Positions 1 through 64,000 of a stretch of 64,000 nt of DNA are shown here, piece after piece. Where the stretch lies: NCBI GenBank assembly GCA_938015295.1, contig CALLQB010000019.1, positions 448 through 64,447 of the forward strand, written 5' to 3'. A model generated the notes under the pieces. It worked only from the letters and a program-made list of their open reading frames with translations, ran no database searches and was not told where the DNA came from. The number at the start of each line of letters is the position of its first letter. Positions within the stretch are counted from its first letter, which is position 1. The translations under genes and the position numbers were made by a program. Origin of the DNA: an uncultured Acidimicrobiales bacterium (lineage in GTDB: Bacteria > Actinomycetota > Acidimicrobiia > Acidimicrobiales > SHLQ01).

Positions 1-360
1 TGGTAAACCAGCGATGGACTGCCTGTTGAAATCAGTTGGTTGTGATCCGCAAGCCGAAGCTTGTTGACCACAATCGAGTTTGCCTGAGCCAGAAGATTCT
101 GACTTCATTATTGTTTGTTTTGGGATTGCCTACGACCCGTTGGAGGTCGCAGACACTCAAATTCATTTCATGAGGGTCATTCGTAGCAGGAACTCTCTCC
201 TACGACGAATGCCCGCACTGGCTTTCATTCGTCCTCTATTCCGTTTTCAAGGAGCTGGTGAAATGACCGAAGCCATTTCGAGCACATTGCCGTTGTTGCC
301 AACCGCTTGGTGCTGCTCTGTGCCCTCCAATCCGCTGTGCGGCTTGTTGGGCGAGTCGTC
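1..360 (-). other. Probable 5' leader (external transcribed spacer) of an rRNA operon; 16S would begin left of the window
   Basis: Lower GC than flanking genes, no credible ORF, several hairpins (e.g. CATTCGT...ACGAATG near 178-211), a boxA-like element and two tandem promoters pointing left. It lies downstream of tyrS, a common rrn location in Actinobacteria. No mature rRNA sequence is visible. Confidence 0.75.
237..255 (-). promoter_or_regulatory. boxA-like rrn antitermination/processing element (GCTCCTTGAAAACGGAATA)
   Basis: Resembles TGCTCTTTAACA / actinobacterial GTTCTTTGAGAAC boxA and sits about 100 nt downstream of the promoter. Confidence 0.6.
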
Positions 361-388
361 AATGTATCAGCAATACATCCGACGTCAA
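361..388 (-). promoter_or_regulatory. Housekeeping-sigma promoter P2 (TTGACG-N16-TACATT)
   Basis: Near-consensus hexamers with the 16-nt spacer typical of rrn promoters, followed by a GC-rich discriminator (GACGACTCGCCC). Confidence 0.7.
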
Positions 389-419
389 GCACTGGAAGGT
401 CAAAAAAGACCGAAGTCAC

Positions 420-448
420 ACTTTACCCGGCTCGAAACTTGACCGCAA
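420..448 (-). promoter_or_regulatory. Upstream tandem promoter P1 (TTGCGG-N17-TAAAGT)
   Basis: Consensus-like hexamers at 17-nt spacing; tandem promoters are typical of rrn operons. Confidence 0.55.
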
Positions 449-500
449 CAGAGATTTCACACCCACATGGTAGAGGGCCCGGTGGCGACCTACCGTCGGG

Positions 501-2783
501 TTAGCCAACGTGCGAATGGGCAAGAAAAGCCTGCTCACCCGGCGTATCGAAGGTGGACCAGATGCCTTGCGAGCAGTTGTCGTCAGGCCGGAAAAGCCCA
601 GCACGGTTGTCGCACCAAGAATATCGGCGGGCATCACCAAATATTTGCCCGACGACTCCCGAACGGACCGCCGCCGCCACATCATCGGCCACCGCTTGGG
701 GGCCGACCGGGTTGCTGGGGTTGTGCAAACAGCCCCTCCAAGGCGGGGCGAGACGGTAATACCGAGACTCGGCCAGGATCACCGGTTTCGCCGACGCCGC
801 GACGACCGCCGACAGCTTTGCCTCCATGGTTGAGGCCGATTGACAATGCCCGGTCTGCACCGCCTGCACGTCGAGCCACGGTTCGTTGTTGAAAGCGAGG
901 TAATTCTCGCTGCCAGCGCCAGTGTGGAAAGCGATTGGCTGGCTCGCTCCCCCATCGCGCAACCCACGGGCCAACTCGCGGCTCGTTGCAAGTAGGCGCG
1001 AACCACACTCGGCTTCAGAGACATCGCCGCCAAGCACCCAATAGTCAAGCGCTGGCGCCGAAGCCCACCTCGTCGCAAGCGCCGCAGCGAACCCAGCCCC
1101 GTTCTGGTCGGTGACATTCGGGTTGTTGCAGGTGTTCGCTCGCGCCCACGCCACCACGACGGCCACTCGCAGGTTTCGCCAATCGGCTTGCTCGAGGATC
1201 CAACTCACCCGCTGCGCGTAGTCGTCAGACAGTTCGACAGTGCCGTTGCGCAGATACGCCACCTGATCGCTGCGTCCAGGCGGCACCGTTGCGTACGCAG
1301 CGCCGAAGGGCAGCAGGCTTATCCAAGTGCCGTCGAACCCAGCGGCGTCAAGGTGGTCGAGGTAGGCGAGGATCTCGTCGTTGGATGCCTTGTAGGGCAT
1401 CTCCCAGGCCGTGTCGTACTTCAACCCCCGTGGCGCCGCCGCGGCAGCGGGCCGTGGCGCAACCGGTGTCGTTTCGACCTCGGACGCACGTTCCGGAGCA
1501 GGAGGAGCAACGCTCGCGACACTTGCTGCACTCGCGGGCGTCGAAGGCCCCGTCGCCGACTGGCCGGTTACCTCGCATCGGGCCGCTGTGGTGTCGGTGC
1601 CGCCGAAAGGGCACAGCCCACGAAGATCCTTCGCCTCAACAGCGACCCAAGGGTCATAAGGGCCGAAATGAGGTTCGAGACGCCGCAGCGCCATCGCCGA
1701 GTCACCAGCACCAAGGATTCCCTGTGCGCAGCGTGCGCCGGCCACGTTCGAGCAACCCGAGACCCACGTGTCGAGTACGCCTCGATGCCAGGCTCCCAGC
1801 CAGCTCGCATGCATCGTCGTGCCACCCTGGACTTCTTGGCCACCGGCAGTCGAAACATCCGTTGACAGGTACCACGCCGAAGTATCGGCACCTTTTGGCA
1901 CGTCGAAAAACACGTTGTACTCGATCGAAGGCAACAACACCGGGTGCGTAGATGGGCACGCCGAGGCGTGAAAGCTCTCGAGCGGAAACGTCATATGGTG
2001 CTGATCGGGCGACGTGAGCGACACGCCGTCCCAACACGAGGGGAACCGCACCTGCACTTTCACGCTGCTAGAGCCGCCAAGCTCACCCGGGTCGCAGTAG
2101 GGAAAGGTTGCCGCTTGCGAAACGCTCAGGTCGTTATCTCCCCGTTCGCCGACATCGCAGCTCATTTCGATCTGTCGCAACGGCGATGACGCGTCTTGTG
2201 GTGCACCCGCCCACCGATTGCCGCTTGTTATCTCGAGGCCCGGCGGGAAGGGCTGTACCTGGGCGTCAACCGAGCCGTTGGTGCCGCCGAAGGTGTTGTA
2301 GTGGACGATGAAGTACGACGGCACGACTGCCCGCTGCCTGTCGTCAAAGACTGCCGGCATGGCATACACCGACCGGTCGAGCGGCCCGCCGCTGCAGGTC
2401 GATCCGCCACTATCGATTGCTGACCAGTATTTGGTTGCCGCATCAGCACCGGTGTTACCAAAGAACATCTGCAGCGGCGCACGCCCGGGCTGGTCGGGAA
2501 GCGCAAACGGATCGTCGTACGCGAAGTGGCTAAATCCGCACTCAACGCGAAAGAAGCGGTCGCCGCCGGGCAGGGCAATGCGGTCGTGACTCGACGCGTC
2601 GCCGAGGAAGGCAGCCACGTCGAGGTCGGCCGACGACGTTCGCTCGTCGTTCACCGAGAGTTGGGGGGTCCCACGAAACGTCGCAGAAGTATCGGCCGCC
2701 GATGCACGAACACCAAGTGTCAATGCAACAACAGCAAACAGCGCTGCGATGAACATGGGGGGAATGGCAAGCCATCTGTTCAT
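501..2783 (-). CDS. Secreted protein: N-terminal DUF1996 domain, Pro/Ala linker, C-terminal DUF4038/apiosidase (GH140)-like TIM barrel
   Basis: Signal peptide ending ASA-A; DUF1996-like motifs DDP..PG..FFGN, FPSCWDG, CPSTHPV; C-terminal motifs DTAW..Y..GF, WVLGGD, QTGH, KPVILAE. ATG at 2783 lies 6 nt after TAGTGT. Confidence 0.75.
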   Translation of the reverse strand: MNRWLAIPPMFIAALFAVVALTLGVRASAADTSATFRGTPQLSVNDERTSSADLDVAAFLGDASSHDRIALPGGDRFFRVECGFSHFAYDDPFALPDQPGRAPLQMFFGNTGADAATKYWSAIDSGGSTCSGGPLDRSVYAMPAVFDDRQRAVVPSYFIVHYNTFGGTNGSVDAQVQPFPPGLEITSGNRWAGAPQDASSPLRQIEMSCDVGERGDNDLSVSQAATFPYCDPGELGGSSSVKVQVRFPSCWDGVSLTSPDQHHMTFPLESFHASACPSTHPVLLPSIEYNVFFDVPKGADTSAWYLSTDVSTAGGQEVQGGTTMHASWLGAWHRGVLDTWVSGCSNVAGARCAQGILGAGDSAMALRRLEPHFGPYDPWVAVEAKDLRGLCPFGGTDTTAARCEVTGQSATGPSTPASAASVASVAPPAPERASEVETTPVAPRPAAAAAPRGLKYDTAWEMPYKASNDEILAYLDHLDAAGFDGTWISLLPFGAAYATVPPGRSDQVAYLRNGTVELSDDYAQRVSWILEQADWRNLRVAVVVAWARANTCNNPNVTDQNGAGFAAALATRWASAPALDYWVLGGDVSEAECGSRLLATSRELARGLRDGGASQPIAFHTGAGSENYLAFNNEPWLDVQAVQTGHCQSASTMEAKLSAVVAASAKPVILAESRYYRLAPPWRGCLHNPSNPVGPQAVADDVAAAVRSGVVGQIFGDARRYSWCDNRAGLFRPDDNCSQGIWSTFDTPGEQAFLAHSHVG

Positions 2784-2847
2784 CACAAAACACTACGAGA
2801 AAACGCATTTCACTGCCCAACAGTGCCTTTAAAGCATTTTCAACCCA

Positions 2848-4200
2848 CTACGCAGACAGCACCACCAGATGGCGGTTCTTCTTTCCCTTTTGCAGGAGCA
2901 GGTAGGTGCCGTCGACGAGGTCGCTGGCCGAAAGTGCTGCCGAGGCAACCTTCACGCCGTTCACCGCGAAACCGTTTTGCTTCAACGTCTTTCGGGCATC
3001 GCCGTTGCTCGACGCAAGCCCAGTGGCAACCGCCAGCGAGATCAGCGCCTCATCGCCGAGTAACTCGGCCGACATCACCGTTTCGGGCACAACCCCACGG
3101 AGTGCCTCAAGCATCGCCGCGGTGAGCTCGCTCCCGCCGAACAACGCCTGTGCGGCCAGGGTTGCGCGCTTGGCATGTTCTTCGCCGTGCACCATTGTGA
3201 CGACCTCGTCGGCCAACCGCCGTTGAGCTGCCCGCTCGGACGGCTCCTTTGCATGCTCCGCCATGACCTCGAGAATCTCGGCCACCGGCACCAAGGTCAA
3301 CTGCTTCAGCAACTTCTCGACGTCGTCGTCGGCAGTATTGAGCAGGTACTGGTGCATCTCGTAGGGCAGCGTCTTGGCAGCATCAAGCCAAATCGCGCCG
3401 CCGACACTCTTGCCGAACTTCGACCCATCGGCTTGGGTCAACAGCGGCACCGTTAACGCATGTGCGTGGGCACCCTCCACACGGCGGATGAGATCAGTAC
3501 CAGCGGTAATGTTGCCCCACTGGTCGCTGCCGCCCACCTGCAACATGCAGCCATAGAGGCGATGCAGCTGCAAGAAGTCGTTGGCCTGCAACAACATGTA
3601 GCTAAATTCGGTGAAGGAAATGCCATGTTCGCTTTCGACCCTGGCCTTGATCGATTCCTTCGCCAGCATGGTGTTGACCGTGACGTGTTTGCCCACGTCT
3701 CGGAGAAAGTCAAGGACACCGACACCGACGGTCCATTCTCGGTTATCGACCAAGATCGCCGGCTCGATCCCGTCGCCACCAACGAAGTCCAGCAGCGACT
3801 GCAACTGCACCTTCACTGCCGCAAGGTTGCGATCGAGCGTCTCGGCATCGAGCAGGTTTCTTTCAGTGCTCCGGCCGCCCGGGTCGCCCACCATTCCGGT
3901 CGCTCCTCCAGCCAACGCGATCGGCCGATGGCCGAACAGCTGAAAGCGCCGGAGTAACAGCAAAGGGAAGAGGTTTCCGAGATGCAGACTGTCGGCGGTG
4001 GGGTCGAAGCCGCAATACAACCGAACCGGACCTTCACTGAGTAACGCAGCGAGGAGTTCGCGGTCGGTGGTGTCGTGCACCAAACCTCGGGCAGCAAGAT
4101 CATTGAGAATCTCGGCTCCAGCACCGAGGGGGGTGCCGTGGATAGAAGCCGCATCGCTCCTAGGCTGCCTACTTACATCTTGAGCATTCTTCGCAGTCAT
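2848..4200 (-). CDS. tyrS: Tyrosine--tRNA ligase
   Basis: YCGFDPTADSLHLGN, GGSDQWGNI, KFGKS and a C-terminal S4 domain; start placed at the ATG at 4200. Confidence 0.97.
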   Translation of the reverse strand: MTAKNAQDVSRQPRSDAASIHGTPLGAGAEILNDLAARGLVHDTTDRELLAALLSEGPVRLYCGFDPTADSLHLGNLFPLLLLRRFQLFGHRPIALAGGATGMVGDPGGRSTERNLLDAETLDRNLAAVKVQLQSLLDFVGGDGIEPAILVDNREWTVGVGVLDFLRDVGKHVTVNTMLAKESIKARVESEHGISFTEFSYMLLQANDFLQLHRLYGCMLQVGGSDQWGNITAGTDLIRRVEGAHAHALTVPLLTQADGSKFGKSVGGAIWLDAAKTLPYEMHQYLLNTADDDVEKLLKQLTLVPVAEILEVMAEHAKEPSERAAQRRLADEVVTMVHGEEHAKRATLAAQALFGGSELTAAMLEALRGVVPETVMSAELLGDEALISLAVATGLASSNGDARKTLKQNGFAVNGVKVASAALSASDLVDGTYLLLQKGKKNRHLVVLSA

Positions 4201-4394
4201 TGTTTCGATTCTGGCTTGCCGATGCGCCAAACGTGCGCAATTTCCTGTACTTCTTCACTTTCTGAACCGCGATTGAACCAAACCCGAGCAGCAATCGTCT
4301 GATCTGTTGCCTTGTGCCCACCTCTCAACTTGGTGAGGTGAGCACTACCCCCGCCTTCTACCCCGCTGTGACTCTCATGCCTTTACGTAGGAAC

Positions 4395-6785
4395 ATGAAG
4401 CTCGTGAACCGCCGCCTTGTTACCGCCGTTCTCACACTCATGCTCGTCGCTGCCAGCTGCTCGTGGGAAACCAAATCGCTGGTGCCCCCGATTCCGACGC
4501 TGAGTGAACCTTCGAGCATCTACGCCGGCGACGGATCGCTGCTGCTCACGCTTCCCGTTGCCGAGCAACGTGACGTCCTTGAATCGATCGACCAGATTCC
4601 CGAGCACGTCACCAACGCTGTGGTGGCAATCGAAGACGAGCGCTTCTACAAACACAACGGTTGGGATGCCAAAGGCATCATCCGCGCGGCCCGCACAAAT
4701 GTTTCGGCAGGCGGCGTCTCGCAGGGCGGCTCAACCATCACCCAGCAGTATGTCGAGAACACCTTCTGGTCCGAGATGGAGAACTGCTCCGATGACGAAG
4801 GCAACAAAGACTCCGGCGGCGCCAAGTGCAAGATCGAAGAAATCAACATGGCGCGCCTACTCGAAGAGAGCTACAGCAAGGACTTCATCTTGCTGGGCTA
4901 CCTCAACACGATCTTCTTTGGTGCCAACGCCTTCGGAATTCAGTCGGCGGCCGAGATCTATTTCGACAAAGACATTAGCCGGGTAACCATTGCCGAGGGC
5001 GCGCTGCTCGCCGGACTCATCCAAAGCCCCAGTCGACTCAATCCGTTCAACAACCGCGAAGGCTCGATCGAACGTCGCGAGCTCGTGCTCGACCGCATGT
5101 TGGCCAACGACTTCATCACTGAAGACGAGTTCGAGCAGGCGTTTTCCGAACCGCTGGTACTCAACTCGGGTCGTATTCAGCTAGCCGACGTCGAGTACCG
5201 AGCCGCCCACTTTGTTGAAGAGGTAAAGACCTGGTTCCTCGAAGCAACCGACGAGCAGATAACCAGCCGCTACCCGACCCAAGCCGACCGTCTGCGTGCA
5301 CTCGAAGGCGACAAGCTACGCATCGAGACCACCGTCGACCCAACGCTGCAGGAACGAGCCGAGGCGACCGTCAATGCAATCCTGCCCGCCCGGCCGGGCG
5401 AAGTCGACAACCCCAGCGCCGCCGCGGTGATCATGGATCCGCTAAATGGCGAAGTTGTGGCGATGGTCGGCGGACGAGACTTCTTCGACGATGAAAGTGA
5501 GTTTGCCCAGGTCAACCTGGCCAGCGGCAAAGGACGGCAAGCCGGGTCTTCAATGAAACCCATTGCGTTGGCCGCTGCGATCGATCGCGCCGGAATCGCC
5601 GCGACGTCGGTCTATGACGCTCCACGCGAGATCACCATTAAGACCGATAGCGGCCCCTGGAAAGTCAAAGGCGGGGCCAGCGGCGGCAAATCCGACCTCA
5701 TCCGGGCCACCCAATGGTCAACCAACACCGTGTATGCCCAGCTCGTGGTGCAAATCGGCGCCCAACTCTTCGTCGACGTCGCCCATGACCTTGGCATTGC
5801 CAGCGACATTGCCGCAGTACCAGCCGCCGCTCTCGGCACCGAAGACGTGACCGTGCTCGAACTCACCAATGTGTACGCAACGCTCGCCAACCAGGGCATC
5901 AAGAACGACCCGGTGTTTGTGCGGCGAATTCTCGACAAGGACGGCCAGGTCATCTACGAACACCGGCCGACGCCAACGCTGGCAATCCAACCTTCAACAG
6001 CAAATCAGATCAGCTGGATCATGGAAAAGGTCATCGCCAGCGGCACCGGCACCGATGCTCAAATCGGCCGGCCGGCAGCAGGCAAGACCGGCACCGCTCA
6101 GAACTTCGCCGATGCCACATTCGCCGGGTACACACCGCAATATGCGGCCGCTGTATGGGTCGGCTATCCCGAGGGCCAGATACCCATGACCCGGGCAAAC
6201 GGCACGACAGACATTGATGTGTACGGCGGAACCTACCCAGCGCGAATTTGGAAAGAGCTCATGGTGATCGCCCACGAAGGGCTCGACGTGGTTAGCTTCC
6301 CCTCACCCCCGGCGAGTTCGACAACGCGGCCCCCAACCACTCCGCTCAGCCAGGCGCCGCTCACTGCGGTTCCCGATGTGCTCGGCCGCAAGATGAGCCC
6401 GGCACGCAACGTGCTCACCGATGCAGGATTCGTTGTCAACATCGTCGAACGCGCTGAGGGCAGCGTGCGCCCCAACCAGGTTCTCGATCAATCACCGGCT
6501 GGCAACACCGAAGCACCCATCGGCAGCACGGTGACCATCGTTGTCTCGGTTGACCCTTCAAGCGTGCTTCTCGACATTCCAAACGTGGTCGGCAGCAAAC
6601 TCGCTGTCGCTCAATCCACGCTGCAAGCTGCCGGGTTTATCCCAGTTGTCAACGCTGTCGCAGAAAACTCCGATGGCAGTATCGCTCCCGGACGCGGCAA
6701 AGTGGTGTGGAAACAGTCCCCTGGCGGCGGCCAAGCCAACCCTGGCGCAAGCGTCGAAATCTGGGTCAACCCAGCAAGAAATTAG
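4395..6785 (+). CDS. Class A penicillin-binding protein (transglycosylase/transpeptidase) with two PASTA domains
   Basis: EDERFYKHNG, GGSTITQQ, SxxK (SSMK), SxN (STN), KTGT; C-terminal VPDVLG/IPNVVG PASTA repeats; AGGA before ATG at 4395. Confidence 0.93.
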   Translation: MKLVNRRLVTAVLTLMLVAASCSWETKSLVPPIPTLSEPSSIYAGDGSLLLTLPVAEQRDVLESIDQIPEHVTNAVVAIEDERFYKHNGWDAKGIIRAARTNVSAGGVSQGGSTITQQYVENTFWSEMENCSDDEGNKDSGGAKCKIEEINMARLLEESYSKDFILLGYLNTIFFGANAFGIQSAAEIYFDKDISRVTIAEGALLAGLIQSPSRLNPFNNREGSIERRELVLDRMLANDFITEDEFEQAFSEPLVLNSGRIQLADVEYRAAHFVEEVKTWFLEATDEQITSRYPTQADRLRALEGDKLRIETTVDPTLQERAEATVNAILPARPGEVDNPSAAAVIMDPLNGEVVAMVGGRDFFDDESEFAQVNLASGKGRQAGSSMKPIALAAAIDRAGIAATSVYDAPREITIKTDSGPWKVKGGASGGKSDLIRATQWSTNTVYAQLVVQIGAQLFVDVAHDLGIASDIAAVPAAALGTEDVTVLELTNVYATLANQGIKNDPVFVRRILDKDGQVIYEHRPTPTLAIQPSTANQISWIMEKVIASGTGTDAQIGRPAAGKTGTAQNFADATFAGYTPQYAAAVWVGYPEGQIPMTRANGTTDIDVYGGTYPARIWKELMVIAHEGLDVVSFPSPPASSTTRPPTTPLSQAPLTAVPDVLGRKMSPARNVLTDAGFVVNIVERAEGSVRPNQVLDQSPAGNTEAPIGSTVTIVVSVDPSSVLLDIPNVVGSKLAVAQSTLQAAGFIPVVNAVAENSDGSIAPGRGKVVWKQSPGGGQANPGASVEIWVNPARN

Positions 6786-6787
6786 CA

Positions 6788-8038
6788 GTGGTGAACCACA
6801 TAACTGACCTCTCTAGTCTTCCCGCACCCCACGAAAAACGACTCGCTCTGCGAGTTACCAAAGATGCCCTTCGCCAGATCCGGGGAGGGCATCCCTGGGT
6901 TTTTGGCAACTCGATTCTGAAGGGCGACGACGGACAACCCGGCGATCTTGCGGTCATTTTTGATGACAACCGCAAGTTTGCGGCCATTGGGCTCTACGAC
7001 CCGGCGTCGCCAATGGCGGTCAAGCTTTTACACGTAGGCAAGCCGCTGAGCATCGACGCCGACTTCTTCGTCGACCGCGTCGCCGCGGCAATTGACGTGC
7101 GAGCGCCACTCATGGACGGCACCGAGACCACAGGCCACCGCCTGATCCACGGCGAGAACGATGGGCTGCCCGGGTTCGTCGTCGATCGATACGACACCAC
7201 TCTTGTCATCAAGTTGTATTCCGCTGCATGGTTTCCGCATCTCATGTCGCTCATCGATGCACTGCAAGAACTCGGAGCAACCCCCGACGCAGCCGTCGAA
7301 CGAATCGTGCTGCGCCTGAGTCGAAATGTGGCCCGCGGGAACTGCTTCGGCCTGAACGACGGTCAGACAATTTTTGGTTCGCCGCCCGACACCGACATCG
7401 AATTTGTCGAAAATGGTCTTCGTTTCGGAGCCGACGTTGTCGCCGGGCAAAAAACCGGCCACTTCTTCGATCAACGAGACAACCGCCTTGCCGTGCAACA
7501 CGAAACAAAAGGCGACGTGCTCGATGTGTTTTCGAGCACAGGCGGGTTTTCGGTCTACGCAGCAGCCGGTGGGGCTGCCACGGTAACCAGCGTCGACATC
7601 AACCAGCCATCGCTCGACGCCGCCGAGGCAAACATGTCCCGCAACGGCCTGCAAGAGATGGTTCGCCACACCACGATCTGTGGCGACGCCTTCAGCGTGT
7701 TGTCAGATTTCGCCAGCGATGGCCGGAAATTCGACGTCGTAGTCATCGACCCGCCATCGTTCGCCCAAAAGAACTCCGACATCGATGCGGCGTTGCATGC
7801 GTACCGGCGACTCACCACTCGAGGTCTCGCTCTCGTGCGCAACGGCGGCCTGTTTGTGCAGGCATCGTGCTCAAGTCGGGTTAGCACCGACGAATTTTAC
7901 GGCGCTATTCACGACGCCGCCGACCAGGCCGGCGTGCAGCTTCTCGACCAGCGTCGCGCTGGCCATGCGCTCGATCATCCGATCGGATTCGTCTACGGCG
8001 GCTACCTCAAAGCGTTGTTCGCCCGCGTGCAACGCTGA
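6788..8038 (+). CDS. RlmI/RlmK-family SAM-dependent rRNA methyltransferase
   Basis: PUA-like GHPWVF, HGENDGLPG, GQKTGHFFDQR, DPPSF, ASCS; GTG start just after the pbp stop. Confidence 0.9.
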   Translation: MVNHITDLSSLPAPHEKRLALRVTKDALRQIRGGHPWVFGNSILKGDDGQPGDLAVIFDDNRKFAAIGLYDPASPMAVKLLHVGKPLSIDADFFVDRVAAAIDVRAPLMDGTETTGHRLIHGENDGLPGFVVDRYDTTLVIKLYSAAWFPHLMSLIDALQELGATPDAAVERIVLRLSRNVARGNCFGLNDGQTIFGSPPDTDIEFVENGLRFGADVVAGQKTGHFFDQRDNRLAVQHETKGDVLDVFSSTGGFSVYAAAGGAATVTSVDINQPSLDAAEANMSRNGLQEMVRHTTICGDAFSVLSDFASDGRKFDVVVIDPPSFAQKNSDIDAALHAYRRLTTRGLALVRNGGLFVQASCSSRVSTDEFYGAIHDAADQAGVQLLDQRRAGHALDHPIGFVYGGYLKALFARVQR

Positions 8039-8079
8039 CCGACATGTCGAACACCCCCTAAACGCGACACACTGACATC

Positions 8080-8622
8080 GTGCAGAATCAAACAGCCGAT
8101 ACCGAGATGCCCGACGGCCAGCGATGGACGATCGGCCGCGTCACCATTGCGCTCATCATCGTATCGATCATCGTTTTTTGGGCATGGGCGTTGGGGCCCT
8201 TTGGTCCTCGCGGCAACCCCGACTCACTTGAAGACACCACCTACGGCCCAACCGCCGAGGTGCACTGCCGGGCAGCCTTAGCCGAGATCAACGCCCTGCC
8301 GCTGGCCTCAACCGCAACGTCACCCGCCGATCGAGCCGACGTGCTCGTTGAAGCAAACGCGATTCTCGACCGCCTAGTCGACAGTCTTGAGGCTTCGGTC
8401 GAGCCCAACCCCAGCAGTCACGACAAGGTGATCCTCGACAAATGGCTCAGCGACTGGAACATCTACGTCGCTGACCGCTACGACCACGTCGACCGGCTCC
8501 GCACCGAAGGCGATGTGCCCTTCCAGGTCAGTCGAGTCGAAAGCAACTCGGTCACCGGTCGCATCGATGCCTTCGCCCGGGTTAACAACATGGACACCTG
8601 CACCGTCCCCCTCGACCTGTAA
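8080..8622 (+). CDS. Hypothetical membrane-anchored protein with two Cys (possible disulfide)
   Basis: Single N-terminal TM helix, helical soluble domain, coding-like codon usage. Confidence 0.75.
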   Translation: MQNQTADTEMPDGQRWTIGRVTIALIIVSIIVFWAWALGPFGPRGNPDSLEDTTYGPTAEVHCRAALAEINALPLASTATSPADRADVLVEANAILDRLVDSLEASVEPNPSSHDKVILDKWLSDWNIYVADRYDHVDRLRTEGDVPFQVSRVESNSVTGRIDAFARVNNMDTCTVPLDL

Positions 8623-8631
8623 AGAGTAAAT

Positions 8632-8678
8632 AGGGGTCAGGCACTTTAGGTGCCTGACCCCAAAAGTGCCTGACCCCT
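8632..8678. repeat. Inverted repeat with a duplicated right arm (REP-like / bidirectional terminator)
   Basis: AGGGGTCAGGCACTTT (8632-8647) pairs with GTGCCTGACCCC (8650-8661) or AAAGTGCCTGACCCCT (8663-8678); located between convergent genes. Confidence 0.85.
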
Positions 8679-8682
8679 TTGG

Positions 8683-9291
8683 TTATCGCTTTTGTAGGGC
8701 TTGTGCGGCGGCTAAGCCGGCGGCGGCCATTCTTCTGGTGCCGTCGTCGACATCGATGTGCTCGAGTTCTTCGGCGGTGACCCACTTGGCGCCTTGGGAT
8801 TCGTGGTTCGTGGCAAGGGTGGCACCTTCGGGCGCCACCACAAGGAAGCGCAGGTCGTGGTGGTCGTGGGCGTCTTCCTTAGGCGGGTCGACACGGTGAA
8901 TGTCGTGATCGATCGGTGGCACAACAACCCGAAGGCCTTCGATTCCTGTTTCTTCGGTGGCCTCCTTCAAGGCCACCCCAGCAAGGTTGGCGTCGCCATC
9001 GGCATGTCCGCCCGGCTGCAGCCACCTTTGCAGCTTGGTATGAAAAAGCAGCAGCAACCGCTCGCCGGTAGCGTCGACCACAAACGCCGAACCTGTGAGG
9101 TGACCTGGCCGACAGGTGCGCACCAAGGCGTCGCTGTGGTCGGCGAGCAGACCAAGGGTCCGGTCGCGGGCGCCTTCTAAGCCACCAGCGGCCCAACCGA
9201 CCTGCCCGCGGGCCAGATCGAGACTGTCGCTCGGGCTGAGTTCGCCGTCGGTAGCGAAACGGTACGTGGTGGGTGCGTCTGCGTGCGTCAC
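8683..9291 (-). CDS. Nudix hydrolase
   Basis: GHLTGSA and WLQPGGHADG...ALKEATEETGI Nudix box. Confidence 0.9.
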   Translation of the reverse strand: MTHADAPTTYRFATDGELSPSDSLDLARGQVGWAAGGLEGARDRTLGLLADHSDALVRTCRPGHLTGSAFVVDATGERLLLLFHTKLQRWLQPGGHADGDANLAGVALKEATEETGIEGLRVVVPPIDHDIHRVDPPKEDAHDHHDLRFLVVAPEGATLATNHESQGAKWVTAEELEHIDVDDGTRRMAAAGLAAAQALQKR

Positions 9292-9899
9292 GGGTGAATC
9301 TTTCGAGAAAGGTGCGGGCTGTTCAAAACAACGTAGCGCCAGGCAAGATCAGCACCTTTGGAAAGGCCGATACGGGTCGTCGCCGTTGCGTCTGCGGGCG
9401 GCAAAACGCCATCGTCGACGATCCGCACGACCGCCGACCCTTGGGTGAGATCGAGCCCGTTCAGGTCGCCGTCGATGCCAAGAGCCGCGCAGAGCTTCGC
9501 AGGGCCGCTACAGAGGTCGACGTCGCGTTTCGCCCGCCCACGAGCCGCATACATGCCCGAAACGCCGCTAAGGGGCTCCAGCGCGCGCAAAAGGACTGCC
9601 GAGGCGCTCCCCGAGGGTTCGGTGACCACATTCGCGCACCAATGCATGCCGTAGCTGAAATACACATACAGAAAGCCCGGCGGGCCAAACATCAACTCGG
9701 TGCGGGGCGTTGGACCGCGAAACGCATGGCTACCCGGGTCATCGCTGCCGCCATAGGCCTCGACCTCAACAATGCGCCCCGACCCGTTTGGACCAACAAG
9801 AACCTTGTTGAGTAGATCTGGCGCAACCTCGTGGACACTACGGTCGAAAAACGACCGGTTCAGCGGAGTCGGTTCGGTCTCGGCGGGCTGTTGCTTCAA
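9288..9899 (-). CDS. mpg: DNA-3-methyladenine glycosylase (AAG/MPG family)
   Basis: GRIVEVEAY, YVYFSYGMHWCAN, VLLRALEP, GPAKLC, RIG. Confidence 0.93.
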   Translation of the reverse strand: MKQQPAETEPTPLNRSFFDRSVHEVAPDLLNKVLVGPNGSGRIVEVEAYGGSDDPGSHAFRGPTPRTELMFGPPGFLYVYFSYGMHWCANVVTEPSGSASAVLLRALEPLSGVSGMYAARGRAKRDVDLCSGPAKLCAALGIDGDLNGLDLTQGSAVVRIVDDGVLPPADATATTRIGLSKGADLAWRYVVLNSPHLSRKIHP

Positions 9900-11266
9900 G
9901 GCACCCGGGCGGCAAGGGCTTCGGCGAAACGTTGGCGCTGCGTAGCAACTGCTGCCGGGCCTGCTCCACCCGATGTAGTGCGGTTTTGTACGGGCACACC
10001 GGGACGCAATAGGGCTGCGGCATCAGGACCGAGCTCGGGGTGCTGAGCGACCAGCTCTTCGAGCGCTCCCTCCCCCGCCAAGGCCTCGCGAACAAGGCCG
10101 CCCACCACTGCGTGGCTATCGCGAAACGGCATCCCGCGTGCAACGAGGAATTCGGCCAGGTCGATCGCTGCGGCGTACGGCGAATCGGCCGACTTCTCCA
10201 TTGCCTCGTGGTTGAACACGATGGTGTCGATCATGCCATCGAGCGCCAACAGGGTCAGGCGCATCGTGTCGACCGAATCGAAGAGCGGCTCTTTGTCTTC
10301 CTGAAGATCCTTGTTGTAGGCCAGCGGCAGGTTCTTCATCGTCGCGAGCAAACCGGTGAGATTGCCAATAAGGCGGCCAGCCTTACCACGAGCGAGCTCG
10401 GCGACGTCGGGGTTCTTCTTCTGCGGAAGCATCGATGAACCGGTCGAAAACGCGTCATCGAGGCTCACGAAGCCGAATTCGGTACTCGACCACAACACAA
10501 ACTCCTCGCCGATTCGTGACAGGTGCACGCCAAGCAACGTCAGCGCAAACAGTGTCTCGGCAACAAAGTCGCGATCGCTCACCGCGTCAAGGCTGTTTTC
10601 GAACCGCGCTGCGAAGCCAAGGTTCTCGGCAACCAGGTCTGCATCGAGCGGCAGCGACGAGCCTGCGAGCGCTCCGGCGCCTAGCGGCGACACGTCGACC
10701 CGCACCCGTGCGTCGGCCAAACGATCGATGTCGCGAAGCAACGCCCAGCCATGCGCCAGCAGATGATGTGCCAACAACACCGGCTGCGCTTGCTGCAGGT
10801 GGGTATAGCCGGGCAGGTAGTGATCTCCCGCAGCATCGGCCTTCCGGCCCAGGGTCGACGCTAGGCGCACGACCAACTCACTGATCTCGTCGATGGCGGC
10901 CAGAGTCCATAGCCGCACATCGGTGGCGACCTGGTCGTTGCGACTGCGGCCGGTGTGCAACTTCGCGCCAGGCGGGCCGGCAATCTCGGTCACTCGGCGC
11001 TCGACCGCTGTGTGAATGTCTTCATCGCTCGGCACGAAGACAAACGATCCGTTGGCGAGCTCAGCCTCGACGGCATCGAGCGCGGCCAGCACCACCTCGA
11101 CCTCGTTCGACGAGAGCAGATCGACCGAACCCAACATCGCGACATGGGCACGCGAACCAGCGACGTCCTCGCGGAACATGCGCTGATCGAACGGCAGGCT
11201 GTCGTTGAGCTGTTGCAGCGCTTCGGCAGGCCCACCAGCGAACCGGCCGTGCCACAGAGTGCTCAT
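9896..11266 (-). CDS. argH: Argininosuccinate lyase
   Basis: [29 protein letters not shown]. Confidence 0.97.
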
Positions 11267-12501
11267 AGAGCGTCGATGCCGTGTTTCGCGGCCACGGTAC
11301 GCAGCCGCAACGCGTTGAGCCGAATGAAGCCCTCGGCGTCGGACTGGTCGTAGGCTCCGCCATCGTCTTCGAAGGTCACAATATTGGCGTCGTAGAGCGA
11401 ATCGTCACTCTTGCGACCAACGACGGTGATGTTGCCCTTGTAGAGCTTGAGGCGCACGACGCCATTTACCCGTTCTTGTGACTTGTCGACCATCGTCTGC
11501 AACATCTGACGCTCGGGACTGAACCAGAACCCGTTGTAGACAAGGCTTGCGTACTTGGGCATCAGTTCGTCTTTGAGGTGTGCGGTCTCGCGATCGAGGG
11601 TGATCGACTCGATCGCACGGTGTCCGCGCTGCAGAATTGTGCCGCCGGGTGTTTCGTAGCAACCACGGCTCTTCATACCGACAAAGCGGTTCTCGACAAG
11701 GTCGAGTCGGCCAATACCGTTCTCGCCGGCGATCTCGTTGAGTTTGGTCAATATCTGGCCGGGGGTCATCGCCTGTTCGTCGATCGCCACGACATCGCCA
11801 CGTGCGTATGTGAGCTCAAGATAGGTGGGCACATCGGGGGCCTCTTCGGGCGACACGCTGAGGCGCCACATATCTTTGCTCGGCTCGAACCACGGGTCTT
11901 CGAGCTCGCCGCCTTCGAAGGAGATATGCAGCAGGTTCGCGTCCATCGAGTACGGCGACTTTTGCCCCCGCTTGCCTTCGATCGGAATACCCCGCTCGTC
12001 GGCGTAATCAAGGAGGGTTTCGCGAGAGGTGAGGTCCCACTCGCGCCACGGTGCGATGACCTTGATGTCGGGGGCAAGCGCATAGGCACCGAGCTCGAAG
12101 CGAACCTGGTCGTTGCCCTTACCGGTCGCTCCGTGGCTGACGGCGTCGGCCCCCGTCTCACGGGCGATCTCGACCAGCCGTTTCGCGATGAGTGGCCGAG
12201 CGATCGAGGTGCCGAGCAGGTATTCGCCCTCATAGAGCGCGTTGGCTCGAAACATCGGGAACACGAAGTCGCGAACGAATTCCTCCTGAAGATCCTCGAT
12301 GTAGATCTCCGAGACGCCGAGCGCCTCGGCCTTCGTTCGTGCCGGTTCGACCTCTTCGCCCTGACCGATATCGGCGGTGAAGGTGACGACCTCACACTCG
12401 TAGGTCTCGCGGAGCCAGGTGAGAATCACCGAGGTGTCGAGCCCGCCGCTATAGGCGAGCACCACCTTGTTCACGCTGTCCTTCGTTGGGGTACCACTCA
12501 T
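11263..12501 (-). CDS. argG: Argininosuccinate synthase
   Basis: [42 protein letters not shown]; start at the ATG at 12501. Confidence 0.97.
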
Positions 12502-12568
12502 CGTTGTGCTTCGTTTCTGGTTGCTTGGGGTAGATGTTGTGAGAACTAGGTCAATTTGCCGCTGATTC

Positions 12569-13030
12569 TTACAGATCAGCGAGTTCGGCGAGCTGCTCGG
12601 CGAGGGCCTTTCCGCCCACGTCCTCGGTCGCGACGACCAGCATTGTGTCGTCGCCGGCAACCGTACCGAGGATGCCCGAGTGGCCCGACCGGTCGATCGC
12701 CGAAGCGACTACGTGCGCCGAACCGGGCGGCGTCCGGAGCACGACGATGTTGCCCGAGTTGGCGACCTCGACGACCCACTCGCCGAGGACCCGCCGAAGA
12801 TGGTCGGTTGGGGCGATCTGTTCGGTGGGCAATTCGGGTATTGCGTACACCGTTTCGCCGCCTGGCACCCGCACCTTGATAGCACCAAGCTCTTCGAGAT
12901 CTCGGCTCACCGTTGCCTGTGTGGCCTTCAACCCATCGGCCGCCAGCAGTTCGACCAGCTGGGCCTGTGAGGTCACCGCCTTCTCGGCGAGCATGTTCGC
13001 AACCCGATGTTGCCGGGCAGCTTTTTGCAT
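12569..13030 (-). CDS. argR: Arginine repressor
   Basis: [25 protein letters not shown]; ATG overlaps the argF stop (TGATG). Confidence 0.95.
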
Positions 13031-13923
13031 CAGCTGTTCTCCTGCATCAGCCACGCCAGCAGACCACGAGCGGCGTGCATCCGGTTTTCGGCCTGCAACC
13101 AAACGTGGCTGGCCGCGCCGTCGACGACCTCGTCGGTCACCTCTTCGCCGCGGTGGGCTGGAAGGCAGTGCAGAAAGGCGACGTCGGGCGCTGCATGCGA
13201 AAGCAGATCAGCGGTAACGGCAAAGCCTTCAAAGTCTCGCAGGCGCTGCTCGGTTTCGGCTTCTTGGCCCATCGATGTCCAGACGTCGGCATAGATCACG
13301 TCGGCCCCCTCGACCGCAGCCTCTGGTCGATCGGTCACCACGAGGTCAAGGCCGGTTGCGGCGATGCGGTCGAGGTCGACCTGATCGAACTGGTACCCGG
13401 GAGGAGCGCCGACCCGCATAGTCATGCCCGCCATTCCTGCCGCAAGAGCAAGCGACCGGGTGACGTTGTTGGCGTCGCCCACATAGGCGATGGTGCGCCC
13501 GGCGAGCGAACCAAAGACGGTTTCGATCGTGAGTAGATCGGCAAGCGCCTGCAGCGGATGCGCTTGGTCAGACAACATATTGACGACTGGCACGATGTCA
13601 ACCGCTGCCATTCGTTCGACGGTCGAATGGGCGAAGACTCTGGCGCCGATCGCCGCGTGATAGCAAGCAAGCGTGCGGGTGACGTCCTCGACAGATTCGC
13701 GGGTATCCATACCGACTTCTGAGCCTTGGATATACATCGGATGGCCACCAAGCTGCACAACCGCCATCTCCATCGAGTTGCGGGTGCGAGCGGACGGCTT
13801 TTCAAAAACCAGCCCCATGCCGAGACCTTCGAGCACACGCGGCGCGGCACTGGGTGCCGACAGCTTGAGCACCGCCGCCATTTCCTCAGCCGACAGGTCG
13901 TCGATTTCAAGAAGGTGTCTCAT
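13030..13923 (-). CDS. argF: Ornithine carbamoyltransferase
   Basis: [28 protein letters not shown]. Confidence 0.95.
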
Positions 13924-15116
13924 GAAGCGTCCTGCAGTTTCTGAAGCAGCGCACCCACGATGGCCACACCCTCGTCGAGATGGTCGTCGGAGAGCGTGAG
14001 CGGCGGTGCGAACCTGATTGCGGTATCGCTCAACGCATTCACGATGAGTCCGTTCTCAAAGCACTGCCGCCCGATGTCTTTCGCTCCGGGACGATCGAGT
14101 TCGATCGCCAGCAGCATGCCGAGCCCTCGCACCGACGCAACGCACGGAAGCGCTGCCAGCTTGTCGCGCAACGCCTGCCCCGTTTGCGTTGCTAGGGCCG
14201 GTGCATCGATGTCGCGCATGACCCCGATGGTTGCGCGAGCTGCGGCTGTCGCCAACGGTTGGCCGGCAAAGGTGCTGCCGTGGTCACCTCCGGTGAAGCT
14301 GCTAGAAACCTCACGCCTAGCCCAAACGGCACCGATCGGCATGCCGTTGCCTAGGGCCTTCGCCATCGTGACGATGTCGGGTTGTATATCGAAGTGTTGG
14401 AACCCGAACCACTCGCCGGTGCGGCCGAAACCAGTCTGAATCTCGTCGAGGATGAGGGTGATGTTGTGTTCGTCGCACAACGCCCTGATGCCCTGAAAGA
14501 ACTCAACGGTCGCCTGGTTCACGCCGCCCTCGCCTTGCAGTGGCTCAAGCAAAATTGTGCCGACCTCGGGAGTGATGGCCTTCTCGAACTCTGCCAGATC
14601 GTTCCAGGTGGCGTGGACAAATCCTTCCGGAAGCGGTTGGAAGGGTTCATGTTTCTCGGGCTGTCCGGTGGCTGCCAGTGTCGCCAGGGTGCGACCATGA
14701 AAGCTGCGAAACGCACTGAGAACCTTGTGCCGGCCGCGGCCTTGATATTTGCGGGCCAGCTTGATGGCTGCCTCGTTGGCTTCGGCGCCGCTGTTCTGGA
14801 AGAGCACCTGCCCATCGGGTCCGCCAACCAGCTCGTTTATGGCGAGTGCAACCGGCGCCTGATGTTCGGTGGCGTACAGGTTGGAGGTGTGCACCAAGGT
14901 GCCGGCCTGTTCGACGATCGCTGCAGTTACCACCGGGTGTGCGTGCCCCAGCGACACGACCGCAAGGCCGGTGAGAAAGTCGAGGTACCTCGTACCGTTG
15001 GAGTCCCACAGCTCGGTACCTTCGCCACGAACAAACATCGCGGGCGGCGGACCGTAGCTCGGGAGTATCGGGCAGTACGCAAGCGTGCTACCCATTGCTT
15101 CGCTATGGGTGGTCAT
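13920..15116 (-). CDS. argD: Acetylornithine aminotransferase
   Basis: [31 protein letters not shown] (PLP lysine). Confidence 0.95.
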
Positions 15117-16030
15117 GGGGAATCTTCCGAATCGGGTGAGGGCTGCGGCAAGATCATCGTGCCGATGCCAGCGTTGGTGAACAGTTCGAGCAACAGAACG
15201 TGCGGCACTCGGCCGTCGAGCATGTGTGCACTCTTGGCGCCTGCAGTGACGGCGTCGATGCAGGCCCGGACTTTGGGAATCATGCCGCCGGCGACCGTAC
15301 CGTCGGCGATGAGCGCCTCGAGTTCGGGCACGGTGGTGCGAGCAACGATGCTTGCCGGGTCGGCGATATCGGTGAGCAGCCCGGGCACATCGGTGAGGTA
15401 CACAACCTTCTCAGCATGCAGCGCCCCGGCAAGCGCTCCGGCGACCGTGTCGGCGTTGATGTTGTAGGCCTGGCCGCTTTCGTCAGAGCCGATAGTCGAG
15501 ACGACCGGAATCATGTCTTCGGCCAAAAGCCGCTCGATGATGTTGGGGCGCACCTCAACCACGTCGCCAACGAAGCCGAGAGCGGCGTCGCGGGCCTTGG
15601 CCAGAATCAGTCCGCCGTCCTCGCCAGAAAGACCCACGGCGTAGGCGCCGTGCACGTTGATCGAGCCCACGATGTCGCGGCCCACCTTGCCCACAAGCAC
15701 CATTCGCGCCACATCGAGGGTCTCTGCGTCGGTCACTCGAAGACCGTCTCGAAACTCACTTTCTTTGCCAAGTTTGGTGAGCAGTTCGCCAATTTGCGGA
15801 CCGCCGCCATGCACCACGACTGGTTTGAGGCCAACCGACCGAAGCAACACGATGTCTTCGGCGAAGGTGGTGGAGAGCTGCGCGTCGACCATGGCGTTGC
15901 CGCCGAACTTGATGACGACAATCGCACCACGAAACTGCTGGATGTAGGGCAGCGCTTCGATGAGCGCTTCGGCTCGGCGTGCAGGCTCGAAACCGCGGTT
16001 CTGCGTCGCTGCGTCGATGGTTTCGGTCAT
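15113..16030 (-). CDS. argB: Acetylglutamate kinase
   Basis: EALPYI, KFGGNAM, VHGGGPQI, NINAD, GGMIPK; ATG at 16030 overlaps the argC stop. Confidence 0.96.
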   Translation of the reverse strand: MTETIDAATQNRGFEPARRAEALIEALPYIQQFRGAIVVIKFGGNAMVDAQLSTTFAEDIVLLRSVGLKPVVVHGGGPQIGELLTKLGKESEFRDGLRVTDAETLDVARMVLVGKVGRDIVGSINVHGAYAVGLSGEDGGLILAKARDAALGFVGDVVEVRPNIIERLLAEDMIPVVSTIGSDESGQAYNINADTVAGALAGALHAEKVVYLTDVPGLLTDIADPASIVARTTVPELEALIADGTVAGGMIPKVRACIDAVTAGAKSAHMLDGRVPHVLLLELFTNAGIGTMILPQPSPDSEDSP

Positions 16031-17070
16031 GGGAACACTCCAGCTGCTTGCAGTCCCAGGGTCTCGTCGAGGCCAAGCGCAAGGTTTGCACACTGCACGG
16101 CCTGTCCTGATGCCCCTTTGGTGAGGTTGTCGAGCGCGGCGATCGCCACGACCCAACCGGTGCGGGGATCGACCCGAGCGGTGAGATGTGCACTGTTGGA
16201 GCCGAGGGTCGCCTTGGTTGAGGGCGATCGCTCGTTCACGACCACAAACGGTTCGTCTGCGTACGCTGAGCTCAGGAGGTCGAGCACCTCTTGGGTCGAG
16301 GTGTCGCCGGTCGGCCGTGCATAACACGTTGCGAGAATGCCTCGGTTCATCGGCGCGAGGTGCGGCGTGAACAGTACCTGCACGTCGGTGCCTGCATGTT
16401 TGGCCACCGCCATCTCGATTTCGGGTGTGTGCCTGTGGTTGAGCAGCCCGTAGGCGGTGAAGTTTTCGTCGACCGCACAAAACGTGGTGTTGTCCTTGGG
16501 TGGACGACCGGCGCCCGAGACACCGCTTGCCGCGTCGACGATAATCCCCGTTGGCTCAACGATGCCGGCCTTGACAAGCGGCGCCAGAGCCAGCGTTGAG
16601 GTGGTGACGTAGCAGCCAGGCGCAGCGATGAGCGGCGCCCCGTGAAGTTCGTCGCGGAACAGTTCGGGGAGTCCGTACACAAACTCGCTCAACAGCTCAG
16701 GCGACGTATGGGGTTCGCCGTACCAGGTTGGATACAACGAAGCATCTGCAAGCCGGTAGTCGGCAGCAAGGTCGACGATATGGTCCACGTTGCCCACCAA
16801 TTTGGGGACCAGTTCTTGCGAAGCGCCGTGCGGTAAACCCAAGAACACCAAGTCGGCAGCACTGAACGTGTCTGCGAGGTCACCGTCGTTGTCACCAAAC
16901 TGCAGATCGCCGTACGCCGCTGCGAGGCTGGGGTAGAGATCGGCCACTGCGGTGCCAGCTTGGCTGTGCGCGGTTGCGGCCACAAGCTCAAACTCAGGGT
17001 GCGCTGCCACCAAGCGTAGAAGTTCGGCACCGGTAAAGCCCGATGCACCAAGTATCCCGACACGTTTCAT
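16027..17070 (-). CDS. argC: N-acetyl-gamma-glutamyl-phosphate reductase
   Basis: GASGFTG, PGCY, SGVSGAG, HRHTPEI, DNLTKGASGQA. Confidence 0.96.
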   Translation of the reverse strand: MKRVGILGASGFTGAELLRLVAAHPEFELVAATAHSQAGTAVADLYPSLAAAYGDLQFGDNDGDLADTFSAADLVFLGLPHGASQELVPKLVGNVDHIVDLAADYRLADASLYPTWYGEPHTSPELLSEFVYGLPELFRDELHGAPLIAAPGCYVTTSTLALAPLVKAGIVEPTGIIVDAASGVSGAGRPPKDNTTFCAVDENFTAYGLLNHRHTPEIEMAVAKHAGTDVQVLFTPHLAPMNRGILATCYARPTGDTSTQEVLDLLSSAYADEPFVVVNERSPSTKATLGSNSAHLTARVDPRTGWVVAIAALDNLTKGASGQAVQCANLALGLDETLGLQAAGVFP

Positions 17071-17076
17071 TGGGAA

Positions 17077-17108
17077 AGAATACGACCAGTCGCATATTTA
17101 TGCAAACT
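17077..17108 (-). promoter_or_regulatory. arg operon promoter TTGCAT-N17-TATTCT overlapped by an ARG box (AGTTTGCATAAATATGCGACT)
   Basis: Near-palindromic AT-rich site at 17088-17108 matching the ArgR consensus; the -10 element is 6 nt before the argC ATG (leaderless). Confidence 0.85.
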
Positions 17109-17139
17109 CCGAGCGGAGAAGATTACTGACCGACGGCCG

Positions 17140-18108
17140 TTACACGCCGACGACAACCTTGCCATAGGTCTTGCGGTCGGCCAGATCCTGCAATGCCTGC
17201 GCTGCTCCGTCGAAATCTACCGTCGGGTACAGCAACGGATCGACCTCACCGGTCGCCGCCAACTCAAGCACCGAGGCCATCTGACGAGCGAAAGACTTCG
17301 CATCGCGACCAAGAGAAGCACCCCAATGCACGCCGACCAACGAATAGTTCTTCAGCAAAATGTGGTTTGCAGGCGCATCCTGGATGCCGTCGAGAAATCC
17401 AATGATCAGGTAGCGGCCATCCCAGCCCATCGTTCGACGAGCCTGCTGAAACACTCCCCCGCCCACCGGGTCGTAACACACATCTATGCCACCGGGAGCA
17501 GCCTCGCGCACAGCGTCGACAAACTCGGGGGTCTGGTGATGATCGATCACAACATCGGCGCCGAGGTCGCGGCAGGCCTGTGTTTTCACGTCGCCGCCAG
17601 CAATTGCAACCACCGTCGCACCCGCGGCTTTCGCCAGCTGAATGGCAGCCGAACCGGTACCACCCGCGGCTCCGGTGACAAGCACCGTCTCACCAGACTG
17701 GAGCTGACCACGTTCGTGCAGAGCAAACCACGTGGTGCCGTAGTTCACCGGCAACGCCGCCGCTTTCGACGCGTCGACACCATCTGGAACCACAACCGAC
17801 ATTGCGGCTGGCACCACCACCTGCTCGGCAAGACCGCCGCCAAGGCTCAGCACCTGTTGCCCCACAGCAAAACCGTCAACGCCTTCGCCGACTGCGGCGA
17901 TTACACCAACGGTTTCGCCGCCCGGAGTAAAGGGCAGCGGCGGTTTGACCTGATACATGCCACGACACTGCAAAACGTCGGGGAACGACAGGCCAACAGC
18001 GGTGGTGTCGAGCAGCAGCTGGCCGGGCCCAGCGGTAGGCGCGTCAACATCGTTGATCGCAAGATTGGTGCTGGGCTCGCCCAGTTCGGAGATTTGCCAA
18101 GCTTTCAT
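17140..18108 (-). CDS. NADPH:quinone oxidoreductase (MDR family)
   Basis: YQVKPPLPFTPG, GAAGGTG, GKVVV. Confidence 0.9.
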   Translation of the reverse strand: MKAWQISELGEPSTNLAINDVDAPTAGPGQLLLDTTAVGLSFPDVLQCRGMYQVKPPLPFTPGGETVGVIAAVGEGVDGFAVGQQVLSLGGGLAEQVVVPAAMSVVVPDGVDASKAAALPVNYGTTWFALHERGQLQSGETVLVTGAAGGTGSAAIQLAKAAGATVVAIAGGDVKTQACRDLGADVVIDHHQTPEFVDAVREAAPGGIDVCYDPVGGGVFQQARRTMGWDGRYLIIGFLDGIQDAPANHILLKNYSLVGVHWGASLGRDAKSFARQMASVLELAATGEVDPLLYPTVDFDGAAQALQDLADRKTYGKVVVGV

Positions 18109-19886
18109 GAAAAGTCCTCTTCCTCGGGCAGAACCTGCAAGCCGAGTTCGGTGAGATGGCTGGTATCGATCGGTGTCGGGGCCTTCGTCAGCGGATCGGC
18201 CCCCGACTGTGTCTTCGGGAAGGCAATAACTTCGCGGATGTTTTCTTCGCCGGCAAGAAGAGCGGTAACGCGGTCGATACCGAAGGCGAAACCCGCATGT
18301 GGCGGTGCACCGTACTTGAACGCATCGAGCAAGAACCCAAACTTGAGCTGTGCTTCCTCCGCACCAATGCCAAGAATGTCGAAGATCCGGCTCTGGACGT
18401 CGCTGCGATGGATTCGAACACTGCCCGAACCAAGCTCCCAGCCGTTCAGCACGAGGTCATAGGCCTGCGAGCGAACGTCGAGTAGCGCTTCGCCCTCGGC
18501 GGTTTCAAGCACTTCGATATCGTCGGGATGCGGCATCGTAAACGGATGGTGGGCCGGCACCGGCTTGCCGTCATCGTTGATGTCTTCGAACAGTGGGAAG
18601 TCGACCACCCAGAGGTAGTTGAAACCGCCTTCGGTAACCGGTGGCCGACCGAGTTCGATGCGAAGCAGGCCAAGAAGGTGTTGCGTGCGACGCTTGCGAT
18701 CAGCGACCAGAAACAACACGTCGCCCTCTTCGGCTTCGAGCCGCTCGGCAATACCGGCAAGTTCGGCTTCAGAGCAGAACTTGGCAACCGGAGAGTTCAG
18801 CGTGAGGCCACCTTGCTCGCCTTCAGCGGCCTCGACCTTCATCCAGACCAGCCCCTTGCCGCCCCAACGCTTCACCATGTCGGTGAGGTCGTCGAGCTTG
18901 CTGCGCGAGAACTCGGCGCCACCGGGCATTCGAATGCCCATAACTCGGTCGGCCTTAAAGGCGTTAAATTCGGTCTCGGCGAACAGATCGGTCAGGTTGA
19001 CCAGCTCCATGCCGAAGCGAGTGTCGGGTTTGTCACTGCCAAAGCGCTCCATGGCGTCGTCCCACGTTATTCGTGGAATTTCGGTGGGGCGTTCGCCGGT
19101 CACGGCCTCGGTAGCACCAGCGATTGCGTGGCTGATGAACCCAAACACGTCCTCTTGGGTGACGAAGCTTGCCTCCATGTCGAGCTGCATGAACTCGAAC
19201 TGACGATCGGCGCGGAGATCTTCGTCGCGCATGCAGCGGGCGATCTGGTAGTAGCGGTCGATCCCACCGACCATGCAGAGCTGCTTGAAGATCTGAGGAC
19301 TCTGAGGAAGCGCGTAGAAGTTGCCTGGCTTCTGTCGAGACGGCACCACGAAGTCGCGTGCCCCTTCAGGCGTGGAAGCAATAAGCATCGGGGTTTCGAC
19401 CTCGACAAAGCCTTGCTCTTCCATGGCACTCCGGATCGCCGAGTTCACCACGGCTCGGGTGCGCAAGTTCTTCTGCATCCGCTTCTTACGAAGATCGACG
19501 TACCGGTGACGCAACCGGATGGTCTCGTCGACATCGGTGCGCTCGTCCATTGGAAACGGCGGAGCCTCAGCGGTGCTGAGCACCTCGACCGTGCAGTCGC
19601 GAATCTCGATCTCGCCCGTAGGCAGGTTGGCGTTTGCTGTGCCATCGAGACGGGCAGCGACCGTGCCGGTTATCCGTGCCACATACTCCGAGCGCAGATC
19701 ATGGTTGCCGTCGACCACAACCTGGACAATGCCTGCATAGTCGCGGAGATCGATAAACGCGAGGTGCTGGCTGTGCTCGCGACGGCCGTCGACCCAGCCA
19801 CACACGGTGACCGTTTCGCCAGCATGCTCGAGCCGGATGTCGCCGCACCGGTGGGTGCGCATGGATGTAGCTTGTACGTCGCTCAC
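18105..19886 (-). CDS. aspS: Aspartate--tRNA ligase, probably non-discriminating Asp/Asn type
   Basis: FIDLRD, TPEGARDF, LPQSPQ, RDEDLRADRQ, GAPPHAG; His in RREH and Gly in DGTAN match ND-AspRS positions. Confidence 0.97.
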   Translation of the reverse strand: MSDVQATSMRTHRCGDIRLEHAGETVTVCGWVDGRREHSQHLAFIDLRDYAGIVQVVVDGNHDLRSEYVARITGTVAARLDGTANANLPTGEIEIRDCTVEVLSTAEAPPFPMDERTDVDETIRLRHRYVDLRKKRMQKNLRTRAVVNSAIRSAMEEQGFVEVETPMLIASTPEGARDFVVPSRQKPGNFYALPQSPQIFKQLCMVGGIDRYYQIARCMRDEDLRADRQFEFMQLDMEASFVTQEDVFGFISHAIAGATEAVTGERPTEIPRITWDDAMERFGSDKPDTRFGMELVNLTDLFAETEFNAFKADRVMGIRMPGGAEFSRSKLDDLTDMVKRWGGKGLVWMKVEAAEGEQGGLTLNSPVAKFCSEAELAGIAERLEAEEGDVLFLVADRKRRTQHLLGLLRIELGRPPVTEGGFNYLWVVDFPLFEDINDDGKPVPAHHPFTMPHPDDIEVLETAEGEALLDVRSQAYDLVLNGWELGSGSVRIHRSDVQSRIFDILGIGAEEAQLKFGFLLDAFKYGAPPHAGFAFGIDRVTALLAGEENIREVIAFPKTQSGADPLTKAPTPIDTSHLTELGLQVLPEEEDFS

Positions 19887-19920
19887 GAGAAGCGCCTTTC
19901 AGGTAACAATTTCAGGTGTT

Positions 19921-21180
19921 TCAGCCGAGCTGATTTTGCAAATATGCGACCAGGTCGCTTCGGGGAATCAGCTGTTGTCCGGTATCGCCACGAAGATCGC
20001 GCACGGTTACCGAATCGGCGGCCAATTCATCTTCGCCGATGATGACCGCGAACGCTGCGTTCGAGCGGTCAGAGACCTTCATCTGGGCCTTCATCGAGCG
20101 GTTATCCCACGCCCGGTCCGTGCGGATGCCGTGATTGCGAAGGTCTGCAGTGAGTTCAAGCGCCACATGGGCGCCACTCACGTCGACCACAAAGACCTCG
20201 GGGTCGATCGTCGGAGCGTCGAACACGCCTTCGGCATCACAGGCCAGCAAGATCCGGTCGACGCCGAGGGCAAAGCCGATGCCGGGCGTCGGCGGTCCGC
20301 CCAGTGATTCGGCAAGGCCGTCGTAGCGCCCACCGCCGCCGACTGCGTTCTGCGCCGAATCGAGCGCATCGGCAGCAAACTCGAAGGTAGTGAGTGTGTA
20401 GTAGTCGAGTCCGCGGACAAGACGTGGGGACAAGTGATACGACACACCGAGTTGATCGAGACCAGCCCGCACCTGACCGAAGTGTTCGGCTAACTCGGGG
20501 GTGAGGTGGTCGACCATCAGCGGGGCGCCGTCGATGATTGCCTGGTCTTCGGGTCGTTTTGAGTCGAGCACCCTCAGCGGGTTCAGGTCGAGGGTAAGTA
20601 CGGATTGTTCGGACAAGTCGCCCACATGGTCGCGGAAGTACGCCTCAAGTGCCGCCAGATACGCGGGCCTGCAGGTTGGGTCGCCAAGGCTGTTCAGCAA
20701 CAACGACACCTGCCGCAGACCGAGTCGCTCGTAGAACTGGTTGGCCAGCCAGATGACCTCGACATCAAGCTCGGGATCAGAGGTTCCGAGCGCCTCAATG
20801 CCCACTTGGGTGAATTGGCGAAATCGCCCGGCCTGGGGTTTTTCGTAGCGAAACTGCGGCCCCTCGTACCAGACCTTCCACGGCAACGCTGGTCGATGTT
20901 GCACGTACGCGCGAACGACCGAGGCAGTCAGTTCGGGACGAAGAGCAATATGGCGGCCATCTTTGTCTTCGAAGTCGTACATCTCCTTGGTGACCACGTC
21001 GGTGGATTCACCCAACCGAAGGAAGACACCGATGTCCTCAAAGATCGGCGTGCTCACCTCGCCGTAGGACGCTCGCTCGACGGTGTCGGCGAAAAGGTCG
21101 ATCAGAGCACGCTGCCGCGTTGATTGCGGGGCGAGAATGTCGCGAGTGCCTTTCGGCGCTTGAAAAGAAGGCGATGCCAC
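19921..21180 (-). CDS. hisS: Histidine--tRNA ligase
   Basis: LRPELTA, FRYEKPQAGRFRQF, LVRGLDYY, GGGRYDGL. Confidence 0.97.
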   Translation of the reverse strand: MASPSFQAPKGTRDILAPQSTRQRALIDLFADTVERASYGEVSTPIFEDIGVFLRLGESTDVVTKEMYDFEDKDGRHIALRPELTASVVRAYVQHRPALPWKVWYEGPQFRYEKPQAGRFRQFTQVGIEALGTSDPELDVEVIWLANQFYERLGLRQVSLLLNSLGDPTCRPAYLAALEAYFRDHVGDLSEQSVLTLDLNPLRVLDSKRPEDQAIIDGAPLMVDHLTPELAEHFGQVRAGLDQLGVSYHLSPRLVRGLDYYTLTTFEFAADALDSAQNAVGGGGRYDGLAESLGGPPTPGIGFALGVDRILLACDAEGVFDAPTIDPEVFVVDVSGAHVALELTADLRNHGIRTDRAWDNRSMKAQMKVSDRSNAAFAVIIGEDELAADSVTVRDLRGDTGQQLIPRSDLVAYLQNQLG

Positions 21181-21210
21181 GGTTGCCGAGGTTACCCGCC
21201 GCAGCGACGT

Positions 21211-21813
21211 TTACAGACCGAATTCGGCCGGGTTCAGGTTCTGCGACTCGAGGAAGTCTCTCGCCGCGCCGGGTTCGAGTTGGCGCACCACTCTCGCCAC
21301 CCGCTCGAAGTCGGCATCGGCCACCGCTGCGATGTCTCGGGCATAGGCGGCGGCGCCGCTGTCGCGGAGCGTCTGGTCATTCTCACGAACCCCTTCTTGG
21401 ACGACTTCTAACGACTGAATAACGGCCACCCACTGCAACAAATACGGTGCAAATGTTTCGCGCAGCTCTGCTGACTCGGTGAGGAAAAGGTCGATCTCGA
21501 GCCGGTTGAGCTCGGCAGACATCGCCTCGGTGCTTTCGGTCGACGAATCAAGCCACCTCTGCCTCTCGGCAGGCGATGCGTCTTCGGCGAGGTCGTTGTA
21601 CGAGTCCCAGAAGGTGCCAAGCAGTTGCGCGAAGACAGCCTGGGCTTCGTCGATATTGGTCAGAAACCCGGTGTCAGCCAACGAAAGCGGGGTCGGTGAT
21701 CCAACGATAAGAGCATCGATCGTCTGTTCGGCACGAGGCTCCGATGGAGAACACCCAGCGGCTGCCACCACCAAGACCACACAAGCTGCGAGACTGATTG
21801 CCGGTTTGCGCAT
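21211..21813 (-). CDS. Hypothetical lipoprotein
   Basis: Basic N-terminus, hydrophobic stretch, lipobox AAGC. Confidence 0.75.
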   Translation of the reverse strand: MRKPAISLAACVVLVVAAAGCSPSEPRAEQTIDALIVGSPTPLSLADTGFLTNIDEAQAVFAQLLGTFWDSYNDLAEDASPAERQRWLDSSTESTEAMSAELNRLEIDLFLTESAELRETFAPYLLQWVAVIQSLEVVQEGVRENDQTLRDSGAAAYARDIAAVADADFERVARVVRQLEPGAARDFLESQNLNPAEFGL

Positions 21814-21887
21814 GCAACCGGTCTAGCGTCTTCGCAGACGAAATCCCCGTCCCTACCGACACGTCCGAACAAGAGTCCATCCCTCCC

Positions 21888-22817
21888 GTGCACCTGCCGC
21901 TACCCCGCTACTCACTTCTCGCAATCATGTTCTTCGTCGTTGTCGCGCTGAGCGCTTGCGGCGAACGCGACCCCGGCCCCATCGCCGACGTTGAGGGCAA
22001 CTCGTTCATTCTTACCGCTCGTGCCGAGGGCGAGCGCTGGTATGAGGTGACCGAGAGCCGCGACGCCGGACTCACGTGGGAACTTCAAGACCCTGAACGT
22101 TACGGCTCTGACGATCCGGCCGACCCGAATTTTGGGTACGACGTCGAACAGGTAGAGCTGTCGAACATGCTCGAAATCTGTGAAGCCACGGTGTGCTGGC
22201 GGGCAACCGACGCAGGCATCGAGCGGTCAAATGACGACGGAGCGACGTGGGCGTCGGACTTTCGCCTTGCGTCGGGACGCGAACGGTTCTCGCCCGAGGG
22301 CTACCCGACCATCGTCGACATGACCATCGTGCGCGAACGCAGCCAACCCGTGGTCGTTGCCGCCACTGCTGAGCACGGACTTCTACTCGGCCGACCCGAC
22401 GGCGAGTGGGTGCGCCGTTCGATCGATCATTGGGAAGCCCCAACATTGACAGGGTCGTGGATACAGGTGTGGCCCGAAATTACCGGAGTTGCGGTGGCCG
22501 CCGCGATCGGGCTTGCCATCATGGCCACTCTCGCAGCAACCATCATGCGACGCGCCTACGAGCAGATCGCCCACTCACTTGTTTCGATTGTCGCCGTGCT
22601 AGCCGTTGGTCCGGCTGCGTACTATGCGACGTTGCCATTTCTCGACTGGGCAGATGGAACGATCGTCGCTCGCCAAGACGCCCTGGACGAGGCGATCTCG
22701 GCGGCCACATTTTGGGGCCTCATCGCGTTGGTTGTCGTTGTCGTGTTGTCGTTGCTTGTGCGACTGCGTTGGACGCGGAAACTCGGCCCGCTCCCGTTTC
22801 CCGACACGCCGGCCTAA
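21888..22817 (+). CDS. Hypothetical lipoprotein with Asp-box (BNR) motifs and three C-terminal TM helices
   Basis: Lipobox LSAC; SRDAGLTW and SNDDGATW Asp-boxes; hydrophobic C-terminus; start uncertain. Confidence 0.7.
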   Translation: MHLPLPRYSLLAIMFFVVVALSACGERDPGPIADVEGNSFILTARAEGERWYEVTESRDAGLTWELQDPERYGSDDPADPNFGYDVEQVELSNMLEICEATVCWRATDAGIERSNDDGATWASDFRLASGRERFSPEGYPTIVDMTIVRERSQPVVVAATAEHGLLLGRPDGEWVRRSIDHWEAPTLTGSWIQVWPEITGVAVAAAIGLAIMATLAATIMRRAYEQIAHSLVSIVAVLAVGPAAYYATLPFLDWADGTIVARQDALDEAISAATFWGLIALVVVVVLSLLVRLRWTRKLGPLPFPDTPA

Positions 22818-22861
22818 ACGGTCTTCGCTAAACGGTCTTCGCTAGACGGTCTTCGCTAAAC
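22814..22861. repeat. 14-bp tandem repeat CTAAACGGTCTTCG, about 3.4 copies
   Basis: Units at 22814, 22828, 22842 (one mismatch) and a partial unit at 22856. Confidence 0.95.
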
Positions 22862-25078
22862 AGTTGGCGTCCGAGCACTCATCACCCGGAACACCTCATA
22901 GACACCATCAACAGTGCGCAGTTGCCGGATCGTCGCATCGAGTTGACTCACGTCGCCCACCTCGATCTCAAAGCGGAACCGGGCCACGCGGTCGGCGCCA
23001 GTAGTTGTCGACGCACCACAAATATTGATCTGGTTGTCCGATAACACACGGGTGAGGTCGTTGAGGAGATATCCCCGATCGAGAGCCTTCACTTCGACGC
23101 TCGACACAAAGTCGGCACCGTGCGCTTCGTCCCATTCCACATCGATGAGACGTTCGGTCTGGCCGAGAAGCGAGTCAGCGTTGGTGCAGTCGGTTCGGTG
23201 AACCGACACGCCGCGCCCCTGGGTCACAAAACCCATGATCGAGTCTGCAGGCACTGGCGAACAGCAGGGCGCCAAGCGCACCATCACGTCGGGCAAGCCC
23301 TCAACGTGCACGCCCACAACCGAGCCGCTTCGGCGAGACGGACGGGGTTCAATCGCGGTTGTCGGAAGTTGGTCGCGACGGGCCGCGTCGGGTTCCTCAA
23401 GGTGACGACGAAGGCGTTCGACTACGGCTTTGGCGGTGACGTGCCCCTCGCCCACTGCGGCGTGGAGCAGGTCGAGGTCTGCGTAGTTCAGGTCCTCTGC
23501 TACCTCTATCAGGTCGTCGCCGCTAAGAATCTTCTGCACTGGTAGTCCAGCGCGTCGGATAGCGCGCACCACATCATCGCGGCCGTTGGCGATCGCGTCT
23601 TCACGCCGTTCACGCGAATACCACTGCCGGATCTTCTCGGTGGCCCGGTGGGTGACAACAAAGGTCAACCAATCCCGTGAGGGACCAGCGCCTTCATTTT
23701 TCGACGTGACGATCTCGATCCGATCGCCCGAAGCGAGCCGGGTCTCGATCGACACAAGTTTGCCGTTGACCCGCGCACCGATGCAGGCATGGCCGACCTC
23801 GGTGTGAATCGAATACGCAAAGTCGACCGTGGTAGCACCGACTGGCAAGGTGACCACTTCGCCTTCGGGGGTAAAGACATACACCTCGTCGACGTCGAGG
23901 TCGACCCGAAGGTTCTCCATATACGTTGAGTTGTTGTCGTCGTCATTACCCCAGTCGATGATGCGGTTGAGCCACGCCTTGTCGTCGAGTTGCTCGTCGC
24001 CCTTGTACTGCCAGTGGGCAGCGACGCCACCCTCCGCGCGGTCGTCCATCTCCTTGGTACGGATCTGCACCTCAACAGGCCTACCCTGCGGCCCAACCAC
24101 CGTGGTGTGTAACGACTGATAGAGGTTGAACTTGGGCATCGCGATGTAATCTTTGAACCGGCCAGGAACCGGATTCCAGGTCGCGTGAATCGAACCGAGG
24201 GCCGAATAACAGTCGCGCACCGAGGTCACGACAACACGAATACCAACCAGGTCGTAGATGTCGTCGAAGGATCGTCCTTTGACGACCATTTTTTCGTAGA
24301 TGCTCCAAAGGTGTTTGGGGCGACCGTTGACCGACGCCGTGATGCCGAGCTCAGACAGCGTCGACTCGACATCGCCGAGCACCTGCTGGAGAAATAGATC
24401 ACGTTCGGGGTCGCGTTCAGCGACCATCTGGTCGATCTCGCTGAAGCGCTTTGGATGCAGGGAGGCGAACGACAAATCTTCGAGCTGTTGCTTCATCAGC
24501 TGCATGCCCATGCGGTGCGCCAACGGAGCATAGATGTCGAGGGTCTCGCGGGCGGTGCGCTCCTGCTTCCATGCTGGCAATGCAGCGATTGTTCGCAGAT
24601 TGTGCAACCGGTCGGCAAGTTTGATGATCAACACACGCACGTCCTGCGCAATTGCCACCATCATTTTGCGCATCGAGGCCGCCTGCTGCTCTTCCTTGCT
24701 ATCGAAGTGCATGCGGTCGAGTTTGGTGACGCCGTCGACGATCAGCGCGAGGTCTTCGCCGAATTCACTGACCAATTCGTCGCGGGTGATCGGCGTGTCC
24801 TCGAGCGCATCGTGCAGCATGGCTGCCATGATCGAGGTGGCATCGAAACCAAGGTCGGCCACCAACCGGGCAACCGCGATCGGGTGGTGGATGTAGGCCT
24901 CGCCGGACTTGCGAACCTGGCCCTCGTGAGCCATCTCGGCGATCGTGAACGCCCGCCGAATTGGGTCGGGGTCGCCGTCGGGATAGTTCCCGAGAAACGT
25001 TTCGAGCAGCACATCGAATTCGCCAGACAGCGACTCGCTGTGCCGTCGCCATGGAAGTACCCGTGCGCTCGATACCAC
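22856..25078 (-). CDS. rel: Bifunctional (p)ppGpp synthetase/hydrolase Rel
   Basis: Intact HD motif (LHDALED), KLADRLHN, GRPKHLWS, YQSLHT, EVQIRT; TGS, zinc-finger and ACT domains. Confidence 0.97.
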   Translation of the reverse strand: MVSSARVLPWRRHSESLSGEFDVLLETFLGNYPDGDPDPIRRAFTIAEMAHEGQVRKSGEAYIHHPIAVARLVADLGFDATSIMAAMLHDALEDTPITRDELVSEFGEDLALIVDGVTKLDRMHFDSKEEQQAASMRKMMVAIAQDVRVLIIKLADRLHNLRTIAALPAWKQERTARETLDIYAPLAHRMGMQLMKQQLEDLSFASLHPKRFSEIDQMVAERDPERDLFLQQVLGDVESTLSELGITASVNGRPKHLWSIYEKMVVKGRSFDDIYDLVGIRVVVTSVRDCYSALGSIHATWNPVPGRFKDYIAMPKFNLYQSLHTTVVGPQGRPVEVQIRTKEMDDRAEGGVAAHWQYKGDEQLDDKAWLNRIIDWGNDDDNNSTYMENLRVDLDVDEVYVFTPEGEVVTLPVGATTVDFAYSIHTEVGHACIGARVNGKLVSIETRLASGDRIEIVTSKNEGAGPSRDWLTFVVTHRATEKIRQWYSRERREDAIANGRDDVVRAIRRAGLPVQKILSGDDLIEVAEDLNYADLDLLHAAVGEGHVTAKAVVERLRRHLEEPDAARRDQLPTTAIEPRPSRRSGSVVGVHVEGLPDVMVRLAPCCSPVPADSIMGFVTQGRGVSVHRTDCTNADSLLGQTERLIDVEWDEAHGADFVSSVEVKALDRGYLLNDLTRVLSDNQINICGASTTTGADRVARFRFEIEVGDVSQLDATIRQLRTVDGVYEVFRVMSARTPTV

Positions 25079-25087
25079 GTTCCTTCC

Positions 25088-25618
25088 TCAGCTCTCGTAG
25101 GTGATAAGCGAGGCGATGTTTGGCTGGCTCAGCGCCGCACGGCCATCGAGGAAACCGAGTTCGATCCAGAAACCAAACCCAACAACCTTGGCCTTGGCGC
25201 CCTCGACAAGGCGAGCGGTAGCGGCGGCGGTCCCGCCAGTGGCCAACACGTCGTCGATAATCAGTACGTTCTGGCCGGGCGCAAGTGCATCGACGTGCAT
25301 CTCAAGCTGATCAATTCCGTACTCGAGTTCGTACTCCTCGGACACCGTTTCGAACGGTAACTTGCCTGCTTTGCGAACGGGGACAAAACCGGCGCCCAAA
25401 CGATAGGCCACCGGCGCAGCGGTAATGAAGCCTCTCGCTTCAACGCCGATCACGCAATCGATCGATGCCCCGGTGAAGTGGTCGGCTAAAGCGTCAGCCG
25501 AGAACCGAAACGCGTCGGCATTGGCCAGCAGCGGCGTAATATCTTTGAAGCCGACACCCGGTTTCGGGTAATCGGGTATTTCGCGCACGAGCTCTTGGAG
25601 CCACGTCGAATCGGCCAT
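25088..25618 (-). CDS. apt: Adenine phosphoribosyltransferase
   Basis: FKDITPLL, EARGF, RKAGKLP, IDDVLATGGT. Confidence 0.96.
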   Translation of the reverse strand: MADSTWLQELVREIPDYPKPGVGFKDITPLLANADAFRFSADALADHFTGASIDCVIGVEARGFITAAPVAYRLGAGFVPVRKAGKLPFETVSEEYELEYGIDQLEMHVDALAPGQNVLIIDDVLATGGTAAATARLVEGAKAKVVGFGFWIELGFLDGRAALSQPNIASLITYES

Positions 25619-25639
25619 AAGAACAGGTTACCGGCGCAG

Positions 25640-26929
25640 CTACCGCTTCTTCTTTTTCTTACGAGGTCGGGGCGGGATCGATCCGGCAGCAGCCGCTGGA
25701 GAGGTTGGCGAAGACTTCGTTGGGGAAGGCTTCTTTGCGGTAGAGGTCTTCGACGACGTCTCGGCCTGGTCGCTCGATTCGACGTCTGCCGAGTCGTCGG
25801 CTGCGCCGCCCACCTGGTCTGGCAGCTCGGCATCTACTGCCGTTGTTGCGCCGCTAGCCGCGCCAGCCGTGGCCGACTTCTTTGCCGCCTTCGCTGGGCT
25901 GGCGGGGCGCTTTGGCACCGCCTTGGCTCCCGACCTTCGCGGTGTGGTGCCAAGAACTGCATCATCGCGATCGACGGTTCTCGTATCACCAAGAACACCC
26001 TTCGCTTCGAGTTTCTCGCGAACCTCAAGATGGCGGGGCTCGCGCTCTTTCAACCACGCCACCACCGCAGAGGCGATGAACAGCGACGAGTAGCCACCGA
26101 CCAAAAGACCGACAAGGAGTGCAATAGCAAACTCCTGAAGCGTGACTGCGCCCAGGATGAATGCGCCGATGACCAGCATCGACAACACGGGCAACACCGA
26201 GGTGATGGTGGTGTTGAGCGACCGCATGATGACCCGGTTAAGCGCGAGGTTCATCATCTCGGTGTAGGTGTATTTGCCGGTTGCGCCCACCCGAGCGGTG
26301 ATCTCGTGGACTTTGTCGTACACAACAATCGTGTCGTACAACGAGTAACCCATGATGGTGAGGAAGGCGATGACCGTCGCTGGTGTCACCTCAAAATGGA
26401 ACAACGAGTAGATGCCGACGCTGATGATGAGGTCATGGACAACCGCTATTAGCGCGCCGACTGCCATGCGCCACTCAAGGCGTATCGAGATGTAGATTGC
26501 GATCGCGATAAAGAAGAACACCATGGCTCGCAGAGCTTTACTGGTGATCTCCTCGCCCCACGTCGGACCAACCGACTCAAAGCCGGTGACGTCGCCAAGA
26601 GCAGCGAGTTCATTGCGCAGCTCGCCGGCAACAACTGGATCTTCGATGTCAGAACGGATGCGTAGCGTATCGCCGTCGACAATTTGGATTTTGGCATCAT
26701 CGGCACCGAATCCGCCAAGGAAATCCCTGGCCTCCGCTACAGAAGTACCAGGCGAAACCACCTCAAAGGATGTACCACCTTCAAAATCGATGCCCAGATT
26801 CAGCCCTCGGACAAAAAATGCGCCAATGCTCAAAAGCACCAGCACAACCGACCCGACGATGGCCGTGCGCCAGAGCTTGGGGAAGTCGATGTTGCTTTCG
26901 CCCCGGAAAATATCGGACAGGGTGCTCAT
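25640..26929 (-). CDS. secF: Protein translocase subunit SecF
   Basis: LNLGIDFEGG, VGPTWG, HD, GYSLYDTIVVYD; low-complexity basic tail. Confidence 0.95.
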   Translation of the reverse strand: MSTLSDIFRGESNIDFPKLWRTAIVGSVVLVLLSIGAFFVRGLNLGIDFEGGTSFEVVSPGTSVAEARDFLGGFGADDAKIQIVDGDTLRIRSDIEDPVVAGELRNELAALGDVTGFESVGPTWGEEITSKALRAMVFFFIAIAIYISIRLEWRMAVGALIAVVHDLIISVGIYSLFHFEVTPATVIAFLTIMGYSLYDTIVVYDKVHEITARVGATGKYTYTEMMNLALNRVIMRSLNTTITSVLPVLSMLVIGAFILGAVTLQEFAIALLVGLLVGGYSSLFIASAVVAWLKEREPRHLEVREKLEAKGVLGDTRTVDRDDAVLGTTPRRSGAKAVPKRPASPAKAAKKSATAGAASGATTAVDAELPDQVGGAADDSADVESSDQAETSSKTSTAKKPSPTKSSPTSPAAAAGSIPPRPRKKKKKR

Positions 26930-28533
26930 GATTGGCCTCCAGCGACGACGATGTCGCCTACGCCGAAGCGCTTCGGGTTATCGGCGAACGATTGTCTTCG
27001 AGCCAGCCACTTCACGGCGGGCCCCATGAAGAAATACGTGGCGACGAGGTCAAGGATTGTCGCCAGCCCGAGGTAAAAGGCGAAGCCTCGCACCGCTCCG
27101 GTGGTAAGCGCATAGAGCAGCACCGCGGCGATGAGCGAGGCCACATCGGCCTTCACGATGGTGCTAAAGGCGATCGGAAACGCTCGCTCGACCGAGGAGC
27201 CAAGCGTTCGTCCGTTTCGCATATCTTCTTTCACATGCTCGAAGTAGACGATGTTTGAGTCGACCGAAACGCCAATCGACACAATCAGACCGGTGACCCC
27301 GGCGAGGGTAAGCGCCAACCCCTGGGTCGAGCCGAGCCAAGAAATGATGGTCCAGAGCAACGCGCCGGACACAAGCAGGCTCAGAATCGCGATGAGACCG
27401 AGCGCCCGGTAATACCAGGTCACGTACACCGCCACAATCGCCAGACCAATGAGGCCAGCAATCATGCCGGCATTGAGTGCATCGTCGCCGAGACTGCCAG
27501 AAACCACTCGTTGTTGTTCGGGCTCCAGCTCGACCGGAAGTGCGCCGAAACGCAGCGCCACGGCAAGGTCCTTTGCTTCCGACTCGGAGAATGGTCCGCC
27601 GCTGATGGTGATCTGATCGCGGGAGAACTCGGGGGCGTTGACGTTGGGGGCGCTGATGACCTCGCCGTCGAGGGCAATGGCGATCGCACCTGATGGACAA
27701 CTCGTGGCTCTCCCAAAGCAATCGCTGGCAAGCTGGTTGAAGCCGTCGATGCCGTCGGCACCGGCTTTGAATTCGGGGGCAACGAGCCACTCGATGCCTC
27801 CCTGGAGAGTCGCTCGAGCGTCGGTGAGAGCATCGCCCTTCACGCCGACGGGACCAAGGGTGTAGCGCCCGACCTCGTTGCGGTCGTCGTCGTACTCGGC
27901 GAGCACAACATTTTGGGTTGGATCATCAGCATCGTCGGGGCTGGTGAGGTCGGGTACCTCGCCAAGTCCGAACAGGCCTTCGACAAACTCGATCTTTTCT
28001 TCGTCGGTCTCAAGAATTGTTGTGGTGGTGGTTGGCAGCGGCACCGTGGTGGCAACCGTACTGTCTGGAGCAATGCTGTCTGGAGCAGTGCTGTCTGGAG
28101 CAATCGTCGTCGCAGCGGATGCGACGGCGTCGTCGTAGAACTGCACCGGATCGTCGATACCGAGGTCGGCGAGGGTGCCGCCACTGGTATGGCGGGCGAC
28201 AACCGGTCGAAACTGCAACTCGGCGGTTGCGCCGACGAGCTCAAGTGCCCGATCGGTGTCTTCGACGCCGGGCAGCTGTACCAGGATGCCGTCGTCAACT
28301 CGGGAGATCTCTGGCTCGGCAACACCGAGGCTGTCAACGCGACTTCGAATGATCTCGACTGCCTGGTCGAGGCTCTCGGTCGTCGTTTCTTCGGTGGCCT
28401 GGTAGCGAACCTCGACGCCGCCTTGCAGGTCGAGGCCTAACAAGGGCTCGTTGCCGACTGCGAAGGTCGCGATGAGGCCGCCGATCGCAAGCACGATCAT
28501 GCCAATGAGGTAGCTCAGTTGTCGGCGACTCAT
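26926..28533 (-). CDS. secD: Protein translocase subunit SecD
   Basis: LGLDLQGG, RVDSLGVAEP, LDGEVISAP, GALP, VDSNIVYFE. Confidence 0.95.
   Translation of the reverse strand: MSRRQLSYLIGMIVLAIGGLIATFAVGNEPLLGLDLQGGVEVRYQATEETTTESLDQAVEIIRSRVDSLGVAEPEISRVDDGILVQLPGVEDTDRALELVGATAELQFRPVVARHTSGGTLADLGIDDPVQFYDDAVASAATTIAPDSTAPDSIAPDSTVATTVPLPTTTTTILETDEEKIEFVEGLFGLGEVPDLTSPDDADDPTQNVVLAEYDDDRNEVGRYTLGPVGVKGDALTDARATLQGGIEWLVAPEFKAGADGIDGFNQLASDCFGRATSCPSGAIAIALDGEVISAPNVNAPEFSRDQITISGGPFSESEAKDLAVALRFGALPVELEPEQQRVVSGSLGDDALNAGMIAGLIGLAIVAVYVTWYYRALGLIAILSLLVSGALLWTIISWLGSTQGLALTLAGVTGLIVSIGVSVDSNIVYFEHVKEDMRNGRTLGSSVERAFPIAFSTIVKADVASLIAAVLLYALTTGAVRGFAFYLGLATILDLVATYFFMGPAVKWLARRQSFADNPKRFGVGDIVVAGGQS
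28061..28105. repeat. In-frame 15-bp repeat, three copies, in secD (encodes [IT]APDS)
   Basis: CTGTCTGGAGCA(A/G)T(G/C) x3. Confidence 0.9.
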
Positions 28534-28919
28534 TCGTCCTCGTCAGTTTCGGACTCGGCGTCAGCGTTGGAGTCCGTCGAATCGCCTGCAGCGACCGAGG
28601 CCTTGTCGTTTTTGTCGTTTTTGTCGTTTTTGTCGCTCTTGTCGTTCTTGTCGCTTGTCTCATCGCTGTCATCGCCGATGATCGCCTGCACCGCTTCGCG
28701 AGCGACCTTGATCTCGACGCCCTTTGCGACTTCGAGCCAGATGACCGAGCCTTCGAACTCGACAATGTTTCCGTAAACGCCGCTTGTTGTGAGTACGTGG
28801 TCGCCCTCGCTAAGGCTCGCCAGAAGCGCCTGTTGCGCCTTTACCCGCTTTTGCTGAGGCAATATCAGCAAGACGTACATCAAAACGGCAAATACAGCCA
28901 GGATTATCAGCTGACCCAT
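28530..28919 (-). CDS. yajC: Preprotein translocase subunit YajC
   Basis: N-terminal TM, PQQKR, GDHVLTTSGVYG; upstream of secDF. Confidence 0.93.
   Translation of the reverse strand: MGQLIILAVFAVLMYVLLILPQQKRVKAQQALLASLSEGDHVLTTSGVYGNIVEFEGSVIWLEVAKGVEIKVAREAVQAIIGDDSDETSDKNDKSDKNDKNDKNDKASVAAGDSTDSNADAESETDEDE
28603..28656. repeat. In-frame 9-bp repeat, six copies, in the yajC tail (DKN/DKS)
   Basis: TTGTCGTTT-like units every 9 nt. Confidence 0.9.
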
Positions 28920-29066
28920 GAGATTCGGTTCCTTTCGCCGGACCGGCAGATTCTAACGGCGCAGCCACGCTCACCTGCGTCACGGGCCGAGAGAAATCTT
29001 AGGGTCGGCCTCGAATCACCGGTATCGCTGTCCCCCGGCATGGGGGTCTGCGACGAGTAACTCGAC

Positions 29067-30686
29067 GTGAGCACCATCGAAATCACACCCGCTGGCTCCA
29101 GCGTTGCGGGTACACCGACACGAATTCGCCGGCCCGCAGCGGCGCGTTTTCTGCAACAGACCACCTTCGGACCGACTCGAGGAAGCATCGACGACCTGGT
29201 GCGGCTCGGAAGTTACCGAGCGTGGATCGACAACCAACTCGCACTACCTGTATCGCTGACCGAGCCGTACGTCCGAGCGAACTCCAACAGCAGTCTGAGC
29301 ACGACCCGGCATCACATCTGGTGGAACAACGTGGTCCGCGGCCCAGATCAACTCCGGCAGCGTCTCGCGTTCGCGTGGAGTCAAATCTTCGTCGTCAGCG
29401 ACCGCGACTACGTGCTTTCGAACAGCCAATACGCCATCTGTGACTTCTACGACATGTTGGCTCGCGGGGCAACGGGCAACTTTCGCGACCTCCTCGAAAG
29501 CGTCACGCTCCATCCGGTGATGGGCATCTACCTGAGCATGCTGCGCAACGAAAAGGCCAACCCCTCACAGAACGTGAGGCCCGACGAAAACTTTGCTCGA
29601 GAAGTCCTGCAGCTGTTTTCGATCGGGCTTTGGAAACTTCGCCCGAACGGCGAACGTGTGCTCGACCAGACCGGATCTCCCGTCCCGGCATTTGATCAGG
29701 AAGTCGTCGAACATTTTGCCAAGGTATTCACGGGCTGGAACTACGACGGTCTTCGCAGCTGGACCGACACCAATATCTCCTTGGAGTCGCGTGACACCCC
29801 AATGATCGCCGACGACTCCTTTCACGACCGGTCAGCGAAGCGACTCCTCGATGGCCACCTGGTTCCCGCTGGTGGCAGCGCCCGAAGTGATCTGACCGCA
29901 GCGCTCGACAATATCTTCGAGCACCCAAACGTCGGGCCGTTTCTTGCCCGTCAACTCATTCAACGTTTCATCACCAGCAACCCGCGTCCGGCCTATGTAC
30001 GACGCGTTGCCGCCGTATTTGACGACAACGGACACGGCACTCGCGGCGACCTACAAGCGGTGACCATCGCCCTGTTCACCGACCCCGAAGCACGCAGAGG
30101 GTACCGGCGGCACCCCGAGACGTTCGGCAAGATTAAAGAGCCGCTGCTACGGCTCTCACAGGTGTGGCGGGCTTTCGACGCCCAGCCTGGGCCGGAGGCC
30201 AACGACATCTTTCGGCCGTATGCATCCGCGATCAGTTCGATTGAGGCGGTCGTTGGGCAGGCGCCGCTGCGCTCTCCCTCAGTCTTCAATTTCTATCAAC
30301 CTGATCATCTCCTCGCATCGGACACCGCCTCGACAGGCCCGCTCAGCTCGCCTGAAGCACAGATCCTTTCGGAGATCAACGTCGCATCAACAAACAACAT
30401 GTTGCTCGCACAGATCTACACCGACAACAACCACGGCGACCCGTCCCACCGGCGCACGAGCACCAAGATCAACATCGACTTTGAGCTGTCGCTAGCCGAC
30501 GACGTCGACGCGCTCCTCCGGCACCTCAATGTCTTGGTACTGGGCGGCAGACTTCCGCGCACCTACCGGCGGGCCATCGCCGATCATCTCGCCAGCTACG
30601 CCCTCGACGAGCAAGGACGGCTCGCCCGAGTGACCGACGCTATCTATTGCTTGGTTGGCTCACCGTTTCACCTCGTGCAGAAGTGA
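29067..30686 (+). CDS. DUF1800-family protein
   Basis: AARFLQQTTFG, DQLRQRLAFAWSQIFVVS, PDENFAREVLQLFSIGL, HPNVGPF, GKIKEP, SPSVFNFY. Confidence 0.9.
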   Translation: MSTIEITPAGSSVAGTPTRIRRPAAARFLQQTTFGPTRGSIDDLVRLGSYRAWIDNQLALPVSLTEPYVRANSNSSLSTTRHHIWWNNVVRGPDQLRQRLAFAWSQIFVVSDRDYVLSNSQYAICDFYDMLARGATGNFRDLLESVTLHPVMGIYLSMLRNEKANPSQNVRPDENFAREVLQLFSIGLWKLRPNGERVLDQTGSPVPAFDQEVVEHFAKVFTGWNYDGLRSWTDTNISLESRDTPMIADDSFHDRSAKRLLDGHLVPAGGSARSDLTAALDNIFEHPNVGPFLARQLIQRFITSNPRPAYVRRVAAVFDDNGHGTRGDLQAVTIALFTDPEARRGYRRHPETFGKIKEPLLRLSQVWRAFDAQPGPEANDIFRPYASAISSIEAVVGQAPLRSPSVFNFYQPDHLLASDTASTGPLSSPEAQILSEINVASTNNMLLAQIYTDNNHGDPSHRRTSTKINIDFELSLADDVDALLRHLNVLVLGGRLPRTYRRAIADHLASYALDEQGRLARVTDAIYCLVGSPFHLVQK

Positions 30687-30711
30687 CACGAGAACACCCC
30701 GAAAGCTTGGT

Positions 30712-32121
30712 ATGACCCACCCTTCAGTACACGCTCATGGCGCTTTCGACCGCCGACGCTTTCTTGCCTCGACGGCAGCTACTGCAGCTGCTGGCGTCAC
30801 CCTTTCGACGTTTCCCTTTGGCATGGCATCGACGGCGGCCGCCGCAACAGGGCCCCGCAGTCTCGTTTGCGTCTTTCTCGCTGGCGGTGCGGATTCGTTC
30901 AACATGTTCCTGCCGCTCGACCACAACACAACCGACCAAACCTATGAGACCTACCGGCGAACTCGAGGCGCTCTAGCCGTGAACGCCCGCAACATCCTGC
31001 CGATTGGCAACGGCGACTTTGGGTTACATCCCCTCCTGCCAGGTCTGGCCAGCCTTGCCGAACAAGATCGACTGGCCACGGTGATGAACGTCGGTCCGCT
31101 TTCGCGACCCACCACGCGGGCCGACTATCTCGCTCAGCGTCAGATTCCCCAAAGCCTCTTCGCCCACGATGCACAACAGAAGCTTTGGCAAACCGCTCAG
31201 GTAACAACAACAGGCAACGAAGGCTGGGGCGGCGCAATCACGGCTGCGGTTGCCAATGGCGCAGGGGTTGCTCCGTCGTTCTCGCTCAATGGATCGAACG
31301 CCTGGCAGGCGGCGCAAGGAGCGAAATACGCACGACTCTCGCCTACGGTGCCGATCTCGCGGCTCGCCGGCTACGACGGCTCGATGTGGAACTGGATCCC
31401 AAACCTCGACGCGGTGGCCGGAGTCATAGCACGCGGGCAACACGCCGCAGCGGTATCAGTCAACGCGTTCGACCGAGCGGCCGAAACAAGCATCGCCGAC
31501 GCAATTGCCACCACTGAACAGCTGCAAGAGGCCACGGCCAGCAGCGAATCGAACGACGTCGGGATGGAGGACATCGACCAAAACCGACTTGCCCGACAAC
31601 TTGAGCAAGTGGCCCGACTTATCAAGAACCGCGAAGCACTTGGGATGCCGAGGCAGATCTTTTTTGTCCGAATGGGTGGATGGGACACCCACGGCGAACA
31701 AGCCGAGCGGTGGCCCGCGCTGCTCACCGAGTTCAATGAGGCAATCACCAAATTTGCTGGGGCACTCGACAATCTCGACCTTGCCGACTCGGTCACAACC
31801 TTTACGGCGTCGGACTTCGGCCGAACGCTAACCATCAACGGCGATGGCACCGACCACGGCTGGGGAGGCCACGCCTTTGTTTTCGGTGGCGCCGTGCGAG
31901 GAGGGCACTACGGAACGTTCCCGAGCTACAGCCTCGACAACAACCCCGACGACGTGGGTGAGAACCAGCGAGACTTTGCCGGCCGCTTGATCCCGTCGAC
32001 ATCGGTAGGCCAGTACAGCGCGACGCTCGCCCGCTGGATGGGCCTCAGCGAGCCACAGATCAACGCTGCGATCCCCCACCTCGCGAACTTTGACCAACGC
32101 GATCTCGGATTCCTTCGCTAG
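30712..32121 (+). CDS. DUF1501-family protein with a Tat signal peptide
   Basis: DRRRFL twin-arginine motif; LVCVFLAGGAD, GGWDTH, SDFGRT, GTDHGWG, GRLIP. Confidence 0.9.
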   Translation: MTHPSVHAHGAFDRRRFLASTAATAAAGVTLSTFPFGMASTAAAATGPRSLVCVFLAGGADSFNMFLPLDHNTTDQTYETYRRTRGALAVNARNILPIGNGDFGLHPLLPGLASLAEQDRLATVMNVGPLSRPTTRADYLAQRQIPQSLFAHDAQQKLWQTAQVTTTGNEGWGGAITAAVANGAGVAPSFSLNGSNAWQAAQGAKYARLSPTVPISRLAGYDGSMWNWIPNLDAVAGVIARGQHAAAVSVNAFDRAAETSIADAIATTEQLQEATASSESNDVGMEDIDQNRLARQLEQVARLIKNREALGMPRQIFFVRMGGWDTHGEQAERWPALLTEFNEAITKFAGALDNLDLADSVTTFTASDFGRTLTINGDGTDHGWGGHAFVFGGAVRGGHYGTFPSYSLDNNPDDVGENQRDFAGRLIPSTSVGQYSATLARWMGLSEPQINAAIPHLANFDQRDLGFLR

Positions 32122-32137
32122 CTCCTCGTAGCGGGCC

Positions 32138-33244
32138 TTAGCCCCAGACCGCGTGCACGTCGGCTCGAAATTCTTCGAACCGACTCTCGACGATCGACTG
32201 TCGCAAGTCGTCGACAAACCGCAACAACCACCAGAGGTTGTGCAACGTCAAAACACGAGCCGCGGTGGGCTCCTTCACCATAAGAAGATGCCGCAGGTAG
32301 CCCCTCGACCACGTGGCCGCCGGGCTGTCCGGCGACCCCGGGTCGATCGGTTCGTCGCTCAGCTGAAACTCGGCGCGACGAAGATTGAGCTTGCCGGAGC
32401 TAGTGAGGAGTGTCCCGTGCCGGGCGAGACGGGTAGGGAGCACACAGTCGAACATATCGACGCCGTTCGCTACCGCCTCGACGATGCCCACCGGGTCGCC
32501 GAGTCCCATGAAATACCTCGGCTGGTCAGTAGGAAGGATCGCTGTGACCGCTCCGAGCGCCGACACCATTTCCTCCTGGCTTTCCCCAACGGACAAACCA
32601 CCCACGGCGTACCCATCGAAGCCGATTTCCATGGTGCGTTCAGCGCTTTCGATACGCAGCGCCAGATCGGTTCCACCCTGCACAATCCCAAATTGGCTCT
32701 GCATCTCGAAGCTCGCGCCGGCAAGAAAAGCGCCCCGTGCCCGTTCCGCCCAGTCGGCACTGGTATCGACAGCGTGGCGCAGCACCTTCGTCGGAGCTGG
32801 CAAGCCAGGACACACATCGAGCACCATCTGAATGTCGGCGCCAAGCTTCGCCTGAACCTCTACTGCAGATTCGGGGGTGAGCTTGTGAGTCGAGCCGTCG
32901 TACACCGACCGAAACGTCGCTCCCTCAGCATCAACCTTGGGTTCAAGCGAGAAGATCTGGTAGCCGCCAGAATCGGTCAGCATGTGTCGATTCCAGCGGG
33001 TAAACCCGTGAAGCCCACCGAGTTCGGCCACCGTGTCGGCGCCCGGTCGCAGCATCAGATGGTACGTATTGCCCAACACGACGTGCGCGTTAAGTGTCTC
33101 AAGGTCGTCCGACGTCAGGTGCCGTACAGCACCGCGTGTGCCCACCGGCATGAAACAGGGCGTGGGGAAAGAACCCCGCGCCGTCGTTACTGCGCCGGCG
33201 CGAGCCGTACCGTCGGATTTCTCAAGGGTGAAAGAGGCGCGCAT
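32138..33244 (-). CDS. tgt: tRNA-guanine transglycosylase
   Basis: TPCFMPVGT, GNTYHL, TDSGGYQ, GIVQGG, GGLSVGE, DMFDCVLPTR. Confidence 0.96.
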   Translation of the reverse strand: MRASFTLEKSDGTARAGAVTTARGSFPTPCFMPVGTRGAVRHLTSDDLETLNAHVVLGNTYHLMLRPGADTVAELGGLHGFTRWNRHMLTDSGGYQIFSLEPKVDAEGATFRSVYDGSTHKLTPESAVEVQAKLGADIQMVLDVCPGLPAPTKVLRHAVDTSADWAERARGAFLAGASFEMQSQFGIVQGGTDLALRIESAERTMEIGFDGYAVGGLSVGESQEEMVSALGAVTAILPTDQPRYFMGLGDPVGIVEAVANGVDMFDCVLPTRLARHGTLLTSSGKLNLRRAEFQLSDEPIDPGSPDSPAATWSRGYLRHLLMVKEPTAARVLTLHNLWWLLRFVDDLRQSIVESRFEEFRADVHAVWG

Positions 33245-33316
33245 CGAGACAAGGATCGCACATCACCGAAGCCGCTCCCCTTGTTGGGGAGGTGAAGAGT
33301 CGCGGGCGAGTCGCCG

Positions 33317-33715
33317 CTAGGCGAACAGGCCTGATTTCGGCGCATCAGCTGCAGCGGCATCTTCAACCGCTTGCTCTGCAGCCGCCACCGCGGCGGCCTC
33401 GACCGCATCTGCTTCGGCCTGCACAACCGACTCGTCGAATTGCTGTGACATCGAGGTCGGGCCGCTACCACTTGCTGGCGGATGGCTCGCACCGGTCAGC
33501 GGCCGCATGACTTGCAGCCCGACAATGCCAAGGGGTTCGGCCAGGAATCCGTTGATCTCTTCCGCGTCGGTGATGCTGATCATGCCATTGGGCAGCGAAG
33601 CAACCTTTGCAGCGACGAACCAACCAAGAACTTCGTCGGCGCGCGCATGGACGACATCGCCGACCTTTACGTCAATGCCTCGAATGTGCACTACTTCTAT
33701 CTGTCCACGACTCAT
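33317..33715 (-). CDS. Hypothetical protein (small beta-rich domain plus Ala-rich tail)
   Basis: Fills the gap between queA and tgt on the same strand; no recognisable family. Confidence 0.65.
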   Translation of the reverse strand: MSRGQIEVVHIRGIDVKVGDVVHARADEVLGWFVAAKVASLPNGMISITDAEEINGFLAEPLGIVGLQVMRPLTGASHPPASGSGPTSMSQQFDESVVQAEADAVEAAAVAAAEQAVEDAAAADAPKSGLFA

Positions 33716-33722
33716 GTGTGAT

Positions 33723-33750
33723 GTAACGGCAGTTCAACAGCGCAACTTCA
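33723..33750 (-). promoter_or_regulatory. Weak sigma-28-like promoter (TGAAGTTG-N12-GCCGTTAC), 7 nt before ATG
   Basis: Partial match to TAAAGTTT-N11-GCCGATAA; same position relative to the start codon as two better sites. Confidence 0.35.
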
Positions 33751-34761
33751 CTCTTTTCGAGAAAGAAACATGCCATCGCCAAACGACAGCATTCGGTAGT
33801 TCTCGACGATCGCCGTGTCATAGATATCACGCCACCGTGTACCAACGAAGGCCTCAATCATGACGAGAAGGGTCGATTTTGGCAGGTGAAAGTTCGTCAG
33901 CATTGCGTCGACGACCACGAAGTCATAAGGGGGCCGGATGAACAGATCTGTCCGCCCCTCAAGCGCACCACGGGCGGCCGCAGACTCAAGCGACCGCACG
34001 ACTGTGGTGCCGACAGCGACCACACGGTCGGCCGACTCCACAAGATCCCAGGTCTTCTGAGGCACTCTGTATGCCTCGGAGTGCATCTGGTGTTCGTCAA
34101 GCAATCCGTCGCCGAGCGGCCGGAAGGTGTCGAGGCCAACGGTGAGTTGCACCCGCGCGATCTGGGCGCCCCGTTCCTCGATCTCGGCGAGGATTTGGTC
34201 GGTGAGATGCAACCCAGCGGTCGGTGCTGCGACTGACCCCGGATGGGTCGCGTACACGGTCTGGTAACGCGACATATCAGCGACAGTCTCGGTAATGTAG
34301 GGCGGAAGCGGCAGCTCGCCCGCCGCCTCAAGCGCCGCCTCGACCGAACCCTCGGCTTCGAGCTCTACAAGTCGACGACCGCCGTCGATGCGAGCTCCGA
34401 CGACAACGGCGAAACCAGCGGCCACTTCGATGCGGGTACCAGGGGCGATCTTCTTGCTTGGCCGAACAAGCGCCTGCCAACGGCCATCGGCGACGGGCTC
34501 GAGCAAGAGGATTTCGGCAGCGCCGCCGGTGGGACGGCGGACACGCAACCTGGCGGGGAGTACTTTGGTGTCATTGAGCACGACCACGTCGCCAGGGCCA
34601 AGCAGGTCTGGCACGTTCGCCATCGTGAGATGTCGGGGCTCGACGCCGGCGCCTTGGTCGACAAAAAGCTTCGCTGCCGACCTTTCGACCGCCGGCGACT
34701 GCGCAATGTTTGCTGCTGGCAGGTGGTAGTCGTAGTCATCGGCTGATGCCGAGAAACTCAT
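33748..34761 (-). CDS. queA: S-adenosylmethionine:tRNA ribosyltransferase-isomerase
   Basis: [47 protein letters not shown]. Confidence 0.96.
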
Positions 34762-35891
34762 GATTCGTCGAAGAGGCCCGGTGGCGGCGCTGGGTCGGCC
34801 GCTCTGGTGGGAGCTGTCAGCCCCAAATGACGCCAGGCGCTCGCAGTGGCGACTCGGCCCTGCGGGGTACGCATGAGGAAACCCTGCTGGATGAGGTACG
34901 GCTCGTAGACATCTTCGACCGTCTCGGTGGGCTCGGACACACTAATCGACAACGTCTTGAGGCCGACCGGACCCCCCTCGAACATGACACAGACCGCTTC
35001 AAGCAGGCCACGACTTGGTTTGTCGAGACCTCGGTCGTCGACACCAAAGAACTTCAAGCCGTCCTTCGCCACCGTGAGATCAATCAACCCGTCGCGATCG
35101 ACGTCGGAAAAGTCTCGAACCTGGCGCAACAACCGGTTGGCAATACGTGGGGTGCCCCGCGAGCGGCCAGCGATCTCGGCAGCGCCATCGACGTCGATAT
35201 CGACGCCAAGAATACGTGCGGCGCGCAACACAATCGACTGGAGTTCGTCGGGTTCGTAGTATTCGAGACGGGTTTCGAGGCCAAAGCGATCGCGTAACGG
35301 CCCCGTGAGCAGCCCCACACGGGTCGTCGCTCCGACAAGGGTGAACGGAGACACGGGCAGCGGTATCGATCGGGCAGCGGGACCTTTGCCAAGAACGATA
35401 TCGACACGGAAATCTTCCATCGCCGGATAAAGCACCTCTTCGACAGCACGCGAAAGCCGGTGAATCTCGTCGATGAACAACACGTCGCCTTCCTCGAGCT
35501 GATTGAGGATCGAGGCGAGGTCGCCCGGACGTTCGAGTGCAGGCCCCGAAGTGATGTGTAGCTCGGCGCCCATTTCTTTGGCCGCTATATGAGCGAGCGT
35601 TGTCTTGCCAAGGCCTGGGGGCCCGGCAAAGAGCAGATGATCGGCTGCCCGGCGACGCTTTTTCGCTGCGCCGAGCACCACCCGCAATTTTTCCTTCAAT
35701 TCGCGCTGACCCACGAAATCGTCGAGCGTCTGTGGGCGAAGGCCGGCCTCATCGCTCTCATCGCCGACAAGGCTTGCTTCGAGCGACACCGATTCATCAA
35801 CCGGGTTCGCAGCGCCAGAAAGGGTCTCGCCGGTCTCGTTGGTCTCGTCGTCGTCTTCGTGACCACCGAGGAGTTCGTCGCGACCACTCAC
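34758..35891 (-). CDS. ruvB: Holliday junction branch migration helicase RuvB
   Basis: [36 protein letters not shown]. Confidence 0.97.
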
Positions 35892-36493
35892 CGCGGCGCT
35901 GCCAGTCGTTTCAGCGCCGTTTGCAGCAGCTCGGCCGGATCGGCCTCAGCATCGAGATCGACGATGGCCATGCGGATTTCGTCGTTGCTGTACCCGAGGC
36001 CCGACAAGGCCTCACGCACGTCGGCAAGCGCACGCGGTGTTGAGGATGCGGTGTCGGAATCGGCAAGCACCGACAGATCGACGACATCAGGAAGATCAAG
36101 TTTGCTCTTTAACTCGACCAGCAGCCGAGTGGCAGTCTTTTTGCCAACACCAGGAACCAAGCAAAGTGCGTCGACGTCATCGCTCGCCAGCACGGCTCGA
36201 AGCTCATGCGGAGCGTGGACTGACAAGATGTCGAGGCCGAGCTTGGGCCCAACACCATGCGCGGCAATGAGCGCCTCGAAGGCAATGCGCTCTTCTTTGG
36301 CAAGAAAGCCATACAGCGTCTGTGAATCTTCACGGATGTGGTGATGCACGTACAAAAACAGCTCGGCGCCGACCGCCGGCAGACGTTCGACCGACGCCGG
36401 CCCAAGCAACAGCCGGTAGCCGACGCCGGCGACCTCAACAAGCGCCTCGTTGCCGCCTCGGTCGAGAAGGATTCCTCGTAGCGATCCAATCAT
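35888..36493 (-). CDS. ruvA: Holliday junction branch migration protein RuvA
   Basis: [32 protein letters not shown]. Confidence 0.96.
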
Positions 36494-37059
36494 GAAGTCT
36501 GTGGGCCTTTCTCGGACGACTTGGTGGACCAACGCCGGTCCGTGACCGCTGCCCCTGCCATGGCATCGGAACGAGCGACGGCAAGAGCGGTGGGCGCCTG
36601 GGCGATATGGCAGATTGCCACGGCGAGAGCGTCGGCAGCATCAACTGGCTTGAGCGGAACCTTGATCTTGAGAAGCGTACGTACCATTTGTTCCATCTGT
36701 ATCTTGTCGGCGCCGCCCCATCCGGCGACCGCCAGCTTGATCTCATTGGGCGAATACTCGACGACCTGACAACCAGCGCTGGCGGCCTCGGCCATCACCA
36801 CACCACTTGCCTGGCCAACCGACATGGCCGTGCGAACATTGACCTGAAAGAGCACCCGTTCGATTGCCACGACCTGGGGCTTTTGCTCGGCGATCAGCGA
36901 ACGAATTTCGGCCTGCATTTCTGCGAGACGGGTGGGCAATTCGGCTTTGGGGTCGGTGCGAATGACACCGGCGCTTCGGGCAATTTGTTCGCGGCCCGTC
37001 TTGTCGATGCAGCCGTACCCGAGGCGCGAAAGGCCGGGGTCGATTCCCAATACTCGCAT
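36490..37059 (-). CDS. ruvC: Crossover junction endodeoxyribonuclease RuvC
   Basis: LGIDPG, AIE..F..N, DAADALAVAICH. Confidence 0.96.
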   Translation of the reverse strand: MRVLGIDPGLSRLGYGCIDKTGREQIARSAGVIRTDPKAELPTRLAEMQAEIRSLIAEQKPQVVAIERVLFQVNVRTAMSVGQASGVVMAEAASAGCQVVEYSPNEIKLAVAGWGGADKIQMEQMVRTLLKIKVPLKPVDAADALAVAICHIAQAPTALAVARSDAMAGAAVTDRRWSTKSSEKGPQTS

Positions 37060-37098
37060 CAGCGTGTCGTCTTTGTTGTTTCGCGTGCAGCCTCGTGT

Positions 37099-37114
37099 TC
37101 GAACACCTGTACGA
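37099..37114. promoter_or_regulatory. LexA (SOS) box TCGAACACCTGTACGA upstream of ruvC
   Basis: One mismatch to the actinobacterial consensus TCGAAC-N4-GTTCGA; abuts a -10 element TAGACT (37114-37119, minus strand). Confidence 0.8.
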
Positions 37115-37132
37115 GTCTAGCGTCTGCTGCGA

Positions 37133-37612
37133 CTAGATAACGGCGTCCTCAGAACTCCACGGGAAGTCGATCCACTTCTCGGTGTTCTTCCAGACGTAGT
37201 CGCAATCAACGACTGACTGGGACTTGTGATAGAGCACTGCGGTTCGCACTTCGCCGACCTTGCCTTCGCAGAAGTCGTCGACCAGTTTGAGTGTTCGTCC
37301 GGTGTCAGCAACATCGTCAACAACCAACACCTTGGTGTCGTCGAGGTCTACAAGGTCGAGATACGGCGGCAAAACAACCGGCATCTCAAGCCGTTCGTCG
37401 ACTCCGGTGTAGAACTCAACGTTCATCACATAAAGGTTCTTCACCGACAGGGCGTAGCCAAGAGAACCGGCAAGGAACAACCCGCCTCTCGCTATCCCGA
37501 GGATCAGTTCAGGCTTGTAGCCGCTGTCGGCGACTTGCTGAGCCAGCTCGCGTGCGGCGGCGCCGTAGGCATCCCAAGTGAGGACTTCAAGATCTGTTTC
37601 TGGTGGCTTCAC
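37133..37612 (-). CDS. Purine phosphoribosyltransferase (type I PRT)
   Basis: GIARGG, VVDDVADTG, WIDFPW; GTG at 37612 lies 6 nt after TACGGT. Confidence 0.9.
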   Translation of the reverse strand: MKPPETDLEVLTWDAYGAAARELAQQVADSGYKPELILGIARGGLFLAGSLGYALSVKNLYVMNVEFYTGVDERLEMPVVLPPYLDLVDLDDTKVLVVDDVADTGRTLKLVDDFCEGKVGEVRTAVLYHKSQSVVDCDYVWKNTEKWIDFPWSSEDAVI

Positions 37613-37682
37613 GTTCTGACCGTACACCGGCCGCGGCTTTCACGATGACGCGAGGATCAGATGGTGTGGATCACCCTGAGCG

Positions 37683-38381
37683 CTAAGCCAGTAACTCGTC
37701 GCGAAGTGCATCGAAGAGCTGGTCAGCGCCGACCTCGATTGCCCCCGACACAGCGCTGAGGTGCGACTTCGCCTCGGCACGTTGTTCGGCTGTCAGCGCA
37801 AGCACGTCGGCAACCCCAAGCTGGCTGTTCTCGAGCTCGCTGGTCGCAAGCAGCACCGAACACTGAAACCTGGCGCCAGCTCGGGTTCTTCTCTGTGACA
37901 CACCAACGACTTTTTTGCCACCGGCGAGAACCTCGCCTGGTCCGACCGACGCAAAACATATGCGCCGGTTCCACTCGTTCTTTTCGAGAGCACCCCGGTG
38001 AACCTCGACCTCGCCGACACCGATGCGGCTAAGCACCGCCGACCAGACCTCACCCACCCAAACAAAGGCCCGCCCGACATCGTCGTCCCACAAATCATCA
38101 CCGGGCCGAATCACAAAGTCGACCCACAACATCGAGTCGTCGACCAGCACCGCTCCCCCGCCACTGCGGCGCCGAGTGACGCTAAGCCCTGCCGCATCGA
38201 TCGTTGCTTGGTCGAGCGTGTCGCCCGCTTGCGAACTGCCGAGCACAAGCGCCGGTGCGGTTGGCAACATCCGCCACAGCTCGCGTGCATGACCAGACGA
38301 AAATTCCAGCGGGTCGAGCGCGTGCAGCGACTCGACAGAGCCGCTCATGTCTCGCGTCAACCAACCGCGACGGTAGGTCAT
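37683..38381 (-). CDS. Lipoate-protein ligase A family catalytic domain
   Basis: LVLGSSQ, RRRSGGGAV, CF, GKKVVGVSQRR. Confidence 0.85.
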   Translation of the reverse strand: MTYRRGWLTRDMSGSVESLHALDPLEFSSGHARELWRMLPTAPALVLGSSQAGDTLDQATIDAAGLSVTRRRSGGGAVLVDDSMLWVDFVIRPGDDLWDDDVGRAFVWVGEVWSAVLSRIGVGEVEVHRGALEKNEWNRRICFASVGPGEVLAGGKKVVGVSQRRTRAGARFQCSVLLATSELENSQLGVADVLALTAEQRAEAKSHLSAVSGAIEVGADQLFDALRDELLA

Positions 38382-38890
38382 GATGCCGAGCGCTTCTCCG
38401 ACATCTCAAGATACGGAATCCACGAATCCGGTGTGCGGCCGACCGCGGCGCGAAACCACACCGATGGGCGGGGCGGCGCCGGCGGTCGACGCAATGTCAT
38501 CGACGTATCGACCAAGAGACGATCGCGTTTGAGCATGTTGCAACGACGACAGGCGGCCACGACGTTTTCCCAAACGTGTTCGCCGCCCCGGCTACGCGGC
38601 AAGACATGGTCGATGCTGTCGGCCATGGCACCGCAGTACTGACAGGTGTGATCGTCGCGTACGAACAAGGCGCGTCGGCTGAGGTTGCGCCGGTGCGTCG
38701 GCGGCACTCGCACGTACCTACAGAGGCGCACGACCGATGGCTCTTTGACCGAGAGGCGTTCGCTGCGAAAAACGCGGTCGGTTGCCGCCTCGAGAATTGC
38801 CTTCTGCTCAAGCACAAGCACAACTGCGCGACGTGCAGGCACGACACTGAGCGGCTCGTACGTCGCGTTCAGAACCAACACTCCACCCAT
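38378..38890 (-). CDS. HNH endonuclease (conserved McrA-like actinobacterial family)
   Basis: VLVLNATYEPL, RDDHTCQYCG, DHVLPRSRGG, WENVVAACRRCN. Confidence 0.92.
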   Translation of the reverse strand: MGGVLVLNATYEPLSVVPARRAVVLVLEQKAILEAATDRVFRSERLSVKEPSVVRLCRYVRVPPTHRRNLSRRALFVRDDHTCQYCGAMADSIDHVLPRSRGGEHVWENVVAACRRCNMLKRDRLLVDTSMTLRRPPAPPRPSVWFRAAVGRTPDSWIPYLEMSEKRSAS

Positions 38891-38966
38891 GCAATCAAAC
38901 TAGTACGTCGCCAAACTGCACACCTTGGAAAATGGCCGTGAAATGGCTCGGCGCACCAAATCACGA

Positions 38967-38990
38967 CCGAGTAACAACCCGAGTAACAAC
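38967..38990. repeat. 12-bp tandem duplication CCGAGTAACAAC x2
   Basis: Exact direct repeat in the intergenic region upstream of the HNH gene. Confidence 0.9.
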
Positions 38991-39026
38991 CGAATGCTCG
39001 GCGAGCGACCAAGTTGGTTGGGCCAG

Positions 39027-39314
39027 TCAGTCGCTGGTTGCGTTCCAGTCTTTGACCCACTCGAGGTAGGTGATCAGCCCGTCGGTGGGAGGAGCCGTTT
39101 CGGTATCGCCATAGGCGGTTTGGAGGCGAAAATTGAAGTACGACGGGTCGGGTAGCGGGAGGTAGGGCGACTGTTGCCACCACTTGTTTGGGGCGAGCGT
39201 AAACAACTGACGAACGGCCGTAGTCCATAACTCGGGACGACGCAGCAACGCTCGGGCTGCTTCTGACCACCATCGAACTGAATTCACCGCAGATTCAGGC
39301 GACTTCGAACTCAC
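39027..39314 (-). CDS. Small hypothetical protein
   Basis: AGGAG 8 nt before GTG at 39314; aromatic-rich segment PYLPLPDPSYFNFRLQTAYG. Confidence 0.7.
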   Translation of the reverse strand: MSSKSPESAVNSVRWWSEAARALLRRPELWTTAVRQLFTLAPNKWWQQSPYLPLPDPSYFNFRLQTAYGDTETAPPTDGLITYLEWVKDWNATSD

Positions 39315-39374
39315 GTACAACGCTCCTAGTTTCCCGATTTCCTGCTGTTTCTGGGCTAACAATTCTGGGCTTGG

Positions 39375-40295
39375 TCATGCTGGTAGGTCGCCAAGCTGAG
39401 CGAACCCTAGCGCTGCTGCCCCAATCAGCGGTGCGTCGTGGCCGAGCTGTGCTGGAACAATCTTGGCACCGCGGGAATAACGAATCGTGGTCCGTCGGTC
39501 GAGTTCTTCTTGTGCGGCCTCGAAAAACAGCTCGCCAAAGCCAAGGGCAACCGAGCCGGCAACCACCGCAAGATCGATATCGAGCAGCGTCGCCACCGAA
39601 GCGACGGCGCGACCGACCAGGGTGCCGGTGCGCACTCGAATGGCATCGTCGGCCACAGAAGCCGGAGCGCCAGTGATTGCCTCTATAGCGGGCCCTGACG
39701 CCTCGGCCTCGAGACACCCACGGCTTCCGCAGCGGCAAAGGCGACCGTTTTGCACTACTTGGAGATGACCAATGTGTCCGGCGTTTGCCGAAGCGCCGTG
39801 CAACAGGCGTCCATCGACGATCAGCCCGCCACCGACACCGGTCGAGACAACCATCCCAAGGAAACTGGACCGCCCCCTCGCTGCACCAAACCAACCCTCG
39901 CCTAACGCCAAGGCTTTGGCATCGTTGTCGATCACGACCCGCAGCCCGGTAAGCGACTCGAGTTCTGCCAACAGCGGAAAGGCATCCCAAGGTTCGATGT
40001 TGAGCGGCGAAACCGTCGTTCCACCCGGCGTCATCGGACCGCCAACACCAACACCACACACAGCAAAGCCAGCAAATGGGTGATCGCTATTTACGGCACC
40101 GCCATCTACACCAGGCCTCGCGTCGACAAGCATCTTCATCAAGTCGGCAAGCGAGGTGAACAACTCGGTCCCGCTGGTCGTCTGCACTGTGGGGCGCTGG
40201 TACCGGTCGAGTAGCTGACCTGAACGCGTTACGCGCCCGACAGCAAGCTTCGTCCCACCGATGTCCACAGAAAGTGCATGCGTCAACCGGCTCAT
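39375..40295 (-). CDS. ROK-family sugar kinase
   Basis: VDIGGTK, NDA, STGVGGG, NAGHIGH, CRCGSRGCLE. Confidence 0.92.
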   Translation of the reverse strand: MSRLTHALSVDIGGTKLAVGRVTRSGQLLDRYQRPTVQTTSGTELFTSLADLMKMLVDARPGVDGGAVNSDHPFAGFAVCGVGVGGPMTPGGTTVSPLNIEPWDAFPLLAELESLTGLRVVIDNDAKALALGEGWFGAARGRSSFLGMVVSTGVGGGLIVDGRLLHGASANAGHIGHLQVVQNGRLCRCGSRGCLEAEASGPAIEAITGAPASVADDAIRVRTGTLVGRAVASVATLLDIDLAVVAGSVALGFGELFFEAAQEELDRRTTIRYSRGAKIVPAQLGHDAPLIGAAALGFAQLGDLPA

Positions 40296-40429
40296 TAATC
40301 TCGAAGATAACCCGGCCCTTTACCTCAACCTTCACCTAGCCTTGCGACTATGTGTTCTGTGTCGAACGGAACCGCATGAGTACTCGTCCAGTACTAGCTA
40401 CCCACGATGAAAGAATCGACCCCGAAACA

Positions 40430-41428
40430 ATGCAGCAAAACGTGCCGCAATCCGTTCCGCAAGCGACCGAGCGCTCCGGAACCTTCTCCGAACTCTTCGA
40501 TGCAATCTGCCAGAACATTCAACTGGCAGTGCGAGGCAAAGACGAAGTCATTCGCCTCATGGTTCTGTGTTTGATCGCCGACGGTCACCTGCTAATCGAA
40601 GACGCCCCCGGCGTCGGCAAGACCAGCTTGGCGAAAGCGCTGGCTGCTTCGGTCGAGGGCACCCTGGGCCGCATCCAGTTCACGCCCGACCTACTGCCCG
40701 GCGATGTCACCGGCATGTCGGTCTGGAACCGTTCGACCGGCGACTTTGACTTCCGGCCCGGCCCGGTCTTCAACAACATCGTGCTTGGCGATGAGATCAA
40801 CCGTGCATCGCCAAAGACCCAGTCCGCCCTGCTCGAATCGATGGCCGAGCGTCAGGTCACCATCGACGGTTCGACCCATGCACTCAGCTCACCCTTCATG
40901 GTCATCGCCACCCAAAACCCGATCGAGCACGAAGGCACCTATGTGTTGCCGGAGGCGCAACTCGACCGGTTCCTCATGCGCGTGTCGGTTGGCTACCCTG
41001 ACCGTGACGCCGAGATCGACATTTTGACGACGCTCGAGGACGGTGACGCAACAGCTTCGCTGCGCCCGGTCGTTGCTGGCGACAACATCCGCGCCATGAG
41101 TAAAGCTGTTAGCTCGGTGCACGTCGCCCCGTCGCTTCGCAGCTATATGGTCGACCTCGCTGCAGCCACTCGAAACCACCCTTCGCTTTCACTCGGCATG
41201 TCACCTCGCGCGGTGCTGGCCCTGCAGCGGGTAACTCGCACCGCTGCTGCCGCAAATCGTCGTGACCACGTCATACCCGACGATCTCAAAGCCATGGCTC
41301 AACCGACCCTCGCTCACCGGCTCATGGTCACCCCCGAGGCGCAACTCCAAGGTGTCTCCGCCGGCCAAATTCTTGGCGAAATCATCGCCAGCCTGCCAAT
41401 TCCCACAGGACCAGGTTTGGTTTCATGA
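40430..41428 (+). CDS. MoxR-family AAA+ ATPase
   Basis: EDAPGVGKT, RIQFTPDLLP, DEINR, ATQNP, AQLDRF; start could be 40376. Confidence 0.95.
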   Translation: MQQNVPQSVPQATERSGTFSELFDAICQNIQLAVRGKDEVIRLMVLCLIADGHLLIEDAPGVGKTSLAKALAASVEGTLGRIQFTPDLLPGDVTGMSVWNRSTGDFDFRPGPVFNNIVLGDEINRASPKTQSALLESMAERQVTIDGSTHALSSPFMVIATQNPIEHEGTYVLPEAQLDRFLMRVSVGYPDRDAEIDILTTLEDGDATASLRPVVAGDNIRAMSKAVSSVHVAPSLRSYMVDLAAATRNHPSLSLGMSPRAVLALQRVTRTAAAANRRDHVIPDDLKAMAQPTLAHRLMVTPEAQLQGVSAGQILGEIIASLPIPTGPGLVS

Positions 41429-41464
41429 TCGCTTTCGGTCACGCAGGTTTGGGTTGCTGCTGAA

Positions 41465-42658
41465 ATGCCAAGCCGCTCGGGCTGGGGGCTCGTCGTTATT
41501 GGTTTACTCTTCGTCGCCGCCGGGCGGGTACTCGGTAGCCTCGAGTTGTTCCTCTGCGGCATCATCACTGGCGCCGTGGTCTTATGCGCAGTGGGTTACG
41601 TACTTGGCCGTCGTCTTCGCCTAGAGGTGCGGAGAAAAATTCAGCCGCCGAAGGTTCACGCCGGAACTGCGAGCAGAGTCGACTTGTCGCTCATCAACCG
41701 CGGAAACCGTCGAAGCCCGGTGCTGACGGTTAACGACAGCGTGTCGGGCACCCACGGGGCTCGCCTCCAGGTCGCCCCGCTTCGCTCCGACGCGAGCGCT
41801 AGAGCCGCCTATCGCTTACCCACCGCCAAACGTGGTGTTGTTCGGGTCGGCCCGCTCGACGTCGAGATCGCCGATCCCCTCGGGCTTGCGCGCACCAAAC
41901 TTGTAGCGGCCGGCGTTTCCGAGCTTCTTGTCTACCCAACCGTGTTCGCAGTGACACCCCTCCCCCAAAGCGACAGCATCGACCCCTACGCCAGTTCGCT
42001 TCAGACACTTGCGCTCGGGTTGACGGGTGAGGACTTTCATGCGCTGCGAAGATTTGACCAGGGCGACGACCTCCGACGGGTGCATTGGCCTTCGACCGCT
42101 CGATATGACGAACTCATGGTGCGACAAGATGAGCAGCCGTCGCTTGGGCGGGTCACGGTGGTTATCGACAATCGCGAAACCACTATGTCGGCCGACGAGC
42201 TTGACTTGGCCACCACCATCGCGGGAAGCGTCGCGCTCGCAGCCCAACGTCAACACGACCTCGTTCGGGTGTGTGCGGCGGGTGGCACCTCAGGCAGATT
42301 CGCGGTGAGCAACAGCGATATCGAGTCAATTCTTGGATTTCTTGCCGTGCTCGATCTCACCTCGTCGGTCTCACCAGTTGCTGGCCTACAGCACGCGGCG
42401 ACGCCAGACGCTGGCGGTGCGCTGGTGTTGATCAGTAGCGAACCAGACCTCGCGGAGAGCACCGCGGTCCGCCGACTTTCCTCCACCTTCTCCGCTGCCA
42501 CATCAATAGTTATCGATCCAAGCGCTACCCAAACCGACCAACCCCAGCGCGGCACATCGTCATCAGCCCGCAAAATCGTCGTCACCGACGAGAACCCGTT
42601 CCCCGGAGCCTGGAACCAGGCCATTGGTGCCCGGCGCCGCACAGGAGCTAGTCGATGA
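41465..42658 (+). CDS. DUF58-family (VWA-like) protein
   Basis: RG....GP, DPLGL, LLVYP, GDDLRRVHWPSTAR. Confidence 0.92.
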   Translation: MPSRSGWGLVVIGLLFVAAGRVLGSLELFLCGIITGAVVLCAVGYVLGRRLRLEVRRKIQPPKVHAGTASRVDLSLINRGNRRSPVLTVNDSVSGTHGARLQVAPLRSDASARAAYRLPTAKRGVVRVGPLDVEIADPLGLARTKLVAAGVSELLVYPTVFAVTPLPQSDSIDPYASSLQTLALGLTGEDFHALRRFDQGDDLRRVHWPSTARYDELMVRQDEQPSLGRVTVVIDNRETTMSADELDLATTIAGSVALAAQRQHDLVRVCAAGGTSGRFAVSNSDIESILGFLAVLDLTSSVSPVAGLQHAATPDAGGALVLISSEPDLAESTAVRRLSSTFSAATSIVIDPSATQTDQPQRGTSSSARKIVVTDENPFPGAWNQAIGARRRTGASR

Positions 42659-44946
42659 CCTCTTCGGTCGCCACACCACGCCAGGCGTTAGGCCTTTTGC
42701 CGCTGGCAGAGTTTGCGGTGACGCTGATGGGCTTTGCGGTAGCAATGGGCTTCGGTCGGGTATTCGGCGACGACTCATACAGACAGCCGCTCTTGATAAG
42801 CGTTCTTGTCGCTCATGCACTAGCGGTTATCGCCCGCCGACTCGGCGTGTCATTAAGCATCTCGGCGCTGATGTCGGCCGCAGGCCTGCTGGTAACCCAA
42901 AGCCTCCTGCACTACGGCGCAAGCACCCGCTATGGGCTTCCGACCTCGAGCACTCGTGAGCAGATCACTACCGACCTCACCGATGCCTGGACCTTGTTTG
43001 GCAACATCAGTGCCCCGGTAGACCCGGTTCCTGGCTTTCTCCTTGCCGCGTCGGTCGGCCTCTGGCTCGTGATGTTCCTGGCCGACTGGGCAGCATTTCG
43101 TATGCAGTCGGGTTTCGAGGCGGTGTTGCCGCCGACGGTCATCTTTATCTTCGTTTCGTTGTTCGCTGCCGATCAACAACGTTTGCTAGCAACAGCGCTA
43201 TTTGCCGCAACGGTGCTCTTGTTTATCGTGGCGCACCGGTCGGCGGCACTCGAGCAGTCCAACGCGAGCTGGTTGGGCGGTACCAGCCGACGAGGCACGC
43301 AGTCGATGTTGGCGGCTGGCGGGGCGATCGCCGCGATTTCGCTGCTGTTCGGGCTACTTGCCGGGCCACAGTTTCCTGGTGCCGACGATGAGCCCATTAT
43401 CGATCTTGAAAAGGTCGGCGATGGGCCGGGCACGCGCGTGGCGTTGAACCCGCTGGTCGGCATTCAGGCCCAACTGCTCGATCTGCCGAACACGGTTGCG
43501 TTCACGGTGAAAGCCGACGAGCCGACCTATTGGAAGCTCACCTCGCTTCCCTCTTTCGATGGGAAGCAGTTCACCGCAAACGAGAGCTTCGCCGAGGTCG
43601 ATGGGCCGCTTGAATCGGTGGCGCCCAAAGAAAGCACCTACGACCTCAGCCAAGAGTTCACCATCGACGGTCTCGCCGGCGAATGGCTCCCGGCCGCCCA
43701 CGAGCCACGCTCGGTCGAATCGCTTTCAGAAGACTTCAAAATCAACTGGAACGCCGATATTAGTTCGTTGATCATTCGCGACCGATCAACAACGGTGACC
43801 CCGGGAATGACCTATCAGGTCACCTCGGGAATCACGACGCCCGACCTAGCCGCCATTCAAGCGGCAACGATTCCCGAAGATATCGATGAGGTGTTTCTCG
43901 AACTTCCGGGTGACTTCAGTGAGACGGCGCGCCAAATCGCCCGGCAGGTCACCGCCACGGCGACAACGCCGTATGAGCAGGCCTTGATGCTGCAGCAATA
44001 CTTCATCAATAACTTCGACTACGACATCGACGTGGCACGGGGTCACAGCATCGAACGCATCGACGACTTCCTTGCCGCACAGGTCGGCTACTGCGAGCAG
44101 TTCTCAACGGCGTACGCCACGATGGCGAGGTCGCTGGGTCTTCCTACTCGAGTATCGATTGGTTTCACCGAAGGTGAATACAGCGCCGATGAGGGTTTGT
44201 ACCGGGTACGCGGAGCCCAGGCCCACGCGTGGCCTGAGGTCTTCTTTGAAGATATTGGTTGGCTGAGATTTGAGCCGACGCCTGGCCGCGGGGCTCCCGG
44301 CGATCAGGTGTACACCGGCCAGAGTGCAGAACCAGCGCCTGCTCCCGAAGTCACGCCTCCTACCAGCACGACGGCTGCGCCTCGACCTGAGCGGCCGGTT
44401 ACCAGCGACCCCGGAGCAGCGCCGGTTACTCAGCCACCGGCCGATGTTGCGGCCGGCGGGTCAGACTCTGGCTCGGGTTGGCAGATTCCCGTGCGGGTCG
44501 TGCTTGCCCTGTTCGCCGTGTTGGCTGCGCTAGGACTCGTGGGTGGAAGCATTCTTGCCTTGAAGAGTCGTCAGCGCACCAAGGCACTGAGCGTGCATCC
44601 CGATGAGAATCGTCGCCGAATCGCCGAAGTCTGGCTGTCGACCGAAGACAAGCTCACCATGGCCGGTATTCCACCTCGTCTTGCTGAAACGCCGACGGAG
44701 TTCGCTTCTCGTGCTGGCGGGCAACACCGGGCCCTGCGCGATGACCTTGTTGCGTTGGCGGGCCTGGTTACGGCGGCCCGCTACCGGCAGTCAGCGCCAT
44801 CTGATGAAGACGTGCAGGCCGCCCGCGAGTTTGGTGCGCGGACCGGCCAGTACCTTGATGAGCGCTTTAGCTGGATCGACCGGTCGAAGTTTGCGCTCGA
44901 TCCCCGCCCGCTTTTCCCAGAGAAGTCCTCCGTGGCAACGCGGTAG
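42655..44946 (+). CDS. Membrane transglutaminase-like protein (DUF3488 + TGase + DUF4129)
   Basis: Multiple TMs; Cys-His triad region GYCEQF and AHAWPEV...FEPTP; C-terminal ETPTEFA. Confidence 0.92.
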   Translation: MTSSVATPRQALGLLPLAEFAVTLMGFAVAMGFGRVFGDDSYRQPLLISVLVAHALAVIARRLGVSLSISALMSAAGLLVTQSLLHYGASTRYGLPTSSTREQITTDLTDAWTLFGNISAPVDPVPGFLLAASVGLWLVMFLADWAAFRMQSGFEAVLPPTVIFIFVSLFAADQQRLLATALFAATVLLFIVAHRSAALEQSNASWLGGTSRRGTQSMLAAGGAIAAISLLFGLLAGPQFPGADDEPIIDLEKVGDGPGTRVALNPLVGIQAQLLDLPNTVAFTVKADEPTYWKLTSLPSFDGKQFTANESFAEVDGPLESVAPKESTYDLSQEFTIDGLAGEWLPAAHEPRSVESLSEDFKINWNADISSLIIRDRSTTVTPGMTYQVTSGITTPDLAAIQAATIPEDIDEVFLELPGDFSETARQIARQVTATATTPYEQALMLQQYFINNFDYDIDVARGHSIERIDDFLAAQVGYCEQFSTAYATMARSLGLPTRVSIGFTEGEYSADEGLYRVRGAQAHAWPEVFFEDIGWLRFEPTPGRGAPGDQVYTGQSAEPAPAPEVTPPTSTTAAPRPERPVTSDPGAAPVTQPPADVAAGGSDSGSGWQIPVRVVLALFAVLAALGLVGGSILALKSRQRTKALSVHPDENRRRIAEVWLSTEDKLTMAGIPPRLAETPTEFASRAGGQHRALRDDLVALAGLVTAARYRQSAPSDEDVQAAREFGARTGQYLDERFSWIDRSKFALDPRPLFPEKSSVATR

Positions 44947-44980
44947 AGAAGTCCTCCGTGGCAACGCGGTAGAGAAGTCC
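44919..44980. repeat. 26-bp tandem repeat AGAGAAGTCCTCCGTGGCAACGCGGT, about 2.4 copies
   Basis: Exact units at 44919-44944 and 44945-44970, partial unit at 44971-44980; spans the transglutaminase stop. Confidence 0.95.
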
Positions 44981-44989
44981 GAAGAAGTT

Positions 44990-45412
44990 TTAGTCGGTGT
45001 CTTCGTCGGCTTCGACGTCGGTGCTGTCGTCGCCTTCGTAGTCGCGACGGAACTTGTCGCGCATCCGGTCGCCGGTAGACCCGAAGTATTCGCGAACACC
45101 AGAGGTGCCTCGTACGGTTTGGGTCATCTGCTCAAGCCCGACCCGGCCGAGCCGGCGCAGGTTGCGCTCGAAGAAGAACGCCGATCCCAACATGATGAGG
45201 AAACCAACAAATGCGACCAGGTAGTGCATCTGCAGCGTCAGCACCATGAATGCGGCACCGCAGGCAAACGCCAAGGTCGCCCACTTCAGGTTGCGGAAGG
45301 CGTGCGTGTAGACGGTGGTTGAGCTGACCTCACGAGCGAGCGCGGGGTCAGACTCGTAGAGCTGCTGCTCGATCTCGCTGAGGATCCTCTGTTCATCCTC
45401 GGAAAGCGGCAC
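44990..45412 (-). CDS. DUF3040-family membrane protein
   Basis: MPLSEDEQRILSEIEQQL..SDP, two TMs; GGAGG RBS. Confidence 0.9.
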   Translation of the reverse strand: MPLSEDEQRILSEIEQQLYESDPALAREVSSTTVYTHAFRNLKWATLAFACGAAFMVLTLQMHYLVAFVGFLIMLGSAFFFERNLRRLGRVGLEQMTQTVRGTSGVREYFGSTGDRMRDKFRRDYEGDDSTDVEADEDTD

Positions 45413-45581
45413 TCATCCTCCAAAACTCCACTTGCATATCTCGGTCATTTCTCGGTCAGCTCCGCACTTTCGGCCTGCATCAACGCTTTGGGCAGCGCGA
45501 GTTGGAAAGTCCGTCCCTTCATCATCGCACATGCGAAGGGCTAATCCAACGCGATCGGGGGTCAAATGAAGGGGTCTTTCG

Positions 45582-46850
45582 CTAGGCGTCGGGGCCCCAC
45601 TGCTGATCGCCCTTCCTTTTCACGCGGAGGCCTGCGTTGTCCGCCAGGACCGCCGGGCCAATCGCGTCATCACCAAAGCGCCGTCGTATGTCGTCGACAA
45701 CCGCATCGAGACCACGTTGACGTTTGGCGTCTGTGGCGTCGAGGTCGAGCGTGAGCTGGCGGGCCGGATCTTCCCGCAACGACTGGACGCCGACGCCCAA
45801 CAGCCGCACACCCATCTCGATGTCGACGTGGTCGAGCAGCAGCTTTGCTATTCGCGTGATCTCGGCGCCGGAATCGACCGGCCCGGGTTGGGTAGCCGAC
45901 CTCGTGATCGTGCTGAAGTCTCCGAAACGTACCTTGATGCTGACGGTGCGTCCGGCAATGCCTGCTTTGCGAAGCCTCGATCCCACCGAGTCGGCCATCC
46001 GCACAAGTTCGCGTTCGAGGTCGAGCCGCTCGAACAGGTCTTCGGCGAAGGTTTCTTCATGGCTGACTGACTTGGTGGCTTGGTTTGGGGTCACCGGCCG
46101 GGGATCGCGGCCGTTCGCTAGCTCGTGGAGGTGCCGGCCTTGGGCCTTTCCGACTGCCGCCACCACGCTCTCGACGGGCAGCGTCGCTAGGTCGGCAACC
46201 GTTTCGACGCCAATGCGTTGGAGCTTCTCGAGTGTGACTCGACCAACGCCCCACAACGCCTTCACCGGCAGGGGGTGCAAAAAGGCGAGTTCAGTGCCCG
46301 GTTCGATAACCAACACACCGAGGCCTGGTTCTGGCCCGCTGCGCGTTGCGCGGGGTTTTGCCGCCTCTGAGCCCAGTTTCGCGAGAAACTTTGTTGTTGC
46401 GGCGCCGACCGAGCATTCGAGTTTTTCTTCGGCAAAAACTTCCTCGCGGATCTTGCGAGCTATCTCGGCGGGGCTGCCCAGCAGTCTCACCGCTCCCGCA
46501 ACATCGAGGAACGCTTCGTCCAACGACAGCGGTTCGATCTCGGGTGTATAACGGGAAAACAACGCCATCACCCGCGCCGACACCTCGCTGTAGAGCGCAT
46601 GGTCGCCAGACAAAAACACAGCGTTCGGGCAGAGGCGCAAGGCGCGCGTCGATGGCATCGCAGAATGCACGCCGTAGGCCCGAGCCGCATACGAGGCTGC
46701 GGCCACAACGCCGCGCTGGCCGGACCCGCCAACGATCACTGGTTGCCCGCGAAGTTCTGGGCGCCGGAGCAACTCGACCGAGACGTAGAACGCATCCATG
46801 TCGACGTGAAGAATGGTTGGGCTCGACCGCAGTCCTGTCCCGCTAGTCAT
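45582..46850 (-). CDS. dinB: DNA polymerase IV
   Basis: [36 protein letters not shown]. Confidence 0.96.
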
Positions 46851-46888
46851 GGGGTTGGAGACAAATCATGGTGCGAGGCGCCGCCATG

Positions 46889-47377
46889 TCAGCTGTCGAC
46901 GCGCTCGACCTGAGCGGTGGCCAGTTTCTCGCCCCGGACATCGTAAAAGAAGGAGTCCTCGGACCCGTGATCGCTGAGGTGGGCGAGGAACGGTTCGCGT
47001 ACCCAGCGTGGCGACGACGCCAGTTTTTCCTCGCACTGCGCGACGTCGCACCACAAGGCTTCCTCGACAATGCCATCGGGGTCGTCGATGACAATGTCGC
47101 CGGTCCAGCCACCGGCAACCATCGTGACCACGGTGAGGTGCATACCCAGATCGATGAACCTCACCTCGATGTTGTAGGCCTCGGTGTCCCAAGAGTCGAC
47201 GACCAGTCCGGTTTCTTCGGCAACTTCACGACCCAAGGCTTCGACCGGTGTTTCGCCGTCATCGACCACGCCGCCCGGAGGCGACCAGTCGACACTTCCG
47301 TTGCGCCTGCGATTAGCTACGAGAAGATAGCCATCGCCGTTGGAGAGAACGGAACTGGCGACAGACCACTGTTTCAT
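46889..47377 (-). CDS. Nudix hydrolase
   Basis: PGGVVDDGETPVEALGREVAEETGL. Confidence 0.9.
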   Translation of the reverse strand: MKQWSVASSVLSNGDGYLLVANRRRNGSVDWSPPGGVVDDGETPVEALGREVAEETGLVVDSWDTEAYNIEVRFIDLGMHLTVVTMVAGGWTGDIVIDDPDGIVEEALWCDVAQCEEKLASSPRWVREPFLAHLSDHGSEDSFFYDVRGEKLATAQVERVDS

Positions 47378-47494
47378 GTCTGCAGTCTTGCCGGTCTTGT
47401 TGACCGACGCTAGAAGTCAGCGAAAGAATTGCGACCGGGGCGCCGGACCAAACTTTGAGGTCGACCGTCAGCTGGCGGAGCGTTCGAGAAGTGC

Positions 47495-48169
47495 TCAACG
47501 CCCGACTTGTTCGGCTCCGGGATTTGCAATCATCACCGCATCGCCAATATCGAGTGGAATCTCTTCGGAGGTCGCTGGTTGGGGTTCCGCCGCGACGAGA
47601 ACAAGTCCGCCGACCGCGGTCAGACCAACGAAGATGCCGGCGATAGGCACCACAAGTCGACGACGAATTTTCGCACCAACCGCTTCCACGACGTTGGTTT
47701 GTTCCGTCATGAGCGAGTTCAGCTCGTCCTCGACAGCAGAACGTTCGGCCTCAAGTGCATGGGCGAGGACGCCAACATCGAGCTGGCGGATCGGGATTTC
47801 CGAGCCGTTCGGAAGGTCGCGCAATGCGTAGACGATCGCCAAGTATTTTGCGAGCACCTGGTCACTCGGCGAATTGGCGATAACCGAACGGTGCTCGCCA
47901 AGCGAAAGAAGCCCCTCTTCAAGGTCGATGATCAGTTCTGATCGCTGTGGTGCAAGCGCGTTTGCGTCGATGTCATACAGCGAGGCGACGACCGCTATTG
48001 TCTGCTCGTCGAGCGGGGCTCGCCCTTGCTCGATGTCTTCGAGGAGAGCGATCGAAAGTCCTCCGGGTTCGCGGCTGAGTTCGGTCAGCGATAACGAACG
48101 ATCGACACGTCGGTTCCGAAGAAGACGGCCGAGACGGACAGGCGGCACGAGAAGCGCGGCATCAGACAT
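47495..48169 (-). CDS. XRE/RodZ-like HTH protein with a C-terminal TM helix
   Basis: LGRLLRNRR...LSLTELS...LEDIEQG; basic RRR followed by a hydrophobic helix near the C-terminus. Confidence 0.7.
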   Translation of the reverse strand: MSDAALLVPPVRLGRLLRNRRVDRSLSLTELSREPGGLSIALLEDIEQGRAPLDEQTIAVVASLYDIDANALAPQRSELIIDLEEGLLSLGEHRSVIANSPSDQVLAKYLAIVYALRDLPNGSEIPIRQLDVGVLAHALEAERSAVEDELNSLMTEQTNVVEAVGAKIRRRLVVPIAGIFVGLTAVGGLVLVAAEPQPATSEEIPLDIGDAVMIANPGAEQVGR

Positions 48170-48175
48170 CGCGTT

Positions 48176-48205
48176 CTATCGGCTACCACCGCGTCATTGT
48201 TAGCG
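48176..48205 (-). promoter_or_regulatory. Sigma-28 (FliA/WhiG)-like promoter TAAC-N15-GCCGATAG, 6 nt before ATG
   Basis: Close match to TAAA-N15-GCCGATAA. Confidence 0.6.
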
Positions 48206-48206
48206 A

Positions 48207-48980
48207 CTAAGCGCTGCGGTTCAGTGGCGTCGACTGCGCCTGTACTTCAGGGTGAACGACCGGCCGAGCTCTGCTGAGCCGGTCGCGGACTCCCCACCAG
48301 GTGACCAAAGAAAATGCTTCGACCACAATGCGATTGGACATCTTGGATTCGCCGAGTTCGCGGTCGCGAAACGAGATCGGCACCTCGGTGATTTTTCCGC
48401 CAAGCATGTGAATCCGGTAGGCCATCTCGACCTGGAAGCCGTAGCCATCGGCTCGGACCCGGCTGAGATCGATCTCGTCGACAATAGCGGCCGAATAGGC
48501 CCGGTAGCCCGAGGTCGCGTCGACGGGTTCGAAGCCCAGAAGCGCTTTGGCGTAGAGGTTGCCCCAGCGCGAGAGGAGCCGCCGGTACAGCGACCACGAG
48601 GGGATCGAGCCACCGGGAACATAGCGACTGCCAATGGTGAGCGCTGCTCCCCCACGCACTCCGGCAACGATGTCGGGGAGAGACGCCGGATCATGAGAGA
48701 GATCCGAATCCATCTCGACCAAGATGTCGAAGTTCTGCTCGAGACCCAACCGAAATCCGAGACGATATGCACTTCCAAGCCCCTGCTTGCCCGACCGGCG
48801 AATGACCCGGATCTGGCCAAGCTCTTCGGCTAGCTCGTCGCCAAGGTCGGCTGTGCCGTCGGGGCTGCCGTCGTCGATAACGAGAATTTCGGCCGTCGGA
48901 ATCGCTGCCCGTGCCGAACGCAGCACCGCCTCGAGGTTCTGGGCCTCGTTATAGGTCGGGAGAATAAGCAGCGTTCGCAC
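48207..48980 (-). CDS. Polyprenol monophosphomannose synthase (GT2)
   Basis: LPTYNE, DDGSPDGT, GLGSAY, MDSDLSH, GSRYVPGG, GYGFQVE. Confidence 0.92.
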   Translation of the reverse strand: MRTLLILPTYNEAQNLEAVLRSARAAIPTAEILVIDDGSPDGTADLGDELAEELGQIRVIRRSGKQGLGSAYRLGFRLGLEQNFDILVEMDSDLSHDPASLPDIVAGVRGGAALTIGSRYVPGGSIPSWSLYRRLLSRWGNLYAKALLGFEPVDATSGYRAYSAAIVDEIDLSRVRADGYGFQVEMAYRIHMLGGKITEVPISFRDRELGESKMSNRIVVEAFSLVTWWGVRDRLSRARPVVHPEVQAQSTPLNRSA

Positions 48981-49075
48981 TTCAACTCTTTCGGCAGATT
49001 CTCTTGCGTTTCGAGCGATACATGACACCTTAGCCCGGTGACTCAACTGCTCTGTGGCTCGCTAGTGTTTCCGTC

Positions 49076-49429
49076 GTGACCGAGAAGTCCGAACCACCAG
49101 GCGCCCCGACATCGATTCCAGACCTCCAGAGGCAACCGGCTCTCCAGAGTGCAGCTCCGCCCGTTGGGGCCCGAATTCTTGCCGTCGCCTCCATTGTTCT
49201 CAGCGGCGTTTGCGGCGGCTTGATCGGTTATGGCATCACCAATCTCCAATGCGACGACGGCTGTAGTGGCCTTGCCACCGCCGTTGGGTCGGCGGCAGCG
49301 ATTCTTGCGGCCATCGGCGTCGCAGTCGTTGCGGTGCTCGCGCTGCGGGCGATGGCCGAATGGAACGCTCAGCAACGGGTCGAAGACCTTGCCAAAACAA
49401 CCGATTCGACGCAGAAGCACCAGCAGTGA
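49076..49429 (+). CDS. Small two-TM hypothetical protein
   Basis: Two hydrophobic helices flanking a CxxxC loop, LRAMAEW; stop overlaps the suhB start. Confidence 0.75.
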   Translation: MTEKSEPPGAPTSIPDLQRQPALQSAAPPVGARILAVASIVLSGVCGGLIGYGITNLQCDDGCSGLATAVGSAAAILAAIGVAVVAVLALRAMAEWNAQQRVEDLAKTTDSTQKHQQ

Positions 49430-50250
49430 CCTCTAAACCGCCCACTCCCCCCGAGCTCCTTCATCTTGCCGAGGGACTTGTCGCAACGATTGCCCCACAG
49501 TTGGTCGCCGCACGCGCAGGCCAAGCTGACGGCACCGGGTCAATCGGCGTGTCGACCAAGAGCACCGCCAATGATCTGGTCACCGAAATGGACCAATGGA
49601 CCGAACGCACCTTGGTCGACGGGCTTCTCGGAGCTCGTCCTGACGATGGGGTGCTCGGCGAGGAAGGGTCCTCGGTTGCTGGCACCAGTGGGGTTCGTTG
49701 GGTCATCGACCCGATCGATGGCACCACAAACTTCTATTACGACATCGTTGGCTATTCGGTCTCGGTGGCTGCACAGATCGACGGGGTCACGGTCGCCGGG
49801 GTCGTCGCCGATCCCGTACGTGGCGAGATCTTCACGGCGACGCTAGGGGGCGGGGCGTTCCGCAACGGCCAACCAATCACCGCGTCGATCAAAGACGACC
49901 TCGGCACTGCGCTGGTCGCGACGGGCTTCAACTATGACGTCGGGCTGCGCACCAACCAAGCTGCGGTACTCACCACGCTGCTCCCCCGAGTGCGAGATAT
50001 TCGCAGGATGGGCGGTGCGGCGCTCGACATTTGTCTGGTCGCGTGCGGTCGTGCCGATGCTCACTACGAGGCCGGGCTGTCGATTTGGGATGTCGCTGCA
50101 GCCGCGTTGATCGCCACTGAAGCCGGAGCGAGACATACCGACATCGATGGCAAGGTTGACGATCCGGGAATCGCGGTATTTTCGAGCGCAGCTCTCCATG
50201 ATGACTTCGTCGCTCTCCTCCACCAGTCAGGTGCGAGAGCACGGGTCTGA
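49426..50250 (+). CDS. suhB: Inositol monophosphatase family protein
   Basis: DLVTE.D, GEE, WVIDPIDGTTNF, RRMG.AALD, WDVAAA. Confidence 0.9.
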   Translation: MTSKPPTPPELLHLAEGLVATIAPQLVAARAGQADGTGSIGVSTKSTANDLVTEMDQWTERTLVDGLLGARPDDGVLGEEGSSVAGTSGVRWVIDPIDGTTNFYYDIVGYSVSVAAQIDGVTVAGVVADPVRGEIFTATLGGGAFRNGQPITASIKDDLGTALVATGFNYDVGLRTNQAAVLTTLLPRVRDIRRMGGAALDICLVACGRADAHYEAGLSIWDVAAAALIATEAGARHTDIDGKVDDPGIAVFSSAALHDDFVALLHQSGARARV

Positions 50251-50353
50251 GCCGTTTGGGCGCCGCCGACACCGGTTCGGGGCCCTGAGCGACCGAGTCT
50301 CGCAGACAGATTGTTTCGGTTGGTGCTTCCTTCGACACCACTGAGGTGCCACC

Positions 50354-51043
50354 ATGGCCTTTGTGGAAACCCGAATTCTGATGGTCGAAGACGATGACGG
50401 CATCCGGACGTCGGTCAAACTTGGCCTCGAGGACGAGGGCTGGGAAGTAGTCGAAGCCGACAACGGCGAAGACGCGCTCGGCCTCTTTTCCCAAGCACCA
50501 ACCGACGTCGTCCTGATCGACATCATGTTGCCGGGAATCGACGGATTCGAAGTATGTCGATCGGTTCGGCGCACAAGCGATGTGCCGATCATCATGATCA
50601 CCGCTCGTGCTGACACCCACGATGTGGTCGCTGGCCTTGAAGCCGGCGCCGACGACTACCTCACCAAACCCATCGCCCCCAAAGAACTCTCGGCCCGTAT
50701 TCGGGCGTTGCTTCGGCGAGCACGAACCACCGACGCCACGAGCAGCCACCTCACCTTTGGCGATCTCGAGATCATCGCTGACGAGGGCGTCGTTCGCAAG
50801 GCCGGCGAAGAGGTCCACCTCACAAAAACCGAGTTCCGTCTGCTGGTCGAACTCGCCGCCACACCCGGCCGCGTGTACTCGCGCGAAGTTCTTCTTGAAC
50901 GGGTCTGGGAGTACGGCTACTTCGGCGACGGCAGACTGGTCGATGTACATATCCGACGTCTGCGCACCAAGATTGAGTCCGATGCTGCGAACCCACAACA
51001 CGTGGTCACGGTTCGAGGGCTTGGCTACAAGCTGCAGACCTGA
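50354..51043 (+). CDS. OmpR/PhoB-family response regulator (MtrA/AfsQ1-like)
   Basis: EDD, DIMLPG, GADDYLTKP, VDVHIRRLR, TVRGLGY. Confidence 0.95.
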   Translation: MAFVETRILMVEDDDGIRTSVKLGLEDEGWEVVEADNGEDALGLFSQAPTDVVLIDIMLPGIDGFEVCRSVRRTSDVPIIMITARADTHDVVAGLEAGADDYLTKPIAPKELSARIRALLRRARTTDATSSHLTFGDLEIIADEGVVRKAGEEVHLTKTEFRLLVELAATPGRVYSREVLLERVWEYGYFGDGRLVDVHIRRLRTKIESDAANPQHVVTVRGLGYKLQT

Positions 51044-51085
51044 GCTTCGCCGAGTCCAGGCACCCAGTGAACTGAGCACGAAGCG

Positions 51086-52498
51086 ATGACCCCCTTTCGA
51101 CGCCTTGGCTTGGGTGCTCGAATTAGCGTCGCGTTTGCGCTCGGGGGTTTGGTGCTTTCGGCGTTCCTTGCTTTCGCGACGCTCGGTCTGACCCGCGAGG
51201 TCCTCTTGCGTCAGCGCGAGAACGCCGCCCGCGACCTGGCGTTAAACAATGCACAGTTGGTACAAAGCCAGCTGACCGAAGAGACCGACCCCTCCGAGCT
51301 CATCAATATTCTCGGTGCCTTGCAGACCAGTTCGTCACGGCCGCTGCTCCAGTTTCAAGAGGTCTGGCAAGGCGATGGTTCAGGCGGGTTTACCCAAGAA
51401 AGCGTGCCTGCGGGGCTGCTTGCTCGGGTCACGTCGGGAGGGGCTGGGGTGCTTCGAACACAACTCGACGACGAGTTAGCGATCGTTTTTGGTGTGCGGT
51501 TGCCTGAAGACAACGCCGCCTACTTTGAAGCGGCCTCGCTCGAAGAGACCGAAAGCAACCTACGCACACTTCAGGTCATCCTCTTCGGCGCCGCGGTTGC
51601 CACAACCGTTCTTGCCGCGCTCTTGGGTCGATGGGCGACAAGTCGCATGCTTCAACCGCTCAGCGACGTGTCCGACGCGGCCGAGGCGATCGCTGGCGGC
51701 CGTCTCGACACCAGGCTCGACCAGCAAGTCGACCCCGAACTTGCATCGCTCACCAGCTCGTTCAACGACATGGTCGGTGCCCTCGAACTCCGGATTGAGC
51801 GCGATGCCCGCTTCGCTTCAGAGGTAAGCCACGAGTTGCGCTCACCCCTCATGACCCTTGCGGCGTCGATGGAAGTGCTCGAAAACAACCGAGACCACAT
51901 GCCGGTGCGGGCCGCAACCGCCGTTGACCTGATGTCGACCGACATCAGCCGGTTCCAGACGCTGGTTCAGGATCTGTTGGAGATCTCGCGTTTCGATGCG
52001 GGAAGTGCGGCTTTGCAACTCGAACCGCTGGCTGTCGGCGAATTTGTCAGACAGGCAACCGCCATGACCGATACCACCGCCATTGTCGAACTACGGCCAG
52101 GGACTGAAGAAACGGTGATCAACGCGGACAAACGCCGGCTCGCTCAAGTCATGTCGAACCTCATCGAAAACGCCCGGAAATACGGTGGCGGAGCAACCCG
52201 CATCGAGGTCTCCGCTACCAACGAAGTCGTCAGAATAGCGGTCGACGACGCAGGCCCAGGCGTTCCTCTCGATGAGCGAGCGGTGATTTTCGACCGGTTC
52301 TCTCGCGGCAGTGCAGGAGGTCGTCGCGGCGCCGATACCGGTGTTGGTCTTGGTCTCGCGTTGGTCGATGAACATGTTCGACTCCACGAGGGCCAGGTGT
52401 GGGTCACCGACCGACCCGACGGCAAAGATGGCGCCCGCTTTATCGTCGAGTTGCCGATCGAAACCCCGCTCGACGCAACCGGGGAAGGTGCAACATGA
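51086..52498 (+). CDS. HAMP-domain sensor histidine kinase
   Basis: Two TMs, HAMP, SHELRSPL, NLIENA, DDAGPG, GLGL. Confidence 0.95.
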   Translation: MTPFRRLGLGARISVAFALGGLVLSAFLAFATLGLTREVLLRQRENAARDLALNNAQLVQSQLTEETDPSELINILGALQTSSSRPLLQFQEVWQGDGSGGFTQESVPAGLLARVTSGGAGVLRTQLDDELAIVFGVRLPEDNAAYFEAASLEETESNLRTLQVILFGAAVATTVLAALLGRWATSRMLQPLSDVSDAAEAIAGGRLDTRLDQQVDPELASLTSSFNDMVGALELRIERDARFASEVSHELRSPLMTLAASMEVLENNRDHMPVRAATAVDLMSTDISRFQTLVQDLLEISRFDAGSAALQLEPLAVGEFVRQATAMTDTTAIVELRPGTEETVINADKRRLAQVMSNLIENARKYGGGATRIEVSATNEVVRIAVDDAGPGVPLDERAVIFDRFSRGSAGGRRGADTGVGLGLALVDEHVRLHEGQVWVTDRPDGKDGARFIVELPIETPLDATGEGAT

Positions 52499-53232
52499 GA
52501 CCGCTCAATCGAGTGTTGCGCCTAGTGCTCTGGTTCACAGCGATTTCTTTGATTGCGGCCACCTGCGGTGTTTCTGCCGAGCAGACTGTCCGTCCAATTG
52601 ATGACGAGCAACTTCCTGAGCGGCTTCGGCCAAGCGAGCCAGCGCCAACTACGACTAGTGAGCCCCAACGCGGTTTCCCGGTCACGATCTTCTTGTTCAG
52701 CCAAGAGGGCGATGACCCGGCGCAGCTCGTGCCTCGCACACGGACCGTTCCGCAACCGAATGCTGAGAGCGCCTTGCGTGCTCTGCTAGCGGCCGACCCA
52801 ACTGAAGAGGAAGAAGCGCTCGGCCTTCGAACCTTCTTTGGTCCGGCAGCCTTGGCTGAGGAGCCAATCGAACTTCTCAGCGCCCAAATTCGCCAAGATC
52901 TACTCCGCATCGACCTTTCGGGCCCACCGGTGATCGAGGGTGTACTCGGCCCGCTGCCCTGGGCGCAGCTCGTGTTTACCGCAACCCAACAGTTTCGCGA
53001 AGGTCAGGCCCTGCGTCGTGTGCGATTCCTCAGCGACGGAACTCCCGTGTCACTACAGGTGCAAGACGGCGATAGCCGGGCCGGGGTGCCAGTGACTCGC
53101 GACGAGTACTCCCGATACGACCCAGAGGCCCCCGACGAGCCGAGCACGACCACGTCTGAGACGCCGAGGCCGCCCGGAGATTTGCCCGAAACGTTCGACG
53201 GCACGCAGCCACCGACGACCGGTCCGAACTAG
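52495..53232 (+). CDS. GerMN-domain lipoprotein (LpqB-like accessory protein)
   Basis: Lipobox-like AATC; LVPRTR, LRALL..P..EE..GLRT, AQLVFTAT; overlaps the kinase stop. Confidence 0.8.
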   Translation: MRPLNRVLRLVLWFTAISLIAATCGVSAEQTVRPIDDEQLPERLRPSEPAPTTTSEPQRGFPVTIFLFSQEGDDPAQLVPRTRTVPQPNAESALRALLAADPTEEEEALGLRTFFGPAALAEEPIELLSAQIRQDLLRIDLSGPPVIEGVLGPLPWAQLVFTATQQFREGQALRRVRFLSDGTPVSLQVQDGDSRAGVPVTRDEYSRYDPEAPDEPSTTTSETPRPPGDLPETFDGTQPPTTGPN

Positions 53233-53237
53233 GCGGT

Positions 53238-54617
53238 CTATCGGCGGCGGCGTCCCGCAGATGACCGACGGCTTCGCCCGGCGCTGCTGCGCCGCCGCGG
53301 CAACCGGTCGTTGCGAGGCAACGTTTGCTGTTGTCGCGGCATCGGCCAATTACGCCAGTCGACATCGATCGGCCTGCCGCTACTACGGGTCAAGATTCGG
53401 AAAAGATCGGGCAAGGCCAAGCCAATGCCTCCGTATCCCAGTGGTGCCCTCGCTGCCGGAACCCGACGTTGACCGACCTGCACCAAACGAGGATCAGGAA
53501 GTTCTCCGGCCTCGAGTCGCCTTGCGCACTCTCGACAAATGAGCACATCGAGGTCCTGTGCACCCGTTTCGATCGACGCCGGCACGGTGCCTGGCCGATG
53601 GTCAGGGTCGAAGAAACAGGTGCCTCGCCGCGCTCGCACTCGTTCGGTTCGATTGTCGGAGGTCTGGGGCTCGACCCACGGGTCGCTGGTGACCGGCTCG
53701 GCCGGCGGCGTGCGCCCTTCCAGCTTCGCTTCGACCCAATCAAATCGCCACCGAAGAGCGTCGACTCGGTCGTTGAGTTCGGCGAGGTCGGGGCCATTGT
53801 CGACACGGTCGACCAGGTCGCTGACCTCGTTGTATTCGATGCTCGCCTCTTGGAAACGCAGCTGAAGGTCATCATCGGAGCTGAGCGTGACACGGTCGTT
53901 GAGGTCGTAAACCATCTGTGCAATAGCGCTGACTTGGTTGTTGAGCTCTGCTTTGGCTTTCTCGAGGTTCTCTTCGCGACGCTTGGTCGTTTGTCGCTTG
54001 CTGTACAGCGCAGCGCCGCCGACACCAGCAGCGCCGACACCCAACAAAATCAGCCCGGTCGGAGCGCCGCCAGAGTCGGTGTTGCTGCTCGTTTCGCCAG
54101 CGGTCGTGGTGTTACCGGAATCGTCCTGCGTGGACTCGGTGCTTGTTCCTGATCCGCCCGTAAGGAAACTAACGACCGCCTCTGTGCCAGAAAGCGCATC
54201 GCCTTCGAAACGGTCGAGCGCTTGGTTGCTCCGGCCCGATGAATACTCGGTGCTCGCCAGACCGAGCTCGCCGGGTGTCACCACCAGAATCGTGTGAAGA
54301 TCGGCGGTGCCGACCGTCTGTAACAGCGAGTCGGCGAAGTCTTGGGCTGAGCCATCGACTTCGCTGGCCAGCACGACCGAGCCGACGCCTTGCCGACGAG
54401 CGTCGGTTGCCGTGCCGCGATAGTCGCCTTCGCTTACTTCGGCCCCCGGCTCGACGTACCAGCCTTGGCCGTCAAGAGCATCGGCCACCTCCGACGTGAG
54501 ATCTTGTGCCGATGCCGGGCCTGCCGCGAGCCCGACGAGGAACATTGCGAGAAGGGCAAACGGGGCGAGTGGCGCGAATGCAGCAAGAAAGAGCGGTCGG
54601 CACGGAGATGGCTTCAT
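53238..54617 (-). CDS. Membrane protein: exported TPM-like N-domain, TM, coiled coil, C-terminal Cys/His motif
   Basis: Signal peptide ending ASA-Q; TM LILLGVGAAGVGGAALY; CFFDPDH...CREC. Confidence 0.75.
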   Translation of the reverse strand: MKPSPCRPLFLAAFAPLAPFALLAMFLVGLAAGPASAQDLTSEVADALDGQGWYVEPGAEVSEGDYRGTATDARRQGVGSVVLASEVDGSAQDFADSLLQTVGTADLHTILVVTPGELGLASTEYSSGRSNQALDRFEGDALSGTEAVVSFLTGGSGTSTESTQDDSGNTTTAGETSSNTDSGGAPTGLILLGVGAAGVGGAALYSKRQTTKRREENLEKAKAELNNQVSAIAQMVYDLNDRVTLSSDDDLQLRFQEASIEYNEVSDLVDRVDNGPDLAELNDRVDALRWRFDWVEAKLEGRTPPAEPVTSDPWVEPQTSDNRTERVRARRGTCFFDPDHRPGTVPASIETGAQDLDVLICRECARRLEAGELPDPRLVQVGQRRVPAARAPLGYGGIGLALPDLFRILTRSSGRPIDVDWRNWPMPRQQQTLPRNDRLPRRRSSAGRSRRSSAGRRRR

Positions 54618-54625
54618 AGTTTCCC

Positions 54626-55654
54626 TTAGGCGAAAAATTGTTCAGCAACGCTGTATAACTCGTCGGAAACGTATTTTAGTTCCGCGACACATTCGGTGAG
54701 CGGCCGCGGTGAGATCGACGCCGCTCGCAAGGCAACCATGTGGCCGAACGCTCCATCGTGGACAGCGTCAATTGCTGCAACACCGAACCGAGTACTGAGA
54801 ACCCGGTCGAACGCTGTCGGGGTGCCGCCTCGTTGCACATGGCCAAGCGTGGTGACACGCGTTTCGAGGCCCGTGCGCGATTCGATCTCTCGGGCGAGAA
54901 TTGCGCCGATACCGCCAAGACGAATGTGGCCGTACTCGTCGATCTCCTCAGTCGGAAGGTCGAGCGTTCCCTCAAGAGGCTTTGCCCCCTCGGCAACCAC
55001 AACCACCGACGCGTACCGGTTGTTGTCGTGGCGACGCACCAGCGACTCACACACTGCGGCGATATCAAAGGGCCGTTCGGGAATGAGTGTCATCGTTGCT
55101 CCGCCAGCGATGCCCGCCCACGTAGCGATGTGGCCAACATGGCGGCCCATGACCTCGCAGATCATGACTCGGTCGTGTGATTCGGCAGTGGTGTGGAGCC
55201 GGTCGATCGCGTCGGTGGCAATGGCCACTGCGGTGTCGAACCCAAAAGTGCGTTCGGTGCCGCCAATGTCGTTGTCGATAGTTTTTGGCACACCCACGAT
55301 CGGAATCCCCTGCTGATACACCGCAAGCGCGGCCGACAGTGTGCCTTCGCCACCGATCACAATCAGCGCGTCGAGCTCGTTTGCTGCCATCGTGGCTTTG
55401 ACGCGCTCGATCCCGTCGTCGTACATAAACGGCTGGATTCTCGACGTTCCCAAGATGGTTCCACCACGAGGAAGAATCCCCCTCGCAACCTCTATCGAGA
55501 GTTCCATGAACTCGTTGTCGAGCACGCCACGCCATCCATCGAGAAAGCCGATGACATGGTCGCCGTAGTGTTTTTCGGCCTTGCGGACGACGCCTCGAAT
55601 CACGGCGTTGAGCCCTGGGCAGTCGCCGCCACCGGTTAGTACACCGACATTCAC
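54626..55654 (-). CDS. pfkA: ATP-dependent 6-phosphofructokinase
   Basis: LTGGGDCPGLN, GGTILGTSR, GGEGT, PKTIDND, EVMGR, LGHVQRGG; GTG start at 55654. Confidence 0.95.
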   Translation of the reverse strand: MNVGVLTGGGDCPGLNAVIRGVVRKAEKHYGDHVIGFLDGWRGVLDNEFMELSIEVARGILPRGGTILGTSRIQPFMYDDGIERVKATMAANELDALIVIGGEGTLSAALAVYQQGIPIVGVPKTIDNDIGGTERTFGFDTAVAIATDAIDRLHTTAESHDRVMICEVMGRHVGHIATWAGIAGGATMTLIPERPFDIAAVCESLVRRHDNNRYASVVVVAEGAKPLEGTLDLPTEEIDEYGHIRLGGIGAILAREIESRTGLETRVTTLGHVQRGGTPTAFDRVLSTRFGVAAIDAVHDGAFGHMVALRAASISPRPLTECVAELKYVSDELYSVAEQFFA

Positions 55655-55793
55655 GCGTTGATTCCTTCCCGAAGAGAAGCTCCTGATACTAGCCGTCCTG
55701 ACGCGCTGCACTGAAGGTTTGCGCTCGGGATCGCCTCCAAGCGGTCTGGTTTGTCTGCGATACAGTTGCACACGGAATTCAGGAAGGGTTTTC

Positions 55794-57275
55794 ATGGGAA
55801 TTGTTGTTTCGATCGATGCCGGCACAACAGGCGTCCGTTCATTCGCTGTCAACGAGGCCGGGCAACCGGTTGGTTGGGCGTATCGCGAATTTCCGCAGTA
55901 CTTCCCCACCCCTGGATGGGTGGAGCACGATGCGAACGAGATCTGGACGGCGATCCTGGCAACACTCACCGAACTAACGGCAAAGATCGATGAACCAATC
56001 GCCGCCATCGGCATCACCGATCAACGCGAAACGGTTGTCGTCTGGGACAAGAACACTGGCCAACCACTGCATAACGCGATCGTGTGGCAGGACCGTCGGA
56101 CCGCCGAGCGCTGCGATCAACTCGAGGCCGAAGGTCACCTTCCCCTGGTTCGCTCGACCTCGGGACTTGTCCTTGATCCATACTTTTCGTCGAGCAAACT
56201 CGAGTGGCTATTTTCCGAAGGCGGCGTTTCTTCCGATGCCGACACCGCCTTTGGTACCGTTGATTCTTGGGTGCTGTGGAATCTCACGGGTGGCGCGGTG
56301 CACGCGACCGAGCCGTCGAATGCCAGCCGAACCATGTTGTACGACATTGAAGCCATGCATTGGTCAGACGACCTCACCTCGCTGTTCAGTATCCCGCGCA
56401 CCTGCCTTCCCGAAGTGCTTCCGTCGAGCGGGCGATTCGGCGTGACGACATCGGGGCTCCCTGTTGCGGCCGGCATCCCTATTAGCGGCATGGCTGGCGA
56501 TCAGCAAGCTGCACTGTTTGGCCAAGCATGCTTTGAACCAGGTATGGCGAAGAATACGTACGGCACTGGTTCTTTTGTGCTCATGAACGTGGGTGGAACC
56601 TGCCCAAAGCCCGTCGAGGGGCTGCTGACTACGGTTGGTTGGCAGTTGGCCGATGGTTCGGTCACCTACGCTCTCGAAGGCGCCGTGTTTGTCACTGGTG
56701 CTGCGATTCAATGGCTACGCGATGGTCTCGGCATCATCGAAGACGCATCCGAGATCGGCCCGCTCGCTGCCCAGTGCGACTCCACTGGCGGCGTGTACGT
56801 CGTGCCGGCGTTCGCCGGCCTTGGCAGCCCGTGGTGGGACCCGTATGCACGCGGAACGATTGTTGGCATGACGCGAGGTACCGGACGTCCAGAGATCGCG
56901 CGAGCAGTTGTCGAGTCGATGGCGTATCAGTCTCGTGACGTCGTCGATGCTATGAGCGCAGCATCGGGTCATCAGGTTCGCGATCTGCGGGTTGATGGTG
57001 GTGCCTCGGTGATGGACCTTTTGCTCCAGTTCCAAGCCGACCAACTTGGGGTCACCGTGCTGCGGGCGAAAGTGCAAGAGACCACGGCGCTCGGGTCTGC
57101 CTATCTTGCTGGCCTCGCTGAGGGTGTCTGGGCATCACCCGATGATCTGGCCCAGTACTGGGCGTCCGATGGCGAGTTCGCGCCAGCGCCAAATTCGCGC
57201 CAGGCCGCCGAGGCTGGCTATGGCGATTGGCGACGAGCTGTTGGACGAAGCCTGGGGTGGGCGAACGACTCCTAA
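55794..57275 (+). CDS. glpK: Glycerol kinase
   Basis: IDAGTT, GWVEH, QRET, WQDRR, GDQQAALFGQ, KNTYGTG, VDGG. Confidence 0.96.
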   Translation: MGIVVSIDAGTTGVRSFAVNEAGQPVGWAYREFPQYFPTPGWVEHDANEIWTAILATLTELTAKIDEPIAAIGITDQRETVVVWDKNTGQPLHNAIVWQDRRTAERCDQLEAEGHLPLVRSTSGLVLDPYFSSSKLEWLFSEGGVSSDADTAFGTVDSWVLWNLTGGAVHATEPSNASRTMLYDIEAMHWSDDLTSLFSIPRTCLPEVLPSSGRFGVTTSGLPVAAGIPISGMAGDQQAALFGQACFEPGMAKNTYGTGSFVLMNVGGTCPKPVEGLLTTVGWQLADGSVTYALEGAVFVTGAAIQWLRDGLGIIEDASEIGPLAAQCDSTGGVYVVPAFAGLGSPWWDPYARGTIVGMTRGTGRPEIARAVVESMAYQSRDVVDAMSAASGHQVRDLRVDGGASVMDLLLQFQADQLGVTVLRAKVQETTALGSAYLAGLAEGVWASPDDLAQYWASDGEFAPAPNSRQAAEAGYGDWRRAVGRSLGWANDS

Positions 57276-57306
57276 GGGCCTGCAATTGGGCCTTGGCGCC
57301 TGCAGG

Positions 57307-59253
57307 CTAGGTAGACGCGTCGGTAAACCGGAGAACGGTTGCGGCGTCGCCCAGGCTGCTCGCCCAATCGGTGATGAGCCGATCGGGGTTGAACCAGATC
57401 GTCTGGACCCCGTCGGAAAGCTCGAGAAATTCGACCAACACCGCTGTTTGCGCTGCGATATCGAGAACACCTAGGGGCCGGTCGAGCACCGCTGGAAGTG
57501 GCGAAGATGTGCCTTCTCGCAAGGCGTCGTAGTGGCTACGGACCAAGCCCGCTGCCTGCACAGCATCGACCGCTACCCATTCGCTCGGCTTCTCGGCCTT
57601 GTCGAGCTGGTCGGTCTTTACCCGGACCATGACCCGCAGACGCTCAATTTGTAGTTCGAGAATGTCGATCTGTTCGGTGGCCCTCGACAGGTCGATCGTG
57701 GCCCGCATATGCCGGTCGAATGACGCTTCGGCTGCCTCAAGGATGCTGATCATCAGATCGATCCGCGGATCGCTCTCGCTGAGAGTTTCACCACTATCGG
57801 CGAGCGACAACGTCTGGTCGATCCGAGCGATTTCTGCCTCAACTGACCGGCCTGCTGCTTCGAGGTCGGCAACGGTTGCCTGTTGATTCTTTGCGGCGGT
57901 CTGCCAATCGACGGCGAGCCGCGTCAGTTCCTCTGCGTTGAGCTTGTCGAGGTCTTCGAACCCGAGAATCTCAAGCACTTCAGCGAGCCGCTCACGGGCT
58001 TCGGGAAGTTGATCTGCTACCTCCGCTGGCCGGATTCGATGCGAGCGCAGCGCTGCTTCGAGGTCTGGCACCTCGCCGACCATCTCTGCGGCCCGTTCCG
58101 CAATGGCATCGAGTTCGGCCGCTGCTGCCGCAAGCTCCTCATCGGATTCGAGTTGGCTGTTCAGCGCTTCCCATTTGCGTTGAGCGTCTTGATATTCGCG
58201 TCGAGCTTGGGCGACGTCTCGTCCGGCCCCAGCGTTGGTTGAGTCGAATGCTCCTTCCAACATGAACTCCGCCCACGTGGCGAAACCGAGTCGGTCAAGA
58301 ATTCGTTGCTCGGCCCTTCGGGCGACAATGAGTTCGGGCAGGTAGATGCTTGCTCGACCAGTGACCCGTGCTTCGGCTTCGACTACGCGGTCGTGAGCGT
58401 CTTCAAGCATCGCAATGTCGGCTGGCGACACTTTCGGCTTTGCGCTCGACTTCTCGCTCACCGCTTGGTAATTCCGCCGAGCGACGCTGAGTCGCGTCTG
58501 TAGTTGGTCGACGTCACCATAGGTTGTGCGAAGGCGCAGATCGGCGTCGTCGAAGCGTGCTCGAGCGCGCGACCAATCGTCGGCGAGCGCTTCGGCTACA
58601 AGCGATGGCGACTCAGTCGTGATGGTGGCGTCGCGGATCGCACCCAAAACGTCGCGCATCACTTGACTGCCTTCGGCCGAGAACCAGGCAGTTCGTGCAT
58701 GAAATTCCTTGCCAAGTTCGCTAAGGCGGTCTCGTCGCTCGCGCAGTCGATCGACAGCACCAAGGGCGCCCTGACCCGGAGCAAGCGCTAGCTGCGACTC
58801 GAGGTCGGCCACACCAGCGGCCACGTCGGCGAGGCTCCGAACGGCATTGCGGTCGAGGCGATGGTTCGCTGCTTCGAACGCATCGCTCAGTTCGCTCCGG
58901 AACAGCTTGGCCTCAATCGAAGCTTCCCCTGCGGCTTCGACTTCGGCAGCCAACGCGCGGCGCGCCGCCTCGTCGGTCTTTATGACCGGGGTCAGAAAGC
59001 TTTCTTCGCCGAGAACCGGAACAGCATCCTCGGCGCCGGGAGGCACCGGGGCCACGCCGTGCACGGCGATTTCTGTATCGCCGACGGCGACGACCGTCTC
59101 GAGGTCGATCGGTTGGGCGGTAAGCAGCGCCTGAAGAGCGGTCACGAGTTGCAACTGGTCGTCGGGCGCGAGGCCGGTGATTACCGTAAGTTTCGGGTGA
59201 AACTCCAACGGCGGTTTCCCGGGATCGGGATTCGCAATCTGCACGACTCTCAT
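57307..59253 (-). CDS. Long coiled-coil protein with degenerate SMC/Rad50/YhaN-like head motifs
   Basis: N-terminal LEFHPKLTVITG lacking GKS/T; long heptad-rich middle; C-terminal LPAVLDRPLGVLD...QTIWF. Confidence 0.75.
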   Translation of the reverse strand: MRVVQIANPDPGKPPLEFHPKLTVITGLAPDDQLQLVTALQALLTAQPIDLETVVAVGDTEIAVHGVAPVPPGAEDAVPVLGEESFLTPVIKTDEAARRALAAEVEAAGEASIEAKLFRSELSDAFEAANHRLDRNAVRSLADVAAGVADLESQLALAPGQGALGAVDRLRERRDRLSELGKEFHARTAWFSAEGSQVMRDVLGAIRDATITTESPSLVAEALADDWSRARARFDDADLRLRTTYGDVDQLQTRLSVARRNYQAVSEKSSAKPKVSPADIAMLEDAHDRVVEAEARVTGRASIYLPELIVARRAEQRILDRLGFATWAEFMLEGAFDSTNAGAGRDVAQARREYQDAQRKWEALNSQLESDEELAAAAAELDAIAERAAEMVGEVPDLEAALRSHRIRPAEVADQLPEARERLAEVLEILGFEDLDKLNAEELTRLAVDWQTAAKNQQATVADLEAAGRSVEAEIARIDQTLSLADSGETLSESDPRIDLMISILEAAEASFDRHMRATIDLSRATEQIDILELQIERLRVMVRVKTDQLDKAEKPSEWVAVDAVQAAGLVRSHYDALREGTSSPLPAVLDRPLGVLDIAAQTAVLVEFLELSDGVQTIWFNPDRLITDWASSLGDAATVLRFTDAST

Positions 59254-59260
59254 CGCAGAT

Positions 59261-59290
59261 CCATCGGCCGTGGCCAGCCGATTTATAGCG
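59261..59290 (-). promoter_or_regulatory. Sigma-28-like promoter TATA-N15-GCCGATGG, 7 nt before ATG
   Basis: Same geometry and upstream CGCTAnnAAT as the site at 48176-48205. Confidence 0.5.
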
Positions 59291-59325
59291 TGTAGAACCC
59301 TATTCCTTCACGACGGTCGTGATGA

Positions 59326-59793
59326 TTATGAGAGCGTGTCTTGTACCGATTGTGCCTCGACGCGATTCTTGAGTTCGTCGAGCGCCGTGTGGATGATCTT
59401 TGCCTCGGCGCGTCGCTTGACGAATCCTGGCAGCGGCACCGCAAGGTCGATGTTCAGATCGTAGGTAACTTGAGTGCTCTGCGGGTCTCCATCGACAGGC
59501 GCGAACTCATATTCGCCGTCGAGCCGTTGCATCACATCGCCTTGCATCAGCCGCCAGGAAATCCGCAACGGATTCGAGCCGTAGTTGTAGCGCAGCACGT
59601 AATGTGTGCTGCGGCCCATAGCCGCAGCTCTGAACTCGACTTCGTTGCCGCGACCGAACTCGTCAGTCGTGAGTATGGTGCTCTCTTTGATATCGGCAGC
59701 CCAGTCGGCGTAGGTGCCGTAATCGGCCGCCAGCTCGAAACAGCGTTCCGGAGTTGCAGCGATGGTGATGTGTTGCGTTGTGTGTTCAGACAT
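59326..59793 (-). CDS. SRPBCC/START (polyketide cyclase-like) family protein
   Basis: ITIAA.P...AD..Y..W; ISW.L..G; DGEY; PLPGFVKRRAE. Confidence 0.88.
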   Translation of the reverse strand: MSEHTTQHITIAATPERCFELAADYGTYADWAADIKESTILTTDEFGRGNEVEFRAAAMGRSTHYVLRYNYGSNPLRISWRLMQGDVMQRLDGEYEFAPVDGDPQSTQVTYDLNIDLAVPLPGFVKRRAEAKIIHTALDELKNRVEAQSVQDTLS

Positions 59794-59877
59794 GCCAAGT
59801 GACTCTTCGACTAAGGGTGAGCCACCGAATCTTTCGGCTCGATGACGTCTTGACGATAGCCGATGTGTGGAGATTTT

Positions 59878-60291
59878 TTAACTCGTCGACCGAGGAGTGA
59901 ATTCTCCGAACTTCGCGCCCCACAGCCCCGACACGCCAAGACCGAACATCGACACCAAGATCCCAAACGCTAACGACGTGAAGGGGCGCATCGATGCCGT
60001 GGCAAACCCGACGATGATCTGCACAGCCAACGAGGCAAGGAAGTGGTACTGCACAGACTTCGGAGCACTGCCTGCAAGAAAGTAAAGGCCACCCATGCCG
60101 ATTGCGTCGGTGCGACTTCTGTTGACTGCGACGAAGAAGGCCCAAAGGAACGCGATAATCCCGAGGCCAAAGAGCACCAGACTGACAATGGCTGCGGGTA
60201 GTTCAAAAGCGGTCACCGAAAGCGCTGCTGGCACGGCCGTTGCGGTAAACACGACGGTACCGACCCACGATATTTTTGCCAGCAGCGTCAT
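59878..60291 (-). CDS. Four-TM hypothetical membrane protein
   Basis: Four hydrophobic helices; start overlaps the GT4 stop. Confidence 0.8.
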   Translation of the reverse strand: MTLLAKISWVGTVVFTATAVPAALSVTAFELPAAIVSLVLFGLGIIAFLWAFFVAVNRSRTDAIGMGGLYFLAGSAPKSVQYHFLASLAVQIIVGFATASMRPFTSLAFGILVSMFGLGVSGLWGAKFGEFTPRSTS

Positions 60292-61424
60292 GCCGGGCGT
60301 TGCCCGAACGTGGCTAGTGCGCCCTGAAGGCGGTCGGCGAGCACGTCGTAATCAAATTCTGCGACGACGCGTTCTCGAGCGCGCATTCCCATTTGCCTGC
60401 GCAACTCGCGGTCGTCGAGCATCGCCGTGAGTTCGACGGTGAGGGCTCCGACATCATTGGGGTCAGGCAACACTGCTCCAGTGTGGCCGTGCACGACCGC
60501 CTCGTGCGATCCGCCACTTGCGCCTGCGATCTGGGGCACGCCAGTCGCGGCAGCTTCGACAAACACGATGCCGAATCCTTCCTGCTCAAGCCCAAACCAT
60601 CTCACTCTCGACATCATGGCAAACACATCGCAGCAGCCGTACAACCGGGGAAGGTCAGTGTCGGGCACGCGACCAACAAAGCGCACAGGAGCGCCGATGT
60701 CGGCGGCCAAACGTTCCAGCCGTTGCTGGTCGCGACCGGCCCCAGCGAGTACCCCGACCAGGTCTGGTCGAGTGGTGCTGAGCCGCCCGATCGCCCTGAT
60801 GAGGGTGTCGAACCCTTTGCGAGGAACGAGGCGACTTACGCCCAGGATAACTTCTGCTTCGACGGGCAGATCGAAGCTGGATCGAGCTTCGATGTGTTCA
60901 TCCGCGGTCAGCGGACGAAACCGATCGGTGTCGACGCCGGGAGGAATAATAACTGATGGTAACGAGCGTCCCGCAGCTCGTTCTGCTTCCGCTGCAGGAT
61001 ATCCGCCGGCGGCGATGACCAAGTCTGCGTTGATAAGCGTGCGGCGAAGGACGGCTCGACTGATCGGCAGCCGTCCGGGGATCGCCACCTCGGCACCGTG
61101 GAGCACAACGGCATAGGGCAGTTCTAGTCCGGGGCCAATAACTCCGAGCGGAACCGCTGGGTCCAGCACGACGAACTCGGCTTCGACTTCGCGTGCAAGC
61201 TTGTTGATGCGATGCTGCAGAATCGGATTGGGGAGCAGCACGGGTTCGGGCGACCGCTCGATGCGGAAACGTTGTTCGGCGTCGAAGTGCTCGGCGTCGG
61301 CATAGGGAGTGGTGTACACGACGACGTCATCGGGTGGCAGGCGGCGCCAGAGCTCCCACAGGTACGCCTGGATCCCGCCCAGCTTTGGTGGAAAATCGTT
61401 GGTGACAAGCAGGTGCCGAGGCAT
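60288..61424 (-). CDS. GT4 glycosyltransferase, PimB'-like (phosphatidylinositol mannoside mannosyltransferase)
   Basis: LLVTNDFPP..GGIQ, HGAE, PPGVD, SRLVPRKG, EGFGIVFVEA. Confidence 0.88.
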   Translation of the reverse strand: MPRHLLVTNDFPPKLGGIQAYLWELWRRLPPDDVVVYTTPYADAEHFDAEQRFRIERSPEPVLLPNPILQHRINKLAREVEAEFVVLDPAVPLGVIGPGLELPYAVVLHGAEVAIPGRLPISRAVLRRTLINADLVIAAGGYPAAEAERAAGRSLPSVIIPPGVDTDRFRPLTADEHIEARSSFDLPVEAEVILGVSRLVPRKGFDTLIRAIGRLSTTRPDLVGVLAGAGRDQQRLERLAADIGAPVRFVGRVPDTDLPRLYGCCDVFAMMSRVRWFGLEQEGFGIVFVEAAATGVPQIAGASGGSHEAVVHGHTGAVLPDPNDVGALTVELTAMLDDRELRRQMGMRARERVVAEFDYDVLADRLQGALATFGQRPA

Positions 61425-62545
61425 CAGACAGCCACGAAGTCGGGTCGGTCGAGTTCTTCACGAACCAGTTCGTCGGTGTCGTCAGAAACCAGGTCAACAA
61501 GATCGTCAAGGCCGAGTTCGCGAGCCGTCCACACCGCATGGGCTCGCAGCATTGGGTTGGCGGAGCGGAGGTACATCTCGGTGAGGTCACGAGCTTGGTC
61601 GGCATGGCGGCTCCCGATATTGGCAAGAACAACCAGCGCGTTTCGCCGCAGATAGTCGGGATCGCGCCGCGGGATGTACCACCGGCCGTAGGTGTCGAGC
61701 AGCGTCGCATCATCACAGGTCAACACCTGCACGAGGTCGAACCAGACCCTACTGCTTTCGCCTTCAGCGAGATCGCCGTGACGCAATCCGGACCGCTCGA
61801 CCAAACGATTTGGTGGGCACACTTCCTGGCAATCGTCGCACCCATAGAGGCGATCGGCCAACGGACGTCGAAACTCGACAGGGAAAATCCCTGTGTCCTG
61901 AACCAGCCAGGCCAGACATCGCCGCGCATCGACAACGCCGGGCGCCACAATTGCGTTTGTAGGGCACTCGTCGATGCAGCGGGTACAGCTCGCGCAACCG
62001 TCGGCAACCGGCTCAGCCGCCGCTGGCAGGGGCGCATCGGTAACAAGCGATCCAAGGACAAACCAACTCCCCTGGCCTGGCAGGAGCAAATTGGTGTTCT
62101 TGCCGTACCAACCAAGACCAGCGCGGTAGGCCGCCTCGCGGTCGACAAGTGCATTGTCGTCGACCAGGACTCTTGTCGACCAACCTTGTGCCCGAAGCAC
62201 TTCGGCGATCGCATCGAGCCCGTTGCGAAGTTTGGCGTAGTGATCGTCCCAGACATACCGGGCGGATCGTGCGTGGAGTCCAGTGGGCGAATCGGGCACA
62301 GTTTCGAGATAGCCGCGGGCCGCAACAATGAGACTTTTTGCGCCGACCAGCGCACGCGTTGGGTCAGTGGACCGGGCCGGGTTCCGGTAGGTGAACTGCA
62401 TGCCACCGTGGAGGCCCTGGGCCTTACGTTCTTCGAGATCGTTCTGCGTGCTAACAAAGGGCTCGGCTCGGGCAACGCCAACCGCATCGAGCCCATTGGC
62501 TTTGCCGACTTCGACTAGGTCTTCGACGTAGGAGTCTGGCAGCAC
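61424..62545 (-). CDS. queG: Epoxyqueuosine reductase
   Basis: ARY..DDHY, VD...DREAA.RAGLGWYGKN, GSWF.LG, CASCTRCIDECP, YGCDDCQEVCP. Confidence 0.93.
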   Translation of the reverse strand: MLPDSYVEDLVEVGKANGLDAVGVARAEPFVSTQNDLEERKAQGLHGGMQFTYRNPARSTDPTRALVGAKSLIVAARGYLETVPDSPTGLHARSARYVWDDHYAKLRNGLDAIAEVLRAQGWSTRVLVDDNALVDREAAYRAGLGWYGKNTNLLLPGQGSWFVLGSLVTDAPLPAAAEPVADGCASCTRCIDECPTNAIVAPGVVDARRCLAWLVQDTGIFPVEFRRPLADRLYGCDDCQEVCPPNRLVERSGLRHGDLAEGESSRVWFDLVQVLTCDDATLLDTYGRWYIPRRDPDYLRRNALVVLANIGSRHADQARDLTEMYLRSANPMLRAHAVWTARELGLDDLVDLVSDDTDELVREELDRPDFVAV

Positions 62546-62595
62546 CGCACGATTCTACCGGTTTGACCCGGCGAGGCTCTGCTCGGCCCCGAGCA

Positions 62596-62823
62596 CTACC
62601 GGATCTCGTGACGAAGCTCGGGAACCAAACCGGCGTTGCTGAGCATCTTGACCGCACGCATCTGGGCCAAGTCGACCACCACCGCATCGTCGGCCTCCCG
62701 TGAACAGATGAAGGTAACGACACAATCGGCGCAAACATCGGTGTTTTGGAACCGACAATCATCGCAGTCGATGGTCAGCGTGGAGGGCGACGAGTTTGGC
62801 GACTCAGGTTGCTTTTCGAACAT
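62596..62823 (-). CDS. Small Cys-rich protein (CxxC...CxxC)
   Basis: IDCDDC......CADCVV and GLVPELR resemble a small conserved actinobacterial family found near trpD. Confidence 0.8.
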   Translation of the reverse strand: MFEKQPESPNSSPSTLTIDCDDCRFQNTDVCADCVVTFICSREADDAVVVDLAQMRAVKMLSNAGLVPELRHEIR

Positions 62824-62829
62824 GACATC

Positions 62830-62851
62830 ACCTTACGTAGGGGGTGTGACA
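62830..62851 (-). promoter_or_regulatory. RecA-NDp/PafBC-type promoter TGTCAC-N10-TAAGGT, 6 nt before ATG
   Basis: Matches the TGTC..-N10-TAnnnT geometry of the actinobacterial LexA-independent DNA-damage promoter. Confidence 0.6.
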
Positions 62852-62860
62852 CCCCGGCGC

Positions 62861-63910
62861 TCACGAGGTCGTGTACGCCTGAAGCTCGACGAGTTTTGCC
62901 TGCGCTGCGCCGCTGTCGAGCGCCGCGGAAGCGGCGGCAACCCCCTCAGCGAGCGTGTCGGAAACTCCGGCCACTACCAAACCCGCACCAGCGTTCAGCA
63001 CGACGATGTCACGTTTAGGGCCAAGCGCTCCGGCGAACATTTCGCGAGCGATCGTGGCATTTACCGAAGCATCGCCACCAGCGAGTTCGGCCGGGTCGAC
63101 CCGACCAAGACCAACGGATTCGGGCGTTACTTCATACTCGTGCACCTCGTCGTCGCGCAGCTCAAAAACTGTCGTGACACCGGTAGTGGTGAGTTCATCG
63201 AGATCACCCGCCCCCGAAACCACCATCGCCCGCACGGAACCGTTTGCGGCAAGAACGTTGATCATCCTCGACGCCGCACCGGGGTCGGCGACACCAATTA
63301 CCTGGCGCTTGATTCGGCCAGGATGCGAAAGCGGTCCGAGTAAGTTGAAAACCGTCGGCACTCCCAACTCAGCGCGCACACCCGCCACAAAACGCATCGC
63401 CGGATGGAACGTGCGAGCAAACGCAAAACCTAGACCGGTGTTTTCAACACCTTTCGCAAGAACATCGGGCGCGATGTCGATGCCAACACCCAGTGCTTCG
63501 AGTAGGTCGAACGAGCCTGAGGTCGACGACGCCTTTCGGTTGCCGTGTTTACAGACCGACGCTCCGGCCCCGGCCGCAACAACCGCTGCCATGGTCGAAA
63601 CGTTGAGTGCATGACTTCGGCGGCTGGGAGCACCTCCGACACCGACGATGTCGATGGTCTGCTCGGGAAGTTCCAGTGGCGTCGCCGCTTGCTGCATAGC
63701 GCGAACCAAGCCGGTGATCTCCGGGACCGACTCGCCCTTTATTCGCAGCGCCATAATGAAACCGGCCACCTGAGCGTCGGTTGCTTCATCGGACAGAATC
63801 GATTCGAGCGCGGCTTGGGCCACCTCGCCGTCGAGGTCGTGGCCATCGCTTAGAGCGTTGAGCACGGCTGGCCATCCGCCGTGGTCTTGCAGGCTCTTCT
63901 CTTGACTCAT
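62861..63910 (-). CDS. trpD: Anthranilate phosphoribosyltransferase
   Basis: DIVGVGG, NVST, KHGNRKASS.SGS.D, FHPAMR, TVFNLLGP, DE. Confidence 0.95.
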   Translation of the reverse strand: MSQEKSLQDHGGWPAVLNALSDGHDLDGEVAQAALESILSDEATDAQVAGFIMALRIKGESVPEITGLVRAMQQAATPLELPEQTIDIVGVGGAPSRRSHALNVSTMAAVVAAGAGASVCKHGNRKASSTSGSFDLLEALGVGIDIAPDVLAKGVENTGLGFAFARTFHPAMRFVAGVRAELGVPTVFNLLGPLSHPGRIKRQVIGVADPGAASRMINVLAANGSVRAMVVSGAGDLDELTTTGVTTVFELRDDEVHEYEVTPESVGLGRVDPAELAGGDASVNATIAREMFAGALGPKRDIVVLNAGAGLVVAGVSDTLAEGVAAASAALDSGAAQAKLVELQAYTTS

Positions 63911-63942
63911 TCGCCCACCTTAGTGCGGGCGAACTGTACGAC

Positions 63943-64000
63943 TCAGGCCGAGCGTCGGCGTCGCTGACGGATGATTCGACGACGCTCGCGTTCGGTCGCT
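63943..64000 (-). CDS. 3' end of a probable WhiB-family regulator (truncated by the window edge; not in the ORF track)
   Basis: Hand translation from 63999 gives ATERERRRIIRQRRRRSA*, typical of the tail after the WhiB GVWGG motif. Confidence 0.65.
   Translation of the reverse strand, partial: ATERERRRIIRQRRRRSA

Follow-up and report, generated by a model that had tools for sequence, protein, structure and literature searches.

A predicted sigma-28 (WhiG-type) regulon in an uncultured Acidimicrobiales bacterium and its predicted membrane-anchored BldD paralogue, a putative c-di-GMP receptor

We think it probable that three predicted promoter sites in the window, by which we mean the whole 64,000-nucleotide stretch of DNA analysed here, are members of a set of about 100 sigma-28 motifs that are likely to be read by WhiG, and that the helix-turn-helix (HTH) gene behind the first of them encodes a BldD paralogue with a predicted membrane anchor that would act as a c-di-GMP receptor. 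BldD and RsiG-WhiG are the two c-di-GMP switches in Streptomyces development, and RsiG holds WhiG only while it is loaded with c-di-GMP. The role of BldD and of RsiG-WhiG in unicellular, deep-branching actinobacteria has been raised as a question (PMC8325347; PMC4255298). The first-pass annotation of this DNA had proposed an alternative-sigma regulon that could act on cell shape or differentiation; its sigma-28 motif and its SMC-like protein stand, and sigma-28 genes exist, while the RodZ assignment, the small cytoskeletal gene set and the suggested novelty do not hold up.

Results

The FliA/WhiG consensus is TAAA-N15-GCCGATAA, and the first two window sites read TAAC-N15-GCCGATAG and TATA-N15-GCCGATGG (Table 1). 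The matching sequences that had been noticed upstream of these two minus-strand genes are present at the positions given for them, and AGGA, GGAG and GAGG are absent from the 25 nt preceding the starts of both genes, in agreement with the earlier remark that neither start has a Shine-Dalgarno sequence. As had also been suggested, a sigma-28/WhiG-type motif in leaderless geometry is common to these two genes and the gene for a 132-aa protein behind promoter 3. The TGA of the promoter 3 -35 box also terminates queA, the gene upstream. An additional site that had been missed precedes a GT2 glycosyltransferase gene, and scores at least 12 in 4/14 loci, every one of them in the same genus.

Table 1. 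Positions of predicted promoters, genes and a motif in the window.
Feature	Position	Strand	Description
Predicted sigma-28 (WhiG) promoter 1, HTH gene	48167..48205	minus	-35 TAAC 48202-48199, -10 GCCGATAG 48183-48176; 14 nt from first G of -10 (48183) to ATG; N15 spacer; leaderless geometry; matrix score 18.6
Predicted sigma-28 promoter 2, coiled-coil gene	59251..59290	minus	-35 TATA 59287-59284, -10 GCCGATGG 59268-59261; ATG 15 nt past first G of -10 (59268); N15 spacer; matrix score 18.4
Predicted sigma-28 promoter 3	33713..33750	minus	TGAA-N16-GCCGTTAC, first G 33730; ATG 15 nt past first G; matrix score only 9.5
Additional predicted sigma-28 site	48978..49017	minus	-10 GCCGAAAG at 48995; GTG start 15 nt downstream; score 16.0
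224-aa BldD paralogue gene	47495..48169	minus	Profile and domain matches; AF2 model
R-D-L-x8-R-Q-L-D motif, codons 117-131	47777..47821	minus	Aligned to own-genome BldD and PDB BldD
GT2 glycosyltransferase gene	48207-48980	minus	Directly upstream of BldD paralogue gene
648-aa Rad50/SMC-like protein gene	57307..59253	minus	Look-alike score, predicted architecture, motif scan
132-aa protein gene	33317..33715	minus	Conserved N-terminal domain, variable tail

Genome-wide, the motif takes the form kCTCAA-N15/16-G[CT]CGA[TA], with 115 sites at the threshold matrix score of at least 14.5, about 15 of which are expected to be false. Positional enrichment, which the first-pass annotation had put forward as a check, is found: an in-frame start lies 13-18 nt after the -10 in 61 of the 115 sites, compared with 110 of 1095 hexamers that match the -10 only. 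The start-codon offset is also specific: 59 genes fall at 14-16 nt and 3-9 at eight other offsets, with genes called by an in-house dicodon script, so that some start codons are wrong. Among 3075 upstream regions, a bipartite-matrix score of at least 15 is reached by 67 with a spacer of 15 and by 40 with a spacer of 16, compared with 1-10 regions at each of the other 14 spacings; when the genome was split in halves by contig the corresponding numbers were 58 and 33 against 4-13 elsewhere, a test that is just partly held out because the training sites had been chosen with the full matrix. We regard the existence of a sigma-28 regulon in this genome as very probable.

The predicted targets of these roughly 100 promoters are dominated by genes for c-di-GMP turnover, two-component systems and surface or polysaccharide functions. 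A site scoring at least 14.5 is found at 10/34 GGDEF genes and at 108/4142 other genes (P 1.6e-8, about 15-fold), and enrichment is modest for priming glycosyltransferases (2/7, P 0.015), RTX-repeat genes (4/35, P 0.016) and sulfotransferases (2/14, P 0.058), these last three P values being uncorrected. At a distance of 14-16 nt from a start, sites precede all three membrane BldD paralogues (scores 18.6, 10.1 and 9.8) and a soluble BldD-like gene (15.1); canonical bldD (score 2.5) has none at that distance. For the BldD-box pattern TNAC-N5-GTNA, no spacing was enriched in upstream regions. No flagellin was found in the genome, which is 94.7% complete, and its two T2SSE ATPases look Tad-type.

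Two proteins of the genome exceed the TIGR02479 (sigma-28) cut-off, which bears out the earlier expectation of a FliA/WhiG sigma gene. One of them, WhiG (L001), is also above the NF004935 cut-off and is identical to S. venezuelae WhiG at all eight contacts (K57/G61/R62 and T235/L236/Y239/E240/L242). RsiG matches PDB 6pfj at E 4.6e-20; the first of its E-x3-S-x2-R-x3-Q-x3-D motifs is exact, and the second has Phe in place of Gln. A WhiG-type sigma occurs in 41/41 genomes and RsiG in 38/41. WhiG is probably the main reader of the sites. We consider it rather unlikely that the second sigma-28 (C124; L002) reads most of them, which would tie the regulon to c-di-GMP only indirectly, although this factor is widespread among relatives and is without the c-di-GMP/RsiG contacts (G61F, R62Q, altered sigma4 contacts), its own upstream site (at least 12 in 17/21 loci against 0.3 in shuffles) could be autoregulation, and the -35 logo (CTCA) is similar to the consensus reported for WhiG1. 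Against it, WhiG retains high similarity to S. venezuelae WhiG, and a single orthologous promoter alternates between N15 and N16 from one species to another, so that spacing does not define two regulons; the two spacer lengths were accordingly rejected as marks of two sigma-specific regulons. To judge from the motif, the consensus of the two sigma-28 factors is alike and does not tell their sites apart. Two further candidates were set aside: a seemingly leaderless site upstream of rsiG (score 12.0), which shares nucleotides with a Shine-Dalgarno sequence and with a probable start codon and has leaderless geometry in 1/30 rsiG orthologues, and a site 167 nt before whiG, which lies within the xerC coding region and was discounted as support.

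The 224-aa protein behind promoter 1 consists of an XRE HTH (residues ~10-72), a BldD-like C-terminal domain (~78-155) and a single predicted transmembrane helix (~172-194), followed by a short predicted outside tail. Sequence comparison makes it almost certainly homologous to BldD: searched against the PDB, its family profile retrieved the BldD DNA-binding domain as top match (E 3.3e-10), with C-terminal domains of BldD at E values between 9e-4 and 4e-3, a profile-profile match to BldD reached a probability of 98.6 over 148 columns, and PF21179 (BldD-like_C) matches 36/95 family members at E<=0.05. The window protein alone has no PF21179 match and scores 17.8 bits against NF050110 (BldD; cut-off 250), and C25 is the better BldD match in the genome. 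A tree parts BldD from the membrane family (100/100); its root is unreliable, and no order of descent is therefore claimed. The AF2 model (mean pLDDT 79.6) falls below 50 in the helix region, where the transmembrane helix is not modelled, and fold searches with it matched the HTH only, BldD (Z 9.1) being tied with RodZ (Z 8.3).

Like BldD (PF21179; NF050110; D116A structures PDB 5TZF/5TZG), the membrane family places an XRE HTH before a BldD C-terminal domain and keeps the equivalents of R114, R125 and D128, which are present in the window protein and in 149/149 homologues; the D116 equivalent, by contrast, is Leu in the window protein and Asp in 0/149 homologues, compared with 120/120 canonical homologues with the full RxD-x8-RxxD signature. 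The D116A mutant of BldD binds one c-di-GMP dimer via RxxD and dimerises weakly. It has a c-di-GMP Kd of 1.6 uM with 2:2 stoichiometry and is a functional null in Streptomyces (PMC5499655), which would imply that a half-site receptor has to dimerise by some other means; according to the 2017 paper, BldD proteins show perfect conservation of the RxD-x8-RxxD signature. That the 224-aa protein binds c-di-GMP is, from this motif, a likely prediction. Further differences from BldD are the added helix (a hydrophobic helix in 143/150 members, preceded by 3.7 K/R and followed by 0.5) and outside tail (HExxH in 32/150), a predicted beta-hairpin that replaces the first helix of the C-terminal domain, and the presence of up to three membrane copies beside one canonical BldD. 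At E<=1e-25 the family is found in 43/301 genomes across the class, where some wider members have no helix or have a basic HTH. We found no published description of a membrane BldD family.

The HTH of the membrane family carries a net charge of -3.2, compared with +6.8 in BldD, and recognition-helix positions 40-48, invariant in BldD, vary freely. With an HTH this acidic and variable, the membrane paralogue most likely signals through protein contacts at the membrane in place of operator binding, and we lean towards predicting that the 224-aa protein does not bind DNA. The same negative charge and free variation argue against a working membrane-tethered transcription factor of the ToxR/CadC kind within the same regulon, in which a c-di-GMP dimer and helix pairing would dimerise the HTH on operators. 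Such a factor is a minority prospect that draws on an intact HTH fold (R21 in 144/150 members, E47 in 148/150; Z ~9 to XRE domains), on the basic HTHs of distant class members and on the HExxH tail, which could receive outside input.

The first-pass annotation had read the 224-aa protein as RodZ-like. The family profile, PF21179, the profile-profile match and the R/R/D motif identify it instead as a BldD paralogue, and we consider it improbable that a RodZ-like protein, with an HTH that binds MreB, and a dead SMC-like coil together drive a change of cell shape. The protein does share with RodZ an N-terminal XRE-like HTH, a single transmembrane helix and a host with MreB; an HTH that does not bind DNA would fit, and the RodZ-type HTH_25 model matches 17/95 family members. 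In the fold comparison RodZ superposes on the HTH of the 224-aa model with Z 8.3 and rmsd 3.0 over 71 residues, a score at which many XRE domains tie. However, HTH and helix are separated by a BldD C-terminal domain whose c-di-GMP motif is invariant, the 224-aa protein has neither a RodZ_C domain nor an HTH_25-type match over the cut-off, its sequence profile favours BldD, and RodZ chain 2wus is missing from its 43 PDB matches at E<=1. The regulon likewise departs from the small cytoskeletal or cell-shape gene set that had been envisaged: neither of the two mreB genes has a site, and cell-shape genes are few among the 93/115 targets scanned against Pfam. A cell-shape role may nevertheless exist, given that two MreB genes are present and that the genome yielded no RodZ.

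The 648-aa protein behind promoter 2 has a predicted head split between its N and C termini and an antiparallel coiled coil (~95-554), an arrangement that would fit the Rad50/SbcC/SMC ATPases, and its look-alike score to a Rad50/SbcC-type cluster is 0.93. Unlike those ATPases, its family is devoid of Walker A, of the ABC signature and of the CxxC hook (0/18 rows each), and Walker B has the DE with the catalytic glutamate in 1/18 rows. The top Foldseek row was Rad50, weak at E 1.4e-3, with none at E<=0.001; VIA-align spanned the coil only, and there was no significant sequence match in Pfam, NCBIfam or the PDB. The protein looks like an ATPase-dead Rad50/SMC protein on its predicted architecture and motif content, much as the first-pass annotation had described it (a motif-dead SMC-like coiled coil). 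Near the coil apex it has a conserved segment (residues 283-330), which Rad50/SbcC/SMC proteins do not share.

The 132-aa protein has a conserved N-terminal domain of ~75 aa followed by a variable Ala/Glu-rich tail. It occurs in 19/24 same-family genomes and is therefore no orphan, contrary to its first description. Pfam and NCBIfam gave no match; a PDB lead had E 0.05 and Atlas scores stayed below 0.9. The N-terminal domain is possibly an SH3/Tudor-like barrel, a weak lead.

The sites are also kept upstream of orthologues, as would be expected of the motif first proposed. Counting this genome's own loci and non-independent kin, the highest-scoring site is placed 13-18 nt ahead of an in-frame start codon in 26/30 loci of the HTH gene (2.3 expected from shuffles), in 14/20 of the coiled-coil gene (1.5 expected; 13/20 credible, L134 being a chance match with score -2.5) and in 14/15 of the 132-aa protein gene (1.6 expected), so that the position of the weaker third site, found as annotated, is kept as well. 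The control neighbour genes reached a score of at least 12 in 1/12 (SRPBCC) and 0/7 (queA) loci; in a wider class sample of the HTH gene the promoter geometry was found in only 12/20 loci. A chance match, or a terminator hairpin at site 2, where ATCGGC...GCCGAT forms a 6-bp inverted repeat, is exceedingly improbable even with 8544 occurrences of GCCGAT in the genome, given that spacer length and start offset are both specific, that both boxes are conserved while the spacer between them is not, and that orthologous spacers show no evident hairpin.

Discussion

The predicted WhiG regulon is of a type already known and extends it to a new class. An undescribed programme beyond flagella and sporulation had been suspected, but WhiG regulons without a flagellar or sporulation role have already been described, in Rubrobacter (PMC8325347) and in a 2026 survey (bioRxiv 2026.01.14.699351). 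Shared with them are the sigma-28 consensus, WhiG together with RsiG, a non-flagellated host, and cyclase and phosphodiesterase genes as major predicted targets. The present regulon differs in size, with about 100 predicted promoters where S. venezuelae has 3 known targets and Rubrobacter 12 mapped promoters, in the leaderless geometry of about half of its predicted promoters, and in targets that extend to genes for polysaccharide, surface and Tad functions, to BldD paralogues and to a second sigma-28. In its main text, the 2026 survey uses none of the terms Acidimicrob*, leaderless and polysaccharide. The position of the membrane paralogue downstream of a WhiG-type promoter also differs from Streptomyces, where BldD represses whiG.

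We propose that when c-di-GMP is low RsiG would release WhiG, which would then read the sites and turn on cyclases, phosphodiesterases, kinases, and surface and polysaccharide genes, together with the BldD paralogues and the second sigma-28, which as a factor without RsiG contacts could act as a relay. At RxxD the membrane paralogue would bind a c-di-GMP dimer, its transmembrane helix would give the proximity once supplied by the lost motif 1, and its HTH would most likely make a protein contact at the membrane, with no operator binding. More speculatively, and with a probability that we put well short of even, Acidimicrobiia may have a complete unicellular BldD-WhiG-RsiG c-di-GMP circuit in which WhiG-induced membrane 'half-site' BldD paralogues, natural equivalents of D116A, catch c-di-GMP dimers at the membrane and either sequester canonical BldD in inactive heterodimers that are only half loaded, or are cut loose by their own HExxH-bearing paralogues, a feedback that could lock a surface or developmental state with the second sigma-28 as relay and the ATPase-dead SMC-like protein as scaffold.

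Apart from the circuit, the analysis yields a concrete and conserved target list for Acidimicrobiales. The membrane family is a candidate new c-di-GMP receptor family, in which a natural sequence matches a mutant of solved structure, and it would represent a systematic exception to the RxD-x8-RxxD rule that retains just the first-binding half.

A sigma-28-type promoter motif across the genome

The shared promoter-like motif is real, and its extent is larger than the first-pass annotation had suggested. The matching strings that it reported upstream of two minus-strand genes were both found in place: in sigma-28 numbering, TAAC-N15-GCCGATAG precedes the gene for a 224-aa protein, with the ATG 14 nt past the first G of the -10, and TATA-N15-GCCGATGG precedes that for a 648-aa protein, with the ATG at 15 nt. 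As had also been claimed, a Shine-Dalgarno word is absent from the 25 nt preceding either start. The third site, TGAA-N16-GCCGTTAC, lies before the gene for a 132-aa protein, with the ATG 15 nt on. Genes of the source genome (5.0 Mb, 60.7% GC, 94.7% complete) were called with a dicodon script, and a two-box matrix was derived from 3075 upstream regions. At a score of at least 15, spacer 15 gives hits in 67 of these regions and spacer 16 in 40; the 14 other spacings give 1-10 each. A contig split, by which the comparison is only partly held out, gave 58 and 33 for these spacers versus 4-13 at others. The genome-wide logo reads kCTCAA-N15/16-G[CT]CGA[TA], and 115 sites score at least 14.5, about 15 of them expected to be false; an in-frame start lies 13-18 nt downstream of 61 of the 115, compared with 110 of 1095 controls matching the -10 only. 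The positional enrichment before start codons implied by the earlier reading is present (59 genes with a site at 14-16 nt versus 3-9 at eight other offsets), and upstream conservation in orthologues was borne out for all three genes. An in-frame start follows the best site at a distance of 13-18 nt in 26 of 30 loci of the 224-aa gene (2.3 expected), 14 of 20 of the 648-aa gene (13 credible; 1.5 expected) and 14 of 15 of the 132-aa gene (1.6 expected), counts that take in the source genome's own loci and relatives that are not independent. Both boxes persist across these loci and the spacer sequence varies; at two neighbouring control genes a score of 12 was reached in 1/12 and 0/7 loci.

Sigma factors and RsiG

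The genome holds two genes above the FliA/WhiG cut-off, in keeping with the proposed sigma-28 control. The product of one (contig C10) also exceeds the cut-off of the WhiG model NF004935 and shares with Streptomyces venezuelae WhiG the contact residues listed in a preprint (bioRxiv 10.64898/2026.01.14.699351), three for c-di-GMP and five for RsiG. In the second (contig C124), the G61 and R62 positions are occupied by F and Q, and four of the five sigma4 contacts are changed. Sigma factors of this second type are common among relatives, and the site upstream of its gene scores at least 12 in 17 of 21 loci versus 0.3 in shuffled sequence; it may act in a sigma relay. RsiG was recovered at E 4.6e-20 against PDB 6pfj, with one motif exact and the other carrying F for Q; a WhiG-type sigma occurs in all 41 genomes searched and RsiG in 38, and RsiG had been noted earlier in three of four Acidimicrobiales in PMC8325347. 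A search for flagellin in the 94.7% complete source genome found none. Its two T2SSE ATPases are Tad-type in appearance (the copy on contig C17 was checked), and the CpaB gene heading the Tad cluster on that contig has a site with a score of 15.3.

Content of the predicted regulon

For 93 sites out of the 115, the first gene was scanned against Pfam, and a separate scan took in some of the others. The 93 include eight GGDEF/EAL proteins, seven that are kinases or receivers, about 16 enzymes for polysaccharides, sulfation or acylation, three proteins with RTX repeats, one repeat protein of 2828 aa, a sortase, CpaB and an L,D-transpeptidase, together with 21 that have no Pfam family. Genome-wide, sites of at least 14.5 accompany 10 of the 34 GGDEF genes, versus 108 of 4142 others (P 1.6e-8), and surface categories are modestly enriched (2/7, 2/14 and 4/35; P 0.015-0.058, uncorrected). 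Among predicted WhiG targets in the preprint, those most widely distributed are cyclases and phosphodiesterases. The predicted content fits this known WhiG pattern and not the cell-shape programme that had been proposed; targets are rich in GGDEF genes, and neither of the two mreB genes has a site. WhiG regulons without a tie to flagella or spores are already known, and the predicted Acidimicrobiales regulon adds to that kind; literature on BldD, WhiG and c-di-GMP in Acidimicrobiia, covering few subscription papers, yielded no description of it.

RTX calcium-binding repeats occur in at least 35 genes of this 5-Mb actinobacterial genome, which also has 34 GGDEF genes. Two of the three predicted targets L079, L199 and L198 are fusions to tandem-95 repeat domains.

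The 648-aa and 132-aa proteins

The predicted fold of the 648-aa protein (mean pLDDT 82) has a split head, with an antiparallel coiled coil connecting the halves. The look-alike clusters are of Rad50/SbcC/SMC type (0.93), and the top Foldseek row is Rad50 (E 1.4e-3). Going by the usual motif definitions, all 18 of 18 rows lack Walker A, signature and CxxC. The label of motif-dead SMC-like protein is fair, with the homology putative; the protein, present in 20 of 41 genomes, may be a structural scaffold. The 132-aa protein, taken for an orphan, has homologues in 21 of 41 genomes, with a conserved domain spanning some 75 aa and only weak leads to a small beta-barrel.

A BldD paralogue with a predicted membrane anchor

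Profile evidence identifies the 224-aa protein, annotated at first as RodZ-like, as a BldD paralogue. A library search returned 628 representatives at E<=0.001, and a 95-sequence family profile matches best the BldD DNA-binding domain (E 3.3e-10) and also five BldD C-terminal-domain sequences (E 9e-4 to 4e-3). PF21179 is matched by 36 of the 95 members at E<=0.05, with no match to the window protein alone; profile-profile comparison with 33 canonical Acidimicrobiia-type BldD sequences gave a probability of 98.6 over 148 columns. Among the best 150 matches, equivalents of BldD R114, R125 and D128 occur in all 149 rows with letters there and that of D116 in none of the 149; a hydrophobic helix, flanked N-terminally by basic residues, follows the BldD-like domain in 143 of the 150, and an HExxH tail is found in 32 of the 150. 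In the source genome, one BldD is canonical and carries the full signature; there are also two further membrane paralogues and a diverged copy that is soluble. A site 14-16 nt ahead of a start is present for each of the four non-canonical copies, weak in two of them (9.8 and 10.1), and canonical bldD has none there; bldD in Acidimicrobium was noted earlier in PMC4255298.

The family was found in 23 of 24 same-family genomes. Across the class it turned up in 43 of 301 genomes and across the phylum in 7 of 401 (only two of these seven outside the class), counts in which misses are likely because few candidates were scored per genome. Five taxon-assigned relatives matched for the HTH gene are all Acidimicrobiales. 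All 20 wider class members keep R..R..D; promoter geometry is seen in 12, and 12 have a helix over threshold near residue 170, two aligned members being entirely without one, and these promoter and helix counts count against a simple picture of the family.

Locations of further features (G000, source genome; C, its contigs; L, extracted loci; G704, another genome)
Feature	Location	Strand	Observation
Second sigma-28 (L092)	G000:C124:3822-4712	-	Without RsiG and c-di-GMP contacts
Lipoate-ligase-family gene	window 37683-38348	-	Predicted sigma-28-type site ~164 nt upstream, score 18.1
Tad pilus and polysaccharide clusters (L009, L010, L076)	G000:C17:8503-35998		Eight sites >=14.5; polysaccharide cluster with flippase, DegT aminotransferase, acyltransferase, priming glycosyltransferase
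L079	C48:10257-13664		Predicted target; c-di-GMP phosphodiesterase model, below cut-off
L199	C44:80056-84069		As L079
L198	C59:7515-8627		As L079
Tandem membrane BldD paralogues (L074)	G000:C7:43237-45812	-	Two; outside HExxH (zincin-like) domain, AHELGH, at end
Soluble diverged BldD-like protein (L073)	G000:C35:33275-33838	-	R..R..D kept, D116 absent; site at 16 nt; sole HTH_25 match in genome
Membrane BldD paralogue (L214)	G704, 334-2202	-	Long tail to flagellin-like segment (Flagellin_N E 7.7e-6)
Family members of ~660-670 aa (L215, L216, L219, L221, L222)			Pro-rich linker; C-terminal domain weakly like PF06439; two aligned ones without helix; promoter geometry kept in all
Second MreB gene (L196)	G000:C8:25180-26184	-	Contig separate from C11 copy; no RodZ detected in genome

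Proposed mode of action

[quoted passage not shown] The membrane family resembles a natural version of this state: its members are predicted to bind a c-di-GMP dimer, and their membrane helix, in which the glycines at 178 and 187 are conserved, would supply the proximity otherwise missing. The HTH keeps its structural residues; its variable recognition helix and negative net charge (-3.2 versus +6.8 in BldD) lead us to rank signalling by protein contact, which we consider the probable mode, above operator binding. Membrane-tethered regulators such as ToxR and CadC offer a comparison for operator binding; that the paralogue binds operator DNA seems unlikely. A RodZ-like role is considerably less probable still given the profile evidence for BldD, and it is kept in view on the grounds that two MreB genes are present, a search of the genome for RodZ detected none and comparison of HTH folds does not discriminate.

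In the literature on BldD paralogues, with few subscription papers covered and some by title or the start of the abstract, a membrane-anchored BldD was not found described. The predicted membrane-anchored, half-site BldD family would be a new variant of a known c-di-GMP receptor, one that carries a sharp biochemical prediction.
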